Shown piece by piece: positions 1 to 64,000 of a DNA stretch of 64,000 nt. The stretch lies in assembly GCF_003991155.1 (NCBI RefSeq), contig NZ_CP031293.1. The stretch is one strand, 5' to 3'. Both the position numbers and the translations under genes were made by a program. Numbering within the stretch: the first letter of the stretch is position 1; every line of letters starts with the position of its first letter. The DNA comes from Escherichia coli (lineage in GTDB: Bacteria; Pseudomonadota; Gammaproteobacteria; Enterobacterales; Enterobacteriaceae). Below the pieces are notes generated by a model. The model saw nothing but the letters and a program-made list of their open reading frames with translations, made no database searches and was not told where the DNA came from.

Positions 1-1292
1 ACGTCGCCGTTTTCCAGCGTGACTTTCGGCTGAATAAACATCTTGCCGACCGGAGAGTGCTTCGCTTCGCCCTCACGCACCAGCGCACCGCCGTAATATT
101 GCGGCATCGGCTTGAAGCGCATTTCAAGGAAGTAGCGTTTTACTGGCGGCAGATAATTCAACAGCCAGGAAACGCCGTCACGTAATGTACCCTGCCAGCG
201 TTTCGGCGGAGCCAGCACGTTGCCCGCCGTCACGGACAGGTCAATCATCGCTTTGGCGTGATCGCGACGTTCTTGTTGATAGGTATCGAGCAGCGCATCG
301 CGGGCTTTCCCCTGGATAACCAACGCCAGTTTCCATGCGAGGTTAAAGGCGTCGCGCATACCACTGTTATAGCCCTGCCCCTGCCACACCGGCATGATGT
401 GTGCGGCATCGCCCGCCAGCAGTACGCGATCAATACGAAAACGTTGCGCCAGTCGCGCGTTGTGGGTGTAGACACGCTGGCGAATCAATTCAACATTGTC
501 CGGATTAGGCAGCACTTTGCTTAACAGCTTGCGCATATTTTGCGGCTCACGCAGCTGTTCTTCGGTTTCTCCCGGCATCACCATAAATTCAAAGCGACGT
601 ACCGCATGAGGCAGCGCGGCAGAAACATACGGGCGCACCGGATCACAACACAAATAGATATGCGGCGTACTTAACGGATCGTTGGCGATATCTACCACAA
701 TCCACTGATTTGGCGCAGTTTTACCTTCAAACGGCACATTCAGGGTGCGACGGACAAAACTTGCCCCACCATCACAGGCCACCAGCCACTGGGCTTTGAC
801 CGTTTCCCGCTGCCCTTCTTCCGTTTTTAGGTGCAAGGTCACTTCGTCATCTTGCTGGCTGAAGGCCTCCAGCTCGCGGGAAAACAGGCAGCGCACATTC
901 GGAAAACGCGACAATCCTTCCAGCATCACCGCATCGACCTGAGGCTGAATAAAGGCGTTACGGCGCGGCCAGCCAAATTCATCGGTCATTGGCTGAATAT
1001 CAGCAAAACAGCGACCTTTTGGGGTGAGAAAACGCATCGCGTGCCACGGCGTAGTGTGCGGCAGAACATTATCGACCAGGCCAACCGACTGCATGGTGCG
1101 CAGCGCCTCGTCATCAATACCAATCGCACGCGGGTAGTCGATCAACTTATCGAGTTTCTCCACCACCAGCACGTCAATGCCCATCTGGCCGAGATAGTTC
1201 GCCATCATCAGCCCGACCGGACCGGCACCAGCGATCGCCACCTGAACGCTATGGTTAACAGCAGGCTGGATGTCAGGGTGTTGTATTGCCAT
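1..1292 (-). CDS. mhpA: 3-(3-hydroxyphenyl)propionate hydroxylase, 5' part of gene (C-terminus lies beyond window start)
   Basis: Reverse-strand translation from ATG at 1292..1290 gives [46 protein letters not shown] with an FAD-binding GxGxxG motif; divergent from mhpR as in E. coli. The plus-strand ORFs in the track (258..524, 831..1358) are antisense artefacts. Confidence 0.85.
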
Positions 1293-1433
1293 TTCAGTAC
1301 CTCACGACTCGGACAAAATGCCGTTGCGCGCACAGTACAGCGCAACTTGTTTTGTTAAAAACATGTAAATGATTTTTTATTGTGCGCTCAGTATAGGAAG
1401 GGTGTTTTCGGCTACAATCAAAACATGCCCGAA

Positions 1434-1450
1434 TGTGCACCAGGTGCACA
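1434..1450. promoter_or_regulatory. 17-bp perfect palindrome TGTGCACCAGGTGCACA in the mhpR-mhpA divergent region; probable MhpR operator
   Basis: Palindrome read directly from the sequence; position between the IclR-type regulator and its target operon. Assignment to MhpR is from memory of the mhp promoter literature. Confidence 0.55.
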
Positions 1451-1482
1451 ACGTTGTTTTAACTATATAAATGTCAATTAAT

Positions 1483-2316
1483 ATGCAGAACAATGAGCAG
1501 ACGGAATACAAAACCGTGCGCGGCTTAACCCGCGGTCTAATGTTATTAAATATGTTAAATAAACTTGACGGCGGTGCCAGCGTCGGGCTGCTGGCGGAAC
1601 TCAGCGGCCTGCATCGCACCACTGTGCGGCGACTGCTGGAGACGCTGCAGGAAGAGGGATATGTCCGGCGTAGTCCCTCCGATGATAGTTTCCGTTTGAC
1701 CATCAAAGTGCGGCAATTAAGCGAAGGATTTCGTGACGAACAGTGGATTTCTGCACTGGCTGCCCCACTGCTGGGCGATCTGTTGCGCGAAGTGGTATGG
1801 CCGACAGATGTGTCCACGCTGGATGTTGATGCAATGGTGGTACGCGAAACCACCCATCGTTTCAGCCGATTATCCTTTCACCGGGCAATGGTCGGGCGAC
1901 GGTTACCGCTTCTGAAAACCGCCTCGGGCCTGACCTGGCTGGCCTTTTGCCCGGAACAAGAACGCAAGGAATTAATCGAGATGTTAGCCTCCCGCCCCGG
2001 TGATGACTATCAACTGGCACGAGAACCGTTAAAGCTGGAAGCCATTCTGGCGCGCGCGCGCAAAGAGGGGTACGGACAGAACTACCGCGGCTGGGATCAG
2101 GAGGAGAAGATCGCCTCTATCGCCGTACCGCTGCGCAGTGAACAACGGGTGATTGGCTGTCTGAATCTGGTGTATATGGCGAGCGCAATGACCATCGAAC
2201 AGGCAGCGGAAAAGCATCTTCCGGCGCTGCAACGGGTGGCAAAACAGATCGAAGAAGGGGTTGAATCGCAGGCTATTCTGGTAGCGGGAAGGCGAAGCGG
2301 CGTGCATTTACGCTGA
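1483..2316 (+). CDS. mhpR: IclR-family transcriptional activator of the mhp operon
   Basis: ORF 1471..2316; second in-frame ATG at 1483 gives MQNNEQTEYKTVRGLTRG and the 277-aa length I recall for MhpR; IclR-type N-terminal HTH. Confidence 0.9.
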   Translation: MQNNEQTEYKTVRGLTRGLMLLNMLNKLDGGASVGLLAELSGLHRTTVRRLLETLQEEGYVRRSPSDDSFRLTIKVRQLSEGFRDEQWISALAAPLLGDLLREVVWPTDVSTLDVDAMVVRETTHRFSRLSFHRAMVGRRLPLLKTASGLTWLAFCPEQERKELIEMLASRPGDDYQLAREPLKLEAILARARKEGYGQNYRGWDQEEKIASIAVPLRSEQRVIGCLNLVYMASAMTIEQAAEKHLPALQRVAKQIEEGVESQAILVAGRRSGVHLR

Positions 2317-2392
2317 CACCATCGAATGGCGCAAAACCTTTCGTGGTATGGCATGATAGCGCCCGGAAGAGAGTCAATTCAGGGTGGTGAAT

Positions 2393-3475
2393 GTGAAACC
2401 AGTAACGCTATACGATGTCGCAGAGTATGCCGGTGTCTCTTATCAGACCGTTTCCCGCGTGGTGAACCAGGCCAGCCACGTTTCTGCGAAAACGCGGGAA
2501 AAAGTGGAAGCGGCGATGGCGGAGCTGAATTACATTCCCAACCGCGTGGCACAACAACTGGCAGGCAAACAGTCGTTGCTGATTGGCGTTGCCACCTCCA
2601 GTCTGGCCCTGCACGCGCCGTCGCAAATTGTCGCGGCGATTAAATCTCGCGCCGATCAACTGGGTGCCAGCGTGGTGGTGTCGATGGTAGAACGAAGCGG
2701 CGTCGAAGCCTGTAAAGCGGCGGTGCACAATCTTCTCGCGCAACGCGTCAGTGGGCTGATCATTAACTATCCGCTGGATGACCAGGATGCCATTGCTGTG
2801 GAAGCTGCCTGCGCTAATGTTCCGGCGTTATTTCTTGATGTCTCTGACCAGACACCCATCAACAGTATTATTTTCTCCCATGAAGACGGTACGCGACTGG
2901 GCGTGGAGCATCTGGTCGCATTGGGTCACCAGCAAATCGCGCTGTTAGCAGGTCCATTAAGTTCTGTCTCGGCGCGTCTGCGTCTGGCGGGCTGGCATAA
3001 ATATCTCACACGCAATCAAATTCAGCCGATAGCGGAACGGGAAGGCGACTGGAGTGCCATGTCCGGTTTTCAACAAACCATGCAAATGCTGAATGAGGGC
3101 ATCGTCCCCACTGCGATGCTGGTTGCCAACGATCAGATGGCGCTGGGCGCAATGCGCGCCATTACCGAGTCCGGGCTGCGCGTTGGTGCGGATATCTCGG
3201 TAGTGGGATACGACGATACCGAAGACAGCTCGTGTTATATCCCGCCGTTAACCACCATCAAACAGGATTTTCGCCTGCTGGGGCAAACCAGCGTGGACCG
3301 CTTGCTGCAACTCTCTCAGGGCCAGGCGGTGAAGAGCAATCAGCTGTTGCCCGTCTCACTGGTGAAAAGAAAAACCACCCTTCCGCCCAATACGCAAACC
3401 GCTTCTCCCCAGGCGTTGGCAGATTCTTTAATGCAGCTGGCGCGACAAATTTCCCGACTGGAAAGCGGGCAGTGA
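2393..3475 (+). CDS. lacI: lactose operon repressor LacI
   Basis: GTG start at 2393 gives (M)KPVTLYDVAEYAGVSYQTVSRVVN (LacI HTH) and 360 aa; C-terminus ...ARQISRLESGQ. A few substitutions versus the K-12 sequence as I recall it. Confidence 0.97.
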   Translation: MKPVTLYDVAEYAGVSYQTVSRVVNQASHVSAKTREKVEAAMAELNYIPNRVAQQLAGKQSLLIGVATSSLALHAPSQIVAAIKSRADQLGASVVVSMVERSGVEACKAAVHNLLAQRVSGLIINYPLDDQDAIAVEAACANVPALFLDVSDQTPINSIIFSHEDGTRLGVEHLVALGHQQIALLAGPLSSVSARLRLAGWHKYLTRNQIQPIAEREGDWSAMSGFQQTMQMLNEGIVPTAMLVANDQMALGAMRAITESGLRVGADISVVGYDDTEDSSCYIPPLTTIKQDFRLLGQTSVDRLLQLSQGQAVKSNQLLPVSLVKRKTTLPPNTQTASPQALADSLMQLARQISRLESGQ

Positions 3476-3488
3476 GCGCAACGCAATT
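3468..3488. promoter_or_regulatory. lac auxiliary operator O3
   Basis: GGCAGTGAGCGCAACGCAATT overlapping the lacI 3' end, matching the O3 sequence. Confidence 0.8.
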
Positions 3489-3509
3489 AATGTGAGTCAG
3501 CTCACTCAT
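3488..3509. promoter_or_regulatory. CRP (CAP) binding site of the lac promoter
   Basis: TGTGAGTCAGCTCACT, i.e. TGTGA-N6-TCACT, upstream of the -35 element. Confidence 0.85.
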
Positions 3510-3523
3510 TAGGCACCCCAGGC

Positions 3524-3553
3524 TTTACACTTTATGCGTCCGGCTCGTATGTT
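3524..3553 (+). promoter_or_regulatory. lac promoter, -35 TTTACA (3524..3529) and -10 TATGTT (3548..3553), 18-bp spacer
   Basis: Canonical lacP hexamers and spacing read directly from the sequence. Confidence 0.9.
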
Positions 3554-3559
3554 GTGTGG

Positions 3560-6672
<3,113 letters not shown>

Positions 6673-6678
6673 TAATAA

Positions 6679-7977
<1,299 letters not shown>

Positions 7978-8042
7978 GCAATCAATGTCGGATGCGGCGC
8001 GAGCGCCTTATCCGACCAACATATCAGGGCGGAATGATCGCA

Positions 8043-8654
8043 ATGAACATGTCGATGACAGAAAGAATAAAAGCAGGCAAGCTATTTACCGATATGTGCG
8101 AAGGCTTACCTGAAAAAAGACTTCGTGGGAAAACGTTAATGTATGAGTTTAATCACTCGCATCCATCAGAAGTTGATAAAAGAGAAAGCCTGATTAAAGA
8201 AATGTTTGCCACGGTAGGGGAAAACGCCTGGGTAGAACCCCCCGTCTATTTCTCTTACGGTTCCAACATCCATATAGGCCGCAATTTTTATGCAAATTTC
8301 AATTTAACCATTGTCGACGACTACACGGTAACGATCGGTGATAACGTATTGATTGCACCCAACGTTACTCTTTCCGTTACGGGACACCCGGTACACCATG
8401 AATTGAGAAAAAACGGAGAGATGTACTCTTTTCCGATAACGATTGGCAATAACGTCTGGATCGGAAGTCATGTGGTCATTAATCCAGGCGTCACCATCGG
8501 GGATAATTCTGTTATTGGCGCGGGTAGTGTCGTCATAAAAGACATTCCACCAAACGTCGTGGCTGCTGGCGTTCCTTGCCGGGTTATTCGCGAAATAAAC
8601 GACCGGGATAAGCAATATTATTTCAGAGATTACAAAGTTGAATCGTCAGTTTAA
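8043..8654 (+). CDS. lacA: galactoside O-acetyltransferase
   Basis: ORF 7992..8654; in-frame ATG at 8043 gives MNMSMTERI and 203 aa; hexapeptide-repeat acyltransferase region (IGDNVLIAPNV..., IGNNVWIGSHVVINPGVTIGDNSVIGAGS). Confidence 0.95.
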   Translation: MNMSMTERIKAGKLFTDMCEGLPEKRLRGKTLMYEFNHSHPSEVDKRESLIKEMFATVGENAWVEPPVYFSYGSNIHIGRNFYANFNLTIVDDYTVTIGDNVLIAPNVTLSVTGHPVHHELRKNGEMYSFPITIGNNVWIGSHVVINPGVTIGDNSVIGAGSVVIKDIPPNVVAAGVPCRVIREINDRDKQYYFRDYKVESSV

Positions 8655-8666
8655 ATTATAAAAATT

Positions 8667-8728
8667 GCCTGATGCGCTTCGCTTATCAGGCCTACAAGTT
8701 CAGTGATCTACGTAGGCCGCATCCGGCG
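8667..8728. repeat. REP (repetitive extragenic palindromic) element pair between convergent lacA and cynX
   Basis: GCCTGATGCGCTTCGCTTATCAGGCCTAC ... GTAGGCCGCATCCGGCG: inverted REP units with the typical GCC(G/T)GATGCG core. Confidence 0.7.
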
Positions 8729-8756
8729 TGAACAAAGCGCAGGAACAAGCGTCGCA

Positions 8757-9911
8757 TCATGCCTCTTTGACCCACAGCTGCGGAAAACGTGCTGGTGCAA
8801 AACGCAGGGTTATGATCATCAGCCCAACGACGCACAGCACATGAAACGCCCAGTCCATCAAGTAATTGCCACTGATACTACGCAGCACACCAGAAAACCA
8901 GGGAGCAAGCCCGGCGATGATAAAACCGCTCCCCTGCATAAACGCCACCAGTTTGCCAGCAATAGCCGGTTGCGCAGAGTGATCGAGCGCCAGCAGCAAA
9001 CAGAGCGGAAATGCGCCGCCCAGACCTAAACCACACACCATCGCCCAGAAGACCGGCAATTGCAGCGGCAGCCAGATAAAGCCGCAGAAACCCACCAGTT
9101 GTAACGCCAGCGCCAGCATCAAAAGTTTGCGCCGATCCTGATGGCGAGCCATAGCAGGCATCAGCAATGCCCCTGCAGCTTGCCCAAGCGTCATCAACGC
9201 CAGCAAGGAACCGCTGTACTGCGCGCTGGCACCAATCTCAATATAGAAAGCGGGTAACCAGGCAATCAGGCTGGCGTAACCACCGTTAATCAGACCGAAG
9301 TAAACACCCAGCGTCCACGCGCGGGGAGTGAATACCACGCGAACCGGAGTGGTTGTTGTCTTGTGAGAAGAGGCGACCTCGCGGGCGCTTTGCCACCACC
9401 AGGCAAAGAGCGCAACAACGGCAGGCAGCGCCCACCAGGCGAGTGTTTGATACCAGGTTTCGCTATGTTGAACTAACCAGGGCGTAATGGCGGCACCAAG
9501 TCCACCGCCGCCCATCAGAGCCGCGGACCACAGCCCCATCACCAGTGGCGTACGGTGCTGAAACCGCCGCTTAATTACCGAAGGCATCACTGCCTGAATG
9601 ATGCCGATCCCCACTCCACCAAGCAGTGCGCTGCTAAGCAACAGCGCACTTTGGGGGTAAAGCTCACGCATCAATGCACCGACGGCAATCAGTAACAAAC
9701 TGATGGCGACGCTGCGACGTTCGCTGACATGCTGATGAAGCCAGCTTCCGGCCAGCGCCAGCCCGCCCATGGTAACCACCGGCAGAGCGGTCAACAGGGC
9801 AGCCACGCTAAAGCTCATTCCGCTTGCCTGGCGCAATTGCGGTAGCAGTGGCCCGACGGAGGTGAGCAGTGGTCGCATATTAAGACCAATCAGCACCAGA
9901 ACCAGCAGCAT
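8757..9911 (-). CDS. cynX: cyanate transporter (MFS)
   Basis: ORF 8757..9938; start placed at the ATG giving MLLVLVLIGLNMRPLLTSVGP (384 aa); membrane protein directly downstream of cynS in the cynTSX operon. Confidence 0.9.
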   Translation of the reverse strand: MLLVLVLIGLNMRPLLTSVGPLLPQLRQASGMSFSVAALLTALPVVTMGGLALAGSWLHQHVSERRSVAISLLLIAVGALMRELYPQSALLLSSALLGGVGIGIIQAVMPSVIKRRFQHRTPLVMGLWSAALMGGGGLGAAITPWLVQHSETWYQTLAWWALPAVVALFAWWWQSAREVASSHKTTTTPVRVVFTPRAWTLGVYFGLINGGYASLIAWLPAFYIEIGASAQYSGSLLALMTLGQAAGALLMPAMARHQDRRKLLMLALALQLVGFCGFIWLPLQLPVFWAMVCGLGLGGAFPLCLLLALDHSAQPAIAGKLVAFMQGSGFIIAGLAPWFSGVLRSISGNYLMDWAFHVLCVVGLMIITLRFAPARFPQLWVKEA

Positions 9912-9943
9912 CGTGAACGTCTTTTGATGGTTACGCATGGCTG

Positions 9944-10432
<489 letters not shown>

Positions 10433-10444
10433 TTAAAAATAAGG

Positions 10445-11104
10445 TTACGCTGCGGTCGGTTGGCGTAGCGGTATGGCACAAACGCGAGGATTAGCGGCCA
10501 GTGGCACAAACTGGCGGGTTGCGCCGTCAAAAGCTGCGATGCTGCCGCTTGCAATGTCGTAGACCCAGCCGTGCAGGGCGATCCGCCCCTCTTCGAGCGC
10601 CAGGCGCACCGATGGATGAGTTTGCAAATTAGCCAACTGAGCAATGACGTTTTCACGTACCATCGCCGCAGCTTTTGACGGTAAATCGGGATGCGGGCGC
10701 GCCTCATTAACGACGCGGGCTGAATCGGCATAACGCAGCCAGTGGGAGACGGCAGGCATATGGTCCATGCACTGACAGCTGGCAATGGCGGTCATCGCGC
10801 CACAGTTGGAATGACCGCAAATCACAATGTCAGATACCCGAAGCGCAGCGACGGCGTACTCCACCGAAGCAGAAACGCCACCGGGTTCCGGCCCGTAGGA
10901 AGGGACGATATTGCCCGCGTTGCGAATAACGAACAGATCGCCAGGCTCACGTTGCGTCACCAGCTCAGGGACCAGACGGCTGTCGGAGCAGGAGATAAAA
11001 AGTGTGCGCGGGCTTTGCTGTGTCGCCAGCTGTTTAAACAAGGCTTCCCGCTTCGGAAATGCCTCGCGCTGGAATTTAAGGAATCCATCAATAATCTCTT
11101 TCAC
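10445..11104 (-). CDS. cynT: beta-class carbonic anhydrase
   Basis: 219 aa; beta-CA zinc-ligand motifs CSDSR and HSNCG present. Confidence 0.95.
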
Positions 11105-11213
11105 CGTTAACCTCTGTCTGTCTCTGGAATGAGAGGCAGACTACTCGCCGATTGTCATAAGGTAAAAGTCTCATTTATGATGAGTTCTATTGGATTTACT
11201 TATAGGTTGGCGA

Positions 11214-12113
11214 ATGCTCTCTCGACATATCAATTATTTTCTTGCCGTGGCTGAACATGGCAGCTTTACCCGTGCCGCCAGTGCGTTGCACGTCTCCCAG
11301 CCTGCGCTTTCCCAGCAGATTCGCCAGTTAGAGGAGAGTTTAGGCGTGCCGCTGTTTGACCGTAGCGGGCGAACGATTCGTCTCACTGATGCGGGAGAAG
11401 TCTGGCGACAGTACGCCAGCCGGGCGTTACAGGAACTGGGGGCGGGTAAACGGGCGATTCATGATGTTGCCGATCTGACGCGAGGATCGCTGCGTATCGC
11501 CGTCACTCCCACCTTTACAAGCTACTTTATCGGCCCTTTAATGGCGGATTTCTATGCGCGCTACCCCGGCATCACGCTCCAGCTACAGGAAATGTCGCAG
11601 GAGAAAATCGAAGATCTGCTTTGTCGCGACGAGCTGGACGTTGGGATTGCCTTCGCGCCTGCGCATTCGCCGGAGCTGGAGGCAATTCCTTTACTGACAG
11701 AAAGTTTAGCGTTAGTCGTGGCGCAACATCATCCGCTGGCTGCCTGTGAACAGGTGGCGTTGAGTCGCTTGCATGATGAAAAACTGGTCCTGCTCAGCGC
11801 GGAATTTGCCACCAGAGAGCAAATTGACCACTACTGCGAGAAAGCGGGGCTACATCCACAGGTGGTCATTGAGGCGAACTCAATTAGCGCGGTTCTGGAG
11901 CTGATTCGCCGCACTTCCCTTTCCACATTGTTGCCAGCAGCGATTGCCACACAACATGACGGGCTTAAAGCGATTTCTCTTGCCCCACCGTTACTGGAGA
12001 GAACGGCGGTTTTGTTGCGGCGGAAAAATAGCTGGCAGACAGCCGCCGCGAAGGCATTTTTACACATGGCGTTGGATAAATGCGCGGTTGTTGGCGGAAA
12101 TGAATCGCGGTAA
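11214..12113 (+). CDS. cynR: LysR-family activator of the cyn operon
   Basis: ORF 11190..12113; ATG at 11214 gives [40 protein letters not shown] (LysR HTH), 299 aa; divergent from cynT. Confidence 0.93.
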
Positions 12114-12126
12114 CCACTGACACAAT

Positions 12127-12208
12127 TGCCTGATGCGCTACGCTTATCAGGCCTACGAGTTCAGTGCTCTACGTAGGCCGGATAAGGCGTTCACGCCGCA
12201 TCCGGCAT
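12127..12208. repeat. REP element cluster between cynR and codA (convergent)
   Basis: GCCTGATGCGCTACGCTTATCAGGCCTAC ... GTAGGCCGGATAAGGCGTTCACGCCGCATCCGGCA. Confidence 0.7.
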
Positions 12209-12245
12209 AAACTACGCTCGCTTTGTCAACACACAGCCCAGCCGA

Positions 12246-13529
12246 TCACCGTTTGTAATCGATGGCTTCTGGCTGCTCCAGATATACGGTGGTTTGTGCC
12301 GGTTGTGTGCTGGCAATCACCTTGCCGCCACGTACCGAATAACGTACCGGAACCTGACGGCGCAGCGCATCAAACCCATTTTCAGCCGGCAGGATAATCA
12401 GGTTGGCGCTGTTTCCGGCGGCAATGCCGTAATCCTGCAAATTCAACGTCCTGGCACTGTGGTGGGTGATTAAATTCAGGCCATCGTTAATCTGCCCGTA
12501 GCCCATCAGCTGGCAAACATGCAGCCCCATATGCAGCACTTGCAGCATATTCGCCGTTCCCAGCGGATACCACGGATCGAAGACATCATCGTGACCAAAG
12601 CAGACGTTAATGCCGGACTCCAGCATCTCTTTAACGCGCGTGATGCCGCGACGTTTTGGATAGGTATCGAAACGTCCTTGCAGATGGATATTGACCAGCG
12701 GGTTGGCGACAAAGTTAATACCGGACATTTTCAGCAAGCGGAACAGGCGCGAGGTATACGCCCCGTTATAGGAGTGCATTGCCGTAGTGTGGCTGGCGCT
12801 GACTCGCGCGCCCATGCCTTCACGGTGCGCCAGGGCGGCAACGGTTTCAACAAAGCGCGACTGTTCGTCATCAATCTCATCACAGTGAACATCGATGAGA
12901 CGGTCGTATTTTTGCGCCAGGGCGAAGGTTTTATGCAGCGACTCCACGCCATATTCACGGGTAAATTCAAAATGCGGAATCGCCCCCACTACGTCTGCCC
13001 CTAAGCGTAACGCCTCTTCCAGCAACGCTTCACCGTTGGGATACGACAAAATCCCTTCCTGCGGGAAGGCGACGATTTGCAGATCAATCCACGGCGCAAC
13101 TTCCTGTTTCACTTCCAGCATCGCTTTCAACGCAGTCAGCGTTGCGTCGGAGACATCGACATGGGTACGCACATGCTGAATGCCGTTGGCAATCTGCCAT
13201 TTCAGCGTTTGCCAGGCGCGTTGTTTCACATCGTCATGGGTTAATAACGCTTTGCGCTCGGCCCAGCGTTCAATGCCTTCAAACAGCGTGCCGGACTGAT
13301 TCCAGTTCGGTTGTCCTGCGGTTTGCGTGGTGTCCAGGTGAATATGCGGCTCCACAAACGGCGGTATAACTAAACCTTGTTCGGCATCCAGGCTGTTTTC
13401 AGTTATGGGCATCACGCCGGATTGCGCATCAATGGCGCTGATTTTTCCGTCCTGCAGATAAATCTGCCACAGCCCCTCTTTGCCAGGTAACCGGGCGTTA
13501 ATAATTGTTTGTAAAGCGTTATTCGACAC
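12246..13529 (-). CDS. codA: cytosine deaminase
   Basis: ORF 12246..13544; GTG at 13529 gives (M)[15 protein letters not shown], 427 aa; amidohydrolase metal-binding HIHLD motif. Confidence 0.95.
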
Positions 13530-14778
13530 TGTTAGCCTCCACATGCGTCATTGCTGCTGTCGTTTTACGATTCAAAATCGGGTTAAGGATCAGATAGCTC
13601 AGCGCGCCACCTAATACCGCGTTGACCGGAACAATTCCCGGTAACCAGTGGCCTGCGGCAATCCCCAAGGCGACCGCCAGAATCGCCACCCAATTGACAC
13701 TCATCATACGCGTGGTCGCAAAGTGCTCATAGCGGCGACGGTTCATCAGATAGTCAGCGATGATCACGCCCCCTACCGGAGGAATAGCTGCCGAAAGGAA
13801 GGTCAGCCAGCCGACAAAATTGTTATACAGCCATAATGCGCAGACCGTACCGATAATACCGTTGATTACCGAAAGGGTTTTGCTCGACATCCCGGTAATG
13901 TTGGCGAAACCTAAGCCCGACGCATAGAGCGCGTTATCGTTGGTGGTCCAGATATTCAGCCCCAGCACCACAATCGCAGGCAGCAGCAGACCCTGAGCAA
14001 TCATCACATCAGAGATATCCGCCATCCCCAGTGCCGCCGCGCCCGCTGCACCGAAAATAAACATCAACGAGTTGCCGAGGAAAAAGGCCACCATCGCCAC
14101 CAGCACCGCCAGTTTGGCATTACGACCAAACCGGACAAAGTCAGCGGTGAGCGTGCCCGCACTGATAAATGACCCCACAACCAGCGCCAGCGCGACATTG
14201 AAATCTAACGGTTGTGCGGGAACGACCGCTTTTAATGCGTCCAGGCCGCCCATGCCGTTAACGGCCAACCACACGGAATAACCGCCAAGACAGGCGATAG
14301 CCGGAACTGCAATCACCGAAAGAACCGTCAGCGCCGAAATGCCAAAGAAGACGGTTACGGTCATCAGTAAACCGGAAACGGCAATCAGCAAATTAATATC
14401 CAGCCCGGTTGCCTTGCCCACCGGAATAGCAAACATCGCCACGCCAACGCCAAACCAGCCAACCTGAGTTCCGCCCAGTAGCAGTGAAGGCAGCCATGAG
14501 CCTTTAACACCAAAAGAGAAGCGAGCAAGAAGATGAGTGGTCAGGCCGGTTTTTGCGCCAATGTAACCAAGAAATGAAGTGTAAATACCGAGGAGAAGAT
14601 TACCGATGAGGACTGCGAGGAAGAAATCATGATAGCTAAGACCGGTTCCGAGAGTGCCGCCGGTCCACATACTGGCGGAAAAGAAGGTTAATCCCAGCAT
14701 GACGAACGTCAATGCCAACACCCCTTTCCGCGCCGACTGCGGGACTGGCCCCTGGCTAAAGTTGTTATCTTGCGACAC
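13519..14778 (-). CDS. codB: cytosine permease (NCS1 family)
   Basis: 419-aa polytopic membrane [32 protein letters not shown]; its stop overlaps the codA start by 11 nt. Confidence 0.95.
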
Positions 14779-14954
14779 GAAATTCCCCCTTTTTGCTGTT
14801 TGAAACCCAAAAAATCCGCCGCATTCTATTCATCTGAAGATAAAAAGCAATCGTTTTCGTGGGGAAATATATTTTTTATATGAATGAGTGCAAAAAGGTG
14901 GGGGAAAAATTATCGGTGTAAAAACAGTGGGTAGGCATAATAAGACGCGGTAAA

Positions 14955-15008
14955 CGTCGCATCAGGCATCGGCGCATGGTGTCGGATGCGCCAGGCGACG
15001 CATCCGAC
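14955..15008. repeat. REP element between codB and prpE
   Basis: CGTCGCATCAGGCATCGGCGCATGGTGTCGGATGCGCCAGGCGACGCATCCGACA. Confidence 0.65.
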
Positions 15009-15014
15009 AATAAC

Positions 15015-16901
15015 CTACTCTTCCATCGCCTGGCGGATCTGATCCAACGACGCTGGATCATCAATGGTCGTCAGATCTCCAGGATCGCGTCCTTCGCAAA
15101 TCGCCTGGATCGTGCGGCGCAGCATTTTTCCGGATCGCGTTTTTGGCAATTGCGAGACAAACCAGACGTGCGCCGGGCGGCCAAAGTTGCCAATCTGGCT
15201 GTCCACCAGCGCCATAATCGCCTTCTCTTGCGAATGCGCCACCTCACGATCTTCCAGACTGTCGCTCTCTTTCGGAATGACAAACGCCACCGCCACCTGC
15301 CCTTTCAGCGCATCTTTCACCCCAACCACCGCCACTTCGGCAACGCCCGGATGACTGGAGATACTCTCTTCAATCTCGCGCGTCCCCAGCCGATGCCCGG
15401 CAACGTTAATTACATCGTCAGTGCGCCCGAGAATAAAGTGATAACCGTCAACGTCACGGATGCCCCAGTCAAAGGTGGCGTACACCGGGCGGGAAAACAG
15501 CGACCAGTACGTCTTCACAAAGCGGTCGTCGTCGCCCCAGATGGTCTGAATACACCCCGGCGGCAGCGGCCCTTCCACCACCAGCATCCCTTTCTCGTTG
15601 ACGCCACACGGTTCGCCGGTGACTTCATTAAGCAACTGCACGTTATAGCCATACATCGGCACGCCGGGGCTTCCCAGACGCGTCTGCCTGTCGTCCAGAC
15701 CGCGAGCAATCGCCATAATCGGCCAGCCGGATTCGGTCTGCCAGTAGTTGTCGATGACCGGCACATCCAGCGTATTGCTCACCCAACTGGCGGTCGGCTC
15801 GTCCAGCGGTTCTCCAGCCAGATAGAGCACTTCCAGCGACGAGAGATCGTGTTTGCGAATTTCAGCGGTAGGGAATTTTTTCAGCACGCGAATGGCGGTC
15901 GGCGCTGAGAACATCCGGCTAACCTGATATTTCTCGACGATTTTCCACCACACACCGCAGTCCGGCCAGATCGGTAATCCTTCGTAAACGATAGTCGCCA
16001 TCCCCGCCAGCAGCGGCGCGTAGACGATATACGAATGCCCCACCACCCAGCCGATATCCGAAGCACAAAAGAACACACCGCCCGCTTTGCCGCCAAAAAT
16101 GGTGTCCATCGAGGTCGCCAGCGCCACCGCATATCCGCCGACGTCACGCTGCACGCCTTTAGGTTTGCCGGTCGTGCCGGAGGTGTAGAGAATGCAGGAG
16201 GTTTCGTTGGATTCCAGCCACGCTACCGGCACCCGCGCGCCGATGTGTTGATGGCGCAATGACGCGAAATCGACATCCCGCCCGCTGACGCGCGCCATTT
16301 TCGCCAGCCCGCGATCCACCAGCAAAACGTGGCGCGGCTGATGCTGCGCCTGACTTATCGCATCGTCGAGCAATTTTTTATAAGGAATGATTTTGCCACC
16401 GCGCGCTCCGGCATCTGCCGAGACAATCAGCACCGGTTTAGCGTCATCAATCCGCGCCGCCACGCTGTGCGAGGCAAATCCACCAAACACCACCGAGTGA
16501 ATAGCGCCAATGCGCGCGCAGGCCAGCAGAGTAATATGCGCTTCGGCAATCATCGGCATATACACCAGCACCCGATCGCCACGCTGCACGCCCAGTGAGC
16601 GCAGCATTGACGCCACTGCGTTCACTTCGTCATGCAGCTGACGAAAGGTAAAGGTGCGCTCTTCTTCTGTTTCCGAAGAGACGGCAATCAGCGCCAGCGC
16701 CTCTGGCTGTTTCTCCAGCCAGCGGTCGATAGCGTTGTGACACAAGTTGGTTCGGCCTTCACAAAACCAACGGGCAAACGGCGGATTGCTGTGATCAAGC
16801 GTTTGCGTAAAGGGCGTCTGCCAGTCAATACGCCGGGCCTGCTCGGCCCAGAACTTCTCCGGTTCGTTAATCGAACGCTGATAAAATTCGCTAAAAGACA
16901 T
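15015..16901 (-). CDS. prpE: propionyl-CoA synthetase (acyl-CoA synthetase family)
   Basis: 628 aa; AMP-binding motif YTSGTTGKPKGV; last gene of prpBCDE. Confidence 0.95.
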   Translation of the reverse strand: MSFSEFYQRSINEPEKFWAEQARRIDWQTPFTQTLDHSNPPFARWFCEGRTNLCHNAIDRWLEKQPEALALIAVSSETEEERTFTFRQLHDEVNAVASMLRSLGVQRGDRVLVYMPMIAEAHITLLACARIGAIHSVVFGGFASHSVAARIDDAKPVLIVSADAGARGGKIIPYKKLLDDAISQAQHQPRHVLLVDRGLAKMARVSGRDVDFASLRHQHIGARVPVAWLESNETSCILYTSGTTGKPKGVQRDVGGYAVALATSMDTIFGGKAGGVFFCASDIGWVVGHSYIVYAPLLAGMATIVYEGLPIWPDCGVWWKIVEKYQVSRMFSAPTAIRVLKKFPTAEIRKHDLSSLEVLYLAGEPLDEPTASWVSNTLDVPVIDNYWQTESGWPIMAIARGLDDRQTRLGSPGVPMYGYNVQLLNEVTGEPCGVNEKGMLVVEGPLPPGCIQTIWGDDDRFVKTYWSLFSRPVYATFDWGIRDVDGYHFILGRTDDVINVAGHRLGTREIEESISSHPGVAEVAVVGVKDALKGQVAVAFVIPKESDSLEDREVAHSQEKAIMALVDSQIGNFGRPAHVWFVSQLPKTRSGKMLRRTIQAICEGRDPGDLTTIDDPASLDQIRQAMEE

Positions 16902-16940
16902 AATGCTCTCCTGTTGAACTTACGCCTTACCGCTGTTTGC

Positions 16941-18392
16941 TTAAATGACGTACAGGTCGAGATACTCATTGACCGGCATCTGTTCCAGGCGAGTTCTGTC
17001 GAGAGAAACCTCCAGAATGCGCTGCTGTTGGCGAGTCGGGAACTGGCGCGCGAGATTGATTTTGAATTTATCGACCAGCTTCGGAATTCCATCCTGACGG
17101 CGGCGAGCATGACCAATGGGGTACTCCACCACCACTTCTTCAAAGCGCGTGCCGTCGGTGAACTCAAGGGTTATGGCATTGGCGATGGCGCGTTTTTCCG
17201 GGTCGTGGTAGTCAGCGGTAAACGCCGGATCTTCAAAGCAATTGATCTTCTCGCGCAGGGCGTCGATGCGTTTATCTTGCGCAACGTTGTCCTCGTAATC
17301 TGCCGCCGTTAAGCGCCCGAACAGCAGCGGGATCGCCACCATGTACTGAATGCAGTGGTCGCGGTCAGCCGGGTTATTGAGCGGCCCTTTTTTGTCGATG
17401 ATGCGAATACAGGCTTCGTGGGTGCGAATGGTCACTTTTTCGATATCCGCCGCCGTTTTGCCTGCTGCCTGCATCTGTTCATAGAGCGTCATCGCCGCTT
17501 CAACTGCCGCCTGGGAGTGGAACTCCGCCGGGAAGGAGATTTTGAACAGCACATTTTCCATGACGTAGGAACCGTACGGACGCTGGAAGCGGAATGACTC
17601 ACCTTTAAAGGAGACGTCGTAGAAACCCCACACCGGCGCGGTCAGGGCTGACGGGTAACCCATTTCGCCCGTTTTCGCCATCAGCGCCAGACGTACCGCG
17701 CGGGATGTAGCATCGCCCGCCGCCCAGGATTTACGCGTGCCGGTGTTCGGCGCATGGCGGTAGGTGCGCAGCGACTGTCCGTCTACCCATGCCAGCGAAA
17801 CGGCGTTGAGGATTTCATCACGGGTCAGGCCAAGCATTTCGGCGACCACGGCGGTGGAAGCCACTTTCACTAACAGAACGTGGTCAAGGCCGACGCGATT
17901 AAAGGAGTTTTCCAGCGCGATGCAGCCCTGAATTTCATGGGCTTTAATCATTGCGGTCAGCACCTGTTTCATGGTCAACGGGGCTTTGCCGCTGGCGACC
18001 GCGTTGCGTGAAAGCCAGTCTGCCGTTGCCAAAATACCGCCGAGGTTGTCGGAAGGATGCCCCCACTCCGCCGCCAGCCAGGTATCGTTGAAATCGAGCC
18101 AACGGATCATCGCGCCGATGTTAAATGCCGCCTGGACGGGGTCGAGCTGGAACTGAGTTCCGGGGACGCGCACGCCGTTAGGTACGACGGTGCCGGGGAC
18201 AATTGGCCCCAGCAGTTTTTTACAGGCTGGGTATTCGAGAGCTTCAAGACCGCAGCCGAGCGTGTCGAGCAGGCAGTAATGTGCGGTGTCGTAGGCTACT
18301 CTGGAGCTGATTTCGTAGTTCATCACGTAATCGACGATATCAACGATTTCACGATCAAATTCCGGGCGGATGTTGTTGATTTGAGCTGACAT
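16941..18392 (-). CDS. prpD: 2-methylcitrate dehydratase
   Basis: 483-aa ORF (MmgE/PrpD family) [30 protein letters not shown]; operon position. Confidence 0.95.
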
Positions 18393-18425
18393 TGGGTACG
18401 TTTCCTTATTGTTATTCGTAGAGGT

Positions 18426-19595
18426 TTACTGGCGCTTATCCAGCGCGACAAACGGGCGGTCTTCCGGTCCAACATAATTGGCGGAAGGACGGATAATTTT
18501 GTTGTCCTGACGTTGTTCGATAATGTGCGCCGCCCAGCCGGTGACGCGGGCGATAACAAACAGTGGTGTGAACATCTCGGTGGGAACGCCCATCATGTTG
18601 TAGGAAACAGCGGAGAACCAGTCGAGATTGGGGAACATCTTTTTGCTCTCCCACATCACCGTTTCCAGGCGATCGGCGATGTTGTACATCTTCAGCGAAC
18701 CGCCTTCCTGCGAGAGCTGCTTCGCCACGCGTTTGATCACCTGATGACGCGGGTCAGCGATGGTATAAACCGGATGTCCAAAACCAATCACCACTTCTTT
18801 GTTTTCCACGCGCTTGCGGATATCGGCTTCGGCTTCGTCCGGCGTTTCGTAGCGTTGCTGGATCTCCAGCGACACTTCATTCGCCCCGCCGTGCTTCGGC
18901 CCGCGCAGTGCACCAATCGCGCCAATAATGGCGGAATACATATCAGAGCCGGTGCCCGCAATCACCCGGCTGGTAAAGGTGGAGGCGTTAAACTCGTGTT
19001 CGGCGTACAGCACCAGCGAAATATGCATCGCCTTTTCCCAGCTTTGCGACGGCTTTTCGCCATGCAGCAGATGCAGGAAGTGACCGCCGATGGAGTCGTC
19101 ATCGGTTTCCGGCTGAATGCGTTCGCCGTTGTGGCTGTAGTGATACCAGTAGAGAAGAATCGAGCTAAGTGACGCCAGCAGTTTGTCGGCAATATCCCGC
19201 GCACCAGATACAGTGTGCCCCTCTTTTTCCGGCAGTGTGCAGCCGAGCGCGGAAACGCCGGTGCGCATAACATCCATCGGGTGTGACGCCGCCGGTAAGG
19301 CTTCCAGCACGGTACGCACGTTAGCCGGTAAACCACGCAGGGCTTTCAGTTTCGTTTTGTAAGCGGCGAGTTCGTCACGGGTTGGCAGTTTGCCGTGGAT
19401 CAGCAGGTGCGCCACTTCTTCAAATTCACAATGTTCCGCCAGATCAAGAATATCGTAGCCACGGTAATGCAGGTCGTTGCCGCTTTTACCCACGGTGCAG
19501 AGCGCCGTATTGCCCGCCGGAACGCCGGAAAGTGCCACCGATTTTTTCGGTTTAATGACATGGGTACTGTTTTGCAGGATCGTTGTGTCGCTCAT
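18426..19595 (-). CDS. prpC: 2-methylcitrate synthase
   Basis: 389 aa; citrate-synthase signature GFGHPVY and conserved catalytic region. Confidence 0.95.
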
Positions 19596-19620
19596 ATTGT
19601 CCTCGTCATTGTTATCATTT

Positions 19621-19733
19621 GTAGGGTCGAGATTGTTGTCGGATGCGACGCTATGCGTCTTATCCGACCTACAGTTCAGTTCACCTCGTAGGCCTGATAA
19701 GTCGCGTCAGCGGCGCATCAGGCATCGGTTGTC
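19621..19733. repeat. REP element cluster in the prpB-prpC intergenic region
   Basis: GTCGGATGCGACGCTATGCGTCTTATCCGACCTAC ... GTAGGCCTGATAAGTCGCGTCAGCGGCGCATCAGGCATCG. Confidence 0.7.
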
Positions 19734-19754
19734 GAATACAACCAACGGGCGTTT

Positions 19755-20645
19755 TTATTTCACCTGACCACGGGCAAACAGGTCGTCGAGCTTCTCTTCG
19801 TACTGGTAGTAGTTGATGCTTTCGTACAGCTCGTTGCGGGTCTGCATGGTGTCGATGACGCTTTTCTGCGTGCCTTCCTGACGCAGGACGTTGTAGACAT
19901 GTTCAGCGGCGCGGTTCATGGCACGGAACGCTGAAAGCGGGTACAGCGCCATTGCGACATGGGCGCTGCGTAATTCGTCGGTGGTAAACAGCGGTGTTGC
20001 GCCAAATTCGGTGATGTTGGCGAGGATCGGCACCTGCACCGCATCGGCAAACTGGCGGTACATGGCGAGTTCGGTAATCGCCTCCGGGAACAACATCTCG
20101 GCACCCGCTTCAACATAGGCCTGCGCGCGCTCGATCGCGGCGTCCAGCCCCTCTACCGCCAGCGCATCGGTGCGCGCCATGATCACAAAATCAGGATCGG
20201 TTTTCGCATCCACCGCCGCGCGGATCCGATCCACCATCTCCTCTTTCGAGACAATCGCTTTGTTCGGACGATGACCGCAGCGTTTCGCACCAACCTGATC
20301 TTCAATATGCAATCCTGCCGCACCGGCTTTAATCATCGATTTCACGGTGCGCGCCACGTTAAAGGCCGAAGAACCAAAACCGATATCCGCATCCACCAGC
20401 AGCGGCAGCGAACAAACGTCGGTAATACGGCGAATATCTGTCAGCACGTCATCAAGAGTAGAAATACCGAGATCCGGCAGCCCCAGCGACCCTGCCGCCA
20501 CGCCACCGCCGGAAAGATAAATCGCCTGATATCCGGCACGCCGCGCCAGCAGCGCATGGTTAGCGTTGATGGTGCCAACAATCTGCAATGGATTTTCTTT
20601 AGTCAGTGCAGCGCGAAACGCTTTACCTGGAGAGTGTAGAGACAT
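19755..20645 (-). CDS. prpB: 2-methylisocitrate lyase
   Basis: 296-aa [37 protein letters not shown] (isocitrate lyase/PEP mutase superfamily); first gene of prpBCDE. Confidence 0.95.
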
Positions 20646-20692
20646 AGCCCATCCTTTGTTATCAACTTGTTATTTGCGTTAATAAACACAAA

Positions 20693-20707
20693 GCAAGGGG
20701 TGTGCCA
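20693..20707 (-). promoter_or_regulatory. sigma-54 promoter (-24 TGGCAC / -12 TTGC) for prpBCDE
   Basis: Reverse complement reads TGGCACACCCCTTGC, i.e. GG-N10-GC, about 50 bp upstream of the prpB start; consistent with the adjacent sigma-54 activator prpR. Confidence 0.75.
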
Positions 20708-20883
20708 CAATTGACTGAATAAAATTAAATGTTTAATTTCAATTTGTTAGAGATAAAGTCATGAAGTAATCCGCAAATATGTGTTTCAGTTAACGTTTCA
20801 GGCAATGTTTCACCGCGTTTCATTGCAACAATTATGAAACAAGGCTAAACCCAATATTCGGTTTCTTAACTTTGCGGTGCGCT

Positions 20884-22470
20884 ATGGCACATCCACCACG
20901 GCTGAATGACGACAAACCGGTTATCTGGACGGTATCGGTGACGCGCCTGTTCGAGCTGTTTCGCGATATCAGCCTCGAGTTTGATCACCTGGCGAACATT
21001 ACCCCTATTCAGCTTGGCTTTGAAAAAGCAGTGACCTATATCCGCAAGAAACTGGCAAACGAACGCTGCGACGCCATCATCGCCGCTGGCTCTAACGGCG
21101 CATATCTTAAAAGCCGCCTGTCAGTGCCAGTTATTTTGATTAAACCGAGCGGCTACGATGTGTTACAGGCACTGGCAAAAGCCGGAAAACTCACCTCTTC
21201 TATCGGCGTTGTCACTTATCAGGAAACTATTCCGGCACTGGTGGCGTTTCAAAAAACCTTTAATTTGCGCCTCGACCAACGTAGCTACATTACCGAAGAA
21301 GACGCGCGCGGGCAGATTAACGAGCTGAAAGCTAACGGCACCGAAGCGGTGGTCGGCGCGGGGCTGATTACCGATCTGGCAGAAGAAGCCGGAATGACCG
21401 GAATTTTTATCTATTCCGCCGCCACCGTGCGCCAGGCATTCAGCGATGCGCTGGATATGACGCGCATGTCGTTACGCCATAACACTCACGATGCCACCCG
21501 CAACGCTCTGCGTACTCGTTACGTGCTGGGCGATATGCTCGGTCAATCACCACAGATGGAACAGGTACGGCAGACTATTTTGCTGTATGCCCGCTCCAGT
21601 GCGGCGGTGTTGATTGAGGGGGAAACGGGGACGGGCAAAGAGCTGGCGGCCCAGGCGATTCATCGGGAATATTTTGCCCGCCACGATGCGCGACAGGGCA
21701 AAAAGTCGCATCCGTTTGTTGCCGTCAACTGCGGGGCGATTGCCGAATCGCTGCTGGAAGCGGAGCTGTTTGGCTATGAGGAAGGAGCGTTTACCGGCTC
21801 GCGACGTGGAGGTCGCGCCGGGCTGTTCGAAATTGCCCACGGCGGTACGCTGTTTCTGGATGAGATTGGCGAAATGCCGCTACCTTTGCAGACTCGCCTG
21901 TTACGGGTGCTGGAAGAAAAAGAGGTCACCCGCGTCGGCGGGCATCAGCCTGTTCCGGTGGATGTGCGAGTCATTAGCGCCACTCACTGCAATCTGGAAG
22001 AAGATATGCGGCAAGGGGAGTTTCGCCGTGATCTGTTTTATCGGCTGAGTATTTTGCGTCTGCAATTGCCACCACTGCGCGAGCGGGTGACGGATATTCT
22101 GCCGCTGGCGGAAAGCTTTTTGAAAGTGTCTCTGGCGGCGCTCTCCGCCCCGTTTTCTGCCGCATTACGCCAGGGGTTACAGGCAAGCGAAACCGTGCTG
22201 GTGCACTACGACTGGCCGGGAAATATTCGTGAACTGCGCAATATGATGGAGCGACTGGCGCTGTTTTTAAGTGTGGAACCGACGCCGGATTTAACGCCGC
22301 AATTTTTGCAGCTGCTACTGCCGGAACTGGCGCGCGAGTCGGCGAAAACTCCCGCTCCACGCTTACTGACACCACAACAGGCACTGGAGAAATTTAAAGG
22401 CGATAAAACAGCAGCGGCGAATTATTTAGGTATCAGCCGGACGACGTTCTGGCGGCGGCTGAAAAGCTGA
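20884..22470 (+). CDS. prpR: sigma-54-dependent activator of the prp operon
   Basis: ORF 20872..22470; ATG at 20884 gives [15 protein letters not shown]; AAA+ Walker A GETGTGKE and GAFTGS motif; C-terminal HTH. Confidence 0.93.
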
Positions 22471-22567
22471 ACTGCCGAATGCAGCGCGAACGCTTTATCC
22501 GGCATAAATTTCAATAGATGATCGCCGATAAACTTACGCATCGGGGATGTTTATATAGGGTTCAGAA

Positions 22568-22843
22568 TTACTTCTTCTTATAAATATCCGCCGTGCCGTG
22601 GATCTTATTGTCAGTCTGACCAGAGGTCAGCACCAACACATCAGCCCCTTTTTCATCCGCTTTTTTGATCAGATCTTCTTTCGCATCTGCGGTCGACATT
22701 TCATTACTGGTTGAAATATCACCTATTTTTTCATATTGCGATGCAACCTTTTCAAATTCCGCTTTGGTCATTAATTCTGCGGCATAGACATTGGTAACGG
22801 CAAACGCTAACGCACCGACTAACATTTTAGAGATTATTTTCAT
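22568..22843 (-). CDS. yahO: small secreted DUF1471 (BhsA/YdgH-like) protein
   Basis: 91 aa with N-terminal signal peptide [21 protein letters not shown]; matches YahO length and position. Confidence 0.8.
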
Positions 22844-22989
22844 ATTACGGCTCCAGAGTTGTTATCACACTATCACCCACCCACATTATTGGGTTGATTA
22901 ATAATTAGTTCAGTCAGGGCATAAACGCCAGTAACCGGAAATAAGACACTTTGTGATCTCTCTCGCACCCGATTATTTTTGGTAGAAAT

Positions 22990-23661
22990 ATGATGAAGTT
23001 ACTTCACTTATTTATGGATGAAATCACTATGGATCCTTTGCACGCCGTTTATCTGACCGTAGGACTGTTCGTGATTACTTTTTTTAATCCGGGAGCCAAT
23101 CTCTTTGTGGTAGTACAAACCAGCCTGGCTTCCGGTCGACGCGCAGGAGTGCTGACCGGACTGGGCGTGGCGCTGGGCGATGCATTTTATTCCGGGTTGG
23201 GTTTGTTTGGTCTTGCAACGCTAATTACGCAGTGTGAGGAGATTTTTTCGCTTATCAGAATCGTCGGCGGCGCTTATCTCTTATGGTTTGCGTGGTGCAG
23301 CATGCGCCGCCAGTCAACACCGCAAATGAGCACACTACAACAACCGATTAACGCCCCCTGGTATGTCTTTTTTCGCCGCGGATTAATTACCGATCTCTCT
23401 AACCCGCAAACCGTGTTATTTTTTATCAGTATTTTCTCAGTAACATTAAATGCCGAAACACCAACATGGGCACGTTTAATGGCCTGGGCGGGGATTGTGC
23501 TCGCATCAGTTATCTGGCGAGTCTTTCTTAGTCAGGCGTTTTCTTTGCCTGCTGTGCGTCGTGCTTATGGGCGTATGCAACGCGTTGCCAGTCGGGTTAT
23601 TGGTGCAATTATTGGTGTATTCGCGCTACGCCTGATTTACGAAGGGGTGACGCAGCGGTGA
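22990..23661 (+). CDS. yahN: LysE/RhtB-family amino-acid exporter
   Basis: 223-aa hydrophobic ORF; matches YahN. Confidence 0.82.
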   Translation: MMKLLHLFMDEITMDPLHAVYLTVGLFVITFFNPGANLFVVVQTSLASGRRAGVLTGLGVALGDAFYSGLGLFGLATLITQCEEIFSLIRIVGGAYLLWFAWCSMRRQSTPQMSTLQQPINAPWYVFFRRGLITDLSNPQTVLFFISIFSVTLNAETPTWARLMAWAGIVLASVIWRVFLSQAFSLPAVRRAYGRMQRVASRVIGAIIGVFALRLIYEGVTQR

Positions 23662-23677
23662 GCAGATAATTTACTCT

Positions 23678-23923
23678 CTACGTAATCAACCTGATTTGCC
23701 GGATCCCGACCATCGGCGATGATAGCCCCCGTAATGCGTGGTCCTTATTTCCGATAAGTTTACTTGAGTCTTTAGCTTCCCATTTCAGCCCACTCTCCCC
23801 TGTGTGGGCTTTTTTCATTGCTTTGACCCGTCCTGAATAGCCAAACAATGGCAATGTTTCACTTTGCAGGGATGATAATAAGGGGATCTGATTCAGAAGA
23901 GTTATGAAAAGTTGGACCGCCAT
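23678..23923 (-). CDS. yahM: small protein of unknown function
   Basis: ORF 23678..23953; internal ATG at 23923 gives the 81-aa MAVQLFITLLNQIPLLSSLQ... that I recall for YahM. No functional motif seen. Confidence 0.55.
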   Translation of the reverse strand: MAVQLFITLLNQIPLLSSLQSETLPLFGYSGRVKAMKKAHTGESGLKWEAKDSSKLIGNKDHALRGLSSPMVGIRQIRLIT

Positions 23924-24336
23924 CGAGGCCTCGAACCCCGTACCATACAACAATCCTGGTTGTCGTCTGCTCTTCCTGATGAGCTAATGGCGGTTTTTGA
24001 TATGAGCCTTACAGCATATTTTCTGTCAGGCTTGAGTGCGATACGTAAGATACAGAAAAGACCCCACACAAACATGATGGAATTATGATTTTTTTCATAT
24101 GAATGTCAACCCACACATTCACAAAACATCTGCATGAGATCATTTTTTTATACACCGTATAGCTGCGAAACCACTGCTGATGCTTTTTTAAGCGAAGCGT
24201 CGCCGATCACAACAAAATATCGGCGAAAAAGGCGGTGGAATGCCATTTGGCATACGGATATACAGATGAAATGATCACCTGCTTTGCGATTCACTCTCTG
24301 GTGGAATAACAACTCGCAGGTGGAACCCTTTCTGAA

Positions 24337-25152
24337 CTAAAGAGTGTAGCGGATTTTAACGTGCTTATTTACAGGATAATATCTGTCACCTAATTCCTGC
24401 ACTCTATTAGATATCCATTCATTTAATCGCGCATCATCTCTGTATGTTTTTACGTCCAGAACAGAGAGCAATAACCTCACCAGTGATTCAGGAAAAACAG
24501 GGTAGATATTTTTTAAGTGTAATAATAATCCATGCGCAAGCGCCTGCTTAATGGGCGCGTCGGTCTCCGGGATAGACGACATTTCGCGAAGCCATTTTTC
24601 CACATGCATACACTCTTTCCCTTTAGGGAAAAGTCTCAGCAAAGGCATATGGTGTTCAAGAAGAATACATTTGCAATCTGTTCGCACTGAATCGATAAAC
24701 TGCACTAATTTCTTAAGCCCGGTAAAGCGTCCAGCCTGCACATTTGCTTTAATATCAAGAAACGCATCATCCTGGTCATATACCCAAACTGTCCCTTTTT
24801 GATTTTCAAGTATGCGAAAAACAAACTTAACCGGGTGATCAGGGTAATCCATCCAGTCATAAAATCCAGGGAAATCATTAAACTGCACATTTATGGTGAG
24901 TGCGTTATCGTCTGACCACTCACAGTCTCGCACGGCTGCCATAAGATGAATGAGTTTGTCATCATCGACTAAATCATCACGACAATCATAAGGATAATCA
25001 TAATATTGTTTAATCAAAACCTTGAATATATCGACACAGGAAACCAGAGAGCTTTTGATATCCTCCGGTAACTGGTTGTTTTTAACCGTATTAAGTATGC
25101 TTTGTTGCGTATATGGCATCAAATTATTGTGTGGAGCTTTTAATGATATCAT
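24337..25152 (-). CDS. yahL: protein of unknown function, A+T-rich gene
   Basis: 271-aa ORF MISLKAPHNNLMPYTQQSILNTVKNNQLPEDIK; no recognisable domain; length matches YahL. Confidence 0.7.
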   Translation of the reverse strand: MISLKAPHNNLMPYTQQSILNTVKNNQLPEDIKSSLVSCVDIFKVLIKQYYDYPYDCRDDLVDDDKLIHLMAAVRDCEWSDDNALTINVQFNDFPGFYDWMDYPDHPVKFVFRILENQKGTVWVYDQDDAFLDIKANVQAGRFTGLKKLVQFIDSVRTDCKCILLEHHMPLLRLFPKGKECMHVEKWLREMSSIPETDAPIKQALAHGLLLHLKNIYPVFPESLVRLLLSVLDVKTYRDDARLNEWISNRVQELGDRYYPVNKHVKIRYTL

Positions 25153-25394
25153 CGCGATCTCTCTTAAATAAAAATAAACGTCGCAGATAATAAAGCTCTG
25201 ATTAAACCAGGCACTATCAGAAATCGCTCATAACTAACGTGTGAAGTATTGTGTCCTGGAGGGAGTTAATTTAACAATTTGAATTTACGTTATAGGTTTT
25301 ACTGCTACTTTGATATTATTTCGCTCTCCTTAACTAAAAAGTTAAGTGGAGAGCGAAGTTAATATGTTAAACCACAGGATATTTATTAATTGTT

Positions 25395-26444
25395 TCAGTC
25401 TGTTAGTGTGCGATTATCGATAACAAAACGATATTTCACATCTCCTCGCAGCATTCGCTCATAGGCTTCATTAATTTGATCGGCCCGAATCATCTCTATA
25501 TCAGCCACGATGCCATGTTCGGCGCAAAAATCGAGCATCTCCTGAGTTTCTGGAATGCCGCCAATCATAGAACCGGCTATCGCACGGCGTTTCATGATCA
25601 GGTTGAAAACTTCCGGCGATTTATGCGGTGTCGCAGGCGCACCAACCAGCGTCATGGTGCCATCGCGCTTCAGCAAGGTGGTAAAATCGTCGAGATTATG
25701 TGGCGCAGCTACTGTATTCAAAATGAAATCGAAACTCTTCAGATGAGTCGCCATCTCATCGGCATTGCGTGAGTTAACAACTTCATCGGCCCCCAGGGCT
25801 TTTGCCGCTTCGCGTTTTGACTCAGACGTGGTAAACGCCACCACATGCGCCCCCATCGCGTGGGCCAGCTTGATCCCCATATGTCCCAGACCGCCGATGC
25901 CAACCACGCCCACTTTTTTACCCGGCCCGGCCTGCCAGTGACGTAGCGGCGAATACGTGGTGATCCCTGCACACAACAAAGGAGCCACCGCCGCCAGCTG
26001 CTCTTGCGGGTGACGAATACGCAAAACATATCGCTCATGAACGACGATCTGTTGTGAGTAGCCGCCCAGAGTATGGCCCGGTTCGTCCGGCGTCGGCGAG
26101 TTATAGGTGCCGGTCATGTGATCACAGTAGTTTTCCAGCCCGTCTTCACACTCTTCACAATGTTTACAACTGTCGACAATACAGCCGACACCGACCAGAT
26201 CGCCCGGCGCATGTTTTTCTACCTGATCACCAACGGCTACCACACGCCCCACAATTTCATGACCCGGCACGCAGGGGTAAACCGTCCCCGCCCACTCGGA
26301 ACGGACCTGGTGGATATCGGAATGGCAGACGCCACAGTAAGCGATTTCAATTTTGACATCATGCGGTCCCGGTTCACGCCGGGTAATATCCATCGGTTCC
26401 AGCGGTTGTTTAGCGGAATATGCACCAACAGCTCTGATCTTCAT
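25395..26444 (-). CDS. yahK: NADPH-dependent aldehyde reductase (zinc alcohol dehydrogenase family)
   Basis: 349 aa; zinc-ADH motifs CGVCHSD and GHEIVGRV, Rossmann motif GVVGIGGLGHMG. Confidence 0.9.
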   Translation of the reverse strand: MKIRAVGAYSAKQPLEPMDITRREPGPHDVKIEIAYCGVCHSDIHQVRSEWAGTVYPCVPGHEIVGRVVAVGDQVEKHAPGDLVGVGCIVDSCKHCEECEDGLENYCDHMTGTYNSPTPDEPGHTLGGYSQQIVVHERYVLRIRHPQEQLAAVAPLLCAGITTYSPLRHWQAGPGKKVGVVGIGGLGHMGIKLAHAMGAHVVAFTTSESKREAAKALGADEVVNSRNADEMATHLKSFDFILNTVAAPHNLDDFTTLLKRDGTMTLVGAPATPHKSPEVFNLIMKRRAIAGSMIGGIPETQEMLDFCAEHGIVADIEMIRADQINEAYERMLRGDVKYRFVIDNRTLTD

Positions 26445-26820
26445 TGTGTTTACTCCTGATTAGCTATGTGTATTTGGCGATGCCTGATATGTCATCGCGG
26501 CAAAACGCGTCCATTGAATATAGCCAATATTTAAACCACCCGATCCAGCCCCAACATGCCGCGAGCCTGAATGAAACAGAGCAGCAACGTTCCCCATAAG
26601 GCGAGCGCCTATAAGTGTGATATTTGCTATCCGTAAAAGACAAAAATCGGCAAAACTGATGATATTTTCACGTAGACAAATAGTTATCTACACAACGTCA
26701 ATAAGGGCATATTCTTCAAAGATAATGTCCATTTCTGCCGACACACTCATACTCAGGCCGCCCCACTCCCTGGGGCTTAAATCTCTTACTGTTCACCGTT
26801 GCAGATATATCAAGTTCGTA

Positions 26821-28203
26821 TCAACCTGCCACACTCCCCCACACCAGTTGCCCTTTATGGAACGTTGCGGTTCTCGGCGAGATACGCGCCACCGCCTCGG
26901 CGGAACAGGAGGCGTCCACCAGCACAAAGCTGGCGTCATCCTGCGCTTTGGGCCACACGCGCTCGCCTTTTTCGTTGAGCGGCAATACATCGCCAGTGGC
27001 TAAAAACAGCGAACGGGACAAATTCTGTTCGTTAGGACGAATATAGAGCTGCGCGTAGAGATTGGCTTTTTCCAGCATGTCGCCCAGGCCGTAGGGAGAC
27101 CAGTGGTCGATAACGCTGTCGGTGCCGGTCATGACTTGTACGCCTTTGTCGTGCAACTGTTTGAGCGGCATATGCAGCGTGCCAATCGGCACCGTCGAGG
27201 CGATAGAAATTTGCTGCGCCGCCATCCGGTGCGCCAGTTCATCTACCTGTTGCTCATTGAGCGTTGCCAACGCAAAGGCGTGACTGATGGTCAGCTTGCC
27301 CTTCAGCTGTGGCGTTTTCTCTACCGTTTCAACCATATAATTGATGGCTGCCACGCCCGACGGAGTGGTTTCGTGCAGGTGAATATCGACGCCTTTGTCG
27401 TAGTCCAGCGCAATCTGGAACATGGTGTCGAGGGATTTTTCCATCGCGCCATCGACACTGGTCGGGTCCAGTCCGCCGACGTAATGCGCACCCGCCTGCA
27501 TCGCTTCGCGCATTAAGGGTTCTGATTTCGACAGCAGCAAACCGTGCTGCGGGAAGGCGACAATTTCACACTCGAAGCCCGCCTGACGTCGCGCCAGAAC
27601 CGCCTGCAAATTTTGCAGATTTTTCAGGCCGGAAACCGGTTCGATATTGCAGTGGCTGCGGGCAATGGTGGTGCCTTTCGACTGCAATAAATCGATCAGT
27701 TTTTCCGCCCGCTCCTGCGTGTACGGTTGTAACTCCGGCAGCATTTTCTGCTCGAGTTTGATCATGTCCTGGATGGTGGTGCCTGCCGGGCGATTGAGCG
27801 AGCGCCACGGCCCGCCGTAGAAAGTTTTGTCGAGATGAATATGCATGTCGCGGGTGGTGGGCAGCATCAACTTACCGCCTGCGTCATAGTGCGGCAGCGT
27901 GGCCTCCGGATGCTGCTTGTTCTCGCGCAGGGCAACAATTTTGCCGTTCTGAATCTCTACGGTCTGGTGCGCCGTGCGGGTCTGCACCGCCACACCGTTT
28001 TCGTAGTCAAAACCGGTTTCCAGCAGCACGTTGTCGAGATAGTAGTGCGGGTCAGTGATTTTCATGGTGTTATTTGCCTCGCAGTGGGTTGTGCCAGAGA
28101 CTGCCGCATGGGCGAGCGGCACTGAGGTACCAAACAGCGCGGCGGCGGTAACCATCTTACCGCTCTGGCTCAGAAATTCACGGCGGCTATTGTTTTCTTT
28201 CAT
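26821..28203 (-). CDS. yahJ: amidohydrolase-family deaminase with twin-arginine (Tat) signal peptide
   Basis: 460 aa; N-terminus MKENNSRREFLSQSGKMVTAAALFGTSVPLAHA has an SRRxFL Tat motif; metal-dependent hydrolase fold (HIHLD). Confidence 0.85.
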   Translation of the reverse strand: MKENNSRREFLSQSGKMVTAAALFGTSVPLAHAAVSGTTHCEANNTMKITDPHYYLDNVLLETGFDYENGVAVQTRTAHQTVEIQNGKIVALRENKQHPEATLPHYDAGGKLMLPTTRDMHIHLDKTFYGGPWRSLNRPAGTTIQDMIKLEQKMLPELQPYTQERAEKLIDLLQSKGTTIARSHCNIEPVSGLKNLQNLQAVLARRQAGFECEIVAFPQHGLLLSKSEPLMREAMQAGAHYVGGLDPTSVDGAMEKSLDTMFQIALDYDKGVDIHLHETTPSGVAAINYMVETVEKTPQLKGKLTISHAFALATLNEQQVDELAHRMAAQQISIASTVPIGTLHMPLKQLHDKGVQVMTGTDSVIDHWSPYGLGDMLEKANLYAQLYIRPNEQNLSRSLFLATGDVLPLNEKGERVWPKAQDDASFVLVDASCSAEAVARISPRTATFHKGQLVWGSVAG

Positions 28204-28212
28204 CTTACGTCC

Positions 28213-29163
28213 TTAGGTTTTAATAATATGGGTGCCCGTTTCGCCGCGTAGCGCCGCAGGCAGGCATTCCGGCGTGGTGATAATCACTTTTTTACCGCCC
28301 TGCTCCAGGAACGTCAGGCTGGCGATGATTTTTGGCAACATGCTGCCGGGTGGGAAATGCCCTTCCTGCATATAGCGGGTCATGGTGGCAATATCCACCC
28401 GATCCAGCACCTGCTGCTGCGGTTTGCCAAAGTGAATACACACTTTTTCGACGCCAGTGGTGATCACCAGAATGTCGGCGTGAATTTCACGGGCCAATAG
28501 CGCGGTAGAGAGATCTTTGTCGATAACCGCGTCCACGCTTTGATAATCTCCCGCTTCGGTGCGCACCACAGGAATTCCACCGCCGCCCGCGCCAATCACC
28601 ACAAAGCCTTGTTGGATCAGCGCCTTAATGGCAGGTGCTTCGACAATACGTTTCGGTTCCGGCGAGGCGACCACGCGGCGATAGCCCCGTCCGGCATCTT
28701 CAACAAAACGCCAGTCAGGGTTTGCCTTTTGTAGTTCGTCACGCTGGCTTTCACTAAAGAATGCGCCGATGGGCTTGGTGGGATGGGCAAACCCCGGATC
28801 GTTTTTATCCACTTCCACCTGAGTCACCACGGTGACGGCTTTTTTCTCGCCGTGACGCGCCAGCCGGTTATTCAGCGCCTGCTGGATCAGATAGCCAATG
28901 CCGCCTTGCGTATCCGCCACACAGTTCGCCAGCGGCGTTAAGGGCAGCCCTTCGCGCTCGTGGGCAATCTCCGCGCGGCGTAAATCCAAACCGACCTGCG
29001 GTCCGTTGCCGTGGGTCAGCACAATGTCGTAATCGGAAGCCAGCATTTCCAGCACCGTATCGGCGACGGCCTTCACCGCCTCCGCCTGATGCTCAATCGA
29101 CTGGCTGGCGTTATCTTTGATAATGCTGTTGCCACCAATGGCAACGACCACAAGTTCTTTCAT
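28213..29163 (-). CDS. yahI: carbamate kinase-like protein
   Basis: ORF 28213..29280; ATG at 29163 gives MKELVVVAIGGNSII (amino-acid kinase fold, 316 aa). Confidence 0.82.
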   Translation of the reverse strand: MKELVVVAIGGNSIIKDNASQSIEHQAEAVKAVADTVLEMLASDYDIVLTHGNGPQVGLDLRRAEIAHEREGLPLTPLANCVADTQGGIGYLIQQALNNRLARHGEKKAVTVVTQVEVDKNDPGFAHPTKPIGAFFSESQRDELQKANPDWRFVEDAGRGYRRVVASPEPKRIVEAPAIKALIQQGFVVIGAGGGGIPVVRTEAGDYQSVDAVIDKDLSTALLAREIHADILVITTGVEKVCIHFGKPQQQVLDRVDIATMTRYMQEGHFPPGSMLPKIIASLTFLEQGGKKVIITTPECLPAALRGETGTHIIKT

Positions 29164-29258
29164 GTTGTTATGTCCGCTACAGAGGGTGATGGGGTTATGA
29201 GAGTGAGGTTGCCCTTCTCCCCAAAAGGGAGAAGGTATCGTAAGGTGCGGTTGGAGGG

Positions 29259-30677
29259 TCAGACGCCGTAACGTTCGCACCAGCCAAGAATGGCTTTCTC
29301 GAAGCAGGCGAAGGGTGGATGCACAATGCCCGCGCCAATCATGCCGACGCCCGCATCTTTATGGGCAATGGCGGTGTTGATCACCGGCAGAATGCCGCTG
29401 CTACCCACGCGGGTGATGTCGATTGCCGACGGCACGCCCATAAAACCGAGCAGCGGAATGGTCACGTTGGGGTTTTCGCCGAGAGTGATTTCGCGCATCT
29501 GACGGGAGAAATCGATAGCCTCTTCCACCGTACCGCCCACCAGCGCGACGATTGCAGGCGCGGTCGCCATAGCAAATCCGCCAATGCCGTAGGTTTCGGT
29601 GATGGCGCTGTCGCCGATATCCAGCCCCGAATCTTCCGGCTTATAACCGGCAAACATCGGGCCGATCACCTGCTGCGCCGGACCGGTAAACCATTGCCCC
29701 GGTAATCCGCTGACCCGCAGACCGAACTCGACGCCGTTACGCGCCATGGTGGTCACCACAGTGCTGTATTCGATGCCGTGCGCCGCATCCATCGCCGCTT
29801 TACACATCGCCATCCACGTCGGGCCGGAGAAGTAGTCACTGCTGGCGACAAACTCAAACACTTCGCGCTGTTGCTCGACGGAGTAGCCCGCCTGAATAAT
29901 CCCCGGCGTCAGCGCCTGAATCAGCAGCGTCGTCCCGGCGTTATTGCGGTTATGGCACTCATCGCCCATATGCAGCGCCTGCGCCAGCATTAAGCGCAGA
30001 TCGATTTCGCCGATAATTTTCATCGCGTCGCGCAGCATGGGTCCCTGCACATCGCGCATCCAGTTGAGGCGGTCGATCACGCTCTGGTCATTAGCGCCCA
30101 TACGCAAAATCTTCGCCATCTGCTCGCTCATGTTGGTATAAGCGATGTTGCCGTAGGTTTTGTTTTTCACGATGTGCATAAACATCGAGGCCGAGGTGAC
30201 GCCCGCCATCGATCCCACACAGTCGTGCTCGTGGCACGGCGAGAAAGTGATCTCACCGGAAGCCGCCAGTTCAGCCGCCTCGTCGAGATCTTTCGCCAGC
30301 CCTTCGAACACCAGCGCCCCGGTGACCGCGCCTTTCATCGCGCCGCACATTTTTTCCCAGGTGACCGGCGGCCCGGCGTGAAGAATGGTTTTCGGCGTCA
30401 TGCCCGGCACCACGTTAATCGCCTGATCAAAACCAATCAGCACCGGATGTGACTGAATAATGCGTTCCAGCGCCTGCTGGTTAGCGGCGGCGATTTTGTC
30501 TGCCAGCGGCGAATCGGCAATGTTGTCCAGCGCCTGCACCACCTGCATATTGCCCTGCCCCGGCGGCGTCCAGTCGAGTTGAGTCACTTCTACATGCTGC
30601 TTTTTCAAATCATCGCTAAACATGGCGATGCCGACGTTAATAACGTTCAACGGTTGGCTAAACAGTGACGGGCTCAT
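29259..30677 (-). CDS. yahG: DUF1116 protein (YlbE paralogue)
   Basis: 472-aa ORF; start ATG shares one nucleotide with the yahF stop (TGATG), indicating translational coupling. Confidence 0.8.
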   Translation of the reverse strand: MSPSLFSQPLNVINVGIAMFSDDLKKQHVEVTQLDWTPPGQGNMQVVQALDNIADSPLADKIAAANQQALERIIQSHPVLIGFDQAINVVPGMTPKTILHAGPPVTWEKMCGAMKGAVTGALVFEGLAKDLDEAAELAASGEITFSPCHEHDCVGSMAGVTSASMFMHIVKNKTYGNIAYTNMSEQMAKILRMGANDQSVIDRLNWMRDVQGPMLRDAMKIIGEIDLRLMLAQALHMGDECHNRNNAGTTLLIQALTPGIIQAGYSVEQQREVFEFVASSDYFSGPTWMAMCKAAMDAAHGIEYSTVVTTMARNGVEFGLRVSGLPGQWFTGPAQQVIGPMFAGYKPEDSGLDIGDSAITETYGIGGFAMATAPAIVALVGGTVEEAIDFSRQMREITLGENPNVTIPLLGFMGVPSAIDITRVGSSGILPVINTAIAHKDAGVGMIGAGIVHPPFACFEKAILGWCERYGV

Positions 30678-32224
30678 CAGGCTTCCTCCCCTTTGCAGAT
30701 AAATTCACGCGCCAGCAATCCGGTATTGGTGCTGCTGCTCGCCAGAATCACTCCGGCATCAAGCAGCATCTGGCTTTGTTGTTCTAATGATGGCGTATCA
30801 AGATCGGTACCCAGCACATAGGCGAGAATGATCAACTCGCGTCCTTCGGCAGCGGCGATCGCTTTCGCCTCTTTGATCGCCTCGATGGTGGAACCGACCG
30901 GATCTTCATGCGATCCAAACCCGAGCACAAAATCCATCACGATCACCGCCACTTCTGGATCGCGCGCTTCTTCGATCAACCGGCTGATGCGGTTGGTCGG
31001 GTCAATCATTGGATGCGGCTTGCCGTTGGTAAAATCGTCATCGCCAAAGTCGAGGAAGGTATGTTTGACGCAGCGGTTGATATCTTTCAGGCGGAATTCA
31101 GGATCGGGCTGGATGTTGCTGTAGACATCGCCGTGTTTTTCCATCACCGCGAACATGGTTTCGTCACACAGCGTACCGCCGCAGAACAGGCCACGAATGT
31201 ATTTCTGTTGTGGCTTCAGGCGAGCGCGCACGTCAGCAATCAATGGCTGGTTCAGGGTATGCAGATCGAGATGTTCCTGTTTCACGCCGGAGAGCATTAC
31301 CGCTTTCAGCGCCGCTTCTTTGCTGCCGCGAGCAAACTGTAGCCCCTGCTCATCCACTGGCGTTTCGCCACGACCGAGGAAGCAGACCACCACCGGCTTG
31401 CGGCAGGCACGTGCGCGTTCCAGCACTTTGCGGGCCACCGCAGGCGCAGGCGGTTTGGAGATAAGCACAATGATTTCAGTTTGCGGATCGTTTTCCAGCA
31501 TCCCGATGGCATCGAGCATCATCAGACCGCCGATTTTCTCGCTCAGGTCGCGCCCGCCGGTGCCAATCAGTTGCGAAACGCCGCCGCAAAATTCATGGAT
31601 ACGGACGCTCAGTTCCTGGCTGCCGGTGCCAGATGCGCCAACAATGCCGATGTTGCCGCGACGCACGGCGTTACCAAAGCAGAGCGCCGCGCCGTTGATA
31701 ATCGCCGTACCGCAGTCTGGCCCCATCATCAGCAGCCCTTTTTCGTGGGCCAACTGTTTGAGCGCCAGTTCATCTTCAACTGAGACGTTATCGGAAAACA
31801 GCATCACGTTAAGATCGTTTTGCAGCGCCTGACGCGCTTCGCGAGCGGCAAACAGACCGTTGACCGAAATCACCGCCAGGTTACTTTCCGGGATATGCTT
31901 TTTGGCGCTGGCAATAGTGGCATAGCGTGCTTCATGTGAACCAGTTTGAGCTTTGGTGTTGAACAGTTCTTCAATCTCCACCAGCAACTGCTCGTTGTCT
32001 GCGCCCGCTTTGCCGTTGATGACAATCATCAGGTCGCCGTTTTTCGCCTGCTCCAGTTCCGGCGTCAGCAGCCCTAAATTCTTCAGCACGCCTTTGTTCA
32101 TTTCGGTCGCCATCGCCACAAATGCCTGCTCGACGCCGTCGAGTTTATTTGCACGCGTGGAGATAGACATCAGCGAGACAGAATCAAAATAGGTATTCGG
32201 TTTAATGACTATTTTAACTGACAT
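30677..32224 (-). CDS. yahF: FdrA-like acyl-CoA synthetase (NDP-forming) / succinyl-CoA-ligase-alpha-like protein
   Basis: 515 aa; CoA-binding glycine-rich segments (GIVGASGTG, ISKPPAP); overlaps yahE by 11 nt. Confidence 0.85.
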   Translation of the reverse strand: MSVKIVIKPNTYFDSVSLMSISTRANKLDGVEQAFVAMATEMNKGVLKNLGLLTPELEQAKNGDLMIVINGKAGADNEQLLVEIEELFNTKAQTGSHEARYATIASAKKHIPESNLAVISVNGLFAAREARQALQNDLNVMLFSDNVSVEDELALKQLAHEKGLLMMGPDCGTAIINGAALCFGNAVRRGNIGIVGASGTGSQELSVRIHEFCGGVSQLIGTGGRDLSEKIGGLMMLDAIGMLENDPQTEIIVLISKPPAPAVARKVLERARACRKPVVVCFLGRGETPVDEQGLQFARGSKEAALKAVMLSGVKQEHLDLHTLNQPLIADVRARLKPQQKYIRGLFCGGTLCDETMFAVMEKHGDVYSNIQPDPEFRLKDINRCVKHTFLDFGDDDFTNGKPHPMIDPTNRISRLIEEARDPEVAVIVMDFVLGFGSHEDPVGSTIEAIKEAKAIAAAEGRELIILAYVLGTDLDTPSLEQQSQMLLDAGVILASSSTNTGLLAREFICKGEEA

Positions 32225-33077
32225 AATTCCCTCCGTAGGTTTGGCTCAGCGCACAACCATCGGCCATGCCATACAGCATGTCGCAGCCGGAACTGGAGCC
32301 AATATGTTTAATTTTTTCTATTGCCTGAGTTGCGTTCCCAGGGATGTCATAAATAATGTTATGAATAAAACGATGAATATTTTCCCGGCAGCGTTGTTGT
32401 AATGCGGCTTCCAGCGTTATGGCACTTAATAACGTGGTATTATTTCTGCCGCGTTGCAGACCGAGATAAAATTCCTCTTTGTATTTTTCCGCCGGATGTC
32501 CGGAAATAAATAAAATAAGCGCCAGACCTGTTAAATAATCGTCGGCTGATGGCGTAAGGCCAATCCCTAAGCCCATCATACTGGCGACTGCTGAGGCGAT
32601 ATTTTGTTTATCGTTTACGGCCTGAATAACTGCCCGTCGTTTAATATGTAATTCTTTATTTAACGCCTGATAAAACGGATTATCGCCGCAATAATTAAAC
32701 AGGGTTTCATTTTCCCCCAGGTGCTGATGAATAATGTCATGCCACTGTTGCCAGACGATAAGGTGAAAATTCACAGCGGTCATTTGCAAGGTTGGGGACA
32801 GCCAACGCTGGCAATGACTCATCTCTATATGAAGATGTTGACCAACCGTAATGCCTTGATCGTCAAACTGAACCTTATCACCATGATGGAACAGACCATT
32901 AAAGTGAGTGAGTGCCAACCGACAACTGTTTGGCGCATTGTCGTACTCTTCACAAAGCAGCGTCAGCAACTGCTGGCGGGCCGGAAGTGCGATATTTACC
33001 GCTCTGGCAAAGACCTGTTCAACCTGTCCTTGCCCCCGCTGCGCCAGAAAATCCGCATCCGCAGTTAGCGCCCACAC
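32214..33077 (-). CDS. yahE: DUF2877 protein (YlbF paralogue)
   Basis: 287-aa ORF between yahD and yahF; no catalytic motif recognised. Confidence 0.75.
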   Translation of the reverse strand: MWALTADADFLAQRGQGQVEQVFARAVNIALPARQQLLTLLCEEYDNAPNSCRLALTHFNGLFHHGDKVQFDDQGITVGQHLHIEMSHCQRWLSPTLQMTAVNFHLIVWQQWHDIIHQHLGENETLFNYCGDNPFYQALNKELHIKRRAVIQAVNDKQNIASAVASMMGLGIGLTPSADDYLTGLALILFISGHPAEKYKEEFYLGLQRGRNNTTLLSAITLEAALQQRCRENIHRFIHNIIYDIPGNATQAIEKIKHIGSSSGCDMLYGMADGCALSQTYGGNYVS

Positions 33078-33116
33078 ACACCGTCTTTCTGGTGTGTTGA
33101 TAGCAAGCCTCCCGGT

Positions 33117-33722
33117 TTATGCGCCTGCGGCAATCAGTAACTGCGCAATCTCTTCAAAGCCTCGTTCCCGCGCCAGTTCCAGCGGTGTTTTGCCATATTT
33201 ATCCGTCAGATGCGGGCTGGCACCGTGTTCCAGCAATAACTGGACAATCGCCTGCTGTTTAATCCCGCCATCATTAAGCACAATCGCTTCCAGTAGCGGC
33301 GTCCAGCCTACATGGTTGGTCTGGTTAACGTTAATCTCCGTATGCGCCAAAAGCTCTTTTACAATACTTAAATGGCCTTTTTCACAGGCAGGCGTCAGGC
33401 CGACACCGCCAAAACGGGTTACGCAATTAAGATCGGGTTTAGCCGGTAAAATAATTCGTAGTAGCGTTAAATCATCGTTCAGACAGCTAATTAAAAAAGG
33501 ATTTAAACAGGTATGATCTTGCTTATTAATATCCGCTCCAGCGTCAATTAATGCCTGAACGCAAGCATATTGCTGATATAAACTTGCCAGCGTAATTGCC
33601 GTTTTCCCCTGACGATCGCAGGTATTAATATCGACACCCAGCGCAAGGCAGGTTTTTACTTTATCGATATCACCCTGTTGCGCAGCCAATAAATAGTCGG
33701 CAGGTAGATTTTTTATAGTCAT
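33117..33722 (-). CDS. yahD: ankyrin-repeat protein
   Basis: 201 aa; repeated ankyrin signatures (G-TPL--A---GH---V--LL--GA), e.g. GWTPLLEAIVLNDGGIKQQAIVQLLLEHGA. Confidence 0.85.
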   Translation of the reverse strand: MTIKNLPADYLLAAQQGDIDKVKTCLALGVDINTCDRQGKTAITLASLYQQYACVQALIDAGADINKQDHTCLNPFLISCLNDDLTLLRIILPAKPDLNCVTRFGGVGLTPACEKGHLSIVKELLAHTEINVNQTNHVGWTPLLEAIVLNDGGIKQQAIVQLLLEHGASPHLTDKYGKTPLELARERGFEEIAQLLIAAGA

Positions 33723-33979
33723 TCACATTCCCCTGGTTTTTGTGGCTGTTTTCGATGAATTGAGAATAGCAACGATAATCTGATAAAAGAACCCGCTTAA
33801 ATTTAATTCGCCGTATTTCGCCTTTTTGTTGAATGATGTTCAACAATCTTTTCGCAGTGTGCGGTAGTGCAATATTTGTTTCTTTGACCCGATACCCTTT
33901 CACTCAATCAGGTTTTATTTCTCTATAGTCTGCACATGTAAGAGTAGCTTTCGTCCATGTCTAACCAGAGGGGAACAAG

Positions 33980-34477
33980 ATGAACGGACTCACGGCAACG
34001 GGTGTCACCGTCGGTATTTGTGCAGGGCTTTGGCAGTTAGTGTCTTCACATGTCGGGCTCTCTCAGGGATGGGAATTATTAGGAACCATTGGCTTCGTCG
34101 CCTTTTGCAGTTTTTATGCCGCAGGCGGCGGTAAATCGGGGTTTATCAGAAGCCTGGCGGTTAATTATTCCGGGATGGTGTGGGCGTTTTTCGCCGCGCT
34201 GGCTGCCGGTTGGCTGGCCTCGGTGAGTGGATTGTCCACGTTCTGGGCGAGCGTGATTATGACTGTACCCTTCTCGGCGATGGTGGTCTGGCAAGGGCGT
34301 TTCTGGTTACTGTCTTTTATTCCTGGAGGCTTTCTCGGCATGACGCTATTTTTTGCCAGCGGGATGAACTGGACGGTGACATTACTGGGTTTTCTGGCGG
34401 GTAACTGCGTGGGGATAATTTCAGAATATGGCGGACAAAAATTAAGCGAAGCGACGACTAAACGCGACGGGTATTAA
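33980..34477 (+). CDS. yahC: inner-membrane protein of unknown function
   Basis: 165-aa hydrophobic ORF divergent from yahD. Confidence 0.75.
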   Translation: MNGLTATGVTVGICAGLWQLVSSHVGLSQGWELLGTIGFVAFCSFYAAGGGKSGFIRSLAVNYSGMVWAFFAALAAGWLASVSGLSTFWASVIMTVPFSAMVVWQGRFWLLSFIPGGFLGMTLFFASGMNWTVTLLGFLAGNCVGIISEYGGQKLSEATTKRDGY

Positions 34478-34568
34478 AAGTTATTCAAAAATGATTATCT
34501 ATCTTTAACCGATACCTCTACAGTCATGGCTGGAGAAATTCATATTCGATAATGGCGGGAATGGTTTA

Positions 34569-35501
34569 ATGAACTCAATTTTTACCGAAGAGAATCTGTT
34601 GGCATTTACTACCGCTGCGCGTTTTGGCAGTTTCAGTAAAGCCGCAGAAGAGTTGGGTTTAACCACTTCCGCCATTAGCTACACCATCAAGCGAATGGAA
34701 ACAGGGCTGGATGTGGTGCTGTTCACTCGCAGTACCCGAAGCATTGAGTTAACGGAGTCCGGGCGTTATTTTTTCCGCAAAGCTACCGACCTGCTGAATG
34801 ATTTTCACGCCATCAAACGCAGCATCGATACTATTTCGCAGGGTATAGAAGCACGGGTGCGCATTTGTATTAACCAACTGCTTTATACGCCCAAACACAC
34901 CGCACGCTTATTACAGGTACTGAAAAAGCAGTTTCCAACCTGCCAGATTACCGTGACGACCGAAGTGTATAACGGCGTCTGGGATGCGATTATTAATAAT
35001 CAGGCGAATATTGCTATCGGCGCGCCCGACACACTGCTGGACGGCGGCGGCATTGATTACACGGAGATTGGCGCGATTCGCTGGGCTTTTGCTATCGCCC
35101 CGGATCACCCGTTAGCCTTTGTGCCGGAACCCATCGCCGAAAGCCAGCTGCGTCTCTATCCTAATATCATGGTGGAAGACACCGCGCATACGATTAATAA
35201 AAAAGTGGGCTGGTTGCTGCATGGGCAGGAGTCGATTCTGGTGCCAGATTTCAACACCAAATGTCAGTGCCAGATTTTAGGCGAAGGAATTGGTTTTTTG
35301 CCGGATTACATGGTCCGTGAGGCGATGGCGCAATCCCTGCTGGTTACCCGACAAATCCATAATCCGCGCCAGGATTCACGCATGTTACTGGCGACCCAGC
35401 ACTCTGCCACCGGTCAGGTGACGCAGTGGATTAAAAAACAATTTGCGCCAAATGGCATATTAACGGGGATCTATCAGGATTTACTGCATCGGGAGAATTA
35501 A
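34569..35501 (+). CDS. yahB: LysR-family transcriptional regulator
   Basis: 310 aa; N-terminal LysR HTH (FTTAARFGSFSKAAEELGLTTSAISYTIKRME). Confidence 0.88.
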   Translation: MNSIFTEENLLAFTTAARFGSFSKAAEELGLTTSAISYTIKRMETGLDVVLFTRSTRSIELTESGRYFFRKATDLLNDFHAIKRSIDTISQGIEARVRICINQLLYTPKHTARLLQVLKKQFPTCQITVTTEVYNGVWDAIINNQANIAIGAPDTLLDGGGIDYTEIGAIRWAFAIAPDHPLAFVPEPIAESQLRLYPNIMVEDTAHTINKKVGWLLHGQESILVPDFNTKCQCQILGEGIGFLPDYMVREAMAQSLLVTRQIHNPRQDSRMLLATQHSATGQVTQWIKKQFAPNGILTGIYQDLLHREN

Positions 35502-35542
35502 TCGCTGCCAACCTCCCGATGCGCTGTGAATAGCGGTTTACA

Positions 35543-36631
35543 TCAACCACCGGCTTTCATTACCCATTCAGAGATAAATTTATTACCCGGTACTGGCGGA
35601 GAGTACAAATAGCCCTGCAAAAAGTGAACGCCTTTGCCGATCATTAAATCCGCCTGCTCCTGGGTTTCTACCCCTTCCGCCACGATACTCAGACCAGGCT
35701 TACGCGCCAGTTCGACAATATTGTCCACAATATGACCGGATATTTCGTCCACGCTCGCCATTTGCACAAATGACTTATCGATCTTAATAAAATCGACCGG
35801 GAACGCCTGCAAGTAACGATAGGTTGCATAACCCGTACCAAAGTCATCCAGCGCAAAGGTAATGTTGTGCTGATGAAGGCTGTCAAATATCGCTCTGGCT
35901 TCTGGCGTTACCGGAATAGGGTTACGTTCCGTTAACTCGAGAACCAGTTTGATTTTATCGTTACCTAATTTCTTAACCAGGTTCAGACACTCTTTTTCAA
36001 ATCCTGCGGCCAAAAAACATCCTGCCGAGACGTTGATGCCAATATGGAAATTATCCGGCAGCAAATGTTTTACTGGCATCAGAATATCCGCAGTCTGTTT
36101 CATCAGCTGGCGAGTCATTATGACGATAAGACCAGATGACTCCGCCAGAGGAATAAACTGATCCGGTGGGATAATTCCCGTTTGCGGATGTTCCCAGCGA
36201 ACAAGCACCTCACAGCCCGTCAGTACCCCAGTCTGCGCGCAGAAAACCGGTTGGATCCACGGTTTAAATTCATGGTTTTCCAACGCCAGACTGATGGCTT
36301 CAGGCGTGACGATATGGTGATAGTGATTATCATTAATATATTTGTGACTATTATTACCCGTGGCGGATATGATCTCCGGATTGTACTGAAAGAAAATATC
36401 CCGCCAGAAAGTAATATCGCTCTGAATCCCCAGTTTCTCAAAGAGCTGTTTCTTTTGATGTGAAATGGTCTTTGCACTGCGATTTCTGTACTGTGATATT
36501 TCTGTTACAGACATTCCCTGCATCAGCAGCTTGAGTAGCAGTCGTTCTTTCTCGGATACGCTACCAGGCAATGACAAATGAACCGTTGTACCGAACTCTT
36601 GCAGAAAAACACGAAAATCACATGAATTCAT
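35543..36631 (-). CDS. pdeL: c-di-GMP phosphodiesterase with LuxR-type HTH and EAL domain
   Basis: ORF 35543..36637; ATG at 36631 gives MNSCDFRVFLQEF (362 aa); EAL-domain motifs LVLELTE and DDFGTGYA. Confidence 0.9.
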   Translation of the reverse strand: MNSCDFRVFLQEFGTTVHLSLPGSVSEKERLLLKLLMQGMSVTEISQYRNRSAKTISHQKKQLFEKLGIQSDITFWRDIFFQYNPEIISATGNNSHKYINDNHYHHIVTPEAISLALENHEFKPWIQPVFCAQTGVLTGCEVLVRWEHPQTGIIPPDQFIPLAESSGLIVIMTRQLMKQTADILMPVKHLLPDNFHIGINVSAGCFLAAGFEKECLNLVKKLGNDKIKLVLELTERNPIPVTPEARAIFDSLHQHNITFALDDFGTGYATYRYLQAFPVDFIKIDKSFVQMASVDEISGHIVDNIVELARKPGLSIVAEGVETQEQADLMIGKGVHFLQGYLYSPPVPGNKFISEWVMKAGG

Positions 36632-37461
36632 GAACACACCTTTTATCTTTTATCGCTGTTCAGTATGAGTGATTACCTGTGGATTCCTGAGCACACATAA
36701 GGGGTAACCATAAACATTAGCGATGCCATACGTATAACATCCCACATCACTATCAAGAAGATTATCTTTACCTCTGATGCTCGCTCAAAAACAGTTACGC
36801 TAAATACCTTAAAAAGGTAATCACAAGTCAAACTCAGGAGATAATCACGCAAGAATGCAATATTAAAATTCAGATACTCATTTTTGGTAATAAAGAAGTA
36901 GTTGGACTATTTCGATATTTATAATTTCCCACTACGTATTGACGCCCATTCATGAGTAAAGGCGCATTATATGAATTTAACAATCCAGATCAACTGAAAA
37001 TACCTCAACCTCATAAACACATAGCGTCAACATTCAATGACATAATGAGTAAAGATGTTGGTTATGCATACACGTCATTACTCTATGCCTATCCCTTAAC
37101 AACCTGCTTTTTAAGACTGAATCCATTCAGCAATAGATAGCCAACATTATAACAATGACAATAAAAACAATATTTAAAACAATCAATAAAATATCAGGCA
37201 CAGACAATTAAACCTTAAACAACAAACGGTTACATTGATTTTAGTTGATTTGCGCTACGCGTTCCCCATGAATAAAGCGTCATTTCAAATTAGCACCAAT
37301 ATTTACATTAAATAAGACTAAGCTTATTGAACATTCACAACAGTCCAAACGTAGGTTTTGGGCTTCAATAGTTCTTTTCTTTTTTATTATCTGTTGCCTG
37401 GCAATCATCAATCGATACTAAGGGCTTAACTGTACAGATATAACGTATCAAGAGGTAAGAG

Positions 37462-37494
37462 AAACCGCGCCATATGCAGACATGGCGCGGTTTT
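37462..37494 (-). terminator. probable intrinsic terminator downstream of betT
   Basis: Perfect 12-bp inverted repeat AAACCGCGCCAT/ATGGCGCGGTTT around an 8-nt loop; on the minus strand the stem is followed by UUUCUCUU; 13 bp past the betT stop. Confidence 0.55.
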
Positions 37495-37506
37495 ATGCAA
37501 AAACAA

Positions 37507-39540
37507 TCACGCGTCCGGGAACATCACGCTATGGCCCGGCGCTTCACGATGGAGATGGATAAAGTTAAGATGCCGCTCGTACTGGTCAAGAATATCGGTG
37601 ATCACCTGCTCTTTGCTGTAGTCCATCAGGTCGTTGCCCTGGCTGCCTTCTAACAGGAAGGTTTCCAGCCGGTAGTAGGTCGATTTACCGCTACGTGCGC
37701 GGTAGGTAAAGCCCGGCACCGAATATTGCTGCGGCCAAATCTGATAGACAAAGTTTTGCTCTTCGCCCATATGCACCAACAAATCCAGATGCCCCAACTG
37801 TTGTCCCTCTTCCGGCGGCAGGCTTTTTAGCTCCACGTACGCGCCGCGCAACCGCAACTCCTGCGCCACTTCTTCCATTGCCGGGTAACAGACCGTCTCC
37901 ATCATCTGTTTAGTGTAACGCGTGCCCGGATAATTCATCAGGCGCGAGAGACGTTTTTTCCAGCTCAGGCGATCCTGAAGCCCCAGCGGTCGCGGTGCGG
38001 TATCGCGGTTGGCACTTTCACGGCGGTAATCTTCTACCTTCAGAGATTTATACAACCCCGCCATCACGAAGAAGATCACAAAGCTGAACGGCAGGCCCAT
38101 AATCACCGTGGTGTTTTGCAGCGCGGATATCCCGTTGGTCATCAGCATGCCGAGCGTCAGCAGGCCAATCGCCACCGACCAGAAGACGCGCAGCCAGCCG
38201 GGGGCGTCGCTGTTGATATCTTTAAGCTGCGAGGTGAAATTCCCCAGCACCAGCGCCCCGGAGTCCGCCGAGGTCACATAAAACAGCAGGCCAGTAATGG
38301 TGGCGACGGAGGCGCTAAAGGTAAACGCCGGATACTGCGCCAGCAGGCTGTAGAAGCCGCGCTCCGGATGGACCATCGCTTCCTCGGCAAATGCCGCGCC
38401 GCCGTGGATGATTTCATACAGCGCGCTATTGCCGAACACCGAGAGCCATAACAGCGTGAAGGTAAACGGAATAATCAACGTGCCCAGCACGAACTGGCGA
38501 ATGGTACGCCCACGCGAGATACGCGCCAGGAACAAGCCGACAAACGGCGACCATGCCACCCACCATGCCCAGAAGAAGAGCGTCCAGTTATTCATCCACT
38601 CAACCGGACGGTCGAAGGCAAAACTGTTGAGCGTCATGCCCATAAAGCGATTCACATAGTCGCCAACATTCAGCACCAGTGCATTAAGCAGGAACGAAGT
38701 GTCGCCCATAAACAACACGAAAAGGATCAATCCCAGCGCCAGCGCAACGTTAAGTTCCGATAACACGCGAATGCCCTTATCGACACCGGAGGTGACAGAG
38801 ATCGTTGCGATGATCACCGACAAGGCGATCAGTGCCGCTTTCGCCGCCATTGAATCGGGAATATCAAACAGTACGCTCAAGCCATAGTTAAGCTGCACCA
38901 CACCAATACCGAGCGTAGTGGCAATACCGAAGATGGTGCCGATCACCGCTGCAATATCCACTGAGTGACCTATCGGCCCGTTAATCCGTTTACCGAAGAT
39001 CGGGTACAGCGCTGAGCGGATGGTGAGCGGCAAATTATAACGATAGCTAAAGTATCCGAGCGCCATGCCCATCAGCGCATACATCGACCAGCCGGTTAAG
39101 CCGTAGTGAAACAGCGTCCAGACCATCGCCTGACGCGCGGCCTCAATCGTCTGACCCGCGCCTTCCGGCGGCTGCATATACTGCGTTACCGGTTCGGCTA
39201 CGGAAAAGAACATCAGGTCGATACCGATCCCGGCAGCAAACAGCATCGCCGCCCAACTCAGCAGACTGAATTCCGGTTTTGATTGTTCTGGCCCGAGCTT
39301 CACCGAACCAAAACGCGAACAAGCGATACAGACCACAAAGACAATATAGAGCGTTGCCGCCAGCAGATAGTACCAACCGAAGGTTTTAGAAACCCAGTCC
39401 AGCGTGCGGTCAATCCACAGGGCCGAGAAGTCGCGAAACAGGATCGTTGTCAGGGAAAACAACAAAATCAGTCCGGCGGAAGTGTAAAACACCACCGGAT
39501 TGATTTTGTCCTTTTCCCTGCTGTGTGAAAGGTCTGTCAT
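37507..39540 (-). CDS. betT: high-affinity choline transporter (BCCT family)
   Basis: 677-aa polytopic ORF MTDLSHSREKDKINPVVFYTSAGLILLFS; divergent from betIBA. Confidence 0.95.
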   Translation of the reverse strand: MTDLSHSREKDKINPVVFYTSAGLILLFSLTTILFRDFSALWIDRTLDWVSKTFGWYYLLAATLYIVFVVCIACSRFGSVKLGPEQSKPEFSLLSWAAMLFAAGIGIDLMFFSVAEPVTQYMQPPEGAGQTIEAARQAMVWTLFHYGLTGWSMYALMGMALGYFSYRYNLPLTIRSALYPIFGKRINGPIGHSVDIAAVIGTIFGIATTLGIGVVQLNYGLSVLFDIPDSMAAKAALIALSVIIATISVTSGVDKGIRVLSELNVALALGLILFVLFMGDTSFLLNALVLNVGDYVNRFMGMTLNSFAFDRPVEWMNNWTLFFWAWWVAWSPFVGLFLARISRGRTIRQFVLGTLIIPFTFTLLWLSVFGNSALYEIIHGGAAFAEEAMVHPERGFYSLLAQYPAFTFSASVATITGLLFYVTSADSGALVLGNFTSQLKDINSDAPGWLRVFWSVAIGLLTLGMLMTNGISALQNTTVIMGLPFSFVIFFVMAGLYKSLKVEDYRRESANRDTAPRPLGLQDRLSWKKRLSRLMNYPGTRYTKQMMETVCYPAMEEVAQELRLRGAYVELKSLPPEEGQQLGHLDLLVHMGEEQNFVYQIWPQQYSVPGFTYRARSGKSTYYRLETFLLEGSQGNDLMDYSKEQVITDILDQYERHLNFIHLHREAPGHSVMFPDA

Positions 39541-39597
39541 CCAGTATCCCCACTGTTATTGTTACCATTTAAAATCAAATTAGTAACAATTAAGACA

Positions 39598-39625
39598 CAT
39601 TTTATATTGAACGTCCAATCAATAA
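39598..39625. promoter_or_regulatory. probable BetI operator in the betT-betI divergent promoter region
   Basis: Reverse complement reads TTGATTGGACGTTCAATATAAAATG, an imperfect inverted repeat (TTGATTGGA / TTCAAT) matching the BetI site as I recall it. Confidence 0.5.
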
Positions 39626-39668
39626 CCGCTTTAATAGATAAACAACGCTGATGAATGGAGTGGCGAAA

Positions 39669-40256
39669 ATGCCCAAATTGGGGATGCAGTCGATCCGGCG
39701 CAGACAACTGATCGACGCCACGCTGGAAGCAATAAATGAAGTGGGCATGCACGATGCAACGATCGCGCAGATCGCCCGCCGTGCAGGCGTTTCTACGGGG
39801 ATCATCAGCCACTATTTCAGGGACAAAAATGGTCTGCTGGAAGCAACCATGCGCGATATCACCAGTCAGCTGCGTGACGCGGTTTTGAATCGATTACATG
39901 CACTTCCGCAGGGCAGTGCAGAGCAGCGATTACAGGCGATTGTTGGCGGAAACTTCGATGAAACGCAGGTGAGCAGTGCGGCGATGAAAGCCTGGCTGGC
40001 GTTCTGGGCCAGCAGTATGCATCAGCCGATGCTCTATCGTTTACAGCAGGTCAGCAGCCGTCGCTTGCTGTCGAACCTGGTGAGCGAGTTTCGCCGCGAA
40101 TTGCCGCGCCACCAGGCACAGGAAGCGGGCTACGGACTTGCCGCGCTGATTGACGGATTATGGCTGCGCGCGGCACTGAGCGACAAACCGCTGGATAAAC
40201 CTCTCGCACACTCGCTGACCCGTCACTTTATTACTCAGCATTTACCCACCGATTAA
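39669..40256 (+). CDS. betI: TetR-family repressor of the bet regulon
   Basis: ORF 39651..40256; ATG at 39669 gives [50 protein letters not shown] (TetR HTH), 195 aa. Confidence 0.93.
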
Positions 40257-40269
40257 CCGAGGAGACGTG

Positions 40270-41742
40270 ATGTCCCGAATGGCAGAACAGCAGCTTTATA
40301 TACATGGTGGTTATACCTCCGCCACCAGCGGTCGCACCTTCGAGACCATTAACCCGGCCAACGGTAACGTGCTGGCGACCGTGCAGGCCGCCGGGCGTGA
40401 GGATGTCGATCGCGCCGTGAAGAGTGCCCAACAGGGGCAAAAAATCTGGGCGGCGATGACCGCTATGGAACGCTCGCGTATTCTGCGTCGGGCCGTTGAT
40501 ATTCTACGTGAACGCAATGACGAACTCGCAAAACTGGAAACCCTCGACACCGGAAAAGCATATTCGGAAACCTCAACCGTCGATATCGTTACCGGTGCGG
40601 ACGTGCTGGAGTACTACGCCGGGCTGATCCCGGCGCTGGAAGGCAGCCAGATCCCGTTGCGTGAGACGTCATTTGTTTATACCCGCCGCGAACCGCTGGG
40701 CGTAGTGGCAGGGATTGGCGCATGGAACTACCCGATTCAGATTGCCCTGTGGAAATCCGCCCCCGCGCTGGCGGCAGGCAATGCAATGATTTTCAAACCG
40801 AGCGAAGTCACCCCGCTTACCGCGTTAAAGCTGGCCGAAATTTACAGCGAAGCGGGCCTGCCGGACGGCGTATTTAACGTGTTGCCGGGCGTGGGCGCGG
40901 AGACCGGGCAGTATCTGACCGAGCATCCGGGCATTGCCAAAGTGTCATTTACCGGCGGTGTCGCCAGCGGCAAAAAAGTGATGGCTAACTCGGCGGCCTC
41001 TTCCCTGAAAGAAGTGACCATGGAGCTGGGCGGTAAATCACCGCTGATCGTTTTTGACGATGCGGATCTCGATCTCGCCGCCGATATCGCCATGATGGCG
41101 AATTTCTTCAGCTCCGGTCAGGTGTGTACCAACGGCACTCGCGTCTTCGTTCCGACGAAATGCAAAGCCGCATTTGAACAAAAGATTCTGGCGCGCGTTG
41201 AGCGCATTCGCGCGGGCGACGTTTTCGATCCGCAAACTAACTTCGGCCCGCTGGTCAGCTTCCCGCATCGCGATAACGTGCTGCGCTATATCGCCAAAGG
41301 CAAAGAGGAAGGCGCGCGCGTACTGTGCGGCGGCGATGTACTGAAAGGCGATGGCTTCGATAACGGCGCATGGGTTGCACCGACCGTGTTCACCGATTGC
41401 CGCGACGAAATGACCATCGTGCGCGAAGAGATCTTCGGTCCGGTGATGTCGCTTCTCACTTATGAATCTGAGGACGAAGTGATTCGCCGCGCCAATGATA
41501 CCGACTACGGCCTGGCGGCGGGCATCGTGACGGCGGACCTGAACCGCGCGCATCGCGTCATTCATCAGCTGGAAGCGGGTATTTGCTGGCTCAACACCTG
41601 GGGCGAATCCCCTGCTGAGATGCCCGTTGGCGGCTACAAACACTCCGGCATTGGTCGCGAGAACGGCGTGATGACGCTCCAGAGTTACACCCAGGTGAAG
41701 TCCATCCAGGTTGAGATGGCTAAATTCCAGTCCATATTCTAA
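40270..41742 (+). CDS. betB: betaine aldehyde dehydrogenase
   Basis: 490 aa from ATG 40270 ([14 protein letters not shown]); ALDH motifs ELGGKSP and catalytic-Cys segment [13 protein letters not shown]. Confidence 0.95.
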
Positions 41743-41755
41743 CCAGGAGGTTTAT

Positions 41756-43444
41756 TTGCAATTTGACTACATCATTATTGGTGCCGGCTCAGCCGGCAAC
41801 GTTCTCGCTACCCGTCTGACTGAAGATCCGAACACAACCGTGCTGCTGCTTGAAGCAGGCGGCCCGGACTATCGCTTTGACTTCCGCACCCAGATGCCCG
41901 CTGCGCTGGCATTCCCGCTACAGGGTAAACGCTACAACTGGGCCTATGAAACGGAACCGGAACCGTTTATGAACAACCGTCGCATGGAGTGCGGACGCGG
42001 TAAGGGGCTTGGCGGGTCATCACTGATCAACGGCATGTGTTACATCCGTGGTAACGCGCTGGATCTCGATAACTGGGCGCAAGAACCCGGTCTGGAGAAC
42101 TGGAGCTACCTCGACTGTCTGCCCTACTATCGCAAGGCCGAGACTCGCGATGTGGGCGAGAACGATTACCACGGTGGCGATGGCCCGGTGAGCGTCACCA
42201 CCTCCAAACCCGGCGTCAATCCGCTGTTTGAAGCGATGATTGAAGCGGGCGTGCAGGCGGGCTACCCACGCACGGACGATCTCAACGGCTATCAGCAGGA
42301 AGGTTTTGGCCCGATGGATCGCACCGTCACGCCGCATGGCCGTCGCGCCAGCACCGCGCGTGGCTATCTCGCTCAGGCCAAATCGCGCCCTAACCTGACT
42401 ATTCGTACTCACGCCATGACCGATCACATCATTTTTGACAGCAAACGCGCGGTGGGCGTCGAGTGGCTGGAAGGCGACAGCACCATTCCGACCCGCGCGG
42501 CGGCGAATAAAGAAGTGCTGTTATGTGCAGGCGCGATTGCTTCACCGCAGATCCTGCAACGCTCCGGCGTCGGCAACGCTGAACTGCTGGCGGAGTTTGA
42601 TATTCCGCTGGTGCATGAATTACCTGGCGTCGGCGAAAATCTTCAGGATCACCTGGAGATGTATCTGCAATATGAGTGCAAAGAACCGGTTTCCCTCTAC
42701 CCTGCCCTGCAGTGGTGGAATCAGCCGAAAATCGGTGCGGAGTGGCTGTTTGGCGGCACCGGCGTTGGTGCCAGCAACCACTTTGAAGCAGGCGGATTTA
42801 TTCGCAGCCGTGAGGAATTTGCGTGGCCGAATATTCAGTACCATTTCCTGCCAGTGGCGATTAACTATAACGGCTCGAACGCAGTGAAAGAGCACGGCTT
42901 CCAGTGCCACGTCGGATCGATGCGCTCGCCAAGCCGTGGGCATGTGCGGATTAAATCCCGCGACCCGCACCAGCATCCAGCGATTCTGTTTAACTACATG
43001 TCGCACGAGCAGGACTGGCAGGAGTTCCGCGACGCAATTCGCATCACCCGGGAGATCATGCATCAACCGGCGCTGGATCAGTATCGTGGCCGCGAAATCA
43101 GCCCCGGTGTCGAATGCCAGACGGATGAGCAGCTCGATGAGTTTGTGCGTAATCACGCCGAAACCGCCTTCCACCCATGCGGTACGTGCAAAATGGGGTA
43201 CGACGAGATGTCCGTTGTGGATGGCGAAGGCCGCGTGCACGGGCTGGAAGGATTACGCGTAGTCGATGCGTCAATTATGCCGCAGATTATCACCGGCAAT
43301 CTGAACGCCACGACGATTATGATTGGCGAGAAAATGGCGGATATGATTCGCGGGAAGGATGCGTTGCCGAGGAGCACGGCGGGATATTATGTGGCAAATG
43401 GGATGCCGGTGAGAGCGAAAAAAATGAGTCGTGATGTGAACTGA
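41756..43444 (+). CDS. betA: choline dehydrogenase (GMC oxidoreductase)
   Basis: ORF 41711..43444 overlaps betB; likely start is TTG 41756, 5 nt after the RBS AGGAGG, giving (M)[17 protein letters not shown] (FAD-binding). Exact start is uncertain. Confidence 0.93.
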
Positions 43445-43975
43445 CTCAGGAACCTATCAGATTGAGAGTTACCGTTCTACTATGAGGACCGAATCCTTAT
43501 ATAAAACACTGAGGTAACTCTCATGCTTCATATCCAGTATTCATGATGCTGGCTTTTTGCTGATATTTAACCCGAACATTCCTGATACAGACTATTAATT
43601 CATTTATCTGCGGCAGATTTTATTTTCTGGATATATTATGAGTGAACAAATCAAACAGGATATCGATCTGATTGAGATTTTATTTTATCTGAAGAAAAAG
43701 GTAGATGAATACCAACAAAACTCTGGGCAGTAATAAACAGCATTCTGATAGAGAGTGCCTGTATAAAGCTGAAGTGACAATGACCGGGAAGGGAACCCGT
43801 TTTCAGGAATGGATGCCTGTCTTTTTCAATTTAAATATCCTGGCATTAGTAATGCCAGGATATTTACAGAAGAGCAGCATAACCATGACGGAACGGGGTT
43901 AAGTCAGGTTGTCCTAAACGCTATTTTCAACCTCGTATGCCTTCTTCAGGTTTATGTCCAGACTTCATATCTCTC

Positions 43976-44671
43976 TCAACAATCCTCAATAATCAGATAC
44001 ACCGCTTTCACCGGGCCATGAACTCCGACGACTTTGATAAGCTCAATATCCGCCGTTGAACTGGGGCCGCTAATGATGTTAATGCAGGAAGGCATTCGTT
44101 CACCGGCCTGCGCTTTCTGATGCAATTTTTCTGCGAGTTGCGCTACACGCGGCAGGATAGTGCTTTTACGCAGGATAAAAAGAGAAGATTCCGGGAGCAG
44201 GCTCAATGAACGCCCGCGCCCGGCGGCGGAAAAAAGAACCACGCCTCCCGATTCGGTTAAACCATATTCAGCATACACTACGCCAACTTTAGCCTGCTCT
44301 GCTTGTGATATGTTCTCAATACCTTTCGCCGGATCCCAAACAACGGCATTGCATTCCTGCTGCAAACGTTCGCTAATCCCCAATTCCTCCAGCCTCGTGT
44401 CACCGCTAATCACGATCGACTGATCTCCCAGCTCTTTACACAGACGTATTGCAGCTTCTGCCGCCTTCGCCTCGCTGGTCAGTTCACAGCGCGTCAACAT
44501 AACATCGCTGGCAAACTGGATAAACGCGTCACAGCGCTGCTGTTGGGTAAGTTGGGTAAGCCGCTCGTTAGCATAGTTGTTTAGCGGCGCATCTTCTGCT
44601 TGCGGTTCAAGTCGCAGCGGGCGACCCAGTGCCTGAGCAACGTTATTCAAAAATTCGCTCCGATTATCCAT
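43976..44671 (-). CDS. ykgG: LutC-like protein (DUF162)
   Basis: ORF 43976..44824; ATG at 44671 gives MDNRSEFLNNVAQALGRPL (231 aa); 8-nt overlap with the ykgF stop. Confidence 0.85.
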   Translation of the reverse strand: MDNRSEFLNNVAQALGRPLRLEPQAEDAPLNNYANERLTQLTQQQRCDAFIQFASDVMLTRCELTSEAKAAEAAIRLCKELGDQSIVISGDTRLEELGISERLQQECNAVVWDPAKGIENISQAEQAKVGVVYAEYGLTESGGVVLFSAAGRGRSLSLLPESSLFILRKSTILPRVAQLAEKLHQKAQAGERMPSCINIISGPSSTADIELIKVVGVHGPVKAVYLIIEDC

Positions 44672-46091
44672 TCTTTTTCTCCTGCGCCTGATGTTTCTTA
44701 AACCAACTACGGAAACTCTCTCCGTCAGCTTCAGGAAGATCGCGTGCTTCCATCCAGTCGCTAATCGCGCCAAATTTGAGTGGTGTTTTGCCGCCATTGA
44801 TAAACCAGCTTGCCGCATGAGCACCAGCCATCATCCCAACTTTCCACAATCCTGGATGACTATTGGCATAAGCGAACATTTTTATCGCCCGTTGCTCTGC
44901 TTTTGCGGTGATCCCTTTTTCAGCCATCACCCGACGATGACGCAAAATCAGTTTTGACAGCGGAATACGCACCGGACACACGCTGTCACAAGCGGTGCAT
45001 AAAGAGCAGGCGTAGGGTAAATCTTTAAAATCTTTATAGCCGCCAAGTAGCGGAGAAATCACCGCACCAATTGGCCCTGGATAAATAGAGCCATATCCAT
45101 GACCGCCAATATGGCGATATGCCGGACAAGTATTCATACAAGCCCCGCAGCGAATACAGCGCAGCACATCCCGAAATTCAGAGGCCAGCACCTCAGAACG
45201 CCCGTTATCGACAATAACCAGATGAAACTCTTCAGGACCATCAACGTGCCCCGCTTCGCGCGGTCCTGTCAGCCAGGTGTTGTATCCCGTCAAACGTGCA
45301 CCAACGGCACTGCGCGCCAGCATGGTGATCAATACATCTACCTCGGCAAACGTGGGGGCAATACGCTCCATTCCCATCACTGCAATATGCGTTTTAGGCA
45401 GCGTGGTACACATTCGCGCATTACCTTCATTGGTCACCAGGCATACCGAACCGGTCTCTGCCACCGCGAAATTACAGCCGGTAATACCTATTTCAGCACT
45501 GAGGAAATCTTCGCGGATTTTTTGCCGGATGAATAAGGTCATTGCTTCAGGCGTTTCCGACCCCTCATAGCCCAGACGTTCGTGTAGCACCCGACGGATC
45601 TGATGGCGATCTTTATGAATTGCCGGGACCACAACATGAGAGGGCGGATCTTGATCCAGCTGGAGAATGTATTCACCCAGATCGGTTTCAATCACCTGAA
45701 TGCCAGCATCCTGCAACACATGATTGACACCAATCTCTTCGGTCACCATCGATTTAGATTTCACCACCTTCCGGGCATTTTTGCGTTGGGCAACCTGTAA
45801 AATGTAGCGGGTAGCGTCTTCTTTGGTTTTTGCAAAATAGACGTGACCGCCGTTTTGCGTCACTTTTTCTGAGAGCTGGTACAGATAAGCGTCGAGATTA
45901 CTCAGAACATGATCACGTATCTGGGCGGCCCGATCGCGCCATTCCTCCCAGTGCCCCAATTCATCGACCATTTTTTGCCGATTTGCCCCGATACGCTGCT
46001 GCGCGTTTGCCACCGCTTTGCGCATGATCGGATCTTCAATTTGCTGACGGATGCGTGTCTTAAAATCTGTATTACTGGTTTTGATCGACAT
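44664..46091 (-). CDS. ykgF: LutB-like iron-sulfur oxidoreductase
   Basis: 475 aa; two 4Fe-4S ferredoxin motifs, CIRCGACMNTCP and CSLCTACDSVCP. Confidence 0.88.
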   Translation of the reverse strand: MSIKTSNTDFKTRIRQQIEDPIMRKAVANAQQRIGANRQKMVDELGHWEEWRDRAAQIRDHVLSNLDAYLYQLSEKVTQNGGHVYFAKTKEDATRYILQVAQRKNARKVVKSKSMVTEEIGVNHVLQDAGIQVIETDLGEYILQLDQDPPSHVVVPAIHKDRHQIRRVLHERLGYEGSETPEAMTLFIRQKIREDFLSAEIGITGCNFAVAETGSVCLVTNEGNARMCTTLPKTHIAVMGMERIAPTFAEVDVLITMLARSAVGARLTGYNTWLTGPREAGHVDGPEEFHLVIVDNGRSEVLASEFRDVLRCIRCGACMNTCPAYRHIGGHGYGSIYPGPIGAVISPLLGGYKDFKDLPYACSLCTACDSVCPVRIPLSKLILRHRRVMAEKGITAKAEQRAIKMFAYANSHPGLWKVGMMAGAHAASWFINGGKTPLKFGAISDWMEARDLPEADGESFRSWFKKHQAQEKKNG

Positions 46092-46101
46092 CTTTATATC
46101 C

Positions 46102-46821
46102 TCAGCGACTCATCAGCACTTCAGCAATATGCATCACTTTGACTTTCTGCCCTTCCCGTTGTAATCGTCCACTGATGTTCAGCAGGCAACTCACGTCAGC
46201 ACCAATTAAATACTCAGGGCGGGCTTCCATCAGGTGCACAACCTTTTCTTTCACCATCTCGCCGGATATTTCGGCCATTTTGACCGAGAACGTGCCGCCA
46301 AATCCGCAGCAGGTATCCTGTTCAGCAAAGGTCAACAGCTCCAGTCCACGCACATTTTTCAGCAGCGTAAGTGGTTCGTCCTTCACCCCCAGCTTACGGG
46401 CCAGGCTACAAGATGGGTGATACACCGCTCTCCCTTGCAAACTGGCACCTACATCGACTACCCCTAATGTATTAACAATAAAAGAGGTGAGATCCTGCAT
46501 ACGCGCGGCAACCTTTTCGGCACGTGATGCCCATTCAGGTTCATCCGCCAGATACGTCGGGTAACTTTTTACGGCATAGGTGCAAGAGCCAGCCGGTGAA
46601 ATAATGGGATCGTCGTTATCCTCCAGTGCGGCGATCAGATTTTTCATCCCTGGAATCGCTTCTTTGATATAACCACTATTGATCGCAGGCTGACCGCAGC
46701 ATCCCTGTTTCTCCGGGAAATTTACGCGACAGCCGAGTTTTTCCAGTAGCAGCACGGAGTCTCGTGCCATTCTTGATTTCAGGGCGTCACCAATACAGGT
46801 GACAAAGAAATTGACATTCAC
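46102..46821 (-). CDS. ykgE: LutA-like cysteine-rich (CCG-domain) oxidoreductase subunit
   Basis: 239 aa; cysteine-rich motifs CCG and CSCA-type; first gene of ykgEFG. Confidence 0.85.
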   Translation of the reverse strand: MNVNFFVTCIGDALKSRMARDSVLLLEKLGCRVNFPEKQGCCGQPAINSGYIKEAIPGMKNLIAALEDNDDPIISPAGSCTYAVKSYPTYLADEPEWASRAEKVAARMQDLTSFIVNTLGVVDVGASLQGRAVYHPSCSLARKLGVKDEPLTLLKNVRGLELLTFAEQDTCCGFGGTFSVKMAEISGEMVKEKVVHLMEARPEYLIGADVSCLLNISGRLQREGQKVKVMHIAEVLMSR

Positions 46822-47346
46822 AACTAATACTCCATTACTTCATGCCCATTTATGCCCGATGGTTCCCCCCTTCCGGGGGATCAATCATCAATAAATATGG
46901 CGTTCTTTTTTAATTGGCTAGCAACATACCACCCCTCATTTGTATGACAAATGATAATCTTTCATCTAAACTTCAAATGCAATAACTAATTTTATTTCTT
47001 TCGGCATCGCTCACATTTTATAGGGAAATCGACGATCATTTTTGGCATAAGAAATCCATTTAAAAAGGCTACACCCCTTATACCTATTCAGAGCTACTTA
47101 TTCAGGGGTTATTGAGATATACACTGATGGTGCACAAAAAAATCACCGACAATAATCACGCATCAAGTAATAGTCGGGATTTTATTTAATTGAAGCAATT
47201 TAGTTTGCATTTTTATTTAAAAACTGAGCTAGAGTCCATCAAAAAAATATATAAAGCCCAAAACCACCGTTGGAAATAGAAATAGTTGAAAGGCTCACAA
47301 CTCCCGGAATGCGGATTATCTTTGCCCTGATTTCTGGCGGTTTTAT

Positions 47347-48201
47347 TCAGGGTGCAAGCTGTCTGACCCTTTCCCGATATTCTCCCGGGGTACAACCAAA
47401 CTCGCGAACAAACGCCTTGTGAAAAGATGATTCACTGGCATAGCCTACTGACTCAGCGATCACCACAACAGGGAGCGTTTCCCGGGAAAACATCTGGGCC
47501 GCTATTTGTAGACGCAACTTTGTTAATACAGCCAGCGGCGTGGTTCCGGAAACATCACGGAAAAGCTGGGCAAAACTTGCCCGGGACATGTGGGCGATGC
47601 TGGCCAGCGATTCGACGGTCCAGGCGTGTCCTGGCATTTCCAGCATTTGCTGTATTACCGCACCAAGACGTGGATGTAGAAGCAAACTGAGAATGTTTTT
47701 CTCTGTATTAACCTGTGCAATCCACTCACGCACCGCGAGGGTAAAGAATGTAGCGCAGATCTGGCTACACAGAGCATCCACTCCCGGCATTGCCGATCTG
47801 GATTCCTGTTGTAAAAACGGGATCGCCTCCCTCAGCCAGTTATATTCCACGCTATGGTTCACTGGTGCTACAAACAGCGTTTCCGGCAAAGACGTTAAAA
47901 AATAACGCGCCGAATGTTGCAGCCGAAGAGTGCCACAGACAATACAGGTCGATTCATTATCGACATGACTCAGGCGATGAGCTGAATTTTGTGGTAGCAG
48001 GACCACATTTCCCGGGCGTAATGTAAAAATCTCTCCCGTCGGCATTTCCAGCTTCGCCGCTCCTTGCGTTAACGCATGCCAACGAATAACCGACAATTCC
48101 CCGGCACCATGTGGAAGTTGCCAGTCACTTCCTAACACGCAATTCTTATCGATCGTTCCTTGTGGAGCGTTAAGCATCAACAAACGGCTAAGAGCATCCA
48201 T
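47347..48201 (-). CDS. rclR: AraC-family reactive-chlorine-responsive activator
   Basis: ORF 47347..48252; ATG at 48201 gives MDALSRLLMLNAPQG (284 aa); C-terminal AraC HTH; divergent from rclABC. Confidence 0.9.
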   Translation of the reverse strand: MDALSRLLMLNAPQGTIDKNCVLGSDWQLPHGAGELSVIRWHALTQGAAKLEMPTGEIFTLRPGNVVLLPQNSAHRLSHVDNESTCIVCGTLRLQHSARYFLTSLPETLFVAPVNHSVEYNWLREAIPFLQQESRSAMPGVDALCSQICATFFTLAVREWIAQVNTEKNILSLLLHPRLGAVIQQMLEMPGHAWTVESLASIAHMSRASFAQLFRDVSGTTPLAVLTKLRLQIAAQMFSRETLPVVVIAESVGYASESSFHKAFVREFGCTPGEYRERVRQLAP

Positions 48202-48427
48202 ATCAGACTCCTGAGTGGTTTTTTGATTACAAACACCAACAATCTTAGTCAATAATTAATCTAATACCATCAAATAGTTAATCATGATTTTTGTTTTGTG
48301 ATTCTGATTAAGAAAAAGAAAATACCAGACGATAAGACAAAATATCAAGCGTTGTGAAGAAATGTTATTTGCTCTTTTGCGTCTATAGTCATGATGTCAA
48401 ATGAACGCGTTTCGACAGGAAATCATC

Positions 48428-49753
48428 ATGAATAAATATCAGGCAGTTATTATTGGTTTTGGCAAGGCTGGAAAAACATTAGCCGTCACGCTGGCAAAAG
48501 CAGGTTGGCGTGTGGCTCTCATCGAACAATCAAATGCAATGTATGGCGGGACCTGTATTAATATCGGCTGTATCCCAACCAAAACATTGGTTCATGACGC
48601 ACAGCAGCACACAGATTTTGTCCGTGCCATACAGCGTAAAAATGAAGTGGTTAATTTTTTACGTAATAAGAATTTTCATAATCTTGCGGATATGCCCAAT
48701 ATCGACGTGATCGACGGCCAGGCGGAGTTTATCAATAATCATAGCCTGCGTGTTCATCGGCCTGAGGGAAATCTGGAAATTCATGGCGAGAAAATTTTTA
48801 TTAATACCGGTGCAAAAACCGTGGTTCCGCCAATTCCTGGAATTACCACCACGCCTGGTGTATATGACAGCACCGGATTACTTCATCTAAAAGAATTGCC
48901 TGGGCATTTAGGTATTTTGGGCGGCGGATATATTGGCGTTGAGTTCGCCTCTATGTTCGCTAATTTTGGCAGCAAGGTAACCATTTTAGAAGCAGCTTCG
49001 CTGTTTTTGCCTCGGGAAGATCGGGATATTGCTGATAACATCGCGACGATTTTACGCGATCAGGGCGTCGATATTATCCTCAATGCCCATGTGGAGCGAA
49101 TCAGTCACCATGAAAATCAAGTGCAAGTGCATAGCGAGCACGCCCAACTGGCGGTGGATGCACTGTTAATAGCTTCCGGTCGTCAACCGGCTACCGCTTC
49201 TTTACATCCAGAAAATGCCGGTATCGCAGTAAACGAGCGCGGGGCAATTGTCGTTGACAAGCGATTACATACCACCGCAGACAATATTTGGGCGATGGGA
49301 GATGTTACCGGCGGGCTGCAATTTACTTACATATCACTAGATGATTACCGCATTGTACGTGATGAGTTACTGGGTGAAGGCAAACGTAGTACTGATGATC
49401 GGAAAAATGTGCCTTATTCCGTATTTATGACACCGCCACTGTCCAGGGTTGGTATGACAGAAGAACAAGCCAGAGAGAGTGGTGCTGATATTCAGGTGGT
49501 GACATTGCCTGTAGCTGCAATTCCGCGCGCCAGAGTGATGAACGATACCCGTGGGGTATTAAAAGCGATTGTTGATAATAAAACCCAACGTATATTAGGG
49601 GCATCACTGCTGTGTGTTGACTCCCACGAGATGATCAATATAGTGAAAATGGTGATGGATGCCGGGCTGCCTTATAGCATATTACGCGATCAGATATTTA
49701 CTCATCCGTCGATGAGCGAATCACTCAATGATCTATTTTCATTAGTCAAATAA
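48428..49753 (+). CDS. rclA: pyridine nucleotide-disulfide oxidoreductase
   Basis: ORF 48401..49753; ATG at 48428 gives MNKYQAVIIGFGKAGK (441 aa); redox-active disulfide motif GGTCINIGCIPTK. Confidence 0.9.
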   Translation: MNKYQAVIIGFGKAGKTLAVTLAKAGWRVALIEQSNAMYGGTCINIGCIPTKTLVHDAQQHTDFVRAIQRKNEVVNFLRNKNFHNLADMPNIDVIDGQAEFINNHSLRVHRPEGNLEIHGEKIFINTGAKTVVPPIPGITTTPGVYDSTGLLHLKELPGHLGILGGGYIGVEFASMFANFGSKVTILEAASLFLPREDRDIADNIATILRDQGVDIILNAHVERISHHENQVQVHSEHAQLAVDALLIASGRQPATASLHPENAGIAVNERGAIVVDKRLHTTADNIWAMGDVTGGLQFTYISLDDYRIVRDELLGEGKRSTDDRKNVPYSVFMTPPLSRVGMTEEQARESGADIQVVTLPVAAIPRARVMNDTRGVLKAIVDNKTQRILGASLLCVDSHEMINIVKMVMDAGLPYSILRDQIFTHPSMSESLNDLFSLVK

Positions 49754-49861
49754 ACTCAAAATCAGACGCCAGAACAAATATTCTGGCGTCTCAGAGAAAA
49801 TAATCTTATTAATTCCCTGTTATTATATAACTTCTTAATCACTTCATTGATGGTATTTTAT

Positions 49862-50098
49862 ATGTTTAAAAAACCTGTTTTATTTGCAACACTATTATCT
49901 GGCGTTATGGCATTTTCCACCAATGCAGATGATAAAATAATTCTGAAACATATCAGCGTCTCGTCAGTATCAGCATCACCGACAGTTCTGGAGGATGCCA
50001 TTGCTGATATGGCCAGAAAATATAATGCTTCATCCTGGAAAGTCACATCGATGCGAATTGATAATAATTCAACCGCAACAGCAGTATTGTATAAATAA
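49862..50098 (+). CDS. rclB: small periplasmic DUF1471 protein
   Basis: ATG at 49862 gives MFKKPVLFATLLSGVMAFSTNA (signal peptide), 78 aa. Confidence 0.78.
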   Translation: MFKKPVLFATLLSGVMAFSTNADDKIILKHISVSSVSASPTVLEDAIADMARKYNASSWKVTSMRIDNNSTATAVLYK

Positions 50099-50109
50099 GG
50101 ATGTTTACA

Positions 50110-50703
50110 ATGGAGAAATACCTGCACCTGTTAAGTCGGGGAGATAAAATTGGCCTGACATTGATTCGTCTGAGTATTGCGATTGTTTTTATGTGGATTG
50201 GGTTATTAAAGTTTGTCCCTTACGAGGCAGACAGCATTACACCATTCGTCGCAAACAGTCCACTAATGTCGTTCTTTTATGAACACCCGGAAGACTATAA
50301 ACAGTATCTGACTCACGAAGGCGAATACAAACCAGAAGCAAGAGCATGGCAAACGGCTAATAATACCTATGGTTTTTCCAACGGTCTTGGCGTCGTGGAG
50401 GTGATTATTGCTCTGCTGGTTTTGGCTAATCCTGTCAATCGCTGGTTAGGTTTATTGGGTGGGCTGATGGCATTTACCACGCCGCTGGTAACACTCTCAT
50501 TTTTAATCACCACCCCGGAGGCATGGGTACCCGCATTGGGTGACGCTCATCATGGTTTCCCTTATTTATCCGGTGCTGGTCGCCTGGTATTGAAAGATAC
50601 TCTGATGCTGGCAGGTGCTGTCATGATAATGGCAGATTCGGCGCGGGACATTCTTAAACAACGCAGTAATGAATCCAGTTCAACGTTAAAAACTGAATAT
50701 TGA
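50110..50703 (+). CDS. rclC: inner-membrane protein (DUF417)
   Basis: ATG at 50110 gives MEKYLHLLSRGDKIGLTLIRLSIAIVFMWIGLLKF, 197 aa, hydrophobic. Confidence 0.82.
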   Translation: MEKYLHLLSRGDKIGLTLIRLSIAIVFMWIGLLKFVPYEADSITPFVANSPLMSFFYEHPEDYKQYLTHEGEYKPEARAWQTANNTYGFSNGLGVVEVIIALLVLANPVNRWLGLLGGLMAFTTPLVTLSFLITTPEAWVPALGDAHHGFPYLSGAGRLVLKDTLMLAGAVMIMADSARDILKQRSNESSSTLKTEY

Positions 50704-50864
50704 TAATCCGAACACTGTCTGTTGTTCACTTTTTCAGGCGTCAGGCTTTCCTTGCTAATGGGTGAAGCCTGACGCCATATTACCTGAAACAGGACAATGT
50801 AAGGTTCAATATAACTCCCTTATTAAAACATTTATGTCGTCTCAGGTAAAATAAGTGATTAATA

Positions 50865-51734
50865 TCAATCATGTATTTTTACAGCAAGACAACCACGAAC
50901 AAACTCAGGATTAAAATGTTTTACCGATTCCCCAACATAACCCAAATCTAGCGAACTAATTTGCGCCATTTCTTTCTCTGTCAGTGAGAAATCCCAGATA
51001 GCAAAATTTTCTTCGATACGCTGTTGATGTGTTGATTTCGGAATAACGACCACTCCCCGTTGAATATTCCAACGCAGAATGACCTGAGAAATCGATTTTT
51101 GATGGGCATCTGCAATACTCTGAAGCAGATTATTTTCAAAGGGTTTATGTCGTCCACCACCTAACGGAGCCCATGCTTCAGGCTGCACGTTATAATACTT
51201 CATGATTGCCAGCGCCTCTGGTTGGGCAAAATAGGGATGCAACTCGACCTGATTGACCATCGGTTTAACTCTTACCGTTTCACAAAAGTTCGCCAGAACA
51301 TGAGGGTAGAAATTGGAAACCCCAATCGCTTTTAATTTGCCCTCCTCATAGGCATCTTCGAGTGCACGCCACGCACTAAAATAATCGCGCATGGCCTGGT
51401 GCAATAAATAGAGATCGAAGTATTCTAGCCCCGATTTTTTTAATGATGCTTCAATACCTGCTGCTGCAATATCCTGATTCAACATATCCTGCACCCACAA
51501 TTTAGACGTTATAAATAACTCTTCTCGGGTACATAAACCTTCAGATATGGCTTCACGAACGGCTTCACCGACGGCATCTTCATTACCGTATACCGCTGCA
51601 GTGTCGATGAGTCGATAACCCGTGCGGATAGCATTCAACACTGACTGTTTGCACACGTCTTTATCGGTAACCTGAAAAACACCAAATCCCATCATCGGCA
51701 TTTTCAGATTGTTACTTAATACGGAAAATTCCAC
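50865..51734 (-). CDS. aldo-keto reductase family oxidoreductase
   Basis: ORF 50865..51749; probable GTG start at 51734 preceded by GGAGGG; AKR motifs ([32 protein letters not shown]). Paralogue of the AKR at 57780..58631. May correspond to an intact form of the K-12 ykgQ pseudogene (uncertain). Confidence 0.8.
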   Translation of the reverse strand: MEFSVLSNNLKMPMMGFGVFQVTDKDVCKQSVLNAIRTGYRLIDTAAVYGNEDAVGEAVREAISEGLCTREELFITSKLWVQDMLNQDIAAAGIEASLKKSGLEYFDLYLLHQAMRDYFSAWRALEDAYEEGKLKAIGVSNFYPHVLANFCETVRVKPMVNQVELHPYFAQPEALAIMKYYNVQPEAWAPLGGGRHKPFENNLLQSIADAHQKSISQVILRWNIQRGVVVIPKSTHQQRIEENFAIWDFSLTEKEMAQISSLDLGYVGESVKHFNPEFVRGCLAVKIHD

Positions 51735-51981
51735 TGTCAGTCCCTCCATTAGGTATGAACAATGAGTCTACGTTAAAACGTAACCTCAAATTAGTATGTG
51801 GATTTTGATATCACTTATGCAAAAAATTCATTAATAATGTAGGACTGAAACCTCTCTATTTTTGGGGCAATGAAGCAGACGCTATCAGTGCTTTTGCCTT
51901 GGGACTTGCTGTTTTTGATACACTTAGGGCCCAGGACATAACGAAAATGTGCGATATGACAAAGAATTAACGGAGTATGTG

Positions 51982-52839
51982 ATGATCAGGCAGAAGATTC
52001 TACAGCAGCTCCTGGAGTGGATTGAGTGTAATCTTGAGCACCCTATTTCAATCGAAGATATCGCACAGAAATCTGGCTACAGCAGACGCAACATCCAGCT
52101 TCTGTTCCGAAATTTCATGCATGTGCCTTTGGGAGAATACATTCGCAAACGAAGGCTTTGTCGTGCCGCCATTCTTGTCCGGCTCTCCGCGAAATCTATG
52201 CTTGATATTGCACTCTCTTTGCATTTTGATTCACAGCAATCATTCAGCCGCGAATTTAAAAAGTTATTCGGCTGCTCTCCCCGTGAATACCGCCACCGTG
52301 ATTATTGGGATCTCGCAAATATCTTCCCTTCTTTTTTAATACGTCAACAGCAAAAGACGGAGTGTAGATTAGTCAACTTTCCTGAGACACCTATTTTTGG
52401 CAATTCATTTAAATATGATATTGAAGTGTCGAATAAATCACCGGATGAAGAAGTCAAACTGCGACGTCATCATTTAGCCAGATGTATGAAGAATTTTAAG
52501 ACGGATATCTATTTCGTCTCCACGTTCGAACCGTCAACAAAATCGGTCGATTTGCTCACAGTTGAAACTTTTGCCGGTACGGTATGCAAACAAACCGATT
52601 CAGAGATGTCGAAAGAGTGGACAATTAACCGAGGACTGTATGCCTCTTTCCGCTATGAAGGTGAGTGGGAGCACTACCCTGAATGGGCGCGAAACCTCTA
52701 TCTGATGGAATTACCCGCCAGGAGGTTAGCCAGAATGAACGGCAGTGATATTGAGCGGTTTTATTACAATGAAGATTTCGTAGAAAAGGATAGCAATGAT
52801 GTTGTTTGCGAAATATTTATCCCTGTTCGTCCGGTTTAG
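51982..52839 (+). CDS. ykgA: AraC-family regulator with a C-terminal effector-binding domain assigned as GyrI-like by memory
   Basis: ORF 51949..52839; ATG at 51982 preceded by GGAG; N-terminal AraC HTH (ISIEDIAQKSGYSRRNIQLLF). Appears full length here. Confidence 0.78.
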   Translation: MIRQKILQQLLEWIECNLEHPISIEDIAQKSGYSRRNIQLLFRNFMHVPLGEYIRKRRLCRAAILVRLSAKSMLDIALSLHFDSQQSFSREFKKLFGCSPREYRHRDYWDLANIFPSFLIRQQQKTECRLVNFPETPIFGNSFKYDIEVSNKSPDEEVKLRRHHLARCMKNFKTDIYFVSTFEPSTKSVDLLTVETFAGTVCKQTDSEMSKEWTINRGLYASFRYEGEWEHYPEWARNLYLMELPARRLARMNGSDIERFYYNEDFVEKDSNDVVCEIFIPVRPV

Positions 52840-52963
52840 CCTGTAAATCCATCACATAAGATTTACCCTACCCTGCCACCGTCTAATCGGTACCAGGGTA
52901 GGTATTCAGTAAATAATGGCGCTGCGCATGTCAACGCCATTATTATTTATTACATCATCGCTT

Positions 52964-55900
52964 TTATTTCTCCTCAGCGCCTTCAGTATCTGCAGGAACG
53001 GCGTTAATTGTCACAGTCACTGGTTTCATTTCATACCCTCCATATGTCAAAGAGTTGAATGTGAATGTGTATGTACCTGGCTTGTTGGTACTAAATGTAC
53101 GCGTGATTTTCCCGTTCGCGAAATGGTCATTTTTCGACGGCAGGAACTGATAATCCGCCTCTGTCACCCCTTCCGGAGCCTCAATGTCGACCCACATGGT
53201 TCCTCCTACGGGGTTGACACCCGACATCAGAGTAACCGTCAGTGTTGCAGTTGTCTTCCCGTCCGCCACCAGAAAATCTACACGCTCTGGAGATGCAGCG
53301 AGCTCCGCGTTTTTATCATCCGCGACGAATTTAGATTCGGCAGTTTTCGTCGATTCCTGACCATCGGCCTGTTCCACTTTCGCCGTGAGTGTATATGTCG
53401 CTGCGACAGTGGTCGTGGCGGTGAAAATAGCCTGCCCTTGCTCATTCGTTGTCGCCGTCCCATTGGGAGTCAGAACTAAATTTTCCGGGCTGGCAGTCAG
53501 CGTCACTTCGCTATCTTTCAGCAGGTTGTTATTGGCATCAGTCACCGTAACTTTATACGTCTGTTTGGTTTTGCCATCCGCCACTGCACGGTTGCCAATC
53601 ACCTCAATACTGGAGATGGTCGCCGTAGTGTTATCGGCCACAAACGTTACAGACTGCGCATTCGAAGGCTGGTCATTTCCTGCTGACGCCGTGATCTCAT
53701 AGGTTCCGGCAGTCACGGAAACCACTTTCAGTTCCGCTTTACCCTCCTTGTCGGCGTTCACCATGATATTACCGTCTGCAAGCGGTTTGACGCCCCGAGG
53801 CAGATTAAAGACGACCACAGCGCCAGGAAGAAGGTTGCCGTATTGATCCTTAACCGTTGCCGTCAGCGTAAAGGCATCTTTGCCGTTTGCCACTTTTTGA
53901 GCAGCGGCGTCTACCTCCAGGCTCGCCTGACCGGTACTGAAATCCGCCTTGAATTTCACCTTGACCGTCTTCTGAGAGTTTTTCACCGAGGCCTCGATCT
54001 CAAGTTCCCCGGCAACCGTTGACATCAGCTCAATGTCAGCTTTACCTGCCGTATTGGTTGTTACCGTATTCCCCGTCTTGCTGGTCACGCCCTGCGGTAA
54101 AGTCAGCGTAACTTCTTGCCCCTGCAACGGGTTACCATAGCTGTCCACGACGGTCAGGGTTATCTGGTTAGCAGACTGTCCATTAGCCAGTTGGTTATTA
54201 ACCTTCACTGTCATATCACGAATCTCAGCCTTAGATGCGTCACCTGCAACGTTCAGCACCAGTGGCTGAGCAACGGCATTTTGGCCATTCACTCGCGGCA
54301 TCACAGACAACTGACCCGCGGCAGATCCCAGCGTTAAGGTCGCCACGTAGACCCCATTACTTTGCTCTGTCCAGCTTCCTGCTGAAGGTCGCTCACTCCC
54401 CGTGCTGGCGGCACCGCTAAACACTGGTGCATCGAGCTTCAGGCCACTAACAGGGTTCCCATACGCATCCTTCGCGGTGAAGGTAAGTTCCGTCGTCGCT
54501 TTGACGGTCGGAGCCTTATTGTCAGCAACAAGCGTAGAGTTCGCTGATGACATCTCCCCCGCAACGACAGTCAACCGCGCAGCATCGGTGGCTGCTGGCT
54601 GACCGTTGAATAGCGGCATAACGAGAAGCTCACCCGTCTTTCCCCCTGTGGTCAGCGTAGCGACATAGGAACCATCGCCCTGCTCGGTCCAGTTGGATAC
54701 CGTCGCCCCTTCAGACGCAGCACCCGTCAGGCTTGCCGACAGGGAAAGGCCACTGATAGCGTTGCCATGCGCATCTTTTGCAATAAGCGTCACGGTTGTG
54801 CTTTCGCCTGCTTTTACGCGGTCTGCGGCTACAGAGACTGTCGACTGGCCTGAAGATAACGCATCAGCCACCACGGTCACTTTAGCCGCATTCGCTGCCG
54901 CGTCCTGCCCATTGAGCTTCGGCATAACCTCTAATTCCCCCGCCGTAGTGCCGAGAGTAATCTGCGCAGTCCAGGTCCCGTCGCCATTATCCGTCCAGCC
55001 TGATGCCATAGACCCCGCAGCGGCTGCGCCAGATAATGACGGTGCATCTGGATTGAGGCCAATTACAGGGTTGCCATTGGCATCTTTTGCCGTCCAGATT
55101 GCCGTAAGCGTACCACCAACCACCGGTTTATCCGGATTCAGGGCGATGGTCGAATGTGCTGCATCAAGCGGCCCGGCGACAAACTTCAGCGTTTGTTGTA
55201 ATGAGCCCAACTGATACTGCTCGCTAAAGGCACGCACAACAACGTTTCCGGCACGGGTCGAAGAAACCGTGGCGCTGTAAACCCCTGGTTTTATTTCCGA
55301 AATGGCACCAATGGTTACACCATTAGTGTCTTGCGGAACAAGTCGCAGGCGGCTGGCTTCTCCCGTCACCGGATTACCCTCGGAGTCCACCGCTGTCAGT
55401 GTCAGCGTGTAGACTTGCTGACCATCAGCAACCACATCACCTGACGGCTCGTTAGCGCTCAGGGTGGAGTTTGCCACATCCATCATCGTGGCCCGCAGTT
55501 CTGCAGTGACAGTTTTGCTCATGTCATCAACGCTAACAGTAATCGTTGCCTCTCCTGACTGCGTTCCGGTAGTAAAGACAGACTGATACACCCCTGCTTC
55601 AGTTTCGGTGAACTCACCCAGTGTTGGCTTTGCCTGTGATTTAGTGGCCTTCAGGGTACGAGTCACAATATTTCCAGCCGGTTTGAACGTCAGCTCAGTC
55701 TTGATCTGATCTTTCATGCCCGTGACTGGCTGCCCCTCGGCGTCGCGCAGAGAAAGCACCAGTGGCTTTTGCTCACTACCGTTAGCAAGCATTTGAATAC
55801 GGCTCTGACCGTCAAGCGTTAACGCCGTGCGCTCGGCACTCATACCTGCTCCGGTAATGACCACCTCTGTCTGCACGTGTTTTGAGGCATTGCCTTTGTT

Positions 55901-57214
55901 ATCGTAGGCAACCGCAGAAATCGCATAATAATTGTCTTTGCCTGCCTGGTAAGCCGGGAGCGTCACTTGCCACTGATTGCCCTGCCCCGTAATTTTTCCG
56001 CCTGCGGCCAGCAAAGACGGCGCTTCCCATTGCACATTTTTCAGACCGTGAGTTGCTTTGCTGACCACAAGCCCCAGGGAAACCGTCTGGCCGCCCTTGC
56101 CTTCAATACGCTCAGGCAGAGCAATACGGATCACTTCAGATTTGCGATACTCAAGAACGATATTGTTATTACGCTCAACCAGGTCATAGCGGCTGCCTGC
56201 CAGCATTCGACGCTCGCGAATACTGTCTGTATCGAGTTGTTTTTCCAGAGGTTCGCCAATCCGATAATTAACTTCCAGGCCAAAGCGAGTGTCATTCTCA
56301 CCACTCTTGCCCTGCTTATGCCCGGCACTCAGGGTCAGAAGAGGCACTGGCGTGTAATTCACTTCAGCGGTAATCGCATGTGGATCTTTCTGGCGTTTAT
56401 CTTTACCAAACAGCCCGACTTCATCGCCATAATACTGTTCATACATCAGGCTTGCGCCAAGCTGCGGCCAGGCAGGTAAATAGCCCTCAGCACGAATATC
56501 CCAGCCATTCGCCGGGCGTTCCTGATAATCCTCAACATCCGGCGATTTTTTCCAGCCAGAAGCCCGGATATAACCATTGGCGCTCAGTTTCAAATAATCA
56601 CGCCAGTATTCCGCACCAACACCAATGCGGGTATGACTACGGGATAAATCATGATCGATAAAAGTATTCACCCCCGCCATCCAGTCATTTCCTGAAAAAT
56701 GACGCCAGCCAAAACCAATATTTGACTGAGTACGATCGTCGGTACGATGTATTGTCCCCTGAGTGAACAACATATTTGTCGGTGTATCATAAATCGGATA
56801 AAGCATTTCCAGCGAAGAATCCTTCAGCGAGAAATCTTTATCGACATTCAGTTTGACGCGCGCAGTACCGTATTTCCCGAGCCACTCCTGTATTTCCTGG
56901 TTAGCTTTAGCGGTGGCCATTCCGGTAATAAAATTACGTGTCGCATCGCTATCTGGCTGACTGCTTAAAAATGTCCCGGCATTTGCGGCAAACGACGCGA
57001 CATTTTTCTCCACGTTATTATCAGCAGTTACCGTAGTATTTCCCATGCTCAACCGTGGCTGAACCGCATGCTGCGCACGTGCCGCCATTACTGGGGTAAA
57101 GGTGACAGCGAGTGGAAAAAGAACCTGAACAGAGATATTTGCCCACGCCACGCAGCGGGCCAGAACTGAATAACGAAATTGTGGTTGTTTATGACCTATT
57201 TTATAACGTGACAT
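52964..57214 (-). CDS. eaeH: intimin/invasin-like adhesin (inverse autotransporter with bacterial Ig-like repeats), full length
   Basis: 1416-aa ORF; N-terminal signal and beta-barrel region, then a long run of Big-domain-like repeats rich in T/A/G/V (LTVVA... patterns recur); length matches FdeC/EaeH. Confidence 0.85.
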   Translation of the reverse strand: MSRYKIGHKQPQFRYSVLARCVAWANISVQVLFPLAVTFTPVMAARAQHAVQPRLSMGNTTVTADNNVEKNVASFAANAGTFLSSQPDSDATRNFITGMATAKANQEIQEWLGKYGTARVKLNVDKDFSLKDSSLEMLYPIYDTPTNMLFTQGTIHRTDDRTQSNIGFGWRHFSGNDWMAGVNTFIDHDLSRSHTRIGVGAEYWRDYLKLSANGYIRASGWKKSPDVEDYQERPANGWDIRAEGYLPAWPQLGASLMYEQYYGDEVGLFGKDKRQKDPHAITAEVNYTPVPLLTLSAGHKQGKSGENDTRFGLEVNYRIGEPLEKQLDTDSIRERRMLAGSRYDLVERNNNIVLEYRKSEVIRIALPERIEGKGGQTVSLGLVVSKATHGLKNVQWEAPSLLAAGGKITGQGNQWQVTLPAYQAGKDNYYAISAVAYDNKGNASKHVQTEVVITGAGMSAERTALTLDGQSRIQMLANGSEQKPLVLSLRDAEGQPVTGMKDQIKTELTFKPAGNIVTRTLKATKSQAKPTLGEFTETEAGVYQSVFTTGTQSGEATITVSVDDMSKTVTAELRATMMDVANSTLSANEPSGDVVADGQQVYTLTLTAVDSEGNPVTGEASRLRLVPQDTNGVTIGAISEIKPGVYSATVSSTRAGNVVVRAFSEQYQLGSLQQTLKFVAGPLDAAHSTIALNPDKPVVGGTLTAIWTAKDANGNPVIGLNPDAPSLSGAAAAGSMASGWTDNGDGTWTAQITLGTTAGELEVMPKLNGQDAAANAAKVTVVADALSSGQSTVSVAADRVKAGESTTVTLIAKDAHGNAISGLSLSASLTGAASEGATVSNWTEQGDGSYVATLTTGGKTGELLVMPLFNGQPAATDAARLTVVAGEMSSANSTLVADNKAPTVKATTELTFTAKDAYGNPVSGLKLDAPVFSGAASTGSERPSAGSWTEQSNGVYVATLTLGSAAGQLSVMPRVNGQNAVAQPLVLNVAGDASKAEIRDMTVKVNNQLANGQSANQITLTVVDSYGNPLQGQEVTLTLPQGVTSKTGNTVTTNTAGKADIELMSTVAGELEIEASVKNSQKTVKVKFKADFSTGQASLEVDAAAQKVANGKDAFTLTATVKDQYGNLLPGAVVVFNLPRGVKPLADGNIMVNADKEGKAELKVVSVTAGTYEITASAGNDQPSNAQSVTFVADNTTATISSIEVIGNRAVADGKTKQTYKVTVTDANNNLLKDSEVTLTASPENLVLTPNGTATTNEQGQAIFTATTTVAATYTLTAKVEQADGQESTKTAESKFVADDKNAELAASPERVDFLVADGKTTATLTVTLMSGVNPVGGTMWVDIEAPEGVTEADYQFLPSKNDHFANGKITRTFSTNKPGTYTFTFNSLTYGGYEMKPVTVTINAVPADTEGAEEK

Positions 57215-57764
57215 TGAGATAATTTCCTGATGAACGAATTAACGAACATAGGCAGACACAAATAATGGCGTCTGCTTGTCAGAAAAACCGGGGATTTCCC
57301 GGTTTCCTTTTCCGCAGAAAAGGAAATACCTTTATGTAAGAAAGTACACCGCCACCTAATATATCCAGTGCCTGTAGCCTCTCATCAGGTGGTTGGGCGC
57401 GGGATTATATTTTTATTTATGGGTGAAAATTTAGCTTTTTGTGCAAGTCATTAAATAGATACCTAAGTTATATTTCTTACTCTGCGGACAGTGAATAATT
57501 CATTATTCAGAGTGAATAATAATGACCTGCCTTTAATTAGCAACTATTGGAAATACGTCGAAGTAGGTATATACGCCAGGATAAACCGATATATTTTTTA
57601 TGGATATTCATTTTCCTTCATCAGACTGTGAATTGCAGGGATATCGAACTTGCACGACTCATCGCAACACTCAAACAGATTTATGAATTTCGTTCATAAC
57701 CCCTGACAAATCCTGCCGTCTAATCGAGCTTTTCCCTTTACGTTATGCTTCTCATGAACGATAA

Positions 57765-60688
<2,924 letters not shown>

Positions 60689-60770
60689 CTAAACTTTCAG
60701 GAGATTTATTATGAATAAACGTATCCTCACGATTGCGCCATTCTTCTTACCGATATTCTGACACACATCA

Positions 60771-61697
60771 TTAACTTTCTATTTTTACTCTTTTCTCCAC
60801 CATAAAATCAATAAAAGCACGAACTTTAGAGGGCATTCTCACCCGTGATGAAACATATATATAAAATCCAGGAAATGAAACGGCCCAATCCTCAAGAATC
60901 GGCTGTAACTTGCCCGCATTGATATGCTCAGCGATTGCAAAATCCAGATGTTGAATGATACCCGTTCCATTCAGCGCCATTCGTATCATGCTTTCGTCAT
61001 CATTAGAAATATACTTACCTGACACCTCTATTTCGAACTCTTCATTACCCCCCACAACATTCGAAAACTCCCATGCTGAGAGTGCACCGCTACTTTTATG
61101 CCGCAACCGAAGACAATTATGGTTACTCAATTCCTGAGGAGTTTCAGGAATACCGTGTTCTTTTAAATAATCTGGCGATGCCACAGTAACCAGTTTAATA
61201 AGCGGAGAAACAGGAACGGCAGTCATATGCTCATCCAGTCCTTGCTCAAGACGTATGCCCACATCACAGCCGTCCGCAATAATGTTAGATAAACCGTCAT
61301 CCATAATGAGTTCTATCTTTGTTTTGGGGTAACGAGTAAGAAACTCGCCAATATGAGGCTCAACAAGCATCCGTGCTGCAACACGGGAGGAATTTATTCT
61401 CAACAGGCCTGTAGGTTCAAGTTGGGTATCACCAACATCTTTCAAAGCATCATCAATTTGCCCCAAAGCCGACACCAGCACTTCATACAGACGCTGTCCT
61501 TCCTCAGTAAGCGACATATTGCGGGTCGTACGGTATATCAGCTTGGTGTTAAGACGTTCCTCAAGAGATTTTAAATTCTGGGACAATGCGGCCCGCGTAA
61601 TACCCATTTCAGAAGCGGCTCTGGAAAAACTGCCGGCACGAACAATAAGCGCAAACCAGGCAAGAGAAGGCAAAATTGAAGGCTCTATTTTCATCAT
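60771..61697 (-). CDS. LysR-family transcriptional regulator
   Basis: ORF 60771..61760; ATG at 61697 gives MMKIEPSILPSLAWFALIVRAGSFSRAASEMGITRAALSQNLKSLEERL; divergent from the hydrolase gene. Confidence 0.85.
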   Translation of the reverse strand: MMKIEPSILPSLAWFALIVRAGSFSRAASEMGITRAALSQNLKSLEERLNTKLIYRTTRNMSLTEEGQRLYEVLVSALGQIDDALKDVGDTQLEPTGLLRINSSRVAARMLVEPHIGEFLTRYPKTKIELIMDDGLSNIIADGCDVGIRLEQGLDEHMTAVPVSPLIKLVTVASPDYLKEHGIPETPQELSNHNCLRLRHKSSGALSAWEFSNVVGGNEEFEIEVSGKYISNDDESMIRMALNGTGIIQHLDFAIAEHINAGKLQPILEDWAVSFPGFYIYVSSRVRMPSKVRAFIDFMVEKRVKIES

Positions 61698-61853
61698 TGT
61701 AAACCTTAACTTAACACTGTGATAGATATTAGACCATTGATGATAACCAATACAAGTCATACTATTACGCCGTTCTCGATATGAACACGAATGCCAGTTG
61801 CGGATAATAGAAATGATATTTAAATCTGTTTAGGCAAATCCCCGGAGCTTGAA

Positions 61854-62774
61854 ATGAAAACTGTTTCGATAAAACATACTTACTGGGATATAGCTGCTGA
61901 TATCTATTTCCCTGACGATTTTAATAGTGAAAAAAAGTATCCTGCCATTATCAGCGCCCATCCAATTGGAAGCTGCAAAGAACAGACATCGGGTAGTGTG
62001 TATGGTGCCGCCCTGGCAAAAGCTGGCTTTATCGTCATTGCTTTTGATGCCAGTTTTCAGGGAAGCAGCGGTGGAGAACCGCGTTATCTGGAAGATCCAA
62101 CAATGCGAGTAAAAGACTTCAGCATTGTCGTTGATTATCTTACCAGCTTACCTTACGTTGATGCCGGGCGTATTGGTGTACTGGGTATTTGTGGTGGAGG
62201 TGGATATGCCATTAATGCCGCAATGACAGAACGTCGAATTAAAGCTATTGGTACTGTCACGGGTGCAAACTACGGGCGTCTTATGCGTGAGGGATTTACA
62301 GCGTTTAATCCTATCGGAGCACTCGAAGCAATGGCGCAACAAAGAACAGACGAAGCTAACGGCGCAAAACTTCGCGTAGATGATTTGCTCCCTTCTTCTC
62401 CGGAAGCAGCTCTTGAAGCGGGATTAACAGAAATAGACCTTTTTGAAGCAACAGAATATTATCGTTCGCCACGAGGCTGTGCACCTAATGGGGTAAATCG
62501 TTCGCTATTCTCACATCAGACTGTTGCCGTGGGTTGGGATGCATTTCATCTTGCAGAAGTCCTGTTAACTCAACCAATAATGGTTGTGGTGGGCGATAGA
62601 GTGGGCGCATTTGGTGCCTACCGTGACGGCTGCGAAATTATTGGCCGCGCTGCCTCAAAACATAAAGAGCTGGTCGTGGTTGAAGGTTATTCACATTACG
62701 ACCTGTATGATAAGCCAGAACCTGTGAAACAGGCACTCGACAAATTAATTCCTTTTTATAAAACACATTTGTAA
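61854..62774 (+). CDS. alpha/beta hydrolase (dienelactone-hydrolase-like, Cys nucleophile)
   Basis: 306 aa; nucleophile-elbow-like GICGGG and a C-terminal SHYDLYD histidine region. Confidence 0.7.
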   Translation: MKTVSIKHTYWDIAADIYFPDDFNSEKKYPAIISAHPIGSCKEQTSGSVYGAALAKAGFIVIAFDASFQGSSGGEPRYLEDPTMRVKDFSIVVDYLTSLPYVDAGRIGVLGICGGGGYAINAAMTERRIKAIGTVTGANYGRLMREGFTAFNPIGALEAMAQQRTDEANGAKLRVDDLLPSSPEAALEAGLTEIDLFEATEYYRSPRGCAPNGVNRSLFSHQTVAVGWDAFHLAEVLLTQPIMVVVGDRVGAFGAYRDGCEIIGRAASKHKELVVVEGYSHYDLYDKPEPVKQALDKLIPFYKTHL

Positions 62775-63018
62775 TAATCTTACAGGGAGATTCCTTATCT
62801 CCCTGACATTTATCCTTTATTGACTACACAACAATAATAAAATTACTCAAAAAGAAATTTCATTAAAGAAACAGAAAAGCAGCAACTCAATTATTAAGAT
62901 TATTAGAAACCCTTTGAAGGAATTATAAATAAAGCCATAATTCTTGGTTCCAAAGCTGGCAACAACTAACCAGTTAAAACATACGCATCAAAATCAGATA
63001 AACATTTGAGGTATTGTT

Positions 63019-64000
63019 ATGACAAATAAACACCCATCATTGTTTTCTCCTTTTATGCTGACAGAAAAAATAAAGCTACGTAATCGTATCGTTATGGCTC
63101 CTATGACGACCTGGTCAGCGAATCCTGATGGAACCATCTCTGAGCAAGAACTCGAATTTTATAAACGTCGCTCACAAAATGTTGGTTTAGTAATAACAGG
63201 ATGCACCTATGTCACGCCAAGCGGCATTGGGTTTACTCATGAATTTGCCGCGTATGACGACCGTTTCATTAACAGCCTTGAAAAGTTAGCAGCTGCAGCC
63301 AAAAGTGGCGGTGCTCCGGCTATTTTGCAGATTTTCCACGCCGGTAATAAAGCCATCCCGGAGCTTGTGCCAAATAACGATGTTATTAGTGCCAGCGCAT
63401 CAAGCGTAAAATCTGGTGACTTTATGAAGAGAGTGGTACAAAGCAGGGAAATGACTGAAAACGAAATTCAGGAAACCATTAGAGCATTCGGAGATGTCAC
63501 AAAAAGGGCGATTAAAGCAGGTTTTGATGGCGTTGAACTTCATGGTGCGCACGGATTCCTTCTGCAGAATTTCTTCTCCCCTCTATTTAACCAGCGTAAT
63601 GACCGATGGGGAGGAGATCTCGAAGGACGTATGCGCTTCCCGCTGGCCGTATTACAGGAAGTAAAAAATGTAGTCTATGAATATGCGACAAAGCCCTTTG
63701 CCATCGGTTACAGAATATCTCCTGAAGAATCTGCAACAGGGGGGCTGCGGATAGAGGATACTTATAAACTCCTTGATCGGCTCATTTCATCCGGTATTTC
63801 GTATATACATACCTCACTGGTCAGTATTAACGATAGCTACCCTGTTGAGTCGCCAAATGGCCCCCGAACTATTGAATTGATTTTAAATCATATTGCAGGC
63901 AGAGTGCCGGTAATCGCTGCAGGTAAAATACGCACACCGTCTCAGGCTCAAGAAGCAATTTCCACTGGCCTGCCACTTGTTGCGATCGGTAAAGGGCTGG
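63019..64000 (+). CDS. NADH:flavin oxidoreductase of the Old Yellow Enzyme family, 5' part (runs past window end)
   Basis: ATG at 63019 with RBS GAGG; MTNKHPSLFSPFMLTEKIKLRNRIVMAPMTT and LHGAHGFLLQNF are OYE hallmarks. Not in the ORF track because no stop is reached. Confidence 0.85.
   Translation, partial: MTNKHPSLFSPFMLTEKIKLRNRIVMAPMTTWSANPDGTISEQELEFYKRRSQNVGLVITGCTYVTPSGIGFTHEFAAYDDRFINSLEKLAAAAKSGGAPAILQIFHAGNKAIPELVPNNDVISASASSVKSGDFMKRVVQSREMTENEIQETIRAFGDVTKRAIKAGFDGVELHGAHGFLLQNFFSPLFNQRNDRWGGDLEGRMRFPLAVLQEVKNVVYEYATKPFAIGYRISPEESATGGLRIEDTYKLLDRLISSGISYIHTSLVSINDSYPVESPNGPRTIELILNHIAGRVPVIAAGKIRTPSQAQEAISTGLPLVAIGKGL

Follow-up and report, generated by a model that had tools for sequence, protein, structure and literature searches.

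The window, by which we mean the whole 64,000-nucleotide stretch of Escherichia coli DNA that was analysed, carries the lac genes on its plus strand: lacI (2393..3475, GTG start, 360 aa), lacZ (3598..6672, 1,024 aa), lacY (6724-7977, 417 aa) and lacA (8043-8654, 203 aa). All four open reading frames are full-length and are so annotated in the identical RefSeq record. Direct reading of positions 3300-3720 shows lacI ending, then the lac control region, then the first codons of lacZ; the lacI-lacZ intergenic region spans 122 bp (3476-3597). All promoter numbering used here is based on the +1 of lac P1, which we take to be the first base of the primary operator O1, at position 3560.

The auxiliary operator O3 (GGCAGTGAGCGCAACGCAATT, 3468..3488, plus strand) is followed on the same strand by the 22-bp CRP site TAATGTGAGTCAGCTCACTCAT at 3488..3509, which extends from -72 to -51 and is centred at -61.5. 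The lac P1 core promoter occupies 3524..3553 (plus strand), with the -35 hexamer TTTACA at 3524-3529, an 18-bp spacer and the -10 hexamer TATGTT at 3548-3553. O1 (AATTGTGAGCGGATAACAATT) lies at 3560..3580 on the plus strand, and the second auxiliary operator, O2, is located inside lacZ at 3961..3981 on the minus strand. Between O1 and O2, the segment 3587..3603 (plus strand) holds the Shine-Dalgarno motif AGGA (3587-3590) and the lacZ ATG (3598), as well as two positions, 3591 and 3603, at which the alignment described below revealed SNPs. The three operators were found as exact 21-mers starting at 3560, 3468 and 3961, so that O1 (+11), O3 (-82) and O2 (+412) are at canonical spacing. The window thus has the sequence make-up of a canonical lac control region, consisting of two hexamers with an 18-bp gap, a CRP site at -61.5, three operators and intact flanking genes.

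An earlier note on this DNA, made from the sequence alone, had proposed that the control region, LacI and LacZ carry natural variants relative to K-12, and had named a pairwise alignment as the way to check this. We aligned the corresponding region of K-12 MG1655 (NC_000913.3 360000-369000, reverse complement) to the window with BLAST. Over 9,001 bp (window 903-9903) the alignment was ungapped, with 232 mismatches and 97.42% identity. The differences at the positions singled out in the note are real, with no identity to K-12 seen there, and the K-12 strings that it gave match NC_000913.3 exactly. Gene order, spacing, promoter hexamers, spacer length, operators, CRP cores, the AGGA motif and the lacI and lacZ start codons are all the same as in MG1655. 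The differences comprise three intergenic SNPs, the SNP at +44, 5 amino acids in LacI, 24 in LacZ, 2 in LacY and 7 in LacA, the lacA start codon and a single base at 2344.

The three intergenic differences are 3498 T>C, 3538 T>G and 3591 A>T; together with 3603 C>T inside lacZ, they correspond to -62, -22, +32 and +44 on lac P1 numbering. The first of these accounts for the altered CRP site described in the earlier note, and it was recovered both by direct reading and in the ungapped alignment. Positions 3491-3506 read TGTGAGTCAGCTCACT where K-12 has TGTGAGTTAGCTCACT, with the mismatch at 3498. This is position 11 of the CRP site, immediately 5' of its dyad axis, and it is the only change in the site: the core pentamers TGTGA and TCACT are both intact. 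The altered spacer was likewise found by direct reading and alignment. It reads ...ATGCGTCCGG... in the window and ...ATGCTTCCGG... in K-12, with the mid-spacer mismatch at 3538. The weak P2 promoter, which overlaps P1, is reported to start at -22 as well. Exact-string searches showed that the -35 and -10 hexamers, O1, O2 and O3 are all identical to K-12, as had been claimed, and for the two hexamers the alignment gave the same result.

The two remaining SNPs flank the lacZ start codon. The T at 3591 is the first base after the Shine-Dalgarno AGGA, at -7 from the ATG, and the T at 3603 is a synonymous change in lacZ codon 2, at +6 of the open reading frame, that is linked to 3591. Both were absent from the earlier note, as were the LacI substitutions T141A, G315S, A331P and R340Q.

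We next considered the coding sequences. LacI differs from K-12 at 20 nucleotides and at five amino acids (T141A, G315S, A331P, R340Q and V353I), and the differing codons are divided into 14 synonymous and 5 nonsynonymous ones. The C-terminal ARQISRLESGQ reported previously is indeed present and corresponds to V353I. Among these substitutions, A331P is common to CFT073, SMS-3-5 and others, and the rare ones are G315S, R340Q and V353I, at 1-2% of genomes. R340Q lies at the start of the LacI tetramerisation helix, and V353 occupies a core heptad position of that helix, where a change could conceivably have a small effect on looping. Upstream of the gene, the only difference from K-12 in the mhpR-lacI intergenic region is 2344 C>T. 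It lies between the two lacI promoter hexamers, which we take to be GCGCAA (2329-2334) and CATGAT (2352-2357), and may have a slight effect on the number of repressor copies.

The scattered LacZ substitutions that the first reading had pointed to amount to 24 amino acids; at the nucleotide level there are 81 differences (53 synonymous and 24 nonsynonymous codons). Residues 1-116 of LacZ are the same as in K-12, as are all the residues checked for catalysis and metal binding (E462, E538, Y504, E417, H419, H392, N605 and W1000, counting Met1). LacY has 2 amino acid differences (12 synonymous and 2 nonsynonymous codons). LacA has 7 internal amino acid differences in addition to its start codon, with 13 synonymous and 8 nonsynonymous codons when the start codon is included. 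The substitutions in the four proteins appear to be ordinary between-lineage divergence, in which most of the change is synonymous. The lacA start codon itself (8043) is ATG in the window and TTG in K-12, and the sequence upstream of it (8026-8033) is CAGGGCGGAATGATCGCA in the window versus CATAACGGAGTGATCGCA in K-12. These changes at and upstream of the lacA start could alter LacA translation.

To place the promoter differences against the background, we compared the divergence of the intergenic region with that of its surroundings. The intergenic region differs from K-12 at 3 of 122 positions (2.5%) versus 232 of 9001 (2.6%) in the surrounding 9 kb, which is neither an excess nor a deficit. 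Wherever the window can be aligned, its identity to K-12 is 96.3-98.1%. We also considered whether lac might be a locally divergent island within a K-12-like genome, and rejected this because the entire window is 96-98% identical to K-12. E. coli 2016C-3878 (NZ_CP029747.1 709108-773107, reverse complement) differs from the window by 2 mismatches in 64,000 bases. A literature search for the sequence type of strain 2016C-3878 gave nothing.

We then determined how widespread the variant bases are among 5,426 complete E. coli genomes. For this, we used short queries in which the variable base was placed so that no 28-base megablast seed could avoid it, and only carriers of the window allele match. 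A centred 41-mer identified -62C in 2,544 genomes (47%), and +32T was found in 2,219 (41%). The exact window-type 41-mer around -22G matched 989 genomes, a number that undercounts the G allele since the neighbouring -28C and -23T of B2, E and F strains break the megablast seed. The K-12 allele, -22T, was found in 2,777 genomes, and the lac region is present in 5,389, so a base other than T occurs at -22 in about 2,600 (48%). The three-SNP haplotype was bounded, rather than counted in full, by two overlapping exact-match queries: the 67-bp CRP-to-spacer haplotype is present in 904 records and the 78-bp -35-to-ATG haplotype in 425. The LacI changes are far less frequent, with the V353I haplotype in 119 of the 5,426 genomes and the 41-mer carrying G315S in 68.

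An alignment of representative strains showed the same division. At -62, -22, +32 and +44 the bases are C, G, T and T in the window, CFT073, O157:H7 and SMS-3-5, and T, T, A and C in K-12 and JS01. In a sample of nine strains, -62 was the only polymorphic position of the CRP site. The window resembles CFT073, O157:H7 and SMS-3-5 in its -62C and -22G, and its only differences from these three strains are at -28 and -1, where they have C and A and the window keeps the T and G of K-12. The window control haplotype therefore mixes K-12-like bases (-28T and -1G) with bases like those of B2, E and F strains (-62C, -22G and +32T). At -1 (3559), the G shared by the window and K-12 is replaced by A in JS01, CFT073, O157:H7, SMS-3-5 and SCU-125; G was found in 800 of the 5,426 genomes (15%), and the K-12 base is thus the minority allele at this position.

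These frequencies bear on the claim that the variants mark a non-K-12 lineage. For the strain as a whole the claim stands, given the 96.3-98.1% identity to K-12 and the two mismatches to 2016C-3878. For the promoter variants it does not, as their alleles are those of roughly half of the sequenced E. coli. The promoter variants are alternative major alleles of ancient polymorphisms, with K-12 on the other side, and not narrow lineage markers; what is specific to the lineage are the changes in LacI. Of the two major haplotype classes of the lac promoter in nature, the textbook K-12 sequence represents just one.

The same counts leave next to no room for the differences being artefacts, whether sequencing or assembly errors in the window or an inaccurate K-12 reference in the earlier note. 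We found no point in support of such a reading. The K-12 strings given in the note agree exactly with NC_000913.3, hundreds to thousands of complete genomes, sequenced independently, have identical bases, and about 40 records carry the 6.5-kb lac block described below at 100.0% identity. A sequencing or assembly error was rejected on these grounds.

We consider it highly probable (roughly 90%) that this is a standard wild E. coli lac control region with K-12 architecture, in which the variants at -62, -22, +32 and +44 are old, high-frequency and apparently near-neutral. Given the conserved architecture, the textbook mechanism should hold. The promoter would be a class I CRP-dependent sigma-70 promoter, at which CRP-cAMP bound at -61.5 would recruit RNA polymerase to P1 via the alpha C-terminal domain. 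Repression would come from a LacI tetramer that is bound to O1 and forms a loop with O3 or O2, and allolactose or IPTG would release LacI. The variant positions are weakly constrained ones, namely the centre of the CRP dyad outside the cores, a mid-spacer base, the nucleotide that follows the Shine-Dalgarno motif and a synonymous site in lacZ, so at most small quantitative shifts are expected. The sequence differences, the allele frequencies and the mosaic pattern described below are observed directly; near-neutrality and an unchanged mechanism we infer from the conserved elements.

Published work on natural lac variation is consistent with this. In a study of the lac promoters of 91 E. coli strains, natural SNPs were mostly located at weakly regulating positions, and a widely shared CRP-site SNP, as well as SNPs in the RNA polymerase site, were predicted to change binding by <1 kBT (Razo-Mejia et al. 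2014, bioRxiv 10.1101/003772). That CRP-site SNP is probably the one at -62, since -62 is the sole polymorphic CRP position in our nine strains and its C allele has a frequency of 47%. Any effect on CRP dependence, which the earlier note had raised as a possibility, is predicted to be very small by this study, the sole source of a quantitative estimate that we found. A survey of 18 strains described 322 polymorphic sites in the 6,298 bp of lacI-ZYA; these polymorphisms showed little association with regulatory parameters, and a strong influence of the trans background was seen (Phillips et al. 2019, PMC6851279). Together with a study of expression noise (Vlkova & Silander 2022, bioRxiv 10.1101/2022.03.17.484780), these reports already catalogue and model the polymorphisms that we describe.

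The noise study is of particular relevance for the two SNPs around the lacZ start. All B2, D, E and F isolates in that study have T at -7 and T at +6, and most A and B1 isolates, MG1655 included, have A and C (Vlkova & Silander 2022). The window, with T at both 3591 and 3603, has the TT genotype and is like the B2, D, E and F class at both positions. It reads C, G, T, T where the K-12-type haplotype of the AC genotype has -62T, -22T, +32A and +44C. When 18 natural promoter variants were assayed in MG1655, TT and lower transcriptional noise in glucose went together without exception, with causality not established (Vlkova & Silander 2022). Such perfect co-segregation suggests that at least one linked site may not be neutral. 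The question that the window touches on is whether the A/C versus T/T pair by the lacZ start causally sets expression noise.

The variants may accordingly be read as regulatory tuning, in which -62C and -22G would shift CRP dependence or basal strength, T/T would lower noise in glucose, and balancing or diversifying selection would maintain the alternatives. Besides the co-segregation of -7T/+6T with low noise, one random -7 A>T mutant, which was also mutated in O3, moved to low noise (Vlkova & Silander 2022). Both allele classes are near 50% frequency, and the split between them follows phylogroups. However, because the alleles track phylogroup, their frequency alone reflects population structure, and the authors of the noise study leave causality unestablished and point out that the two genotypes could have persisted over long times through chance or correlated selection (Vlkova & Silander 2022). 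The CRP-site and RNA polymerase-site SNPs are predicted to contribute <1 kBT (Razo-Mejia et al. 2014), and much of the regulatory variation has been ascribed to the trans background (Phillips et al. 2019). The divergence of the intergenic region also equals the flanking, mostly synonymous, divergence. On balance we regard tuning as unlikely, and favour old, apparently near-neutral alleles in a standard control region.

Compared with SMS-3-5, divergence is unevenly distributed around the lac genes. A block of about 6.5 kb (2635..9174, no strand assigned) that begins within lacI, takes in the control region and lacZYA and reaches the 3' end of cynX is diverged by about 2%. The flanks contain 0 mismatches to SMS-3-5, both in 403-2634 (mhpA, mhpR and the beginning of lacI) and in 9175-12269 (cynX to cynR). 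A diverged block between identical flanks is a homologous-recombination mosaic, in which the lac block has a history separate from that of its immediate flanks. The whole 6,540-bp block was matched at >=99% identity in only 45 of 5,443 records, about 40 of which are at 100.0%; the next sampled ranks have 97.8-98.2% identity.

One explanation for this pattern is that the lac operon was imported by recombination from another E. coli lineage, with the control variants hitch-hiking on the 6.5-kb block. The change from 0 mismatches in the SMS-3-5 flanks to about 2% across 2635-9174 fits such an import, as does the small number of records with the block at >=99%, followed by ranks of 97.8-98.2%. Lac-locus transfers between phylogroups are also apparent in earlier work (Vlkova & Silander 2022). 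Yet SMS-3-5, the single comparator with close flanks, could be the recombinant instead. As -62C, -22G, +32T and +44T are present in SMS-3-5 anyway, the intergenic bases altered by an import would be no more than two, -28 and -1, and such mosaicism is routine in E. coli. We therefore put the import at about even odds. It complements the main explanation, that of a standard control region with old alleles, and does not replace it.

Strains that carry the block at 100.0% identity include MRY15-117, MRY15-131 and CREC-544, which have been published as ST457 (PMC5430464, PMC5884925). No difference between the window and these ST457 strains was detected over the 6,540 bp of the block. Based on these identical blocks, the lineage of the window is probably of the ST457 type.

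The combination of a mixed control haplotype with rare LacI changes in an ST457-type block might also be taken to mean that both arrived in one recombination event and that they jointly alter tetramer stability, looping or the CRP response. If this were true, this emerging lineage would differ measurably from others in the threshold of lac induction or in noise. The mixture of -28T and -1G with -62C, -22G and +32T, and the location of R340Q and V353I in the tetramerisation helix, are compatible with such a scenario, which we nevertheless consider very improbable.

Outside of the lac genes, additional differences were observed in the same comparisons. Alternating near-identical and diverged blocks relative to SMS-3-5 continue downstream, for example in 12270-12800, 15000-16500 and 17500-21000. 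Opposite window positions 8657-8743, the lacA-cynX intergenic region of SMS-3-5 has about 90 bp of consecutive mismatches that are essentially unalignable, which suggests a replacement of this stretch on the SMS-3-5 side. Between K-12 and the window, 7 of the 102 bases of the lacA-cynX intergenic region differ.

Further along the window, several loci differ in structure from K-12. A 103-bp unit occurs once in the prpB-prpC spacer (19635-19737) and aligns to three overlapping places in the K-12 sequence. The yahG-yahI spacer (29200-29257) is about 330 bp shorter than in K-12 and is without yahH, and at about 43692-43700 the window is without about 560 bp internal to the K-12 ykgH gene. The last part of the window, 57766-64000 (about 6 kb), had no match within the 75 kb of K-12 that was compared (296001-371000); it encodes aldo/keto reductases, two LysR regulators, an alpha/beta hydrolase and an NADH-flavin oxidoreductase. 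The fdeC inverse-autotransporter adhesin gene (52964-57214, minus strand, 4,251 bp) is intact in the window, whereas K-12 has only the IS3-interrupted eaeH pseudogene at this position.

Follow-up and report, generated by a model that had tools for sequence, protein, structure and literature searches.

What does the low-GC interval between yahK and yahN of Escherichia coli encode? We analysed a window of 64,000 nucleotides of E. coli DNA that runs in the orientation opposite to K-12. The initial annotation placed two genes in this interval, yahL and yahM, and described both as markedly A+T-rich orphans, with a composition suggestive of horizontal origin and likely H-NS silencing. Both reading frames and their coordinates prove correct in an ORF check, and in RefSeq the two genes carry these names in E. 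coli genomes identical or nearly identical to this one. We think it fairly likely that the interval is a mosaic of four parts: yahL itself, a hairpin that belongs to yahK, a non-coding RNA gene, and an incidental ORF that carries the name yahM (Table 1).

Table 1. Features of the yahK-yahN interval, in window coordinates
Feature	Position	Strand	Basis or remark
yahM annotated ORF	23678-23923	-	81 aa from an internal ATG; the full ORF has 91 aa
Intrinsic-terminator-like hairpin and T-run for yahN	23787-23815	+	Antisense inside the yahM ORF
tRNA-like RNA gene, 81 nt, encoded CCA	23913-23993	-	ARAGORN, fold, conservation
Transcribed leader, 82 nt	23994-24075	-	Upstream of the tRNA-like core
Near-consensus sigma-70 promoter	24082-24109	-	TTGACA, 16-nt spacer, CATAAT; 11/12 consensus matches; TSS 24075
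Low-GC yahL islet, ~1.2 kb	24132-25319		Homology breakpoints versus E. albertii and E1V33
Deletable segment, 835 bp (yahL ORF plus 13 and 6 nt)	24324-25158		Junction mapped in SCU-306
yahL CDS	24337-25152	-	271 aa
Stem-loop of the yahK 3' UTR	25320-25357	-	38 nt after yahK stop

Base composition sets yahL apart. Its GC content is 0.393 and its GC3 is 0.39 in a window with an overall GC of 0.51, which corresponds to the 2nd percentile among 816-bp windows. The flanking genes are clearly different, since yahN, yahK, yahJ, yahI and prpR have GC contents of 0.49-0.57 and GC3 values of 0.48-0.69. The interval as a whole (23662-25394) has a GC content of 0.403, below the 1st percentile. The description as markedly A+T-rich thus fits yahL and does not fit yahM, whose GC of 0.463 (GC3 0.51) lies between those of its neighbors yahN (0.49) and yahO (0.41).

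As judged from sequence comparison, yahL is a genuine protein gene that is constrained, weakly expressed and found only in Escherichia. Its dN/dS is 0.06-0.09 within E. coli and 0.16 against a divergent lineage, in which the ORF is full-length with 79% amino-acid identity. Expression is very low (<1 ppm), and RNA polymerase holoenzymes have been reported to bind within the gene in genomic SELEX. The earlier statement that no motif can be assigned stands: searches of Pfam, NCBIfam and PADLOC, a sequence search of the PDB and a tblastn search of phages give no significant domain or fold match for YahL, and the AF2 model is of moderate quality (pLDDT 62.8). Two Pfam hits are sub-threshold and were rejected, SDH_protease (E = 0.0018, 17.8 bits versus a cutoff of 31.3) and WWE_5 (E = 0.039). 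The only remote homologue, a paralogue with 24% identity that is present in a few E. coli strains, sits in another low-GC islet. Encoded beside it is DUF2686/YjfZ, a family that is likewise E. coli-specific and similar in size to YahL. Kinship between that family and YahL was rejected, with an hhalign probability of 0.1%. P0010, which had appeared to be a distant homologue (48-50% identity), is uninformative: it represents E. coli yahL itself, in unchanged synteny but frameshifted in a noisy assembly.

The islet that contains yahL occurs in E. coli and in the one divergent lineage. E. albertii and Escherichia sp. E1V33 lack it; their homology to the window ends at 24131 and restarts at the hairpin and the 3' end of yahK. 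YahL has previously been published as confined to E. coli and Shigella and serves as a qPCR marker. Our sequence searches agree with this restriction, with the difference that a 24%-identical paralogue exists and that the marker is not universal. In fact, 1156 of the 5176 matching E. coli genomes (~20%) lack full coverage; the incomplete-coverage genomes that we sampled show a 55%-coverage pattern, and in strain SCU-306 the junction is that of the 835-bp deletion. No direct repeats flank this deletion. Because the flanks of the islet are retained, the absence of yahL from these complete genomes is a secondary loss. We envisage that the E. coli lineage gained the islet in the yahK-yahN spacer, or that the other lineages lost it, and that yahL was later deleted again in about one-fifth of E. 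coli. Low GC, a patchy distribution and a remote homologue in a low-GC islet are consistent with the horizontal origin proposed before, or with a lineage-specific one. From these features we infer a foreign origin and probable targeting by H-NS, for which the very low expression and the polymerase binding within yahL give indirect support; literature searches for H-NS at yahL found nothing.

The hairpin had been proposed to end yahK transcription or to regulate yahL. We find it exactly at 25320-25357 (TTCGCTCTCC...GGAGAGCGAA), where none is expected by chance. On the yahK-sense RNA it folds with -22.9 kcal/mol (z = -5.5), and none of 200 shuffles is as stable. Five lineages retain the outer 10-bp helix; one of the changes in it is compensatory, and three U.G wobbles can pair only on the yahK-sense RNA. 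The hairpin is also conserved in species without yahL and is older than yahL, so it is not part of the yahL islet. Its 3' flank reads AUAAUAUCAAAG on the yahK strand and GUUAAUAUG on the opposite strand, and a terminator scan did not report it. Because there is no U-tract by the hairpin on either strand, we reject a canonical intrinsic terminator.

REP-type and other protective stem-loops in 3' UTRs define mRNA 3' ends after Rho-dependent termination. The yahK hairpin resembles them in being a stable, conserved stem-loop that follows soon after a stop codon without a U-tract, although it is a single-copy sequence and not a member of the REP family. The RNA ends also match this pattern. Published Term-seq places 3' ends of yahK at MG1655 344011 and 344013 (window 25317 and 25315), 3 and 5 nt after the hairpin, and a Rho termination region just downstream at MG1655 344049 (approximately window 25279). 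The proposed role in ending yahK transcripts is thus borne out: the hairpin is a 3' stem-loop of the yahK mRNA that marks its 3' end. Transcription most likely ends through Rho a few tens of nucleotides past the hairpin, and 3' exonucleases would then trim the RNA back to the stem. Such end formation would insulate yahL from yahK read-through.

On the other side of yahL lies a previously unannotated tRNA-like gene, which overlaps the start codon of yahM and is the sole ARAGORN call in the 64 kb. Its most stable predicted structure is a cloverleaf that has a 7-bp acceptor stem, a D arm, a T arm and a 3' CCA. In particular, the canonical tertiary nucleotides U8, A14, G18G19, A21, G53-T54-T55-C56-R57-A58 and C61 are present; TA follows the acceptor stem, the D loop is ATCAGGAA, and the T arm reads CGGGG-TTCGAGG-CCTCG. 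The anticodon arm is aberrant. In the minimum-energy fold its stem has 7 bp and its 6-nt loop reads CCAGGA, and in the ARAGORN register the loop is CAGGAUU (A33, U37), 5 nt after the D stem. A normal arm, with a 5-bp stem, a 7-nt loop, U33, a purine at 37 and one nucleotide linking it to the D stem, is absent. The label tRNA-Ser that ARAGORN assigns does not fit, as the variable region is 6 nt and lacks the long arm of class II; the label derives only from the triplet GGA. The Rfam tRNA model, RF00005, gives no match even at E <= 10 in the 126 nt searched, and none in E1V33, in a run that scored functional argN at 53.6 bits and ileZ and argO at 68-72 bits. This RNA is unable to decode like a normal tRNA.

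The element is nevertheless conserved as a unit. All 81 nt are identical in six lineages, which include K-12, SCU-306, the divergent lineage, E. albertii and E1V33, whereas its flanks are 40-90% identical across lineages. The promoter and leader are 83-91% identical, and the next 95 nt downstream of the core fall to 40-47% in E. albertii and E1V33. For comparison, yahN and yahK DNA is 86-90% identical. Of 5170 E. coli records, 4821 have the element without any change and another 301 differ from it by G.U to G-C in the T stem, so that the canonical form and this variant account for 99.1% of 5169 records; the exact-match scan left E. fergusonii, E. marmotae and E. ruysiae unscored. The only common variant is one that restores a Watson-Crick pair. 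None of the 81 positions differs between the Escherichia species compared, so selection on the RNA or on its fold is as strict as that on a true tRNA. We also considered the element as an integrase attachment site and rejected this, since the sole truncated copy among the 5170 records is an IS1 insertion.

Where does such a sequence come from? Alignments trace it to the argN slot within the ileZ-argN-argO cluster of lambdoid and Stx phages. It is 74-86% identical over its full length to argN or degenerate argN copies from Stx phages, phiP27, mEp460 and a plasmid-borne prophage region. With phage argN, a tRNA-Arg(UCG), it has in common an identical or almost identical acceptor stem, D arm, T arm, discriminator U and encoded CCA. 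A 4-nt insertion after the D arm is shared with the degenerate argN of phiP27 (85% identity), mEp460 and many prophages. The differences are equally clear. The chromosomal copy lies by itself between yahL and yahN, with no phage genes in the neighborhood, rather than in a phage late region downstream of the antiterminator Q with ileZ and argO, and it has its own sigma-70 promoter and leader. It lacks the UCG anticodon and, unlike functional argN, is not recognized by RF00005. Its central 20 nt are unique and occur in no viral contig; in IMG/VR, the chromosomal-type element has 0 matches. The chromosomal copy does not vary from species to species. The phage copies, in contrast, decay into 13 variants, most of them with the T loop destroyed and none with the chromosomal central segment. 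Because the phage copies decay and lack this segment, gene conversion from prophages is excluded as the cause of the conservation. Literature searches for a tRNA-like element at this locus, and for argN, ileZ and argO, found nothing useful.

The tRNA-like gene has the signals of a transcription unit. Across Escherichia lineages the -35 hexamer of the promoter is invariant and the -10 nearly so, and the promoter plus leader (24131-23994) remains 83-85% identical in E. albertii and E1V33. The cloning primer for the 'yahM 5' UTR' of Adams et al. begins at ATGTTTGTGTGGGG, that is, at window position 24075, in agreement with the TSS. A Reg-Seq preprint reports the yahM promoter as active and repressed by IHF; we find no exact IHF consensus near it. 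yahM has also been found among the transcripts of a small-RNA-enriched pool, and it is reported to be induced upon adhesion to epithelial cells and under antibiotic stress. In published Term-seq from three laboratory conditions, there is no mature CCA end of the element (MG1655 345414), and therefore no mature tRNA-sized RNA accumulates under those conditions. The true tRNAs thrW, argU and proK have CCA ends with 1e7-2e8 reads in such data. The only curated 3' end of the element is at position 57, in the T stem, with ~1300-4400 reads, within a Rho termination region. The 139-nt RNA truncated there is predicted to form an alternative helix between the 5' strand of the acceptor and positions 48-56, which would explain this 3' end, although the stability of this fold does not exceed that of shuffled sequences (z = -0.39).

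Convergent with this unit is yahN, whose terminator (AGCCCAC...GTGGGCT followed by TTTTTT; -13.9 kcal/mol, z = -4.3 on the + strand) is 90% conserved in E. albertii. The convergent layout is kept in all four lineages, and ExcludonFinder reports overlapping convergent yahM-yahN transcripts in at least 50% of RNA-seq samples.

How does yahM itself fit into this picture? The comparison of genomes does not support the claim that it is a second orphan protein gene. The ORF is broken in four lineages, by in-frame stops at codon 12 (O157:H7 and the divergent lineage), codon 32 (E. albertii) and codon 18 (E1V33), and there is no protein-level constraint: non-synonymous to synonymous changes number 8:1, 4:1 and 6:0, where 8:1 and 6:0 are within-E. 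coli comparisons, and dN/dS is at or above 1. The body of the ORF is the least conserved part of the locus. Its ATG falls within the 3' acceptor strand of the tRNA-like core, and a highly significant Rho termination region, at MG1655 345585 (approximately window 23742), lies inside it. Most E. coli keep the yahM ORF open, with a GAGG 5 nt upstream of its ATG. From its sequence, yahM is probably not a conserved protein-coding gene. The ORF is probably an incidental reading frame that covers the 3' end of the tRNA-like core, a variable spacer and sequence antisense to the yahN terminator, and it could still be a young E. coli-specific protein.

A first alternative keeps yahL and yahM as two horizontally acquired, H-NS-silenced orphan protein genes, with an irrelevant tRNA-like overlap. 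Thousands of RefSeq genomes list both as protein genes, the yahM frame is open in most E. coli and has its GAGG, the region is A+T-rich, and the holoenzyme binding within yahL is typical of A+T-rich foreign DNA. However, yahM is not especially A+T-rich, its premature stops and its 8:1 and 6:0 ratios are those of a frame without constraint, its body is the least conserved at the locus, and the strong Rho termination within it is expected of untranslated RNA. We therefore regard this account as improbable. Could the element instead be an inert prophage tRNA pseudogene, identical among lineages by chance, in a mutational cold spot or through prophage recombination? Its closest phage relatives do look like decaying pseudogenes, it fails the Rfam model, Term-seq holds no mature CCA-ended RNA, and one strain tolerates an IS1 insertion in it. 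Against this, 81 of 81 positions are identical in two lineages whose leaders are only 83-85% identical, for which we estimate a chance of ~0.84^81, or ~1e-6 per lineage. The central 20 nt, specific to the chromosome, are as frozen as the rest, the sole common variant restores pairing, and the promoter is conserved and active. We consider an inert relic improbable as well.

The alternatives that accept a functional RNA differ in how it would act. The element may work only in cis, with a switch between the short alternative fold and the cloverleaf setting Rho read-through antisense into yahN, in an excludon-type control. The preserved convergence with yahN, the overlapping transcripts, the main 3' end inside the element and in the Rho region, and the predicted helix that ends exactly at that 3' end all fit. 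Yet a Rho attenuator would rarely require all 81 nt to be fixed, the encoded CCA and the canonical loops of the D and T arms among them, shuffled controls match the alternative fold in stability, and the yahN terminator already ends yahN transcripts, so we consider cis-only control possible but doubtful. Equally tentative is the idea that a phage tRNA pseudogene has been domesticated as a trans-acting, IHF-controlled, non-decoding tRNA mimic that serves as a decoy, sensor or regulator. Such a mimic would retain every nucleotide that tRNA-handling factors require for recognition; these may include RNase P, enzymes that act on the CCA and 3' end, modification enzymes or a synthetase, as well as tRNA-cleaving toxins, colicins, and phage or defense nucleases.

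In the mosaic that we favor, a sigma-70 promoter, reportedly repressed by IHF, would start an RNA at 24075 that comprises the 82-nt leader and the 81-nt CCA-ending cloverleaf. The transcript would continue through sequence that is not conserved and lies antisense to the 3' end of yahN, and Rho would stop it. We infer that the product is a tRNA mimic or structured regulatory RNA that is seen by tRNA-binding or tRNA-processing factors and is not an adaptor in translation. A pseudo-tRNA or tRNA-like RNA with a non-decoding role has a precedent in the 'tRNA-Other' of Bacillus cereus. At the level of the gene, the likeness suggested by this analogy is that both are chromosomal and under selection and combine a tRNA-like fold with an anticodon arm unfit for decoding. 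The E. coli element differs in its origin from a phage tRNA and in that no mature-size RNA appears in published Term-seq.

Both yahL and yahM are members of the E. coli 'y-ome', and recent work still terms yahM "completely uncharacterized". For yahL, an "E. coli-specific" qPCR marker is missing from about one-fifth of complete E. coli genomes. Should yahM prove not to encode a protein, the promoter, Term-seq, Rho, excludon and differential-expression data that are filed under its name need to be re-read. If our reading is true, a new conserved structured RNA would exist in the best-studied bacterium, hidden in K-12 under the mis-annotated yahM, and it would show clearly how a host can keep a phage tRNA relic under selection as strict as that on a true tRNA.

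Our window is E. coli DNA, 100% identical to strain 2016C-3878 over the query and about 97% identical to K-12, whose map runs in the reverse orientation. The initial annotation placed the open reading frames and the hairpin of the yahL-yahK gap correctly, and described yahL and yahM as A+T-rich orphan genes with no recognisable domains. A sliding GC analysis puts the interval from the yahN stop to the yahK stop at a GC content of 0.403, below the 1st percentile among equal-sized windows. The A+T-richness holds for yahL (GC 0.393 and GC3 0.39, against 0.49-0.57 and 0.48-0.69 in the flanking genes), but not for yahM, whose composition is not unusual (GC 0.463, GC3 0.51). YahL and YahM gave no significant match in Pfam and no match in NCBIfam or PADLOC. 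The earlier observations were largely right; of their interpretation, the part on yahL and the hairpin was partly correct and the part on yahM was wrong.

Coordinates of the features discussed (window positions, except for the L012 contig) and their identity to E. coli in two other lineages
Feature	Position	Strand	Identity, E. albertii	Identity, Escherichia sp. E1V33	Remark
prpR	20872-22470	+			
yahO	22568-22843	-			
yahN	22990-23661	+			
yahM	23678-23923	-			
yahN terminator	23787-23815	+			-13.9 kcal/mol, z = -4.3
yahN terminator hairpin	23817-23789		0.90	absent	
Downstream spacer	23912-23818		0.47	0.40	
tRNA-like core	23993-23913	-	1.00	1.00	
Promoter + leader	24131-23994		0.83	0.85	
yahL	24337-25152	-			
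yahK 3' hairpin	25320-25357				
yahK	25395-26444	-			
yahJ, then yahI					beyond yahK in local gene order
L012 islet features	6001-6828 and 942-1772				P0027 / DUF2686 neighbourhood

Three further low-GC stretches (36401-37600, 49201-50400 and 62401-63600; GC 0.36-0.42) may be other foreign islets. In the prpR/yahO gap, a weak Rfam naRNA4/REP-like match (22446-22504, minus strand; 26.9 bits, E = 0.073, under the gathering score) is probably a REP-type palindrome. The yahN/yahO divergent intergenic region (22844-22989) holds a high-confidence CRP ChIP-seq site, TGTGATCTCTCTCGCA, in ETEC H10407 (PMC4287617).

ARAGORN makes one call in the whole 64 kb, an 81-nt element that overlaps the yahM start codon. 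Its RNA folds as a cloverleaf in which all 7 bp of the acceptor stem pair; the discriminator is U and the CCA is encoded. The D arm (GCUC-AUCAGGAA-GAGC) and the T arm (CGGGG-UUCGAGG-CCUCG) are canonical, and the 'anticodon' arm is aberrant, its stem having 7 bp and its loop 6 nt. The ARAGORN label, tRNA-Ser(GGA), is unsupported because the long variable arm is missing, and the Rfam tRNA model does not match the element even at E <= 10.

Homology ties the element to a phage tRNA cluster, ileZ-argN-argO, which Stx and other lambdoid phages carry downstream of Q; the matching slot is the middle one. Identity is 74% to the functional phage tRNA-Arg(UCG), but 85-86% to degenerate copies in phiP27 and a plasmid-borne prophage region (the latter labelled tRNA-OTHER by PGAP), which share its 4-nt insertion after the D arm. 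A degenerate argN slot between ileZ and argO is very common in lambdoid prophages: it is found in more than 120 IMG/VR contigs (L016-L135), as 13 sequence variants in which the T loop is mostly destroyed and replaced by G/C-rich sequence, a picture suggestive of a decaying pseudogene. Degenerate copies also occur at two other comparison loci (L004 2501-2582 and L007 2501-2588); in public records they are unannotated or labelled tRNA-OTHER. The central segment of the chromosomal version is in no IMG/VR viral contig.

The chromosomal core is identical at 81 of 81 positions in every lineage. Given a local divergence of about 16%, we infer a chance probability for such identity of roughly 1e-6 in each lineage. 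Nor can recombination with prophage copies account for it, since the central 20 nt belong to the chromosomal copy alone. A species scan, which used one genome per species and required an exact match and so could miss diverged copies, found the element at this locus only, in four records (E. albertii, Escherichia sp. E1V33, a divergent genome labelled E. coli and an E. coli MAG). Among E. coli records, 4821 of 5170 are exact, and 301 more carry the O157-type T-to-C change, which converts the sole G.U pair of the T stem to G-C. For the two 81-mers that flank the element, only 7% and 1% of records have the exact window allele, a rough control given that the window strain has minor alleles there. 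The only truncated copy in the 5170 records is that of E. coli DETEC-S792, where IS1 lies inside the element after position 62 (L136 7001-7815).

The reading of yahM as an orphan protein gene is not supported by this comparison. Its ATG lies within the 3' acceptor strand of the core, and the body of the ORF consists of non-conserved spacer and the antisense of the yahN terminator. Premature stops interrupt the frame: codon 12 in O157:H7 (CAG to TAG) and also in the divergent lineage, codon 18 in E1V33, and codon 32 in E. albertii. Within E. coli the ratios of non-synonymous to synonymous changes are 8:1, 4:1 and 6:0. The ORF also contains a Rho termination region of very high significance, at MG1655 345585 (p = 3e-33; PMC7815308), as expected for an untranslated RNA. 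Most likely, yahM is an incidental ORF; a young protein confined to E. coli is the less likely alternative.

Upstream of the element, a promoter at 24109-24082 combines TTGACA, a 16-nt spacer and CATAAT (11 of 12 consensus matches), and its -35 hexamer is invariant across lineages. The 'yahM 5' UTR' cloning primer of Adams et al. (PMC7815308) begins at 24075, 7 nt past the -10 hexamer. A Reg-Seq preprint describes an active yahM promoter with IHF as its repressor, which we infer to be the same promoter. yahM is among the differentially expressed transcripts of a small-RNA-enriched pool, and convergent overlap of yahM and yahN transcripts has been reported in most RNA-seq samples examined.

In the Term-seq data of Adams et al. 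(PMC7815308), true tRNAs have CCA ends with 1e7-2e8 reads, whereas the element has no curated CCA end in three conditions. Its sole 3' end, MG1655 345390 (about 4300, 4400 and 1300 reads), lies within a significant Rho termination region (Rho score 1.85, intrinsic-terminator score 1.28; PMC7815308) and corresponds to element position 57 (window 23937), on the 5' side of the T stem. Thus, no mature tRNA-sized RNA accumulates in LB or M63 cultures. When the 139-nt species from the TSS to position 57 is folded, positions 48-56 (AUGG..CGG) can form a helix with the 5' acceptor strand, giving a compact three-way structure that ends one nucleotide before the mapped 3' end. This predicted fold, whose stability is not above shuffled controls (z = -0.39), is a possible reason for the end at position 57. 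Positions 58-81 are nevertheless frozen. The full cloverleaf might form under inducing conditions only, or might be needed transiently, for processing; the element might also toggle between two folds as a cis-acting device controlling antisense transcription into yahN.

The palindrome beside yahK, TTCGCTCTCC-N18-GGAGAGCGAA, is unique in the window (0 expected by chance). It lies on the yahK strand, 38 nt past the stop codon, and folds at -22.9 kcal/mol (z = -5.5) as yahK-sense RNA. The hairpin is older than yahL: it is kept beside the yahK 3' end in E1V33, which has yahK and no yahL, and beside a yahK 3'-end remnant in E. albertii, which has lost yahK and has no yahL. In E. albertii NBRC 107761 (L008 1260-1500), hairpin and short remnant sit between the tRNA-like promoter region and yahJ. 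Five lineages preserve the outer 10-bp helix, with a single compensatory change (U-A to G-C) and with three U.G wobbles that pair only on yahK-sense RNA; 89% of alignment cells pair, versus 42-49% with partners slid. With five sequences only, this covariation is supportive rather than proof.

In published Term-seq (Adams et al., 2021; PMC7815308), two 3' ends, MG1655 344011 and 344013, come from different growth-condition data sets; they map to window 25317 and 25315, 3 and 5 nt past the stem, and a significant Rho termination region lies at MG1655 344049 (about window 25279; PMC7815308). The proposal that the hairpin ends yahK transcription or regulates yahL is therefore upheld as regards the yahK 3' ends, but no U-tract follows it on either strand and it predates yahL. 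Our best reading is Rho-dependent termination just beyond the hairpin, with the stem defining and protecting the 3' end after the transcript is presumably trimmed back to it. As a side effect, yahL would be insulated from yahK read-through.

E. albertii and E1V33 have the neighbouring genes and no yahL. Their homology to E. coli ends at 24131 and restarts at the hairpin, which delimits an E. coli-type islet of about 24132-25319. Exactly at its left edge, where this homology ends, a 14-nt inverted repeat (24132-24145 / 24269-24282, 86% complementary, 123 nt apart) may be an insertion scar. The full region is present in 4020 of 5176 matching E. coli genomes, and the sampled genomes without it lack exactly 24324-25158, the yahL ORF with a further 13 and 6 nt; the junction has no direct repeats. 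Since they retain the islet flanks, yahL loss is a secondary deletion. In yahL-less strains (L003 3582-4001; L136 880-5313), an ABC-transporter operon with an AI-2-type substrate-binding protein lies upstream of yahK in the place of yahJ and yahI, so the deletion marks a lineage with other gene content on that side.

Selective constraint marks yahL as a real gene: the ORF is intact in the divergent lineage (L010; DNA about 86% identical), with 79% amino-acid identity and a dN/dS of 0.16, and dN/dS among E. coli is 0.06-0.09 (0.02 for yahK). An exhaustive phmmer search of 1.84 billion representatives returned E. coli variants and fragments plus a single true remote homologue, P0027 (275 aa, 24% identity, BLASTP E = 2e-19), from a source labelled E. 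coli. P0027 sits in an islet of GC 0.30 (L012), adjoining a DUF2686 (YjfZ-like) gene and an invasin/intimin-like gene (1350 aa); kinship between YahL and DUF2686 was rejected (hhalign probability 0.1%). A PDB sequence search and phage tblastn with YahL gave no match. By these searches the family is confined to Escherichia, which agrees with a publication that uses YahL as a signature protein for E. coli/Shigella (PMC11057252). The AlphaFold model, built on a shallow alignment, is moderate (pLDDT 62.8, pTM 0.63); it predicts helices at the N terminus, a sheet of five strands and a helical bundle at the C terminus. No fold could be assigned.

YahL expression is below 1 ppm, and yahL transposon mutants were nonetheless scored with a fitness defect (bioRxiv 038851). 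In genomic SELEX, RNA polymerase holoenzymes bind within yahL (PMC5493296; older K-12 position 343660), strongly with each of three minor sigma factors listed (intensities 5.6, 27.1 and 17.8), which suggests that this A+T-rich ORF has promoter-like sites within it. With its low GC, patchy occurrence and near-silence, the yahL islet fits a foreign, probably H-NS-targeted element, consistent with the horizontal origin suggested for this Escherichia-confined orphan.

As uncharacterised genes, yahL and yahM are already known. RefSeq genomes carry no annotation of the tRNA-like gene, and it goes unmentioned in the recent papers on promoters, 3' ends and the y-ome in which yahM is discussed. What is new is the nature of the conserved unit at yahM, a tRNA-like RNA gene descended from phage. 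Its aberrant anticodon arm, the lack of a covariance-model match and the absence of a mature RNA in the Term-seq data set it apart from the tRNA family proper, and it belongs instead with the tRNA-like or pseudo-tRNA RNA genes.

Follow-up and report, generated by a model that had tools for sequence, protein, structure and literature searches.

The yah cluster of Escherichia coli is still carried in the literature as uncharacterised, and the question it raises is what the six genes yahDEFGIJ do for the cell. Our answer, which we hold with moderate confidence, is that yahB, yahDEFGIJ and, where it occurs, yahC make up a single horizontally mobile cassette for catabolism, a Yah-type counterpart of AllS plus AllFGHK that would run a pathway resembling that of arginine deiminase. 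In the 64,000-nucleotide stretch of E. coli DNA analysed here (contig NZ_CP031293.1; the window), the six co-directional minus-strand genes described in the original prediction are all present (Table 1), and their coordinates agree with the RefSeq annotation of an identical E. coli record. Read from the sequence, yahE and yahF overlap by the 11 nt reported earlier (ATG at 32224, TAA ending at 32214), yahF and yahG share a TGATG junction, and the 9 nt between yahI and yahJ contain an AAGGA Shine-Dalgarno sequence; translation is coupled at all three junctions. The tight packing ascribed to the operon thus holds at E/F, F/G and I/J and fails at the gap between yahG and yahI. A scan of the coding strand found no sigma-70-like promoter consensus and no terminator consensus, which counts against our reading. 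A remark in a published ribosome-profiling study handles yahDEFGIJ as one operon with reads spanning the G-I gap. Profile and sequence comparisons agreed with the families proposed earlier for YahD, YahE, YahF, YahG, YahI and YahJ, and the earlier interpretation stood up wherever it was open to a computational test.

Table 1. Features of the yah locus in the window, with the blocks of the yahD control region.
Feature	Position	Strand	Length	Description
yahJ	26821-28203	minus	460 aa	Predicted Tat-exported amidohydrolase-fold deaminase, CodA/AtzC type
yahI	28213-29163	minus	316 aa	Carbamate kinase family protein
yahG-yahI spacer	29164-29258	minus	95 bp	Contains a 9-bp hairpin
yahG	29259-30677	minus	472 aa	AllG-family (former DUF1116) subunit
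yahF	30677-32224	minus	515 aa	AllF/FdrA-family subunit
yahE	32214-33077	minus	287 aa	AllH-family (former DUF2877) protein; GTG start
yahD	33117-33722	minus	201 aa	Ankyrin-repeat protein; first gene of operon
yahD control region	33758-33872	minus		Conserved blocks; predicted YahB-dependent promoter
TTGCACTACCGCACA	33872-33858	minus		Block of control region
TTGTTGAA-N5-TTCAACAA	33846-33826	minus		Palindrome; block of control region
GAATTAAATTTAAGCGG	33809-33793	minus		Block of control region
GTTGCTATTCT	33773-33763	minus		Extended -10-like element
yahC	33980-34477	plus	165 aa	Small DUF1097 inner-membrane protein
yahB	34569-35501	plus	310 aa	LysR-type regulator, AllS paralogue

The E. coli allantoin regulon offers the first point of comparison. 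There, AllFGH was identified in 2024 as an oxamate carbamoyltransferase, and AllK is a catabolic carbamate kinase, both by experiment (PMC11326118, PMC9843812). All five proteins AllS and AllFGHK have a Yah paralogue, and the proposed mirroring of the allantoin-cluster proteins was recovered by BLASTP, with YahF matching AllF at 38% identity (E = 2e-100), YahG matching AllG at 45% (E = 2e-119), YahE matching AllH at 23% (E = 2e-9) and YahI matching AllK at 38% (E = 3e-57). In both systems F precedes G, translational coupling links the subunit genes, the activator is a LysR protein from one and the same subfamily, and the predicted output is the conversion of carbamoyl phosphate to ATP, NH3 and CO2. 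They differ in gene order, E(H)-F-G-I in Yah and F-G-H-K in All. Beyond the shared proteins, the Yah type has an ankyrin protein, a permease (or YahC) and a deaminase in the periplasm; no allantoin genes lie next to it, it is plasmid-borne, and it is far more conserved and more widely distributed. A segment of ~50 aa has also changed place, lying at the YahG N-terminus in Yah and at the AllF C-terminus in All, and the N-terminal 52 aa of YahG are homologous to the AllF C-terminal tail; together with the occurrence of a YahE-YahF fusion, this exchange argues for a physical complex. YahE, to which Pfam AllH is assigned, is the fastest-evolving component, is missing from many cassettes and is not a constant subunit. 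As AllH is needed for the AllFGH reaction and its homologue is dispensable in these cassettes, the Yah enzyme may differ from AllFGH.

YahF contains the invariant motifs, scores 488.8 bits on the NCBIfam FdrA model NF004760 (curated cut-off 433) and matches the FdrA structure 3dmy at 4e-81. It has an HMA-like N-domain followed by CoA-binding and CoA-ligase domains. The latter two (Pfam CoA_binding and Ligase_CoA), the similarity to succinyl-CoA synthetase alpha and the RefSeq name ‘acyl-CoA synthetase FdrA’ would all fit a succinyl-CoA-synthetase-like enzyme with CoA-dependent chemistry and no carbamoyl transfer, in which case YahI would act on another acyl phosphate. We regard this as quite improbable, because FdrA/AllF bore the same annotation and proved to be an oxamate carbamoyltransferase subunit, the cluster has no gene for an ATP-grasp (beta-subunit N-terminal) partner, and it does encode a carbamate kinase that is full-length and intact in its motifs. 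In addition, the match to succinyl-CoA synthetase alpha is confined to YahF residues 100-285 and ends ahead of the phosphohistidine loop, which we take to lie beyond the alignment, so the mechanistic analogy is only partial.

The kinship with AllFGH raises another possibility. With every subunit in the same family, Yah could be a second oxamate carbamoyltransferase that acts on oxalurate itself, drawn from exogenous oxalurate or parabanic acid rather than from allantoin, and YahJ could form parabanate or oxalurate from an imino analogue. Oxalurate and parabanic acid are oxidation products of urate and guanine, and a cassette with no dehydrogenase or other upstream enzyme would fit a directly imported acyl-ureide. 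The crystallised protein 3clq is of the YahG type and not of the AllG type (654 bits with YahG, 379 bits with AllG), and enterococci and streptococci have a stand-alone oxalurate pathway with a parabanic acid-inducible transcarbamylase, according to references given in PMC11326118. Nevertheless, we think this reading unlikely. Two enzymes for a single substrate in one cell would be redundant, and an ankyrin subunit and an optional AllH are unlike AllFGH. YahG, the most conserved cassette protein (dN/dS 0.015-0.03), is 76-79% identical to its Firmicute and betaproteobacterial orthologues, and this conservation across phyla, set against the 45% and 23% identity of YahG to AllG and of YahE to AllH, suggests a distinct conserved specificity.

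YahI falls in the carbamate kinase subfamily PRK12352 (648 bits, cut-off 266) and aligns full-length with the crystallised enzymes from P. furiosus and E. faecalis. The catalytic motifs GGN, HGNGPQVG, TKPIG, IDKD and MLPK are intact in the alignment, in line with the earlier description of YahI as a carbamate kinase-like paralogue of AllK. If the module ran synthetically, YahI would use ATP to phosphorylate carbamate to carbamoyl phosphate, and YahF/G would carbamoylate an imported amide, for example in detoxification or modification. AllFGH catalyses a reversible reaction, which was measured as carbamoylation, and some carbamate-kinase-like enzymes are anabolic (general knowledge; PMC6022934). 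However, the paralogous All system is catabolic, and the deaminases, uptake-type permeases and PucR/AllS-like catabolic regulators nearby fit degradation, making the synthetic direction very improbable. For the catabolic cassette that we favour, we counted as adverse that several Firmicute cassettes have no carbamate kinase gene next to them, and that a search of the literature found no Yah protein that had been put to a biochemical or genetic test.

YahJ belongs to the uncharacterised NCBIfam subfamily PRK06846 (715 bits, cut-off 447), unlike AtzC and CodA, and scores far below the cut-offs of the cytosine-deaminase equivalogs. The closest solved structures are those of AtzC (6nbo, 4e-44), an N-isopropylammelide isopropylaminohydrolase, and cytosine deaminase; CodA is a cytosine/creatinine/isoguanine deaminase. 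YahJ has the fold of both, their HxH...H...D metal site and their catalytic Glu/His/Gln, and at 23% identity to CodA it keeps that enzyme's metal and catalytic residues (H121, H123, Q219, H275, E278, H308 and D362). The codA gene itself lies in the same window (12246-13544). Unlike CodA, YahJ carries a twin-arginine signal, SRREFL...AHA, which is kept in its orthologues, and YahJ appears in a list of Tat substrates (PMC7549933). The original prediction had a Tat-signal amidohydrolase probably releasing the substrate; the enzyme stands, whereas its supply is better described as a periplasmic feed from outside the cell than as cytoplasmic release. YahJ is missing from the plasmid, Janthinobacterium and Shimwellia cassettes and is therefore dispensable. 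The terminal deaminase is the amidohydrolase-fold YahJ in Enterobacterales and Trichococcus, and in Brevibacillus, Paenibacillus and Sporosarcina a CDA-fold guanine-deaminase-like enzyme takes its place as a non-orthologous replacement. Members of both families deaminate amino-oxo heterocycles.

The conserved arrangement of yahB with D-E-F-G-permease-I-J recurs, between differing flanks, in 80 genomes from Enterobacterales and Aeromonas, and Janthinobacterium and Firmicutes have related forms. The cassette is also carried by about 70 plasmids, which were mostly typed as conjugative; in the one examined, an IncF plasmid, it is IS-flanked. Of the 80 loci, 78 encode YahD, a cytoplasmic ankyrin-repeat protein with no hydrophobic segment, and so do the cassettes of Brevibacillus, Janthinobacterium, Trichococcus, Jeotgalibaca and Shimwellia. 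This protein is a hallmark of the Yah type, has no counterpart in the all cluster, and belongs to the yah unit together with a permease, which amends the earlier account. The permease gene (512-532 aa) lies between yahG and yahI in 58 other genomes. A low-confidence model places the 517-aa protein in a UraA-fold-like family, and the transporters at this position are nucleobase/ureide-like, being NCS1 allantoin-permease-like in some cassettes. At none of the loci do the permease (58 loci) and yahC (16-17 loci) occur together; YahC, restricted to the permease-less lineage (dN/dS 0.06-0.12), is a candidate replacement transporter.

That E. coli has no dedicated permease counts against our reading and invites the view that its yah genes are a cryptic remnant, out of use since the permease was deleted and REP elements took its place. 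No remnant of the permease gene was detected in the window, REP content varies at the site (K-12 has 421 bp of REP elements, ‘yahH’, between yahG and yahI), the genes have no known phenotype, the ribosome-profiling study points to low expression in LB, and in one E. albertii genome yahF is interrupted by an in-frame stop. A remnant is nonetheless improbable. Within the permease-less clade, purifying selection acts on all eight genes, yahC among them (dN/dS 0.015-0.27); 5187 of the 5426 complete genomes of E. coli carry the cluster (retention about 92-96%); and a delta-yahJ mutant competes modestly but significantly less well in mice (competitive index 0.70).

The LysR gene yahB had been put forward as a divergent candidate regulator. 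The candidacy is strengthened by its paralogy to AllS (39% identity, E = 6e-73) and by its adjacency to the cassette in 75 of the 80 genomes, but in E. coli it is not directly divergent, as yahC intervenes. Its best NCBIfam match is AllS at 268 bits, under the equivalog cut-off of 372, and its dN/dS is 0.016-0.03. AllS directly activates allFGHK (PMC12535856). Upstream of yahD, blocks that are conserved across 14 taxa (Escherichia to Aeromonas) and in the plasmid copy, each occurring once in the window, form what we predict to be a YahB-dependent promoter. Firmicute cassettes have PucR-type (purine-catabolism family) regulators.

Two further systems help to place the cassette. In the arginine and agmatine deiminase pathways, as predicted for Yah, a deiminase or deaminase yields a ureido compound, then carbamoyl phosphate, then ATP via carbamate kinase, and the operons include a dedicated transporter (general knowledge; PMC6022934). 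The kinase, however, is the only homologous catalyst: the Yah carbamoyltransferase is of the AllFGH type and not of the OTCase/ATCase fold, and its deaminase has an amidohydrolase or CDA fold rather than a guanidino-modifying fold and is periplasmic in Enterobacterales. A third FdrA/DUF1116/carbamate-kinase set, in genomic region GR29 of the ExPEC strain BEN2908, likewise has an F-G-kinase module, with an NCS1 permease of the nucleobase type and a hydrolase beside it (PMC12928451). It is about 40-46% identical to YahG/FdrA, its hydrolase is RutB/isochorismatase-like, its kinase is nearest YqeA, and it is also uncharacterised.

From these comparisons we propose the following route. In the periplasm, YahJ would hydrolyse the exocyclic amino or imino group of an N-heterocycle or acyl-guanidine-like compound, giving NH3 and the oxo (acyl-ureide) form. 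This product, or the same compound straight from the environment, would be imported by the UraA-fold-like permease in most genera and possibly by YahC in the E. coli lineage. In the cytoplasm, a YahF-YahG core, helped by YahD and, if present, YahE, would use phosphate to cleave the carbamoyl-N bond into carbamoyl phosphate and an amide, as AllFGH does with oxalurate and in formal resemblance to the acyl-phosphate-forming half-reaction of succinyl-CoA synthetase. YahI would then convert carbamoyl phosphate and ADP to ATP, NH3 and CO2, and YahB would switch on the yahD promoter via the conserved upstream palindromes. The link from deaminase product to YahF/G substrate is a gap in this route, because a single phosphorolytic step cannot turn a ring compound into unsubstituted carbamoyl phosphate, and none of the cassette's genes obviously codes for a ring-opening enzyme.

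What is new here is that yahB and yahD-J move as a unit amid changing flanks, with YahF, YahG and a membrane protein as the constant core and YahE frequently missing; that the E. coli lineage has a REP site in place of the permease and yahC instead; and that YahJ is a Tat-exported CodA/AtzC-type deaminase, optional and swapped for an unrelated enzyme in Bacillales. With YahB the closest relative of AllS, regulator and enzymes are paralogous as a set, and the yah cassette probably converts an amino- or ureido-nitrogen compound to ammonia and ATP.

The original prediction of six minus-strand genes was confirmed, positions included, by both the ORFs and the RefSeq annotation, as were the 11-nt overlap of yahE and yahF, the TGATG junction of yahF and yahG, and the 9-nt gap between yahI and yahJ, which contains a Shine-Dalgarno sequence. 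The genes are tightly packed at these three junctions but not between yahG and yahI, which lie 95 bp apart. Similarly, the LysR gene yahB is on the plus strand, as predicted for a divergent regulator, but yahC intervenes between it and yahD. E. coli chromosomes match the region at 100% identity, and the cluster was found in 5187 of 5426 complete genomes of the species, 4985 of which cover at least 80% of the query. The neighbors of the cassette in the window are yahK, yahL, pdeL and betT. In K-12, the spacer between yahG and yahI consists of 421 bp of tandem REP/BIME units (8745-9165 of the comparison locus), once named ‘yahH’. Published ribosome profiling of EHEC found the yahG-yahI spacer covered by ribosome footprints, and the same authors propose a yahDEFGIJ operon.

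Features of the yah region and related elements in the window, with dN/dS ranges computed per gene within the permease-less clade (the Escherichia-type lineage whose cassettes carry yahC and lack the permease gene between yahG and yahI)
Feature	Position	Strand	dN/dS	Remark
codA and codB	12246-14778			cytosine deaminase and its NCS1 permease
hypothetical-protein fragment	26531-26605			75 bp, without N-terminus, between yahJ and yahK (RefSeq); downstream cassette edge
yahJ	26821-28203	-	0.03-0.07	ORF and RefSeq annotation agree
yahI	28213-29163	-	0.02-0.07	ORF and RefSeq annotation agree
yahG-yahI spacer	29164-29258			95 bp with small hairpin
yahG	29259-30677	-	0.015-0.03	ORF and RefSeq annotation agree
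yahF	30677-32224	-	0.07-0.08	ORF and RefSeq annotation agree; RefSeq/PGAP name ‘fdrA: acyl-CoA synthetase FdrA’
UTI89 yahD-yahE-yahF fragment	31500-33722			over-expression screen
yahE	32214-33077	-	0.19-0.27	ORF and RefSeq annotation agree
yahD	33117-33722	-	0.07-0.15	ORF and RefSeq annotation agree
yahD upstream palindrome	33846-33826			TTGTTGAA-N5-TTCAACAA; single occurrence in window
yahC	33980-34477	+	0.06-0.12	between yahD and yahB
yahB	34569-35501	+	0.016-0.03	LysR gene

To compare the Yah proteins with those of the allantoin module, we fetched the K-12 allantoin region and ran BLASTP. YahF matched AllF (FdrA; 38% identity over 513 aa, E = 2e-100), YahG matched AllG (YlbE; 45%, E = 2e-119), YahE matched AllH (YlbF; 23%, E = 2e-9) and YahI matched AllK (YbcF; 38%, E = 3e-57), so that the proposed mirroring of the allantoin genes by yahE-F-G-I holds for all four pairs. 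Profile and structure comparison agreed. YahE hits the Pfam AllH family (PF11392, E = 3.6e-28); YahF hits NF004760 (488.8 bits, cut-off 433), the AllF/FdrA subunit model, and the FdrA crystal structure 3dmy (4e-81); and yahG, which directly follows yahF as an AllG-type gene should, encodes PF06545, found on all homologues. YahF orthologues bear PF27530, PF02629 and PF00549 (HMA_AllF_N, CoA_binding and Ligase_CoA), and the invariants of the YahF/AllF family include GASGTG, GGRD, SKPPA and D-x-G-D-D-x-x-T-x-G-x-PHPMIDP; the similarity to succinyl-CoA synthetase alpha is limited to residues 100-285. A segment of ~50 residues has switched between the genes: what forms the C-terminal tail in AllF has its homologue at the N-terminus of YahG (E = 2e-8), which suggests that F and G contact each other. 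Work with purified protein identified AllF-AllG-AllH as an oxamate (oxamic) carbamoyltransferase, and AllK is a catabolic carbamate kinase (PMC11326118, PMC9843812); neither paper mentions the yah genes. AllFGH was recognized as a carbamoyltransferase only in 2024, is unrelated to the classical ATCase/OTCase fold, and in E. coli needs the AllH subunit for activity. The name ‘acyl-CoA synthetase FdrA’ given to yahF mixes the gene up with the true fdrA/allF, and the activity that the name implies has been overtaken by the AllFGH work.

Two features of AllFGHK are lacking in the Yah system. One is the allantoin regulon context (next to allDCE), as none of the 80 loci compared has allantoin genes beside the cassette; the other is an AllH subunit that is always present. 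Of 73 related enterobacterial cassettes, 24 lack yahE, and the gap between yahD and yahF is there down to 15-110 bp; the gene is also absent in Jeotgalibaca and Shimwellia. YahE is thus no constant part of the Yah type. Because of these two differences, and with the activity of Yah being a predicted one, we class Yah as a variant of AllFGHK rather than a second copy. In Zophobihabitans entericus (7539-9992 of its locus), YahE and YahF are fused in one 817-aa ORF, a Rosetta-stone hint of an interaction between the two proteins. The UTI89 yahD-yahE-yahF fragment was enriched 17-fold among filament-forming clones in an over-expression screen (PMC6206680), which recalls the first description of FdrA as a multicopy suppressor of ftsH mutations.

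The expectation that YahI is carbamate kinase-like was likewise supported. YahI scored 648 bits against PRK12352 (cut-off 266) and 346.9 bits against the arcC equivalog TIGR00746, slightly under its cut-off of 358.25. Residues 3-314 align to the carbamate kinase structures 1e19 and 1b7b, with full-length matches to the P. furiosus (4e-83) and E. faecalis (5e-73) enzymes. No motif of the crystallized enzymes has been lost: the glycine-rich loops are intact, and GGN, HGNGPQVG, TKPIG, IDKD and MLPK, which are catalytic motifs in the E. faecalis and P. furiosus structures, are all kept. By its predicted fold and motifs, YahI belongs to the carbamate kinase family.

Judged from sequence identity, YahG is conserved to an unusual, indeed exceptional, level, the E. 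coli protein being 76-79% identical to those of Bacillales or Janthinobacterium. It matches 3clq, an uncharacterized crystal structure of a YahG-like protein, with 654 bits, and AllG does so with 379 bits. In the 3clq locus itself (L087), the AllG-type gene is in two pieces of 77 and 384 aa (9751-11155), the AllH-type gene is short (230 aa), and no kinase, ankyrin or deaminase gene adjoins; either this cluster is degraded or the assembly is erroneous. The yahF of Escherichia albertii NBRC 107761 is split by an in-frame TAG into ORFs of 216 and 283 aa, probably as a pseudogene or a draft-genome sequencing error.

A scan with one genome per species returned 475 YahG relatives, and we compared the best 80 of these. 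All 80 have the unit yahB (divergent), yahD-yahE-yahF-yahG-...-yahI-yahJ; they come from Escherichia, Citrobacter, Kluyvera, Klebsiella, Raoultella, Enterobacter, Serratia, Buttiauxella, Providencia, Proteus and Aeromonas, and the flanking genes are unrelated between genera. Variants lacking yahJ occur, at 82% nucleotide identity, on ~70 plasmids of E. coli/Klebsiella that typing classes as predominantly conjugative (LysR, ankyrin-E-F-G-permease-kinase), in Janthinobacterium (the same genes with the LysR regulator downstream and co-directional) and in Shimwellia (LysR, ankyrin-F-G-permease-kinase). Brevibacillus and Paenibacillus have (PucR regulator) ankyrin-E-F-G-NCS1 permease-kinase-CDA-fold deaminase, and Sporosarcina has PucR, E-F-G, a 389-aa membrane protein, NCS1 permease and CDA-fold deaminase without an adjoining kinase or ankyrin gene. 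In Trichococcus, two cytoplasmic YahJ-like amidohydrolases (36-37% identical) are encoded upstream of ankyrin-E-F-G. The NCS1 permease of the Bacillales is allantoin-permease-like, and the CDA-fold deaminase has its nearest structures in B. subtilis guanine deaminase (1.5e-31) and NE0047. From the composition of these variants, YahF, YahG, a membrane protein and a regulator are the constant parts, the ankyrin protein and the kinase are usual, and the deaminase is optional; in some cassettes YahJ is replaced by a deaminase of unrelated fold and like chemistry.

Several further observations concern the history of the cassette. The one plasmid that we examined individually, the IncF plasmid pMS1718-1 (NZ_CP097712.1, 6031-14464), has an intact permease gene, no yahJ, and IS100/IS1 flanks. 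Many of the yah-cassette plasmids come from avian or urinary isolates, and the carrier strains have two yah copies. Between Pseudocitrobacter faecalis and the window (26821-35501), dS is 0.25-0.34 for yahF/G/I/J and 1.35-2.1 for yahB/C/D/E, and this jump between yahE and yahF implies that the F-J half recently recombined or was transferred between the lineages of Escherichia and Pseudocitrobacter. Several Firmicutes encode, after the AllG-type gene, a polytopic membrane protein of 389-397 aa without a Pfam family (L087 11198-12379; L088 11485-12669; L090 10892-12085; L093 10520-11689; 67% identical between two of them). It may be more than a transporter, because it coexists with an NCS1 permease in Sporosarcina.

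In 58 of the 80 loci, a polytopic membrane protein of 512-532 aa is encoded between yahG and yahI. Eighteen permease-less loci form one clade (Escherichia, Kluyvera, Klebsiella/Raoultella, Pseudocitrobacter and C. amalonaticus); 16 of them have yahC between yahB and yahD, and the remaining two are truncated upstream. The permease and yahC occurred together in none of the compared loci, and no remnant of the permease gene was found in the window. Since this presence pattern reflects a single evolutionary event, we put forward the replacement of the permease by YahC only as a hypothesis. Searches of Pfam, NCBIfam and PDB sequences with the 517-aa permease gave no match. Its AlphaFold model is poor (pLDDT 51), and the Foldseek matches are exclusively to the 7+7 UraA fold (SLC26, NCS2 and AzgA), a weak lead that the permease may be akin to these transporters. 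A decay of the E. coli cluster after the loss of the permease was ruled out by the dN/dS values, all eight yah genes being under purifying selection.

The best family match of YahB is AllS, with 268 bits against an equivalog cut-off of 372 (39% identity, E = 6e-73). With a score below that cut-off, YahB is not AllS itself but a paralogue. AllS directly activates allFGHK (PMC12535856). Four conserved blocks precede yahD in 14 taxa and in the plasmid copy: TTGCACnnnCGCACA, the palindrome, GAATnAAATTTAAGCGG, and GTTGCTATTCT, the last resembling an extended -10 element. yahB begins directly across this region in most genera, and we predict a YahB-dependent promoter here. A consensus scan of the coding strand for sigma-70 promoters and terminators returned nothing, with counts below the shuffled expectation. 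An operator common to YahB and AllS was also considered from a resemblance at ATCCGCT; this failed a PWM scan, in which the AllS-bound allD-allF fragment was not among the top matches.

YahJ belongs to the amidohydrolase subfamily PRK06846, itself uncharacterized, and its closest solved relatives are AtzC (4e-44) and cytosine deaminase. Its residues H121, H123, H275, D362, E278, H308 and Q219 align with residues of CodA, encoded in the same window, that serve as metal ligands (HxH, His and Asp), catalytic Glu and His, and substrate-binding Gln in the CodA structures. CodA is the nearest characterized E. coli relative of YahJ. We rejected YahJ as a cytosine deaminase, given 70-104 bits against model cut-offs of 403-483 and 23% identity to CodA, and as an AtzC orthologue, the match being only 4e-44. 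The N-terminus has the Tat signal MKENNSRREFLSQSGKMVTAAALFGTSVPLAHA (SRREFL...AHA), with the S/T-R-R-x-F-L motif, a hydrophobic region and an AxA cleavage site. The motif occurs in its strict form in 64 of 75 orthologues, and the variants displayed (GRREFL, GRRAFL and DRRQFL) retain the RR-x-F-L core. A list of Tat substrates predicted for ExPEC strain PCN033 also includes YahJ, which together with the conserved twin-arginine signal indicates a periplasmic enzyme; deletion of yahJ in ExPEC mildly impaired competition in mice (competitive index 0.70) (PMC7549933). YahD is a cytoplasmic ankyrin-repeat protein.

Taken together, we consider it fairly probable that Yah is a carbamoyl-phosphate-generating catabolic module, and are much less confident of any particular substrate. 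The deaminase, periplasmic in Enterobacterales, would turn an amino/imino (acyl-guanidine-like) compound into an oxo compound or ureide; the permease would bring the deaminated product into the cell; YahF/G with YahD, and sometimes YahE, would split the carbamoyl-N bond with phosphate to give carbamoyl phosphate; and YahI would yield ATP. The logic resembles that of the arginine and agmatine deiminase pathways, but the parts are different. Amino-oxo heterocycles (such as guanine, ammeline/ammelide, cytosine and creatinine) are substrates of both deaminase families found with the cassette, and purine-derived ureides are suggested by the accompanying permeases and PucR/AllS-type regulators. Chemically, the main gap is that unsubstituted carbamoyl phosphate needs a terminal ureido group and the cassette encodes no ring-opening enzyme. 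For this reason, the substrate may be acyclic (oxalurate-, biuret- or allophanate-like) or may open spontaneously after deamination, like parabanate, or YahD/E/F/G may do more than AllFGH. A bolder reading, possible but rather doubtful, is that YahF-YahG is a widespread, plasmid-mobile phosphorolytic ‘acyl-ureide lyase’ in an ADI-like pathway, with YahD as a genuine enzyme subunit. Interchangeable deaminases, interchangeable permeases and carbamate kinase would then complete a previously unrecognized pathway in which an acyl-guanidine or amino-oxo-heterocycle is broken down to give ATP and two NH3, with (imino)parabanate, oxalylguanidine and oxalurate (oxidized purine products) or guanylurea/biuret-type compounds as possible sources.

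The yah genes, long annotated, are still counted among the uncharacterized (PMC11551758), and one paper writes ‘fdrA/yahF’. In the literature we found no paper characterizing any gene of the cluster, with YahB solely in lists of candidate regulators, and no assay of Yah proteins, whether of YahI or of oxalurate + Pi <-> oxamate + carbamoyl phosphate. The bare paralogy of Yah and All is not new, considering the renamed Pfam families AllG/AllH and the PGAP name FdrA for YahF. What appears to be new is the duplication of the regulator with the enzymes, the mobility of the cassette, including on plasmids, the loss of the permease in E. coli, the non-orthologous displacement of the deaminase, the dispensability of YahE, the ankyrin protein as a Yah hallmark and the exceptional conservation of YahG. 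As the comparative data restrict the candidates to amino-/oxo-N-heterocycles and acyl-ureides, the substrate question is directly testable. The yah cluster represents a second form of the AllFGH type, far more conserved and widespread, which comes with a regulator, a transporter, a deaminase and a kinase of its own. If its substrate were assigned, eight genes would leave the E. coli ‘y-ome’, the third carbamate kinase of E. coli would be accounted for, a bacterial ankyrin protein would have a first role within a metabolic enzyme system, and a new nitrogen-scavenging route that yields ATP would be defined for Enterobacterales of the gut and urinary tract and for APEC/UPEC plasmids.

Follow-up and report, generated by a model that had tools for sequence, protein, structure and literature searches.

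YahJ of the Escherichia coli yah operon: a predicted deaminase with an already recorded twin-arginine signal peptide, encoded beside putative cytoplasmic transcarbamylase and carbamate kinase genes

The window analyzed here is a 64,000-nucleotide (64-kb) stretch of the E. coli chromosome that contains the yah genes (Table 1). RefSeq labels yahJ as an 'amidohydrolase family protein'; the reverse complement of positions 26821-28203 translates into 460 residues, with an N-terminus of MKENNSRREFLSQSGKMVTAAALFGTSVPLAHA followed by AVSG. The stop codon of yahI lies at 28213-28215, leaving a gap of 9 nt between yahI and yahJ. A divergent LysR gene was seen at all the enterobacterial loci that we read, and yahC only in two versions of the operon, both without the 516-aa transporter gene described below (a small upstream ORF in Aeromonas was tried as a YahC homologue and rejected). 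Matches from a promoter and terminator scan of positions 26300-34100 were no more numerous than in shuffled sequence, so the scan is uninformative.

Table 1. Features of the yah locus (positions in the 64-kb window)
Feature	Position	Strand	Basis
yahJ CDS, 460-aa precursor, stop codon included	26821..28203	-	ORF list, translation, RefSeq annotation (identical strain)
Mature YahJ (predicted), residues 34-460: variable linker 34-48, then AtzC/cytosine-deaminase-like amidohydrolase domain	26824..28104	-	PDB sequence search
Met47 codon, internal, sole plausible alternative start	28063..28065	-	aligns with N-terminus of signal-less relatives
Signal peptide, residues 1-33, MKENNSRREFLSQSGKMVTAAALFGTSVPLAHA	28105..28203	-	translation; conserved in Enterobacterales, Aeromonas, Shewanella
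A-H-A signal peptidase I site, residues 31-33, predicted cleavage after A33	28105..28113	-	read from sequence
Hydrophobic core, residues 17-30, MVTAAALFGTSVPL	28114..28155	-	hydropathy and sequence
Twin-arginine motif S6-R7-R8-E9-F10-L11	28171..28188	-	RRxF[LI] in 94/95 homologue clusters
Shine-Dalgarno AAGGA, 6 nt 5' of yahJ ATG	28210..28214	-	read from sequence
yahI, carbamate kinase family, no signal peptide	28213..29163	-	NCBIfam PRK12352, 648 bits vs 266
yahG-yahI spacer with hairpin; site of 516-aa transporter gene in orthologous operons	29164..29258	-	comparison with loci L002, L003, L005
yahG, AllG-family subunit, no signal peptide	29259..30677	-	Pfam PF06545 AllG, E=4.5e-89
yahF, FdrA/AllF-like subunit, CoA-binding and CoA-ligase domains	30677..32224	-	NCBIfam FdrA subfamily, 489 bits vs 433
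yahE, AllH-family subunit	32214..33077	-	Pfam PF11392 AllH, E=1.8e-28
yahD, ankyrin-repeat protein, first gene of operon, no signal peptide	33117..33722	-	orthologues with the cluster in loci L013, L015, L017
yahC, DUF1097 small membrane protein, divergent from operon	33980..34477	+	
yahB, LysR-type regulator, divergent from operon	34569..35501	+	

The N-terminus of YahJ has the tripartite layout of a signal peptide: a polar n-region (MKENNSRR), an h-region (MVTAAALFGTSVPL) and a c-region (AHA). Residues S6 to L11 follow the Tat consensus (S/T)-R-R-x-F-L-K, the final position being S, not K. The original prediction placed an S-R-R-x-F-L motif, a hydrophobic core and an AxA site within 28105-28203, and translation confirms all three, with the coordinates exact. 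The maximum 19-residue Kyte-Doolittle mean over the whole protein is 1.49, under the membrane-span threshold, and the h-region is therefore modest and no membrane anchor. The A-x-A site reads AYA, AHA or ALA among homologues; neither the c-region nor the early mature region of YahJ carries a positive charge, and a basic 'Sec-avoidance' residue is absent from the c-region. A lipoprotein signal was rejected, as there is no lipobox (the cleavage region is L-A-H-A followed by A-V-S, and no cysteine lies closer than residue 41). Of the Met-started ORF candidates in the window that reach 60 aa, 606 in all, yahJ alone has [ST]RRxF[LI] within its first 35 residues, and about 0.2 such N-termini are expected from amino-acid composition per proteome of 4300 proteins: the motif exceeds chance. 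It is also conserved, RRxF[L/I] being kept in 94 of 95 clusters of full-length close homologues (these span Escherichia, Citrobacter, Klebsiella, Serratia, Xenorhabdus, Erwinia, Cedecea, Pragia, Aeromonas and Shewanella), and between E. coli and Citrobacter yahJ codons 1-21 differ by 10 synonymous changes and one non-synonymous change. Judged from these comparisons, the signal peptide is real, translated and under selection.

Behind the signal peptide, YahJ matches the NCBIfam amidohydrolase model PRK06846 over residues 49-459 (715 bits; cut-off 447) and Pfam Amidohydro_3 (66 bits vs 29.7). A PDB sequence search returned AtzC-type enzymes and cytosine deaminases as the nearest solved structures, and no characterized close homologue was found. 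The best structure matches (E=4e-44 to 5e-30) are AtzC, the N-isopropylammelide isopropylaminohydrolase (2qt3, 4cqb), and the related 6nbo: YahJ residues H121, H123, H275, H277-E278, H308 and D362 align with the metal and catalytic motifs (HxH, HxH(E/D), SH and D) of 6nbo and 2qt3. These chains, about 400 residues long, begin to align near their own N-terminus, at YahJ residues 104-107, and so contain nothing that corresponds to its signal peptide. AtzC is a cytoplasmic enzyme of s-triazine breakdown, whereas yahJ does not lie in a triazine cluster. E. coli CodA (1k6w; E about 1e-16), a mononuclear metal deaminase acting on an amino-heterocycle, belongs to the same amidohydrolase branch; however, CodA is cytoplasmic, and YahJ falls far below the NCBIfam cut-offs for cytosine deaminases (104, 83 and 70 bits vs 438, 483 and 403), so that it was rejected as a cytosine deaminase proper (CodA equivalog). 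Mature YahJ would thus be a mononuclear-metal amidohydrolase of the AtzC/cytosine-deaminase branch, and its family position suggests deaminase chemistry.

No signal peptide or membrane segment was found in YahD, YahE, YahF, YahG or YahI, which bears out the original view of the rest of the operon as cytoplasmic. In the all pathway every known step is cytoplasmic. Pfam and NCBIfam matches place members of the AllF/FdrA, AllG and AllH families and a carbamate kinase together in the yah operon, and on this sequence basis YahEFG and YahI appear to be paralogues of the AllFGH oxamate transcarbamylase and its carbamate kinase. AllFGH is an oxamic transcarbamylase, its activity shown with oxalurate (PMC11326118); the yah genes are not mentioned in that paper, and our literature search on yahF, yahG and yahI found nothing on YahEFG. 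AllFGH and AllK belong to the anaerobic branch of allantoin degradation (PMC11326118), encoded by a comparable operon with the same four protein families, to which the yah operon adds the ankyrin protein and the amidohydrolase predicted to be exported. For the yahG-yahI spacer, K-12 'yahH' has been described as filled with REP23 sites (PMC11551758).

Our comparative picture is qualitative, as it comes from 12 loci read by hand. The operons of Citrobacter, Serratia and Aeromonas carry, between yahG and yahI, a gene for a 516-aa membrane protein; in one distant operon this gene comes first, and that operon still ends in a YahJ-like gene with a Tat signal. The gene is absent from the E. coli chromosome (tblastn found no remnant in the 64-kb window); of 5426 complete genomes, just 142 have it, for the most part on plasmids. 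Searches of the 516-aa protein against Pfam, NCBIfam and PDB sequences gave nothing but noise at E<=1, and hence no membership of a curated family. Its AF2 model (pLDDT 82, pTM 0.79), however, has SVCT1, UraA, BicA, SLC26Dg and AZG2 as top Foldseek matches (E=1e-6 to 1e-4, TM 0.4-0.55), so that, as modelled, it is a transporter of the UraA/SLC26 fold (the NCS2/AzgA/SulP '7+7' elevator type). Source databases label its homologues 'xanthine permease' or 'AGZA family', which are labels with no test behind them. The linkage AllH-AllF-AllG-CK-YahJ(Tat) holds even at a locus whose YahJ-like protein has as little as 35% identity. Brevibacillus has the same ank-AllH-AllF-AllG-CK cluster with a 152-aa cytoplasmic CDA-fold deaminase instead of YahJ, together with an NCS1 allantoin-permease-like transporter and a PucR regulator; this replacement suggests that the step in question is the deamination of a nucleobase-like compound.

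Outside the complete cluster, YahJ-like Tat enzymes are found without AllFGH and carbamate kinase at Priestia, Microvirga-like and Caulobacter loci, and YahJ could therefore act independently of YahEFGI. The gene of the Caulobacter relative with an RR signal follows immediately on one for a TonB-dependent receptor. The Priestia orthologue (52% identical, with an SRRRFI signal) has tatA and then tatC directly 3' of its gene and a Xan_ur_permease gene facing it. This resembles the phoD-tatAd-tatCd locus of Bacillus subtilis, where a Tat substrate gene precedes its own tatA-tatC pair, except that the B. subtilis substrate is a phosphodiesterase; we found no study of the Priestia arrangement in the literature.

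The signal is not a feature that had escaped notice or annotation: YahJ is already listed as a predicted Tat substrate (PMC3027627, PMC7549933). In Table 2 of PMC7549933 it stands beside AmiA, AmiC, SufI and MdoD, E. coli Tat substrates that are established and bear no redox cofactor. These share with it an N-terminal motif of the S/T-R-R-x-F-L type, an h-region of modest hydrophobicity, an AxA site and the nature of a soluble periplasmic enzyme (predicted for YahJ); YahJ differs in that its signal peptide is reportedly usable by Sec as well (PMC6788121). The experimental status of this signal peptide (ssYahJ) rests here on the account that PMC6788121 gives of Tullman-Ercek 2007 and Fisher 2008: ssYahJ is a published secretion tag that drives reporters into the periplasm and is accepted by both Tat and Sec. 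On that account the export signal has been known for nearly 20 years, having been listed, put to the test in fusions to reporters and employed for secretion in biotechnology, and the observation of a Tat signal is therefore correct and not new. The reporter-fusion check proposed at the outset has thus, by the same account, already been carried out: reporters are exported, but as both Tat and Sec recognize ssYahJ, strict Tat dependence of native YahJ does not follow. Our literature search returned no localization data for full-length native YahJ.

Taken as a whole, these observations are probably best explained by a deaminase, YahJ, that is exported in the manner of a Tat substrate and feeds cytoplasmic YahEFGI. 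Translation from the ATG at 28203 would yield a precursor whose twin-arginine signal peptide, 33 residues long, is cleavable; this precursor probably folds and takes up a single metal ion in the cytoplasm, would cross the inner membrane via Tat (possibly via Sec) and would then be cleaved after A-H-A. In the periplasm it would most likely strip an amino or imino group off a nucleobase-like N-heterocycle; the product would be taken up and passed to a cytoplasmic YahEFG complex and the YahI carbamate kinase, yielding carbamoyl phosphate and then ATP, NH3 and CO2. The uptake step in related genera would be served by the operon-borne 516-aa transporter, which the chromosomal operon of E. coli does not have. 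We infer Tat as the native route. It had also been predicted that the product is imported for the YahEFGI steps: import is a plausible step, since a transporter gene occupies just this position in orthologous operons, while the feeding of YahEFGI is the part that we infer. A pathway divided between two compartments is a reasonable reading. In the arginine and agmatine deiminase pathways a deiminase is likewise followed by a transcarbamylase and a carbamate kinase. The functional analogy covers hydrolysis of an imino or amino nitrogen, carbamoyl phosphorolysis, ATP formation and a dedicated transporter; the enzyme families, however, are unrelated, and the first enzyme of the deiminase pathways is cytoplasmic.

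Two alternatives concern the start of the protein and its route. Met47 was taken up as a possible start because the NCBIfam family model has its first position at residue 49; both this model, PRK06846, and most relatives at no more than 46% identity set in at the position of residues 47-55, without the extension, and a GAGG sits 11 nt 5' of the Met47 ATG. If Met47 were the true or an additional start, YahJ would be a cytoplasmic or dually localized enzyme and the pathway would fit within one compartment. But 11 nt is a poor spacing, whereas the Shine-Dalgarno sequence before Met1 is well spaced and present in every yahJ orthologue read; by homologue comparison Met47 is not kept in Klebsiella, Erwinia, Cedecea and other orthologues and is missing from many that bear the signal peptide; and purifying selection on codons 1-21 is strong. 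With Met47 variable and the signal peptide kept, we rejected this start, which is very unlikely, and a start downstream of the twin arginines, for which the original prediction had allowed, was not borne out. A route mainly through Sec is less hard to imagine, though still rather unlikely: native YahJ would be periplasmic, exported unfolded and metallated outside the cytoplasm, with the twin arginines incidental or secondary. The dual acceptance of ssYahJ described in PMC6788121 and the uncharged c-region and early mature region speak for it, but what the 94 of 95 clusters keep is a twin-arginine motif, beyond mere positive charge, the h-region is weakly hydrophobic, and the Priestia orthologue adjoins its own tatA-tatC.

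Other alternatives leave YahJ exported and question its relation to its neighbors. It may be a stand-alone periplasmic scavenger that frees ammonia from an external amino compound and shares only regulation with YahEFGI. The loci without AllFGH and carbamate kinase in Priestia, the Microvirga-like genome and Caulobacter agree with such a role, as does the lack, in the yah operon, of a hydrolase to open the ring of a deaminated heterocycle and so supply the transcarbamylase with a carbamoyl compound. However, the linkage with AllH-AllF-AllG-CK is kept at only 35% identity, another deaminase fills the cluster where YahJ is absent, and only 9 nt separate yahI from yahJ; we regard the scavenger role as unlikely, while giving it some weight. 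There is scarcely any likelihood that YahJ instead takes along, through Tat, a 'hitchhiker' that has no signal of its own, such as YahD, or that YahD is an export chaperone specific to YahJ. YahD orthologues have no signal peptide and do accompany YahJ-like genes even without AllFGH (locus L013), but Brevibacillus keeps the ankyrin protein in the absence of a YahJ-like enzyme, and the ankyrin gene is missing at the Priestia yahJ-tatAC locus.

The Tat signal of YahJ, found in standard E. coli Tat-substrate lists and in a commercial-style secretion tag, adds nothing new in itself. The role of the exported enzyme is modestly interesting, as YahJ is among the few E. coli Tat substrates without an assigned function; in a mouse model of ExPEC, a strain with yahJ deleted lost out slightly in competition (CI 0.70; PMC7549933), and the operon partners appear to be paralogues of the recently solved AllFGH transcarbamylase. 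The search for the substrate can build on the in-operon transporter of the relatives, the tatAC adjacency in Priestia and the CDA-type replacement in Brevibacillus, and the complete operons of Citrobacter and Serratia may be better suited to it than E. coli K-12. A tentative wider reading, which we hold as a possibility on the doubtful side, is that E. coli has, in the yah cluster, a decayed version of a widespread, uncharacterized catabolic module that harvests nitrogen and ATP from an amino- or imino-N-heterocycle, with the deaminase step exported in some lineages. Such a module may comprise an ankyrin protein, an AllHFG-like transcarbamylase, a carbamate kinase, a deaminase and an unclassified UraA-fold transporter, often with a PucR or LysR regulator, and its substrate may be a nucleobase-, hydantoin-, triazine- or creatinine-like compound. 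In Proteobacteria and some Bacillaceae an added Tat signal may have moved the deaminase step out of the cytoplasm, and in Brevibacillus an unrelated deaminase may carry it out inside the cell.

Several complete genomes match the 26500-28500 region of the window at 100% identity and annotate it as yahJ ('amidohydrolase family protein'); the window is E. coli chromosome. The encoded protein (460 residues) starts with MKENNSRREFLSQSGKMVTAAALFGTSVPLAHA, followed by AVSGTTHCEANNTMKITD. The original prediction of a Tat signal peptide in YahJ is correct as an observation, with exact coordinates and a confirmed motif, and the Tat reading is sound. Among 606 Met-started ORF candidates of the window, yahJ is the only one with [ST]RRxF[LI] within its first 35 residues, and, going by amino-acid composition, a set of 4300 proteins would be expected to contain about 0.2 such N-termini; the twin-arginine motif is thus no chance match.

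Searching 5.8 billion proteins, we obtained 120 clusters of close YahJ homologues (from Escherichia, Citrobacter, Klebsiella, Kluyvera, Trabulsiella, Serratia, Xenorhabdus, Erwinia, Cedecea, Pragia, Aeromonas and Shewanella), 95 of them full-length. RRxF[L/I] is kept in 94 of these 95, most commonly as SRREFL, with an Ala/Gly-rich core and then an AxA site behind it. Over codons 1-21, the E. coli and Citrobacter genes differ by 10 synonymous and one non-synonymous codons, and a Shine-Dalgarno sequence precedes the Met1-equivalent start in every orthologue read. The sole other candidate start, Met47, which lines up with the beginning of the NCBIfam model, was rejected: it is absent from many orthologues that keep the signal. 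Among representatives clustered at 50% identity, the RR signal is found only in the nearest clades (a Microvirga-like group, Priestia, Caulobacter and a few metagenomic groups), and most relatives at ≤46% identity begin directly at the catalytic domain, so the signal is an extra of particular clades in an enzyme family that is normally cytoplasmic. Five E. coli yahJ alleles (P0009, P0012, P0015, P0027 and P0034) carry differing in-frame internal deletions of 26-46 residues (residues 140-166, 200-235, 207-235, 265-310 or 297-322), some of them removing catalytic motifs, with the signal peptide intact in all; these deletions could be gene decay or assembly artefacts.

The YahJ Tat signal is already known, being an established and experimentally exploited feature. 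The fusion experiment proposed with the original prediction was reportedly done in a 2007 study (Tullman-Ercek), in which 29 putative E. coli Tat signal peptides were fused to GFP-SsrA, MBP and PhoA. A table of predicted E. coli Tat substrates that builds on Dilks et al. 2003 includes b0324 yahJ under the name 'putative deaminase' (PMC3027627). The YahJ signal peptide is also counted among the 25 substrates that TatP predicts for an ExPEC strain, and loss of yahJ reportedly left the bacteria at a slight competitive disadvantage in mice (CI 0.70, p=0.02; PMC7549933). In both E. coli and Vibrio natriegens, 'ssYahJ' has been put to use as a secretion tag (PMC6788121). In the literature searched, we found no report on where the full-length native protein localises.

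Against the NCBIfam model PRK06846 ('amidohydrolase'), YahJ scores 715 bits (cut-off 447); cytosine deaminase was rejected as an assignment, as the protein scores below the cut-offs of the NCBIfam models of that enzyme. The nearest solved structures are AtzC-type N-isopropylammelide isopropylaminohydrolases (6nbo, E=4e-44; 2qt3, E=5e-30), with cytosine deaminases next, and MH121IH123LDK, DIH275LH277E278, SH308 and D362 of YahJ align with their metal and catalytic motifs. This fits a predicted mononuclear-metal hydrolase that takes an exocyclic amino or alkylamino group off a heterocycle. That metal loading in the cytoplasm is the reason for Tat use, we only infer.

The neighbourhoods of two relatives give independent genomic support for the signal peptide. 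In Priestia (GCA_004348885.1), a 52% identical orthologue with an FSRRRFI signal is followed immediately 3' by tatA and then tatC, which looks like a substrate-linked Tat pair of the phoD-tatAdCd kind, and it faces a xanthine/uracil-family permease gene (Xan_ur_permease). In Caulobacter sp. RHG1, an RR-signal relative lies directly behind the gene of a 1099-aa TonB-dependent receptor, a locus which suggests that the substrate reaches the periplasm by uptake across the outer membrane. Export of YahJ is very likely in our judgement. Sec is a possible route; the conserved motif, together with the linkage to tatAC in Priestia, favours Tat, which is probably the main native route.

The original prediction also described an exported enzyme within an otherwise cytoplasmic operon, accurately, since YahD (ankyrin repeats), YahE (AllH family), YahF (FdrA/AllF-like), YahG (AllG family) and YahI (carbamate kinase) show neither a signal peptide nor a convincing membrane segment. 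AllFGH is a three-subunit oxamic transcarbamylase (oxalurate + phosphate to oxamate + carbamoyl phosphate; PMC11326118); the yah paralogues are not discussed in that paper. An orthologous ankyrin-repeat protein, likewise without a signal peptide, travels with the cluster in very different bacteria, and in one locus a YahJ-like gene is its sole cluster companion; a role as chaperone, scaffold or regulator is conceivable.

Positions of the features discussed, in the window and in the comparison loci
Feature	Locus	Position	Strand	Remark
yahJ	window	26821-28203	minus	
yahJ codons 1-33	window	28105-28203	minus	exact match
Shine-Dalgarno AAGGA	window	6 nt 5' of yahJ ATG	minus	overlapped by yahI stop codon
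yahG-yahI spacer	window	29164-29258		96 bp
~516-aa transporter gene	L003; L002; L005; L015	6942-8492; 7300-8847; 7461-9011; 2228-3763		corresponds to the window spacer
Ankyrin protein	window (yahD); L013; L015; L017	33117-33722; 11547-12116; 3783-5039; 2403-3011		
yahC (DUF1097 small membrane protein)	window; L006	33980-34477; 3688-4182		
Priestia yahJ region	L010	8374-12438		
Caulobacter yahJ region	L014	6672-11458		
Brevibacillus cluster	L017/L018	516-11554		
IncF plasmid operon	L016 (NZ_CP128971.1)	42875-51308		

The operons of Serratia, Aeromonas and Citrobacter have an extra gene between yahG and yahI, encoding a 515-516-aa protein with 10-12 hydrophobic segments. It has no sequence match in Pfam, NCBIfam or PDB; its homologues, 65-91% identical across Proteobacteria and Firmicutes, are labelled 'xanthine permease' or 'AGZA family' in the source databases. 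An AlphaFold (AF2) model built from 30 sequences (pLDDT 82) has SVCT1, UraA, BicA, SLC26Dg and AZG2 as its best fold matches, which share the 7+7 elevator-transporter fold. The protein seems to represent a transporter family that has not been curated. Neither E. coli nor Klebsiella aerogenes has the gene in its yah operon. The window spacer holds a hairpin (inverted repeat CCTTCTCCC-TTTT-GGGGAGAAGG), with no transporter-gene remnant found in the window, and in K-12 this position is a REP-filled pseudo-ORF, 'yahH' (PMC11551758). Only 142 of 5426 complete E. coli genomes have the transporter gene, mostly on IncF plasmids within a second, Citrobacter-like operon copy (106 of 152 matches are on plasmids). 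For example, pMTY1886_IncF carries LysR, ankyrin, AllH, AllF, AllG, transporter and carbamate kinase genes between IS elements, the yahJ-like gene having been cut away through IS insertions. A DUF1097 gene adjoins only the two transporter-less operons and is absent from the three transporter-bearing enterobacterial/Aeromonas versions; with only five loci, this exclusion may be a coincidence.

In a distant operon (locus L015) the order is transporter (71% identical to that of Serratia), Ank/TPR, AllH, AllF, AllG, carbamate kinase and a YahJ-like protein (35% identical to YahJ, RR signal still present), with a PucR-type regulator gene adjoining. In Brevibacillus we found a PucR gene and, divergent from it, a run of genes for Ank, AllH, AllF, AllG, a transporter of the NCS1 allantoin-permease-like kind, carbamate kinase, a CDA-fold deaminase (152 aa; HAE and PCxxC motifs; signal peptide absent) and a 517-aa transporter; here an unrelated small cytoplasmic deaminase stands in place of the YahJ-type amidohydrolase (non-orthologous replacement). 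This replacement argues that YahJ supplies a deamination of a nucleobase- or ureide-like compound, and it also shows that an extracytoplasmic location of the step is a lineage-specific choice.

In the mechanism we propose, a YahJ precursor would be made from Met1, exported and processed after A33, and in the periplasm it would act on an amino-heterocycle by deamination. Uptake of the product would fall to the operon transporter in species that have it and to some other route in E. coli. Once inside, the product would yield a carbamoyl compound directly or after ring opening; phosphorolysis of this compound by YahEFG would give carbamoyl phosphate, which YahI would use for ATP synthesis. That YahJ feeds YahEFGI in this way is a tentative and somewhat doubtful proposal, with weak points: the yah operon encodes no ring-opening enzyme, and YahJ-like Tat enzymes occur also without AllFGH. 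The unclassified transporter family, tatAC beside the Firmicute orthologue and the CDA-type replacement of YahJ are useful clues to the function of the yah operon; a further contextual clue is that, on the evidence, the operon has become or remained incomplete in E. coli.

Follow-up and report, generated by a model that had tools for sequence, protein, structure and literature searches.

A stem-loop without a U-tract between yahG and yahI of Escherichia coli: a minority allele at a site of palindromic-element turnover and its plausible role in mRNA stability or attenuation

What is the role of a short, stable hairpin between two genes of one operon when no terminator-like U-tract follows it? 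The question is raised by the gap between yahG and yahI, which are located on the minus strand of the 64,000-nt stretch of E. coli DNA analysed here (the window). Both genes belong to the proposed operon yahDEFGIJ, inside which REP23/'yahH' has also been placed (Neuhaus et al., PMC4765031). The upstream cistron, yahG (29259..30677, minus strand), encodes a DUF1116/YlbE-family protein of 472 aa according to the RefSeq annotation of matching loci, and ends with TGA at 29261-29259. The downstream cistron, yahI (28213..29163, minus strand), encodes a carbamate kinase family protein of 316 aa and begins at the RefSeq start, ATG 29163-29161. The gap of 95 bp claimed in the initial annotation was reproduced by these positions, and the RefSeq boundaries of identical and near-identical loci agreed with it. 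The yahE/F and yahF/G pairs overlap and yahI and yahJ are 9 nt apart, yahG-yahI being the sole sizeable gap from yahE to yahJ. The yahI frame stays open through the gap and the hairpin up to GTG 29280 inside yahG, resulting in a mechanical ORF of 355 aa (28213-29280); this extension was obtained only because the gap contains no in-frame stop. An internal yahI promoter was ruled out since no sigma-70-like site was detected on the minus strand of the gap; promoter-like sites of the region were fewer than in shuffles. The Rfam cmscan of 27000-32000 at E values up to 10 gave nothing relevant in this region, and one spurious lncRNA match was located elsewhere.

The + strand sequence at 29213-29235 was determined to be CCTTCTCCC-CAAAA-GGGAGAAGG, which is the perfect 9-bp inverted repeat with a 5-nt loop described in the initial annotation. 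In the sense RNA of the minus strand, the stem-loop (29213..29235) reads CCUUCUCCC-UUUUG-GGGAGAAGG with nine Watson-Crick pairs and a closing U·G; its 5' arm consists of pyrimidines and its 3' arm of purines only. The stem contains six G-C pairs and is 9-10 bp long in the window (9-11 bp across the forms described below). The claimed stability was borne out by folding: the sense RNA CCUUCUCCCUUUUGGGGAGAAGG gave 10 pairs, the last being U·G, a 3-nt loop and -16.0 kcal/mol, with a z value of -3.2 and none of the 200 shuffles as stable. The computed energy of the + strand version was -15.1 kcal/mol. The stem begins 23 nt past the yahG stop and ends 49 nt short of the yahI ATG. The window contains 10 perfect hairpins of at least 9 bp compared with 1.9 +/- 1.6 in dinucleotide shuffles. 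The yahG-yahI hairpin is thus more than chance, yet one of several such structures in the window. A second copy of its pattern was not found in the window with up to three mismatches allowed (0 expected). Together with the single place per E. coli genome reported below, this result excluded a dispersed repeat.

The stem has the dimensions of an intrinsic terminator (GC-rich, 5-20 bp, loop of 3-8 nt) and, like a terminator, stands past a stop codon. In contrast to terminators, it has neither an upstream A-tract nor a U-tract. The sequence after the stem on the transcribed strand is GCAACCUCACUC, in which a run of at least five U in 8 nt, starting 0-2 nt past the stem, is absent, and the terminator scan made no call at the hairpin. 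Both the absence of the U-tract and the view that the element is not a canonical terminator, as proposed in the initial annotation, therefore held, and a canonical intrinsic terminator was ruled out. A leaky Rho-independent terminator that releases a fraction of the polymerases at the stem would fit the strong GC-rich stem of 9-11 bp, and a U-rich run does follow the hairpin in the corresponding position of Citrobacter (see below). However, the 8 nt past the stem are GCAACCUC, the consensus scan was silent, and a U-tract was not found after the stem in any of the seven E. coli haplotypes sampled. Due to the missing U-tract, leaky intrinsic termination was considered highly improbable.

For the distribution of the site, a 295-nt query spanning the gap was compared with 5,426 complete E. 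coli genomes and had matches in 5,048 of them. Many of these matches consisted of two pieces, with about 20% of the query missing and 45 to about 420 extra bases between the pieces. Five such loci were read, and the missing 59 nt (29200-29258, hairpin included) were found to be replaced by 1, 2, 4 or 5 BIME units, each unit being a REP pair with the GCCGGATGCGGCGTGAACGCCTTATCCGGCCTAC consensus. The allele-specific 59-nt segment (29200..29258, minus strand) comprises the spacer, the hairpin and GCAACCUCACUCU; most E. coli have in its place 1-5 BIME units, which bring flanks of their own. The spacer from the yahG stop to the hairpin (29236..29258, minus strand; 23 nt, CCCUCCAACCGCACCUUACGAUA) was compared with the BIME alleles: its first ~12 nt are homologous to their left flank and the remainder is allele-specific. 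The K-12 BIME begins 13 nt past the yahG stop, compared with 23 nt for the window hairpin.

The hairpin-allele segment itself was detected with a 67-nt query in 654 of the 5,426 genomes (about 12%), at one place in each (median 1, maximum 2 with plasmids included); the search was performed with blastn at word size 11 and E values up to 10, settings that limit the detection of 20-nt matches in 28 Gb. The identities to the query fell into a 100% class with 131 records at >=99%, a class at about 95% with 32 records including IAI39, a class at 90-95% with 492 records, and three records at 85%. The hairpin is carried by a minority of E. coli genomes, at a site where palindromic elements turn over.

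In K-12-like and O157 strains the BIMEs of the gap are annotated as the ORF yahH. In the BIME alleles this ORF arises from the repeats themselves; yahH is regarded as a doubtful ORF, and ribosome footprints on it have been reported in O157 (PMC4765031). In four BIME-carrying loci (L014, L002, L004, L001) an imperfect direct repeat of ~10 bp (CGTTGTTCAT … CGTTGGTCAT) stands on either side of the BIME cluster and resembles a target duplication.

Seven haplotypes of the hairpin allele in E. coli were aligned. The hairpin of the commonest haplotype is CCCUUCUCCC-UUCU-GGGGAGAGGGG with -19.5 kcal/mol. Its third pair is U·G and not U-A as in the window, and its stem is longer by an outer C-G pair that the window variant has lost. 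In strain 746, an additional C-to-U change converts a C-G into another U·G, and the computed folding energies were -16.6 kcal/mol for the sense and -8.7 kcal/mol for the antisense strand. The stem was paired in all seven haplotypes, and over 11 pairs 97.4% of the cells were standard pairs. One-sided variation was found at two pairs and a double-sided change at none. Formal covariation in the stem was not detected in the test, in which three substitutions touch the stem; with seven sequences the shuffle controls carry no information. With the wobble changes the sense RNA remains paired, and C·A mismatches arise on the other strand. The three substitutions are weak evidence that the transcribed strand is the relevant one.

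Is the hairpin a member of a known repeat family? The BoxC/PIT/TMECO consensus is CCCTCNCCC-N3-6-GGGNGAGGG-N3-GGGNGAGGG (Holder et al. 2015, PMC4666352). BoxC elements are intergenic hairpins with one homopyrimidine and one homopurine arm, and the E. coli hairpin has the same arrangement. Moreover, the purine block of BoxC is the arm GGGGAGAGGGG of the commonest E. coli variant, and the TTCT loop is like BoxC loops. The fit ends at the first block: BoxC CCCTCNCCC corresponds to CCCTTCTCCC in the commoner variant, which is off by one T, or to CCTTCTCCC in the window, so that block 1 carries an extra or changed T; the respective second blocks are GGGGAGAGGGG, which fits, and GGGAGAAGG. The third BoxC block, GGGNGAGGG, stands 3 nt past block 2, whereas GCAA-CCTCACTCT is found there in E. 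coli. BoxC is also present in 23 near-identical copies in K-12, and the hairpin, at the sensitivity of the BLAST search, at a single place per genome in 654 genomes. No match was obtained for the full BoxC consensus in the window or for the pattern of blocks 1 and 2 in the E. coli loci with the hairpin allele (L006-L011). Among the 91 fetched loci, the BoxC hairpin pattern was located only in the orthologous yahG-yahI gap, where intact elements occur in three Kluyvera species and Klebsiella spallanzanii. Canonical membership was rejected as the consensus match and the third block are lacking and the element is single-copy. The possibility that CCTCACTCT is an inverted third block was also rejected: the same flank stands beside BIMEs in E. 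whittamii, which indicates an ancestral spacer and not a BoxC block. Judged by its sequence, the hairpin is BoxC-like without being a BoxC member, and possibly it is a BoxC remnant. That it arose when an inverted BoxC pair of the Kluyvera/Klebsiella type lost the sequence between its two direct GGGAGAGGG blocks is speculative; such an origin is compatible with the MAFFT alignment, which rests on short matches.

No similarity to the REP consensus GCCGGATGCGGCG..CGCCTTATCCGGCCTAC was found in the hairpin. REP and BIME elements (REP23/'yahH' in K-12 and O157, REP325 in yjdMN, the malE-malF REP) are palindromic and orientation-independent like the hairpin, and REP23/'yahH' of K-12 and O157 occupies the same genomic slot. 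In contrast, BIMEs are paired REPs with a linker, and the hairpin is one short, single-copy stem. The only match to the REP consensus in the window is one canonical REP on the minus strand at 12173-12206, which is a perfect match; an 11-bp REP-like palindrome (TGTCGGATGCG…CGCATCCGACA) is located at 14980-15009. As REPs do occur elsewhere in the window, the lack of one between yahG and yahI is a feature of that slot in particular.

At the level of DNA, the hairpin could form a cruciform or H-DNA, bind a protein in the way that REPs bind gyrase, IHF and Pol I, or mark the point at which REPs and BIMEs are acquired. The homopyrimidine and homopurine arms are shared with BoxC, in which an intrastrand triplex forms in vitro (PMC4666352); BIMEs stand in the place of the hairpin in other strains, and E. 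whittamii has kept the right flank beside its BIMEs. However, CCTCACTCT is found where the triplex needs GGGNGAGGG, and without this third block the published BoxC triplex cannot form here. In addition, the commonest variants have C·A mismatches in the + strand DNA hairpin and remain paired in the sense RNA. Even for true BoxC, no triplex footprint was found in vivo (Holder et al., PMC4666352). The missing third block and the mismatched DNA arms of the commonest variants make a role at the DNA level improbable.

To compare the same gap in other species, one genome per species with YahG was scanned. In 18 of the 80 resulting loci yahI directly follows yahG, and in all 18 a palindromic element stands directly past the yahG stop. 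These elements belong to unrelated families. E. albertii, E. whittamii and Pseudocitrobacter have BIMEs of the E. coli type, and a different REP (GTAGCCCGGGC...) was found in Kluyvera sichuanensis, K. ascorbata and a Klebsiella MAG. A single BoxC element is present in Kluyvera genomosp. 1 and an inverted BoxC pair in K. intermedia, K. cryocrescens and Klebsiella spallanzanii. Citrobacter amalonaticus and a Citrobacter MAG carry a CCCCGGC hairpin, which in the MAG is followed by a U-rich run (UUUCUUUCUC), and other GC hairpins were detected in Raoultella and Enterobacter sp. 10-1. The folding of the gaps compared with shuffles resulted in z values from -1.0 to -7.8 (17 of the 18 gaps; L029 was left out).

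In E. whittamii the right flank of the hairpin allele, AACCTTACTCTCATAACC, is kept next to the BIMEs. This indicates that the flank is ancestral in Escherichia and that hairpin and BIMEs replace each other at the same point. The 3' part of the E. whittamii gap (L013) contains CATAACC twice (CATAACCTTACTCTCATAACC). By sequence comparison, the K-12-type alleles look like the result of a deletion between CATAACC repeats that removed AACCTYACTCT, which is retained in the hairpin allele. In E. albertii NBRC 107761 (L014, about 2920-3235), the BIME and the last ~60 nt of yahG (…GAGAAAGCCATTCTTGGCTGGTGCGAGCGTTACGGCGTTTGA…) are duplicated in tandem in the gap, a sign of local instability at the slot.

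The hairpin could also be viewed as a neutral relic, i.e. a decayed selfish palindrome of the BoxC or another type at a hot spot of insertion and rearrangement, with no selected role and an incidental effect on the mRNA. The high polymorphism of the site in E. coli (hairpin or 1-5 BIMEs), the duplication in E. albertii, the similarity of the stem to BoxC arms and the intact BoxC elements in the orthologous gap of the three Kluyvera species and Klebsiella spallanzanii are all in line with this explanation. BoxC/TMECO loci have moreover been linked with raised rearrangement, and no function was found for them (Holder et al., PMC4666352). The relic explanation does not account equally well for the stem, whose pairing is complete even between haplotypes with up to 15% difference over the surrounding 67 nt and whose changes are wobble-compatible on the sense strand only. 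Likewise, the slot was filled in each of the 18 other species, although a much shorter gap would be possible. A neutral relic is a serious alternative, though well short of probable. The constant occupancy of the slot could itself result from the insertion preference of selfish palindromes and not from selection for a stem-loop.

The slot is limited on its downstream side by a conserved sequence. The tail from the hairpin to the yahI ATG (29164..29212, minus strand, 49 nt) is C-rich and G-poor with 20 C and 5 G, which corresponds to the 99.94th percentile of C-minus-G on the minus strand of the window. By its composition, the tail is a candidate Rho-loading region or a candidate region of single-stranded cleavage. 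Its part from 29199 down (CAUAACCCCAUCACCCUCUGUAGCGGACAUAACAAC) is a conserved leader: some 35 nt before yahI (29164-29199, minus strand) are shared by Escherichia, Kluyvera, Citrobacter, Klebsiella and Raoultella (…ATAAYCNCATCACCYTCTGYANYGGA…). As the element varies and the ~35-nt yahI leader is conserved, the element is confined to a slot with the stop codon on one side and the leader on the other, and this slot of palindromic turnover is conserved across Enterobacteriaceae. The leader also contains a possible mini-hairpin of 4-5 bp (UCUG-NNN-YGGA) over the only SD-like GGA. Conservation of this kind could reflect a translational operator, a site for an sRNA or a protein, or a part of a rut site.

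A more general interpretation is that enterobacteria need a strong stem-loop at yahG-yahI which separates yahDEFG from yahIJ, and that unrelated elements (plain GC hairpins, BoxC, several REP/BIME types, the BoxC-like remnant) would be interchangeable there and supersede each other over time, the swaps between strains (one hairpin or 1-5 BIMEs) tuning the YahG:YahI ratio. This interpretation is tentative and we regard it as doubtful. If true, the locus would offer a clear example from nature of selfish palindromic repeats taken into service at a fixed position for regulation.

The stem might alternatively act on translation, either at yahI, where it would influence initiation, or at the yahG stop, where it would modulate how ribosomes terminate or are released. 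Liang, Rudd and Deutscher (2015) reportedly observed that a REP lowers the expression of the upstream gene when it stands no more than about 15 nt from the stop codon; the K-12 BIME with its distance of 13 nt lies within this range, and upstream of yahI only the weak SD-like GGA is present. The hairpin of the window, in contrast, is separated from the stop codon by 23 nt and from the ATG by 49 nt, and its predicted folds neither contact a terminating ribosome nor pair with the initiation region. Due to these distances, a translational effect was regarded as very unlikely.

The role suggested in the initial annotation, that of an mRNA stability element or a partial attenuator, is the most plausible one for the hairpin. 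The steady-state 3' ends of Rho-dependent E. coli transcripts are located right after stable stem-loops that lack a U-tract (Dar and Sorek 2018, PMC6061677). Such stems guard against PNPase and RNase II, and the sequence downstream of them contains more C than G (PMC6061677). The yahG-yahI hairpin has these properties in common with the Dar and Sorek stem-loops: a stable stem of terminator-like size and energy, no U-tract, and an excess of C over G downstream (20 C and 5 G in 49 nt). The Dar and Sorek stem-loops were identified through mapped RNA 3' ends and sensitivity to PNPase and RNase II (PMC6061677); the hairpin is assigned to their functional class by its anatomy. Unlike them, the hairpin also stands between two cistrons of one operon, 49 nt from the next start. 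RNA 3'-end data for the yahG-yahI locus were not found in the literature on yahG, yahI, yahH and Term-seq. A second point of comparison is REP325, an in-operon REP that combines partly Rho-dependent attenuation with stabilisation of the upstream mRNA; REP positions were also found to vary between strains (Harris et al., bioRxiv 10.64898/2026.03.23.713779). A similar dual role, as a stabiliser of the upstream mRNA and a partial Rho-dependent attenuator, would be expected of the hairpin too.

According to the proposed mechanism, the hairpin would fold in the yahDEFGIJ transcript with -16 to -19.5 kcal/mol and without a U-tract. A stable stem of this kind would not act as an intrinsic terminator, as the U-tract is missing. 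Transcripts could be cleaved, or terminated by Rho, in the C-rich, G-poor and poorly translated stretch downstream of the stem, and those cut or terminated would then be trimmed back to the stem, at which the 3'-to-5' exonucleases PNPase and RNase II would be blocked. The outcome would be a stabilised yahD-G message and an output of yahIJ below that of yahDEFG. We infer from this scheme RNA 3' ends at the stem, protection from exonucleases, an involvement of Rho and an effect on the YahG:YahI ratio. The proposal that the hairpin is the occupant of the slot and acts as an exonuclease barrier which stabilises the yahD-G message and keeps yahIJ below yahDEFG, without being an intrinsic terminator, was given an even chance of being correct.

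Several points speak against the protective model. The covariation is weak, with three stem substitutions in seven haplotypes and none of them double-sided. The window variant lacks the outer C-G pair of the commoner form, and the possible insertion preference of selfish palindromes for the slot is a further point. The untranslated tail of 49 nt is short for the loading of Rho unless yahI is poorly translated. Furthermore, BoxC/PIT elements had no terminator or promoter activity in earlier tests (cited in PMC4666352).

Taken alone, the hairpin is an ordinary representative of a known type of element. Should the stem-loop act as outlined above, natural E. coli strains would differ in the output of yahDEFG relative to yahIJ in an uncharacterised carbamate-kinase/deaminase operon, and this difference would be set only by the element in the gap, i.e. 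the hairpin or 1-5 BIMEs. The locus would then provide a ready-made allelic series for studying how REP-like and non-REP stem-loops set gene ratios inside operons. It would also help to tell selection for structure from selfish spread at occupied sites.

The longest perfect palindrome in the window is located at 43832-43866. It is an AT-rich inverted repeat of 16 bp with a 3-nt loop, TAAATATCCTGGCATT-AGT-AATGCCAGGATATTTA, in an intergenic region of ~530 bp between the ORFs ending at 43444 (+ strand) and 43976 (minus strand).
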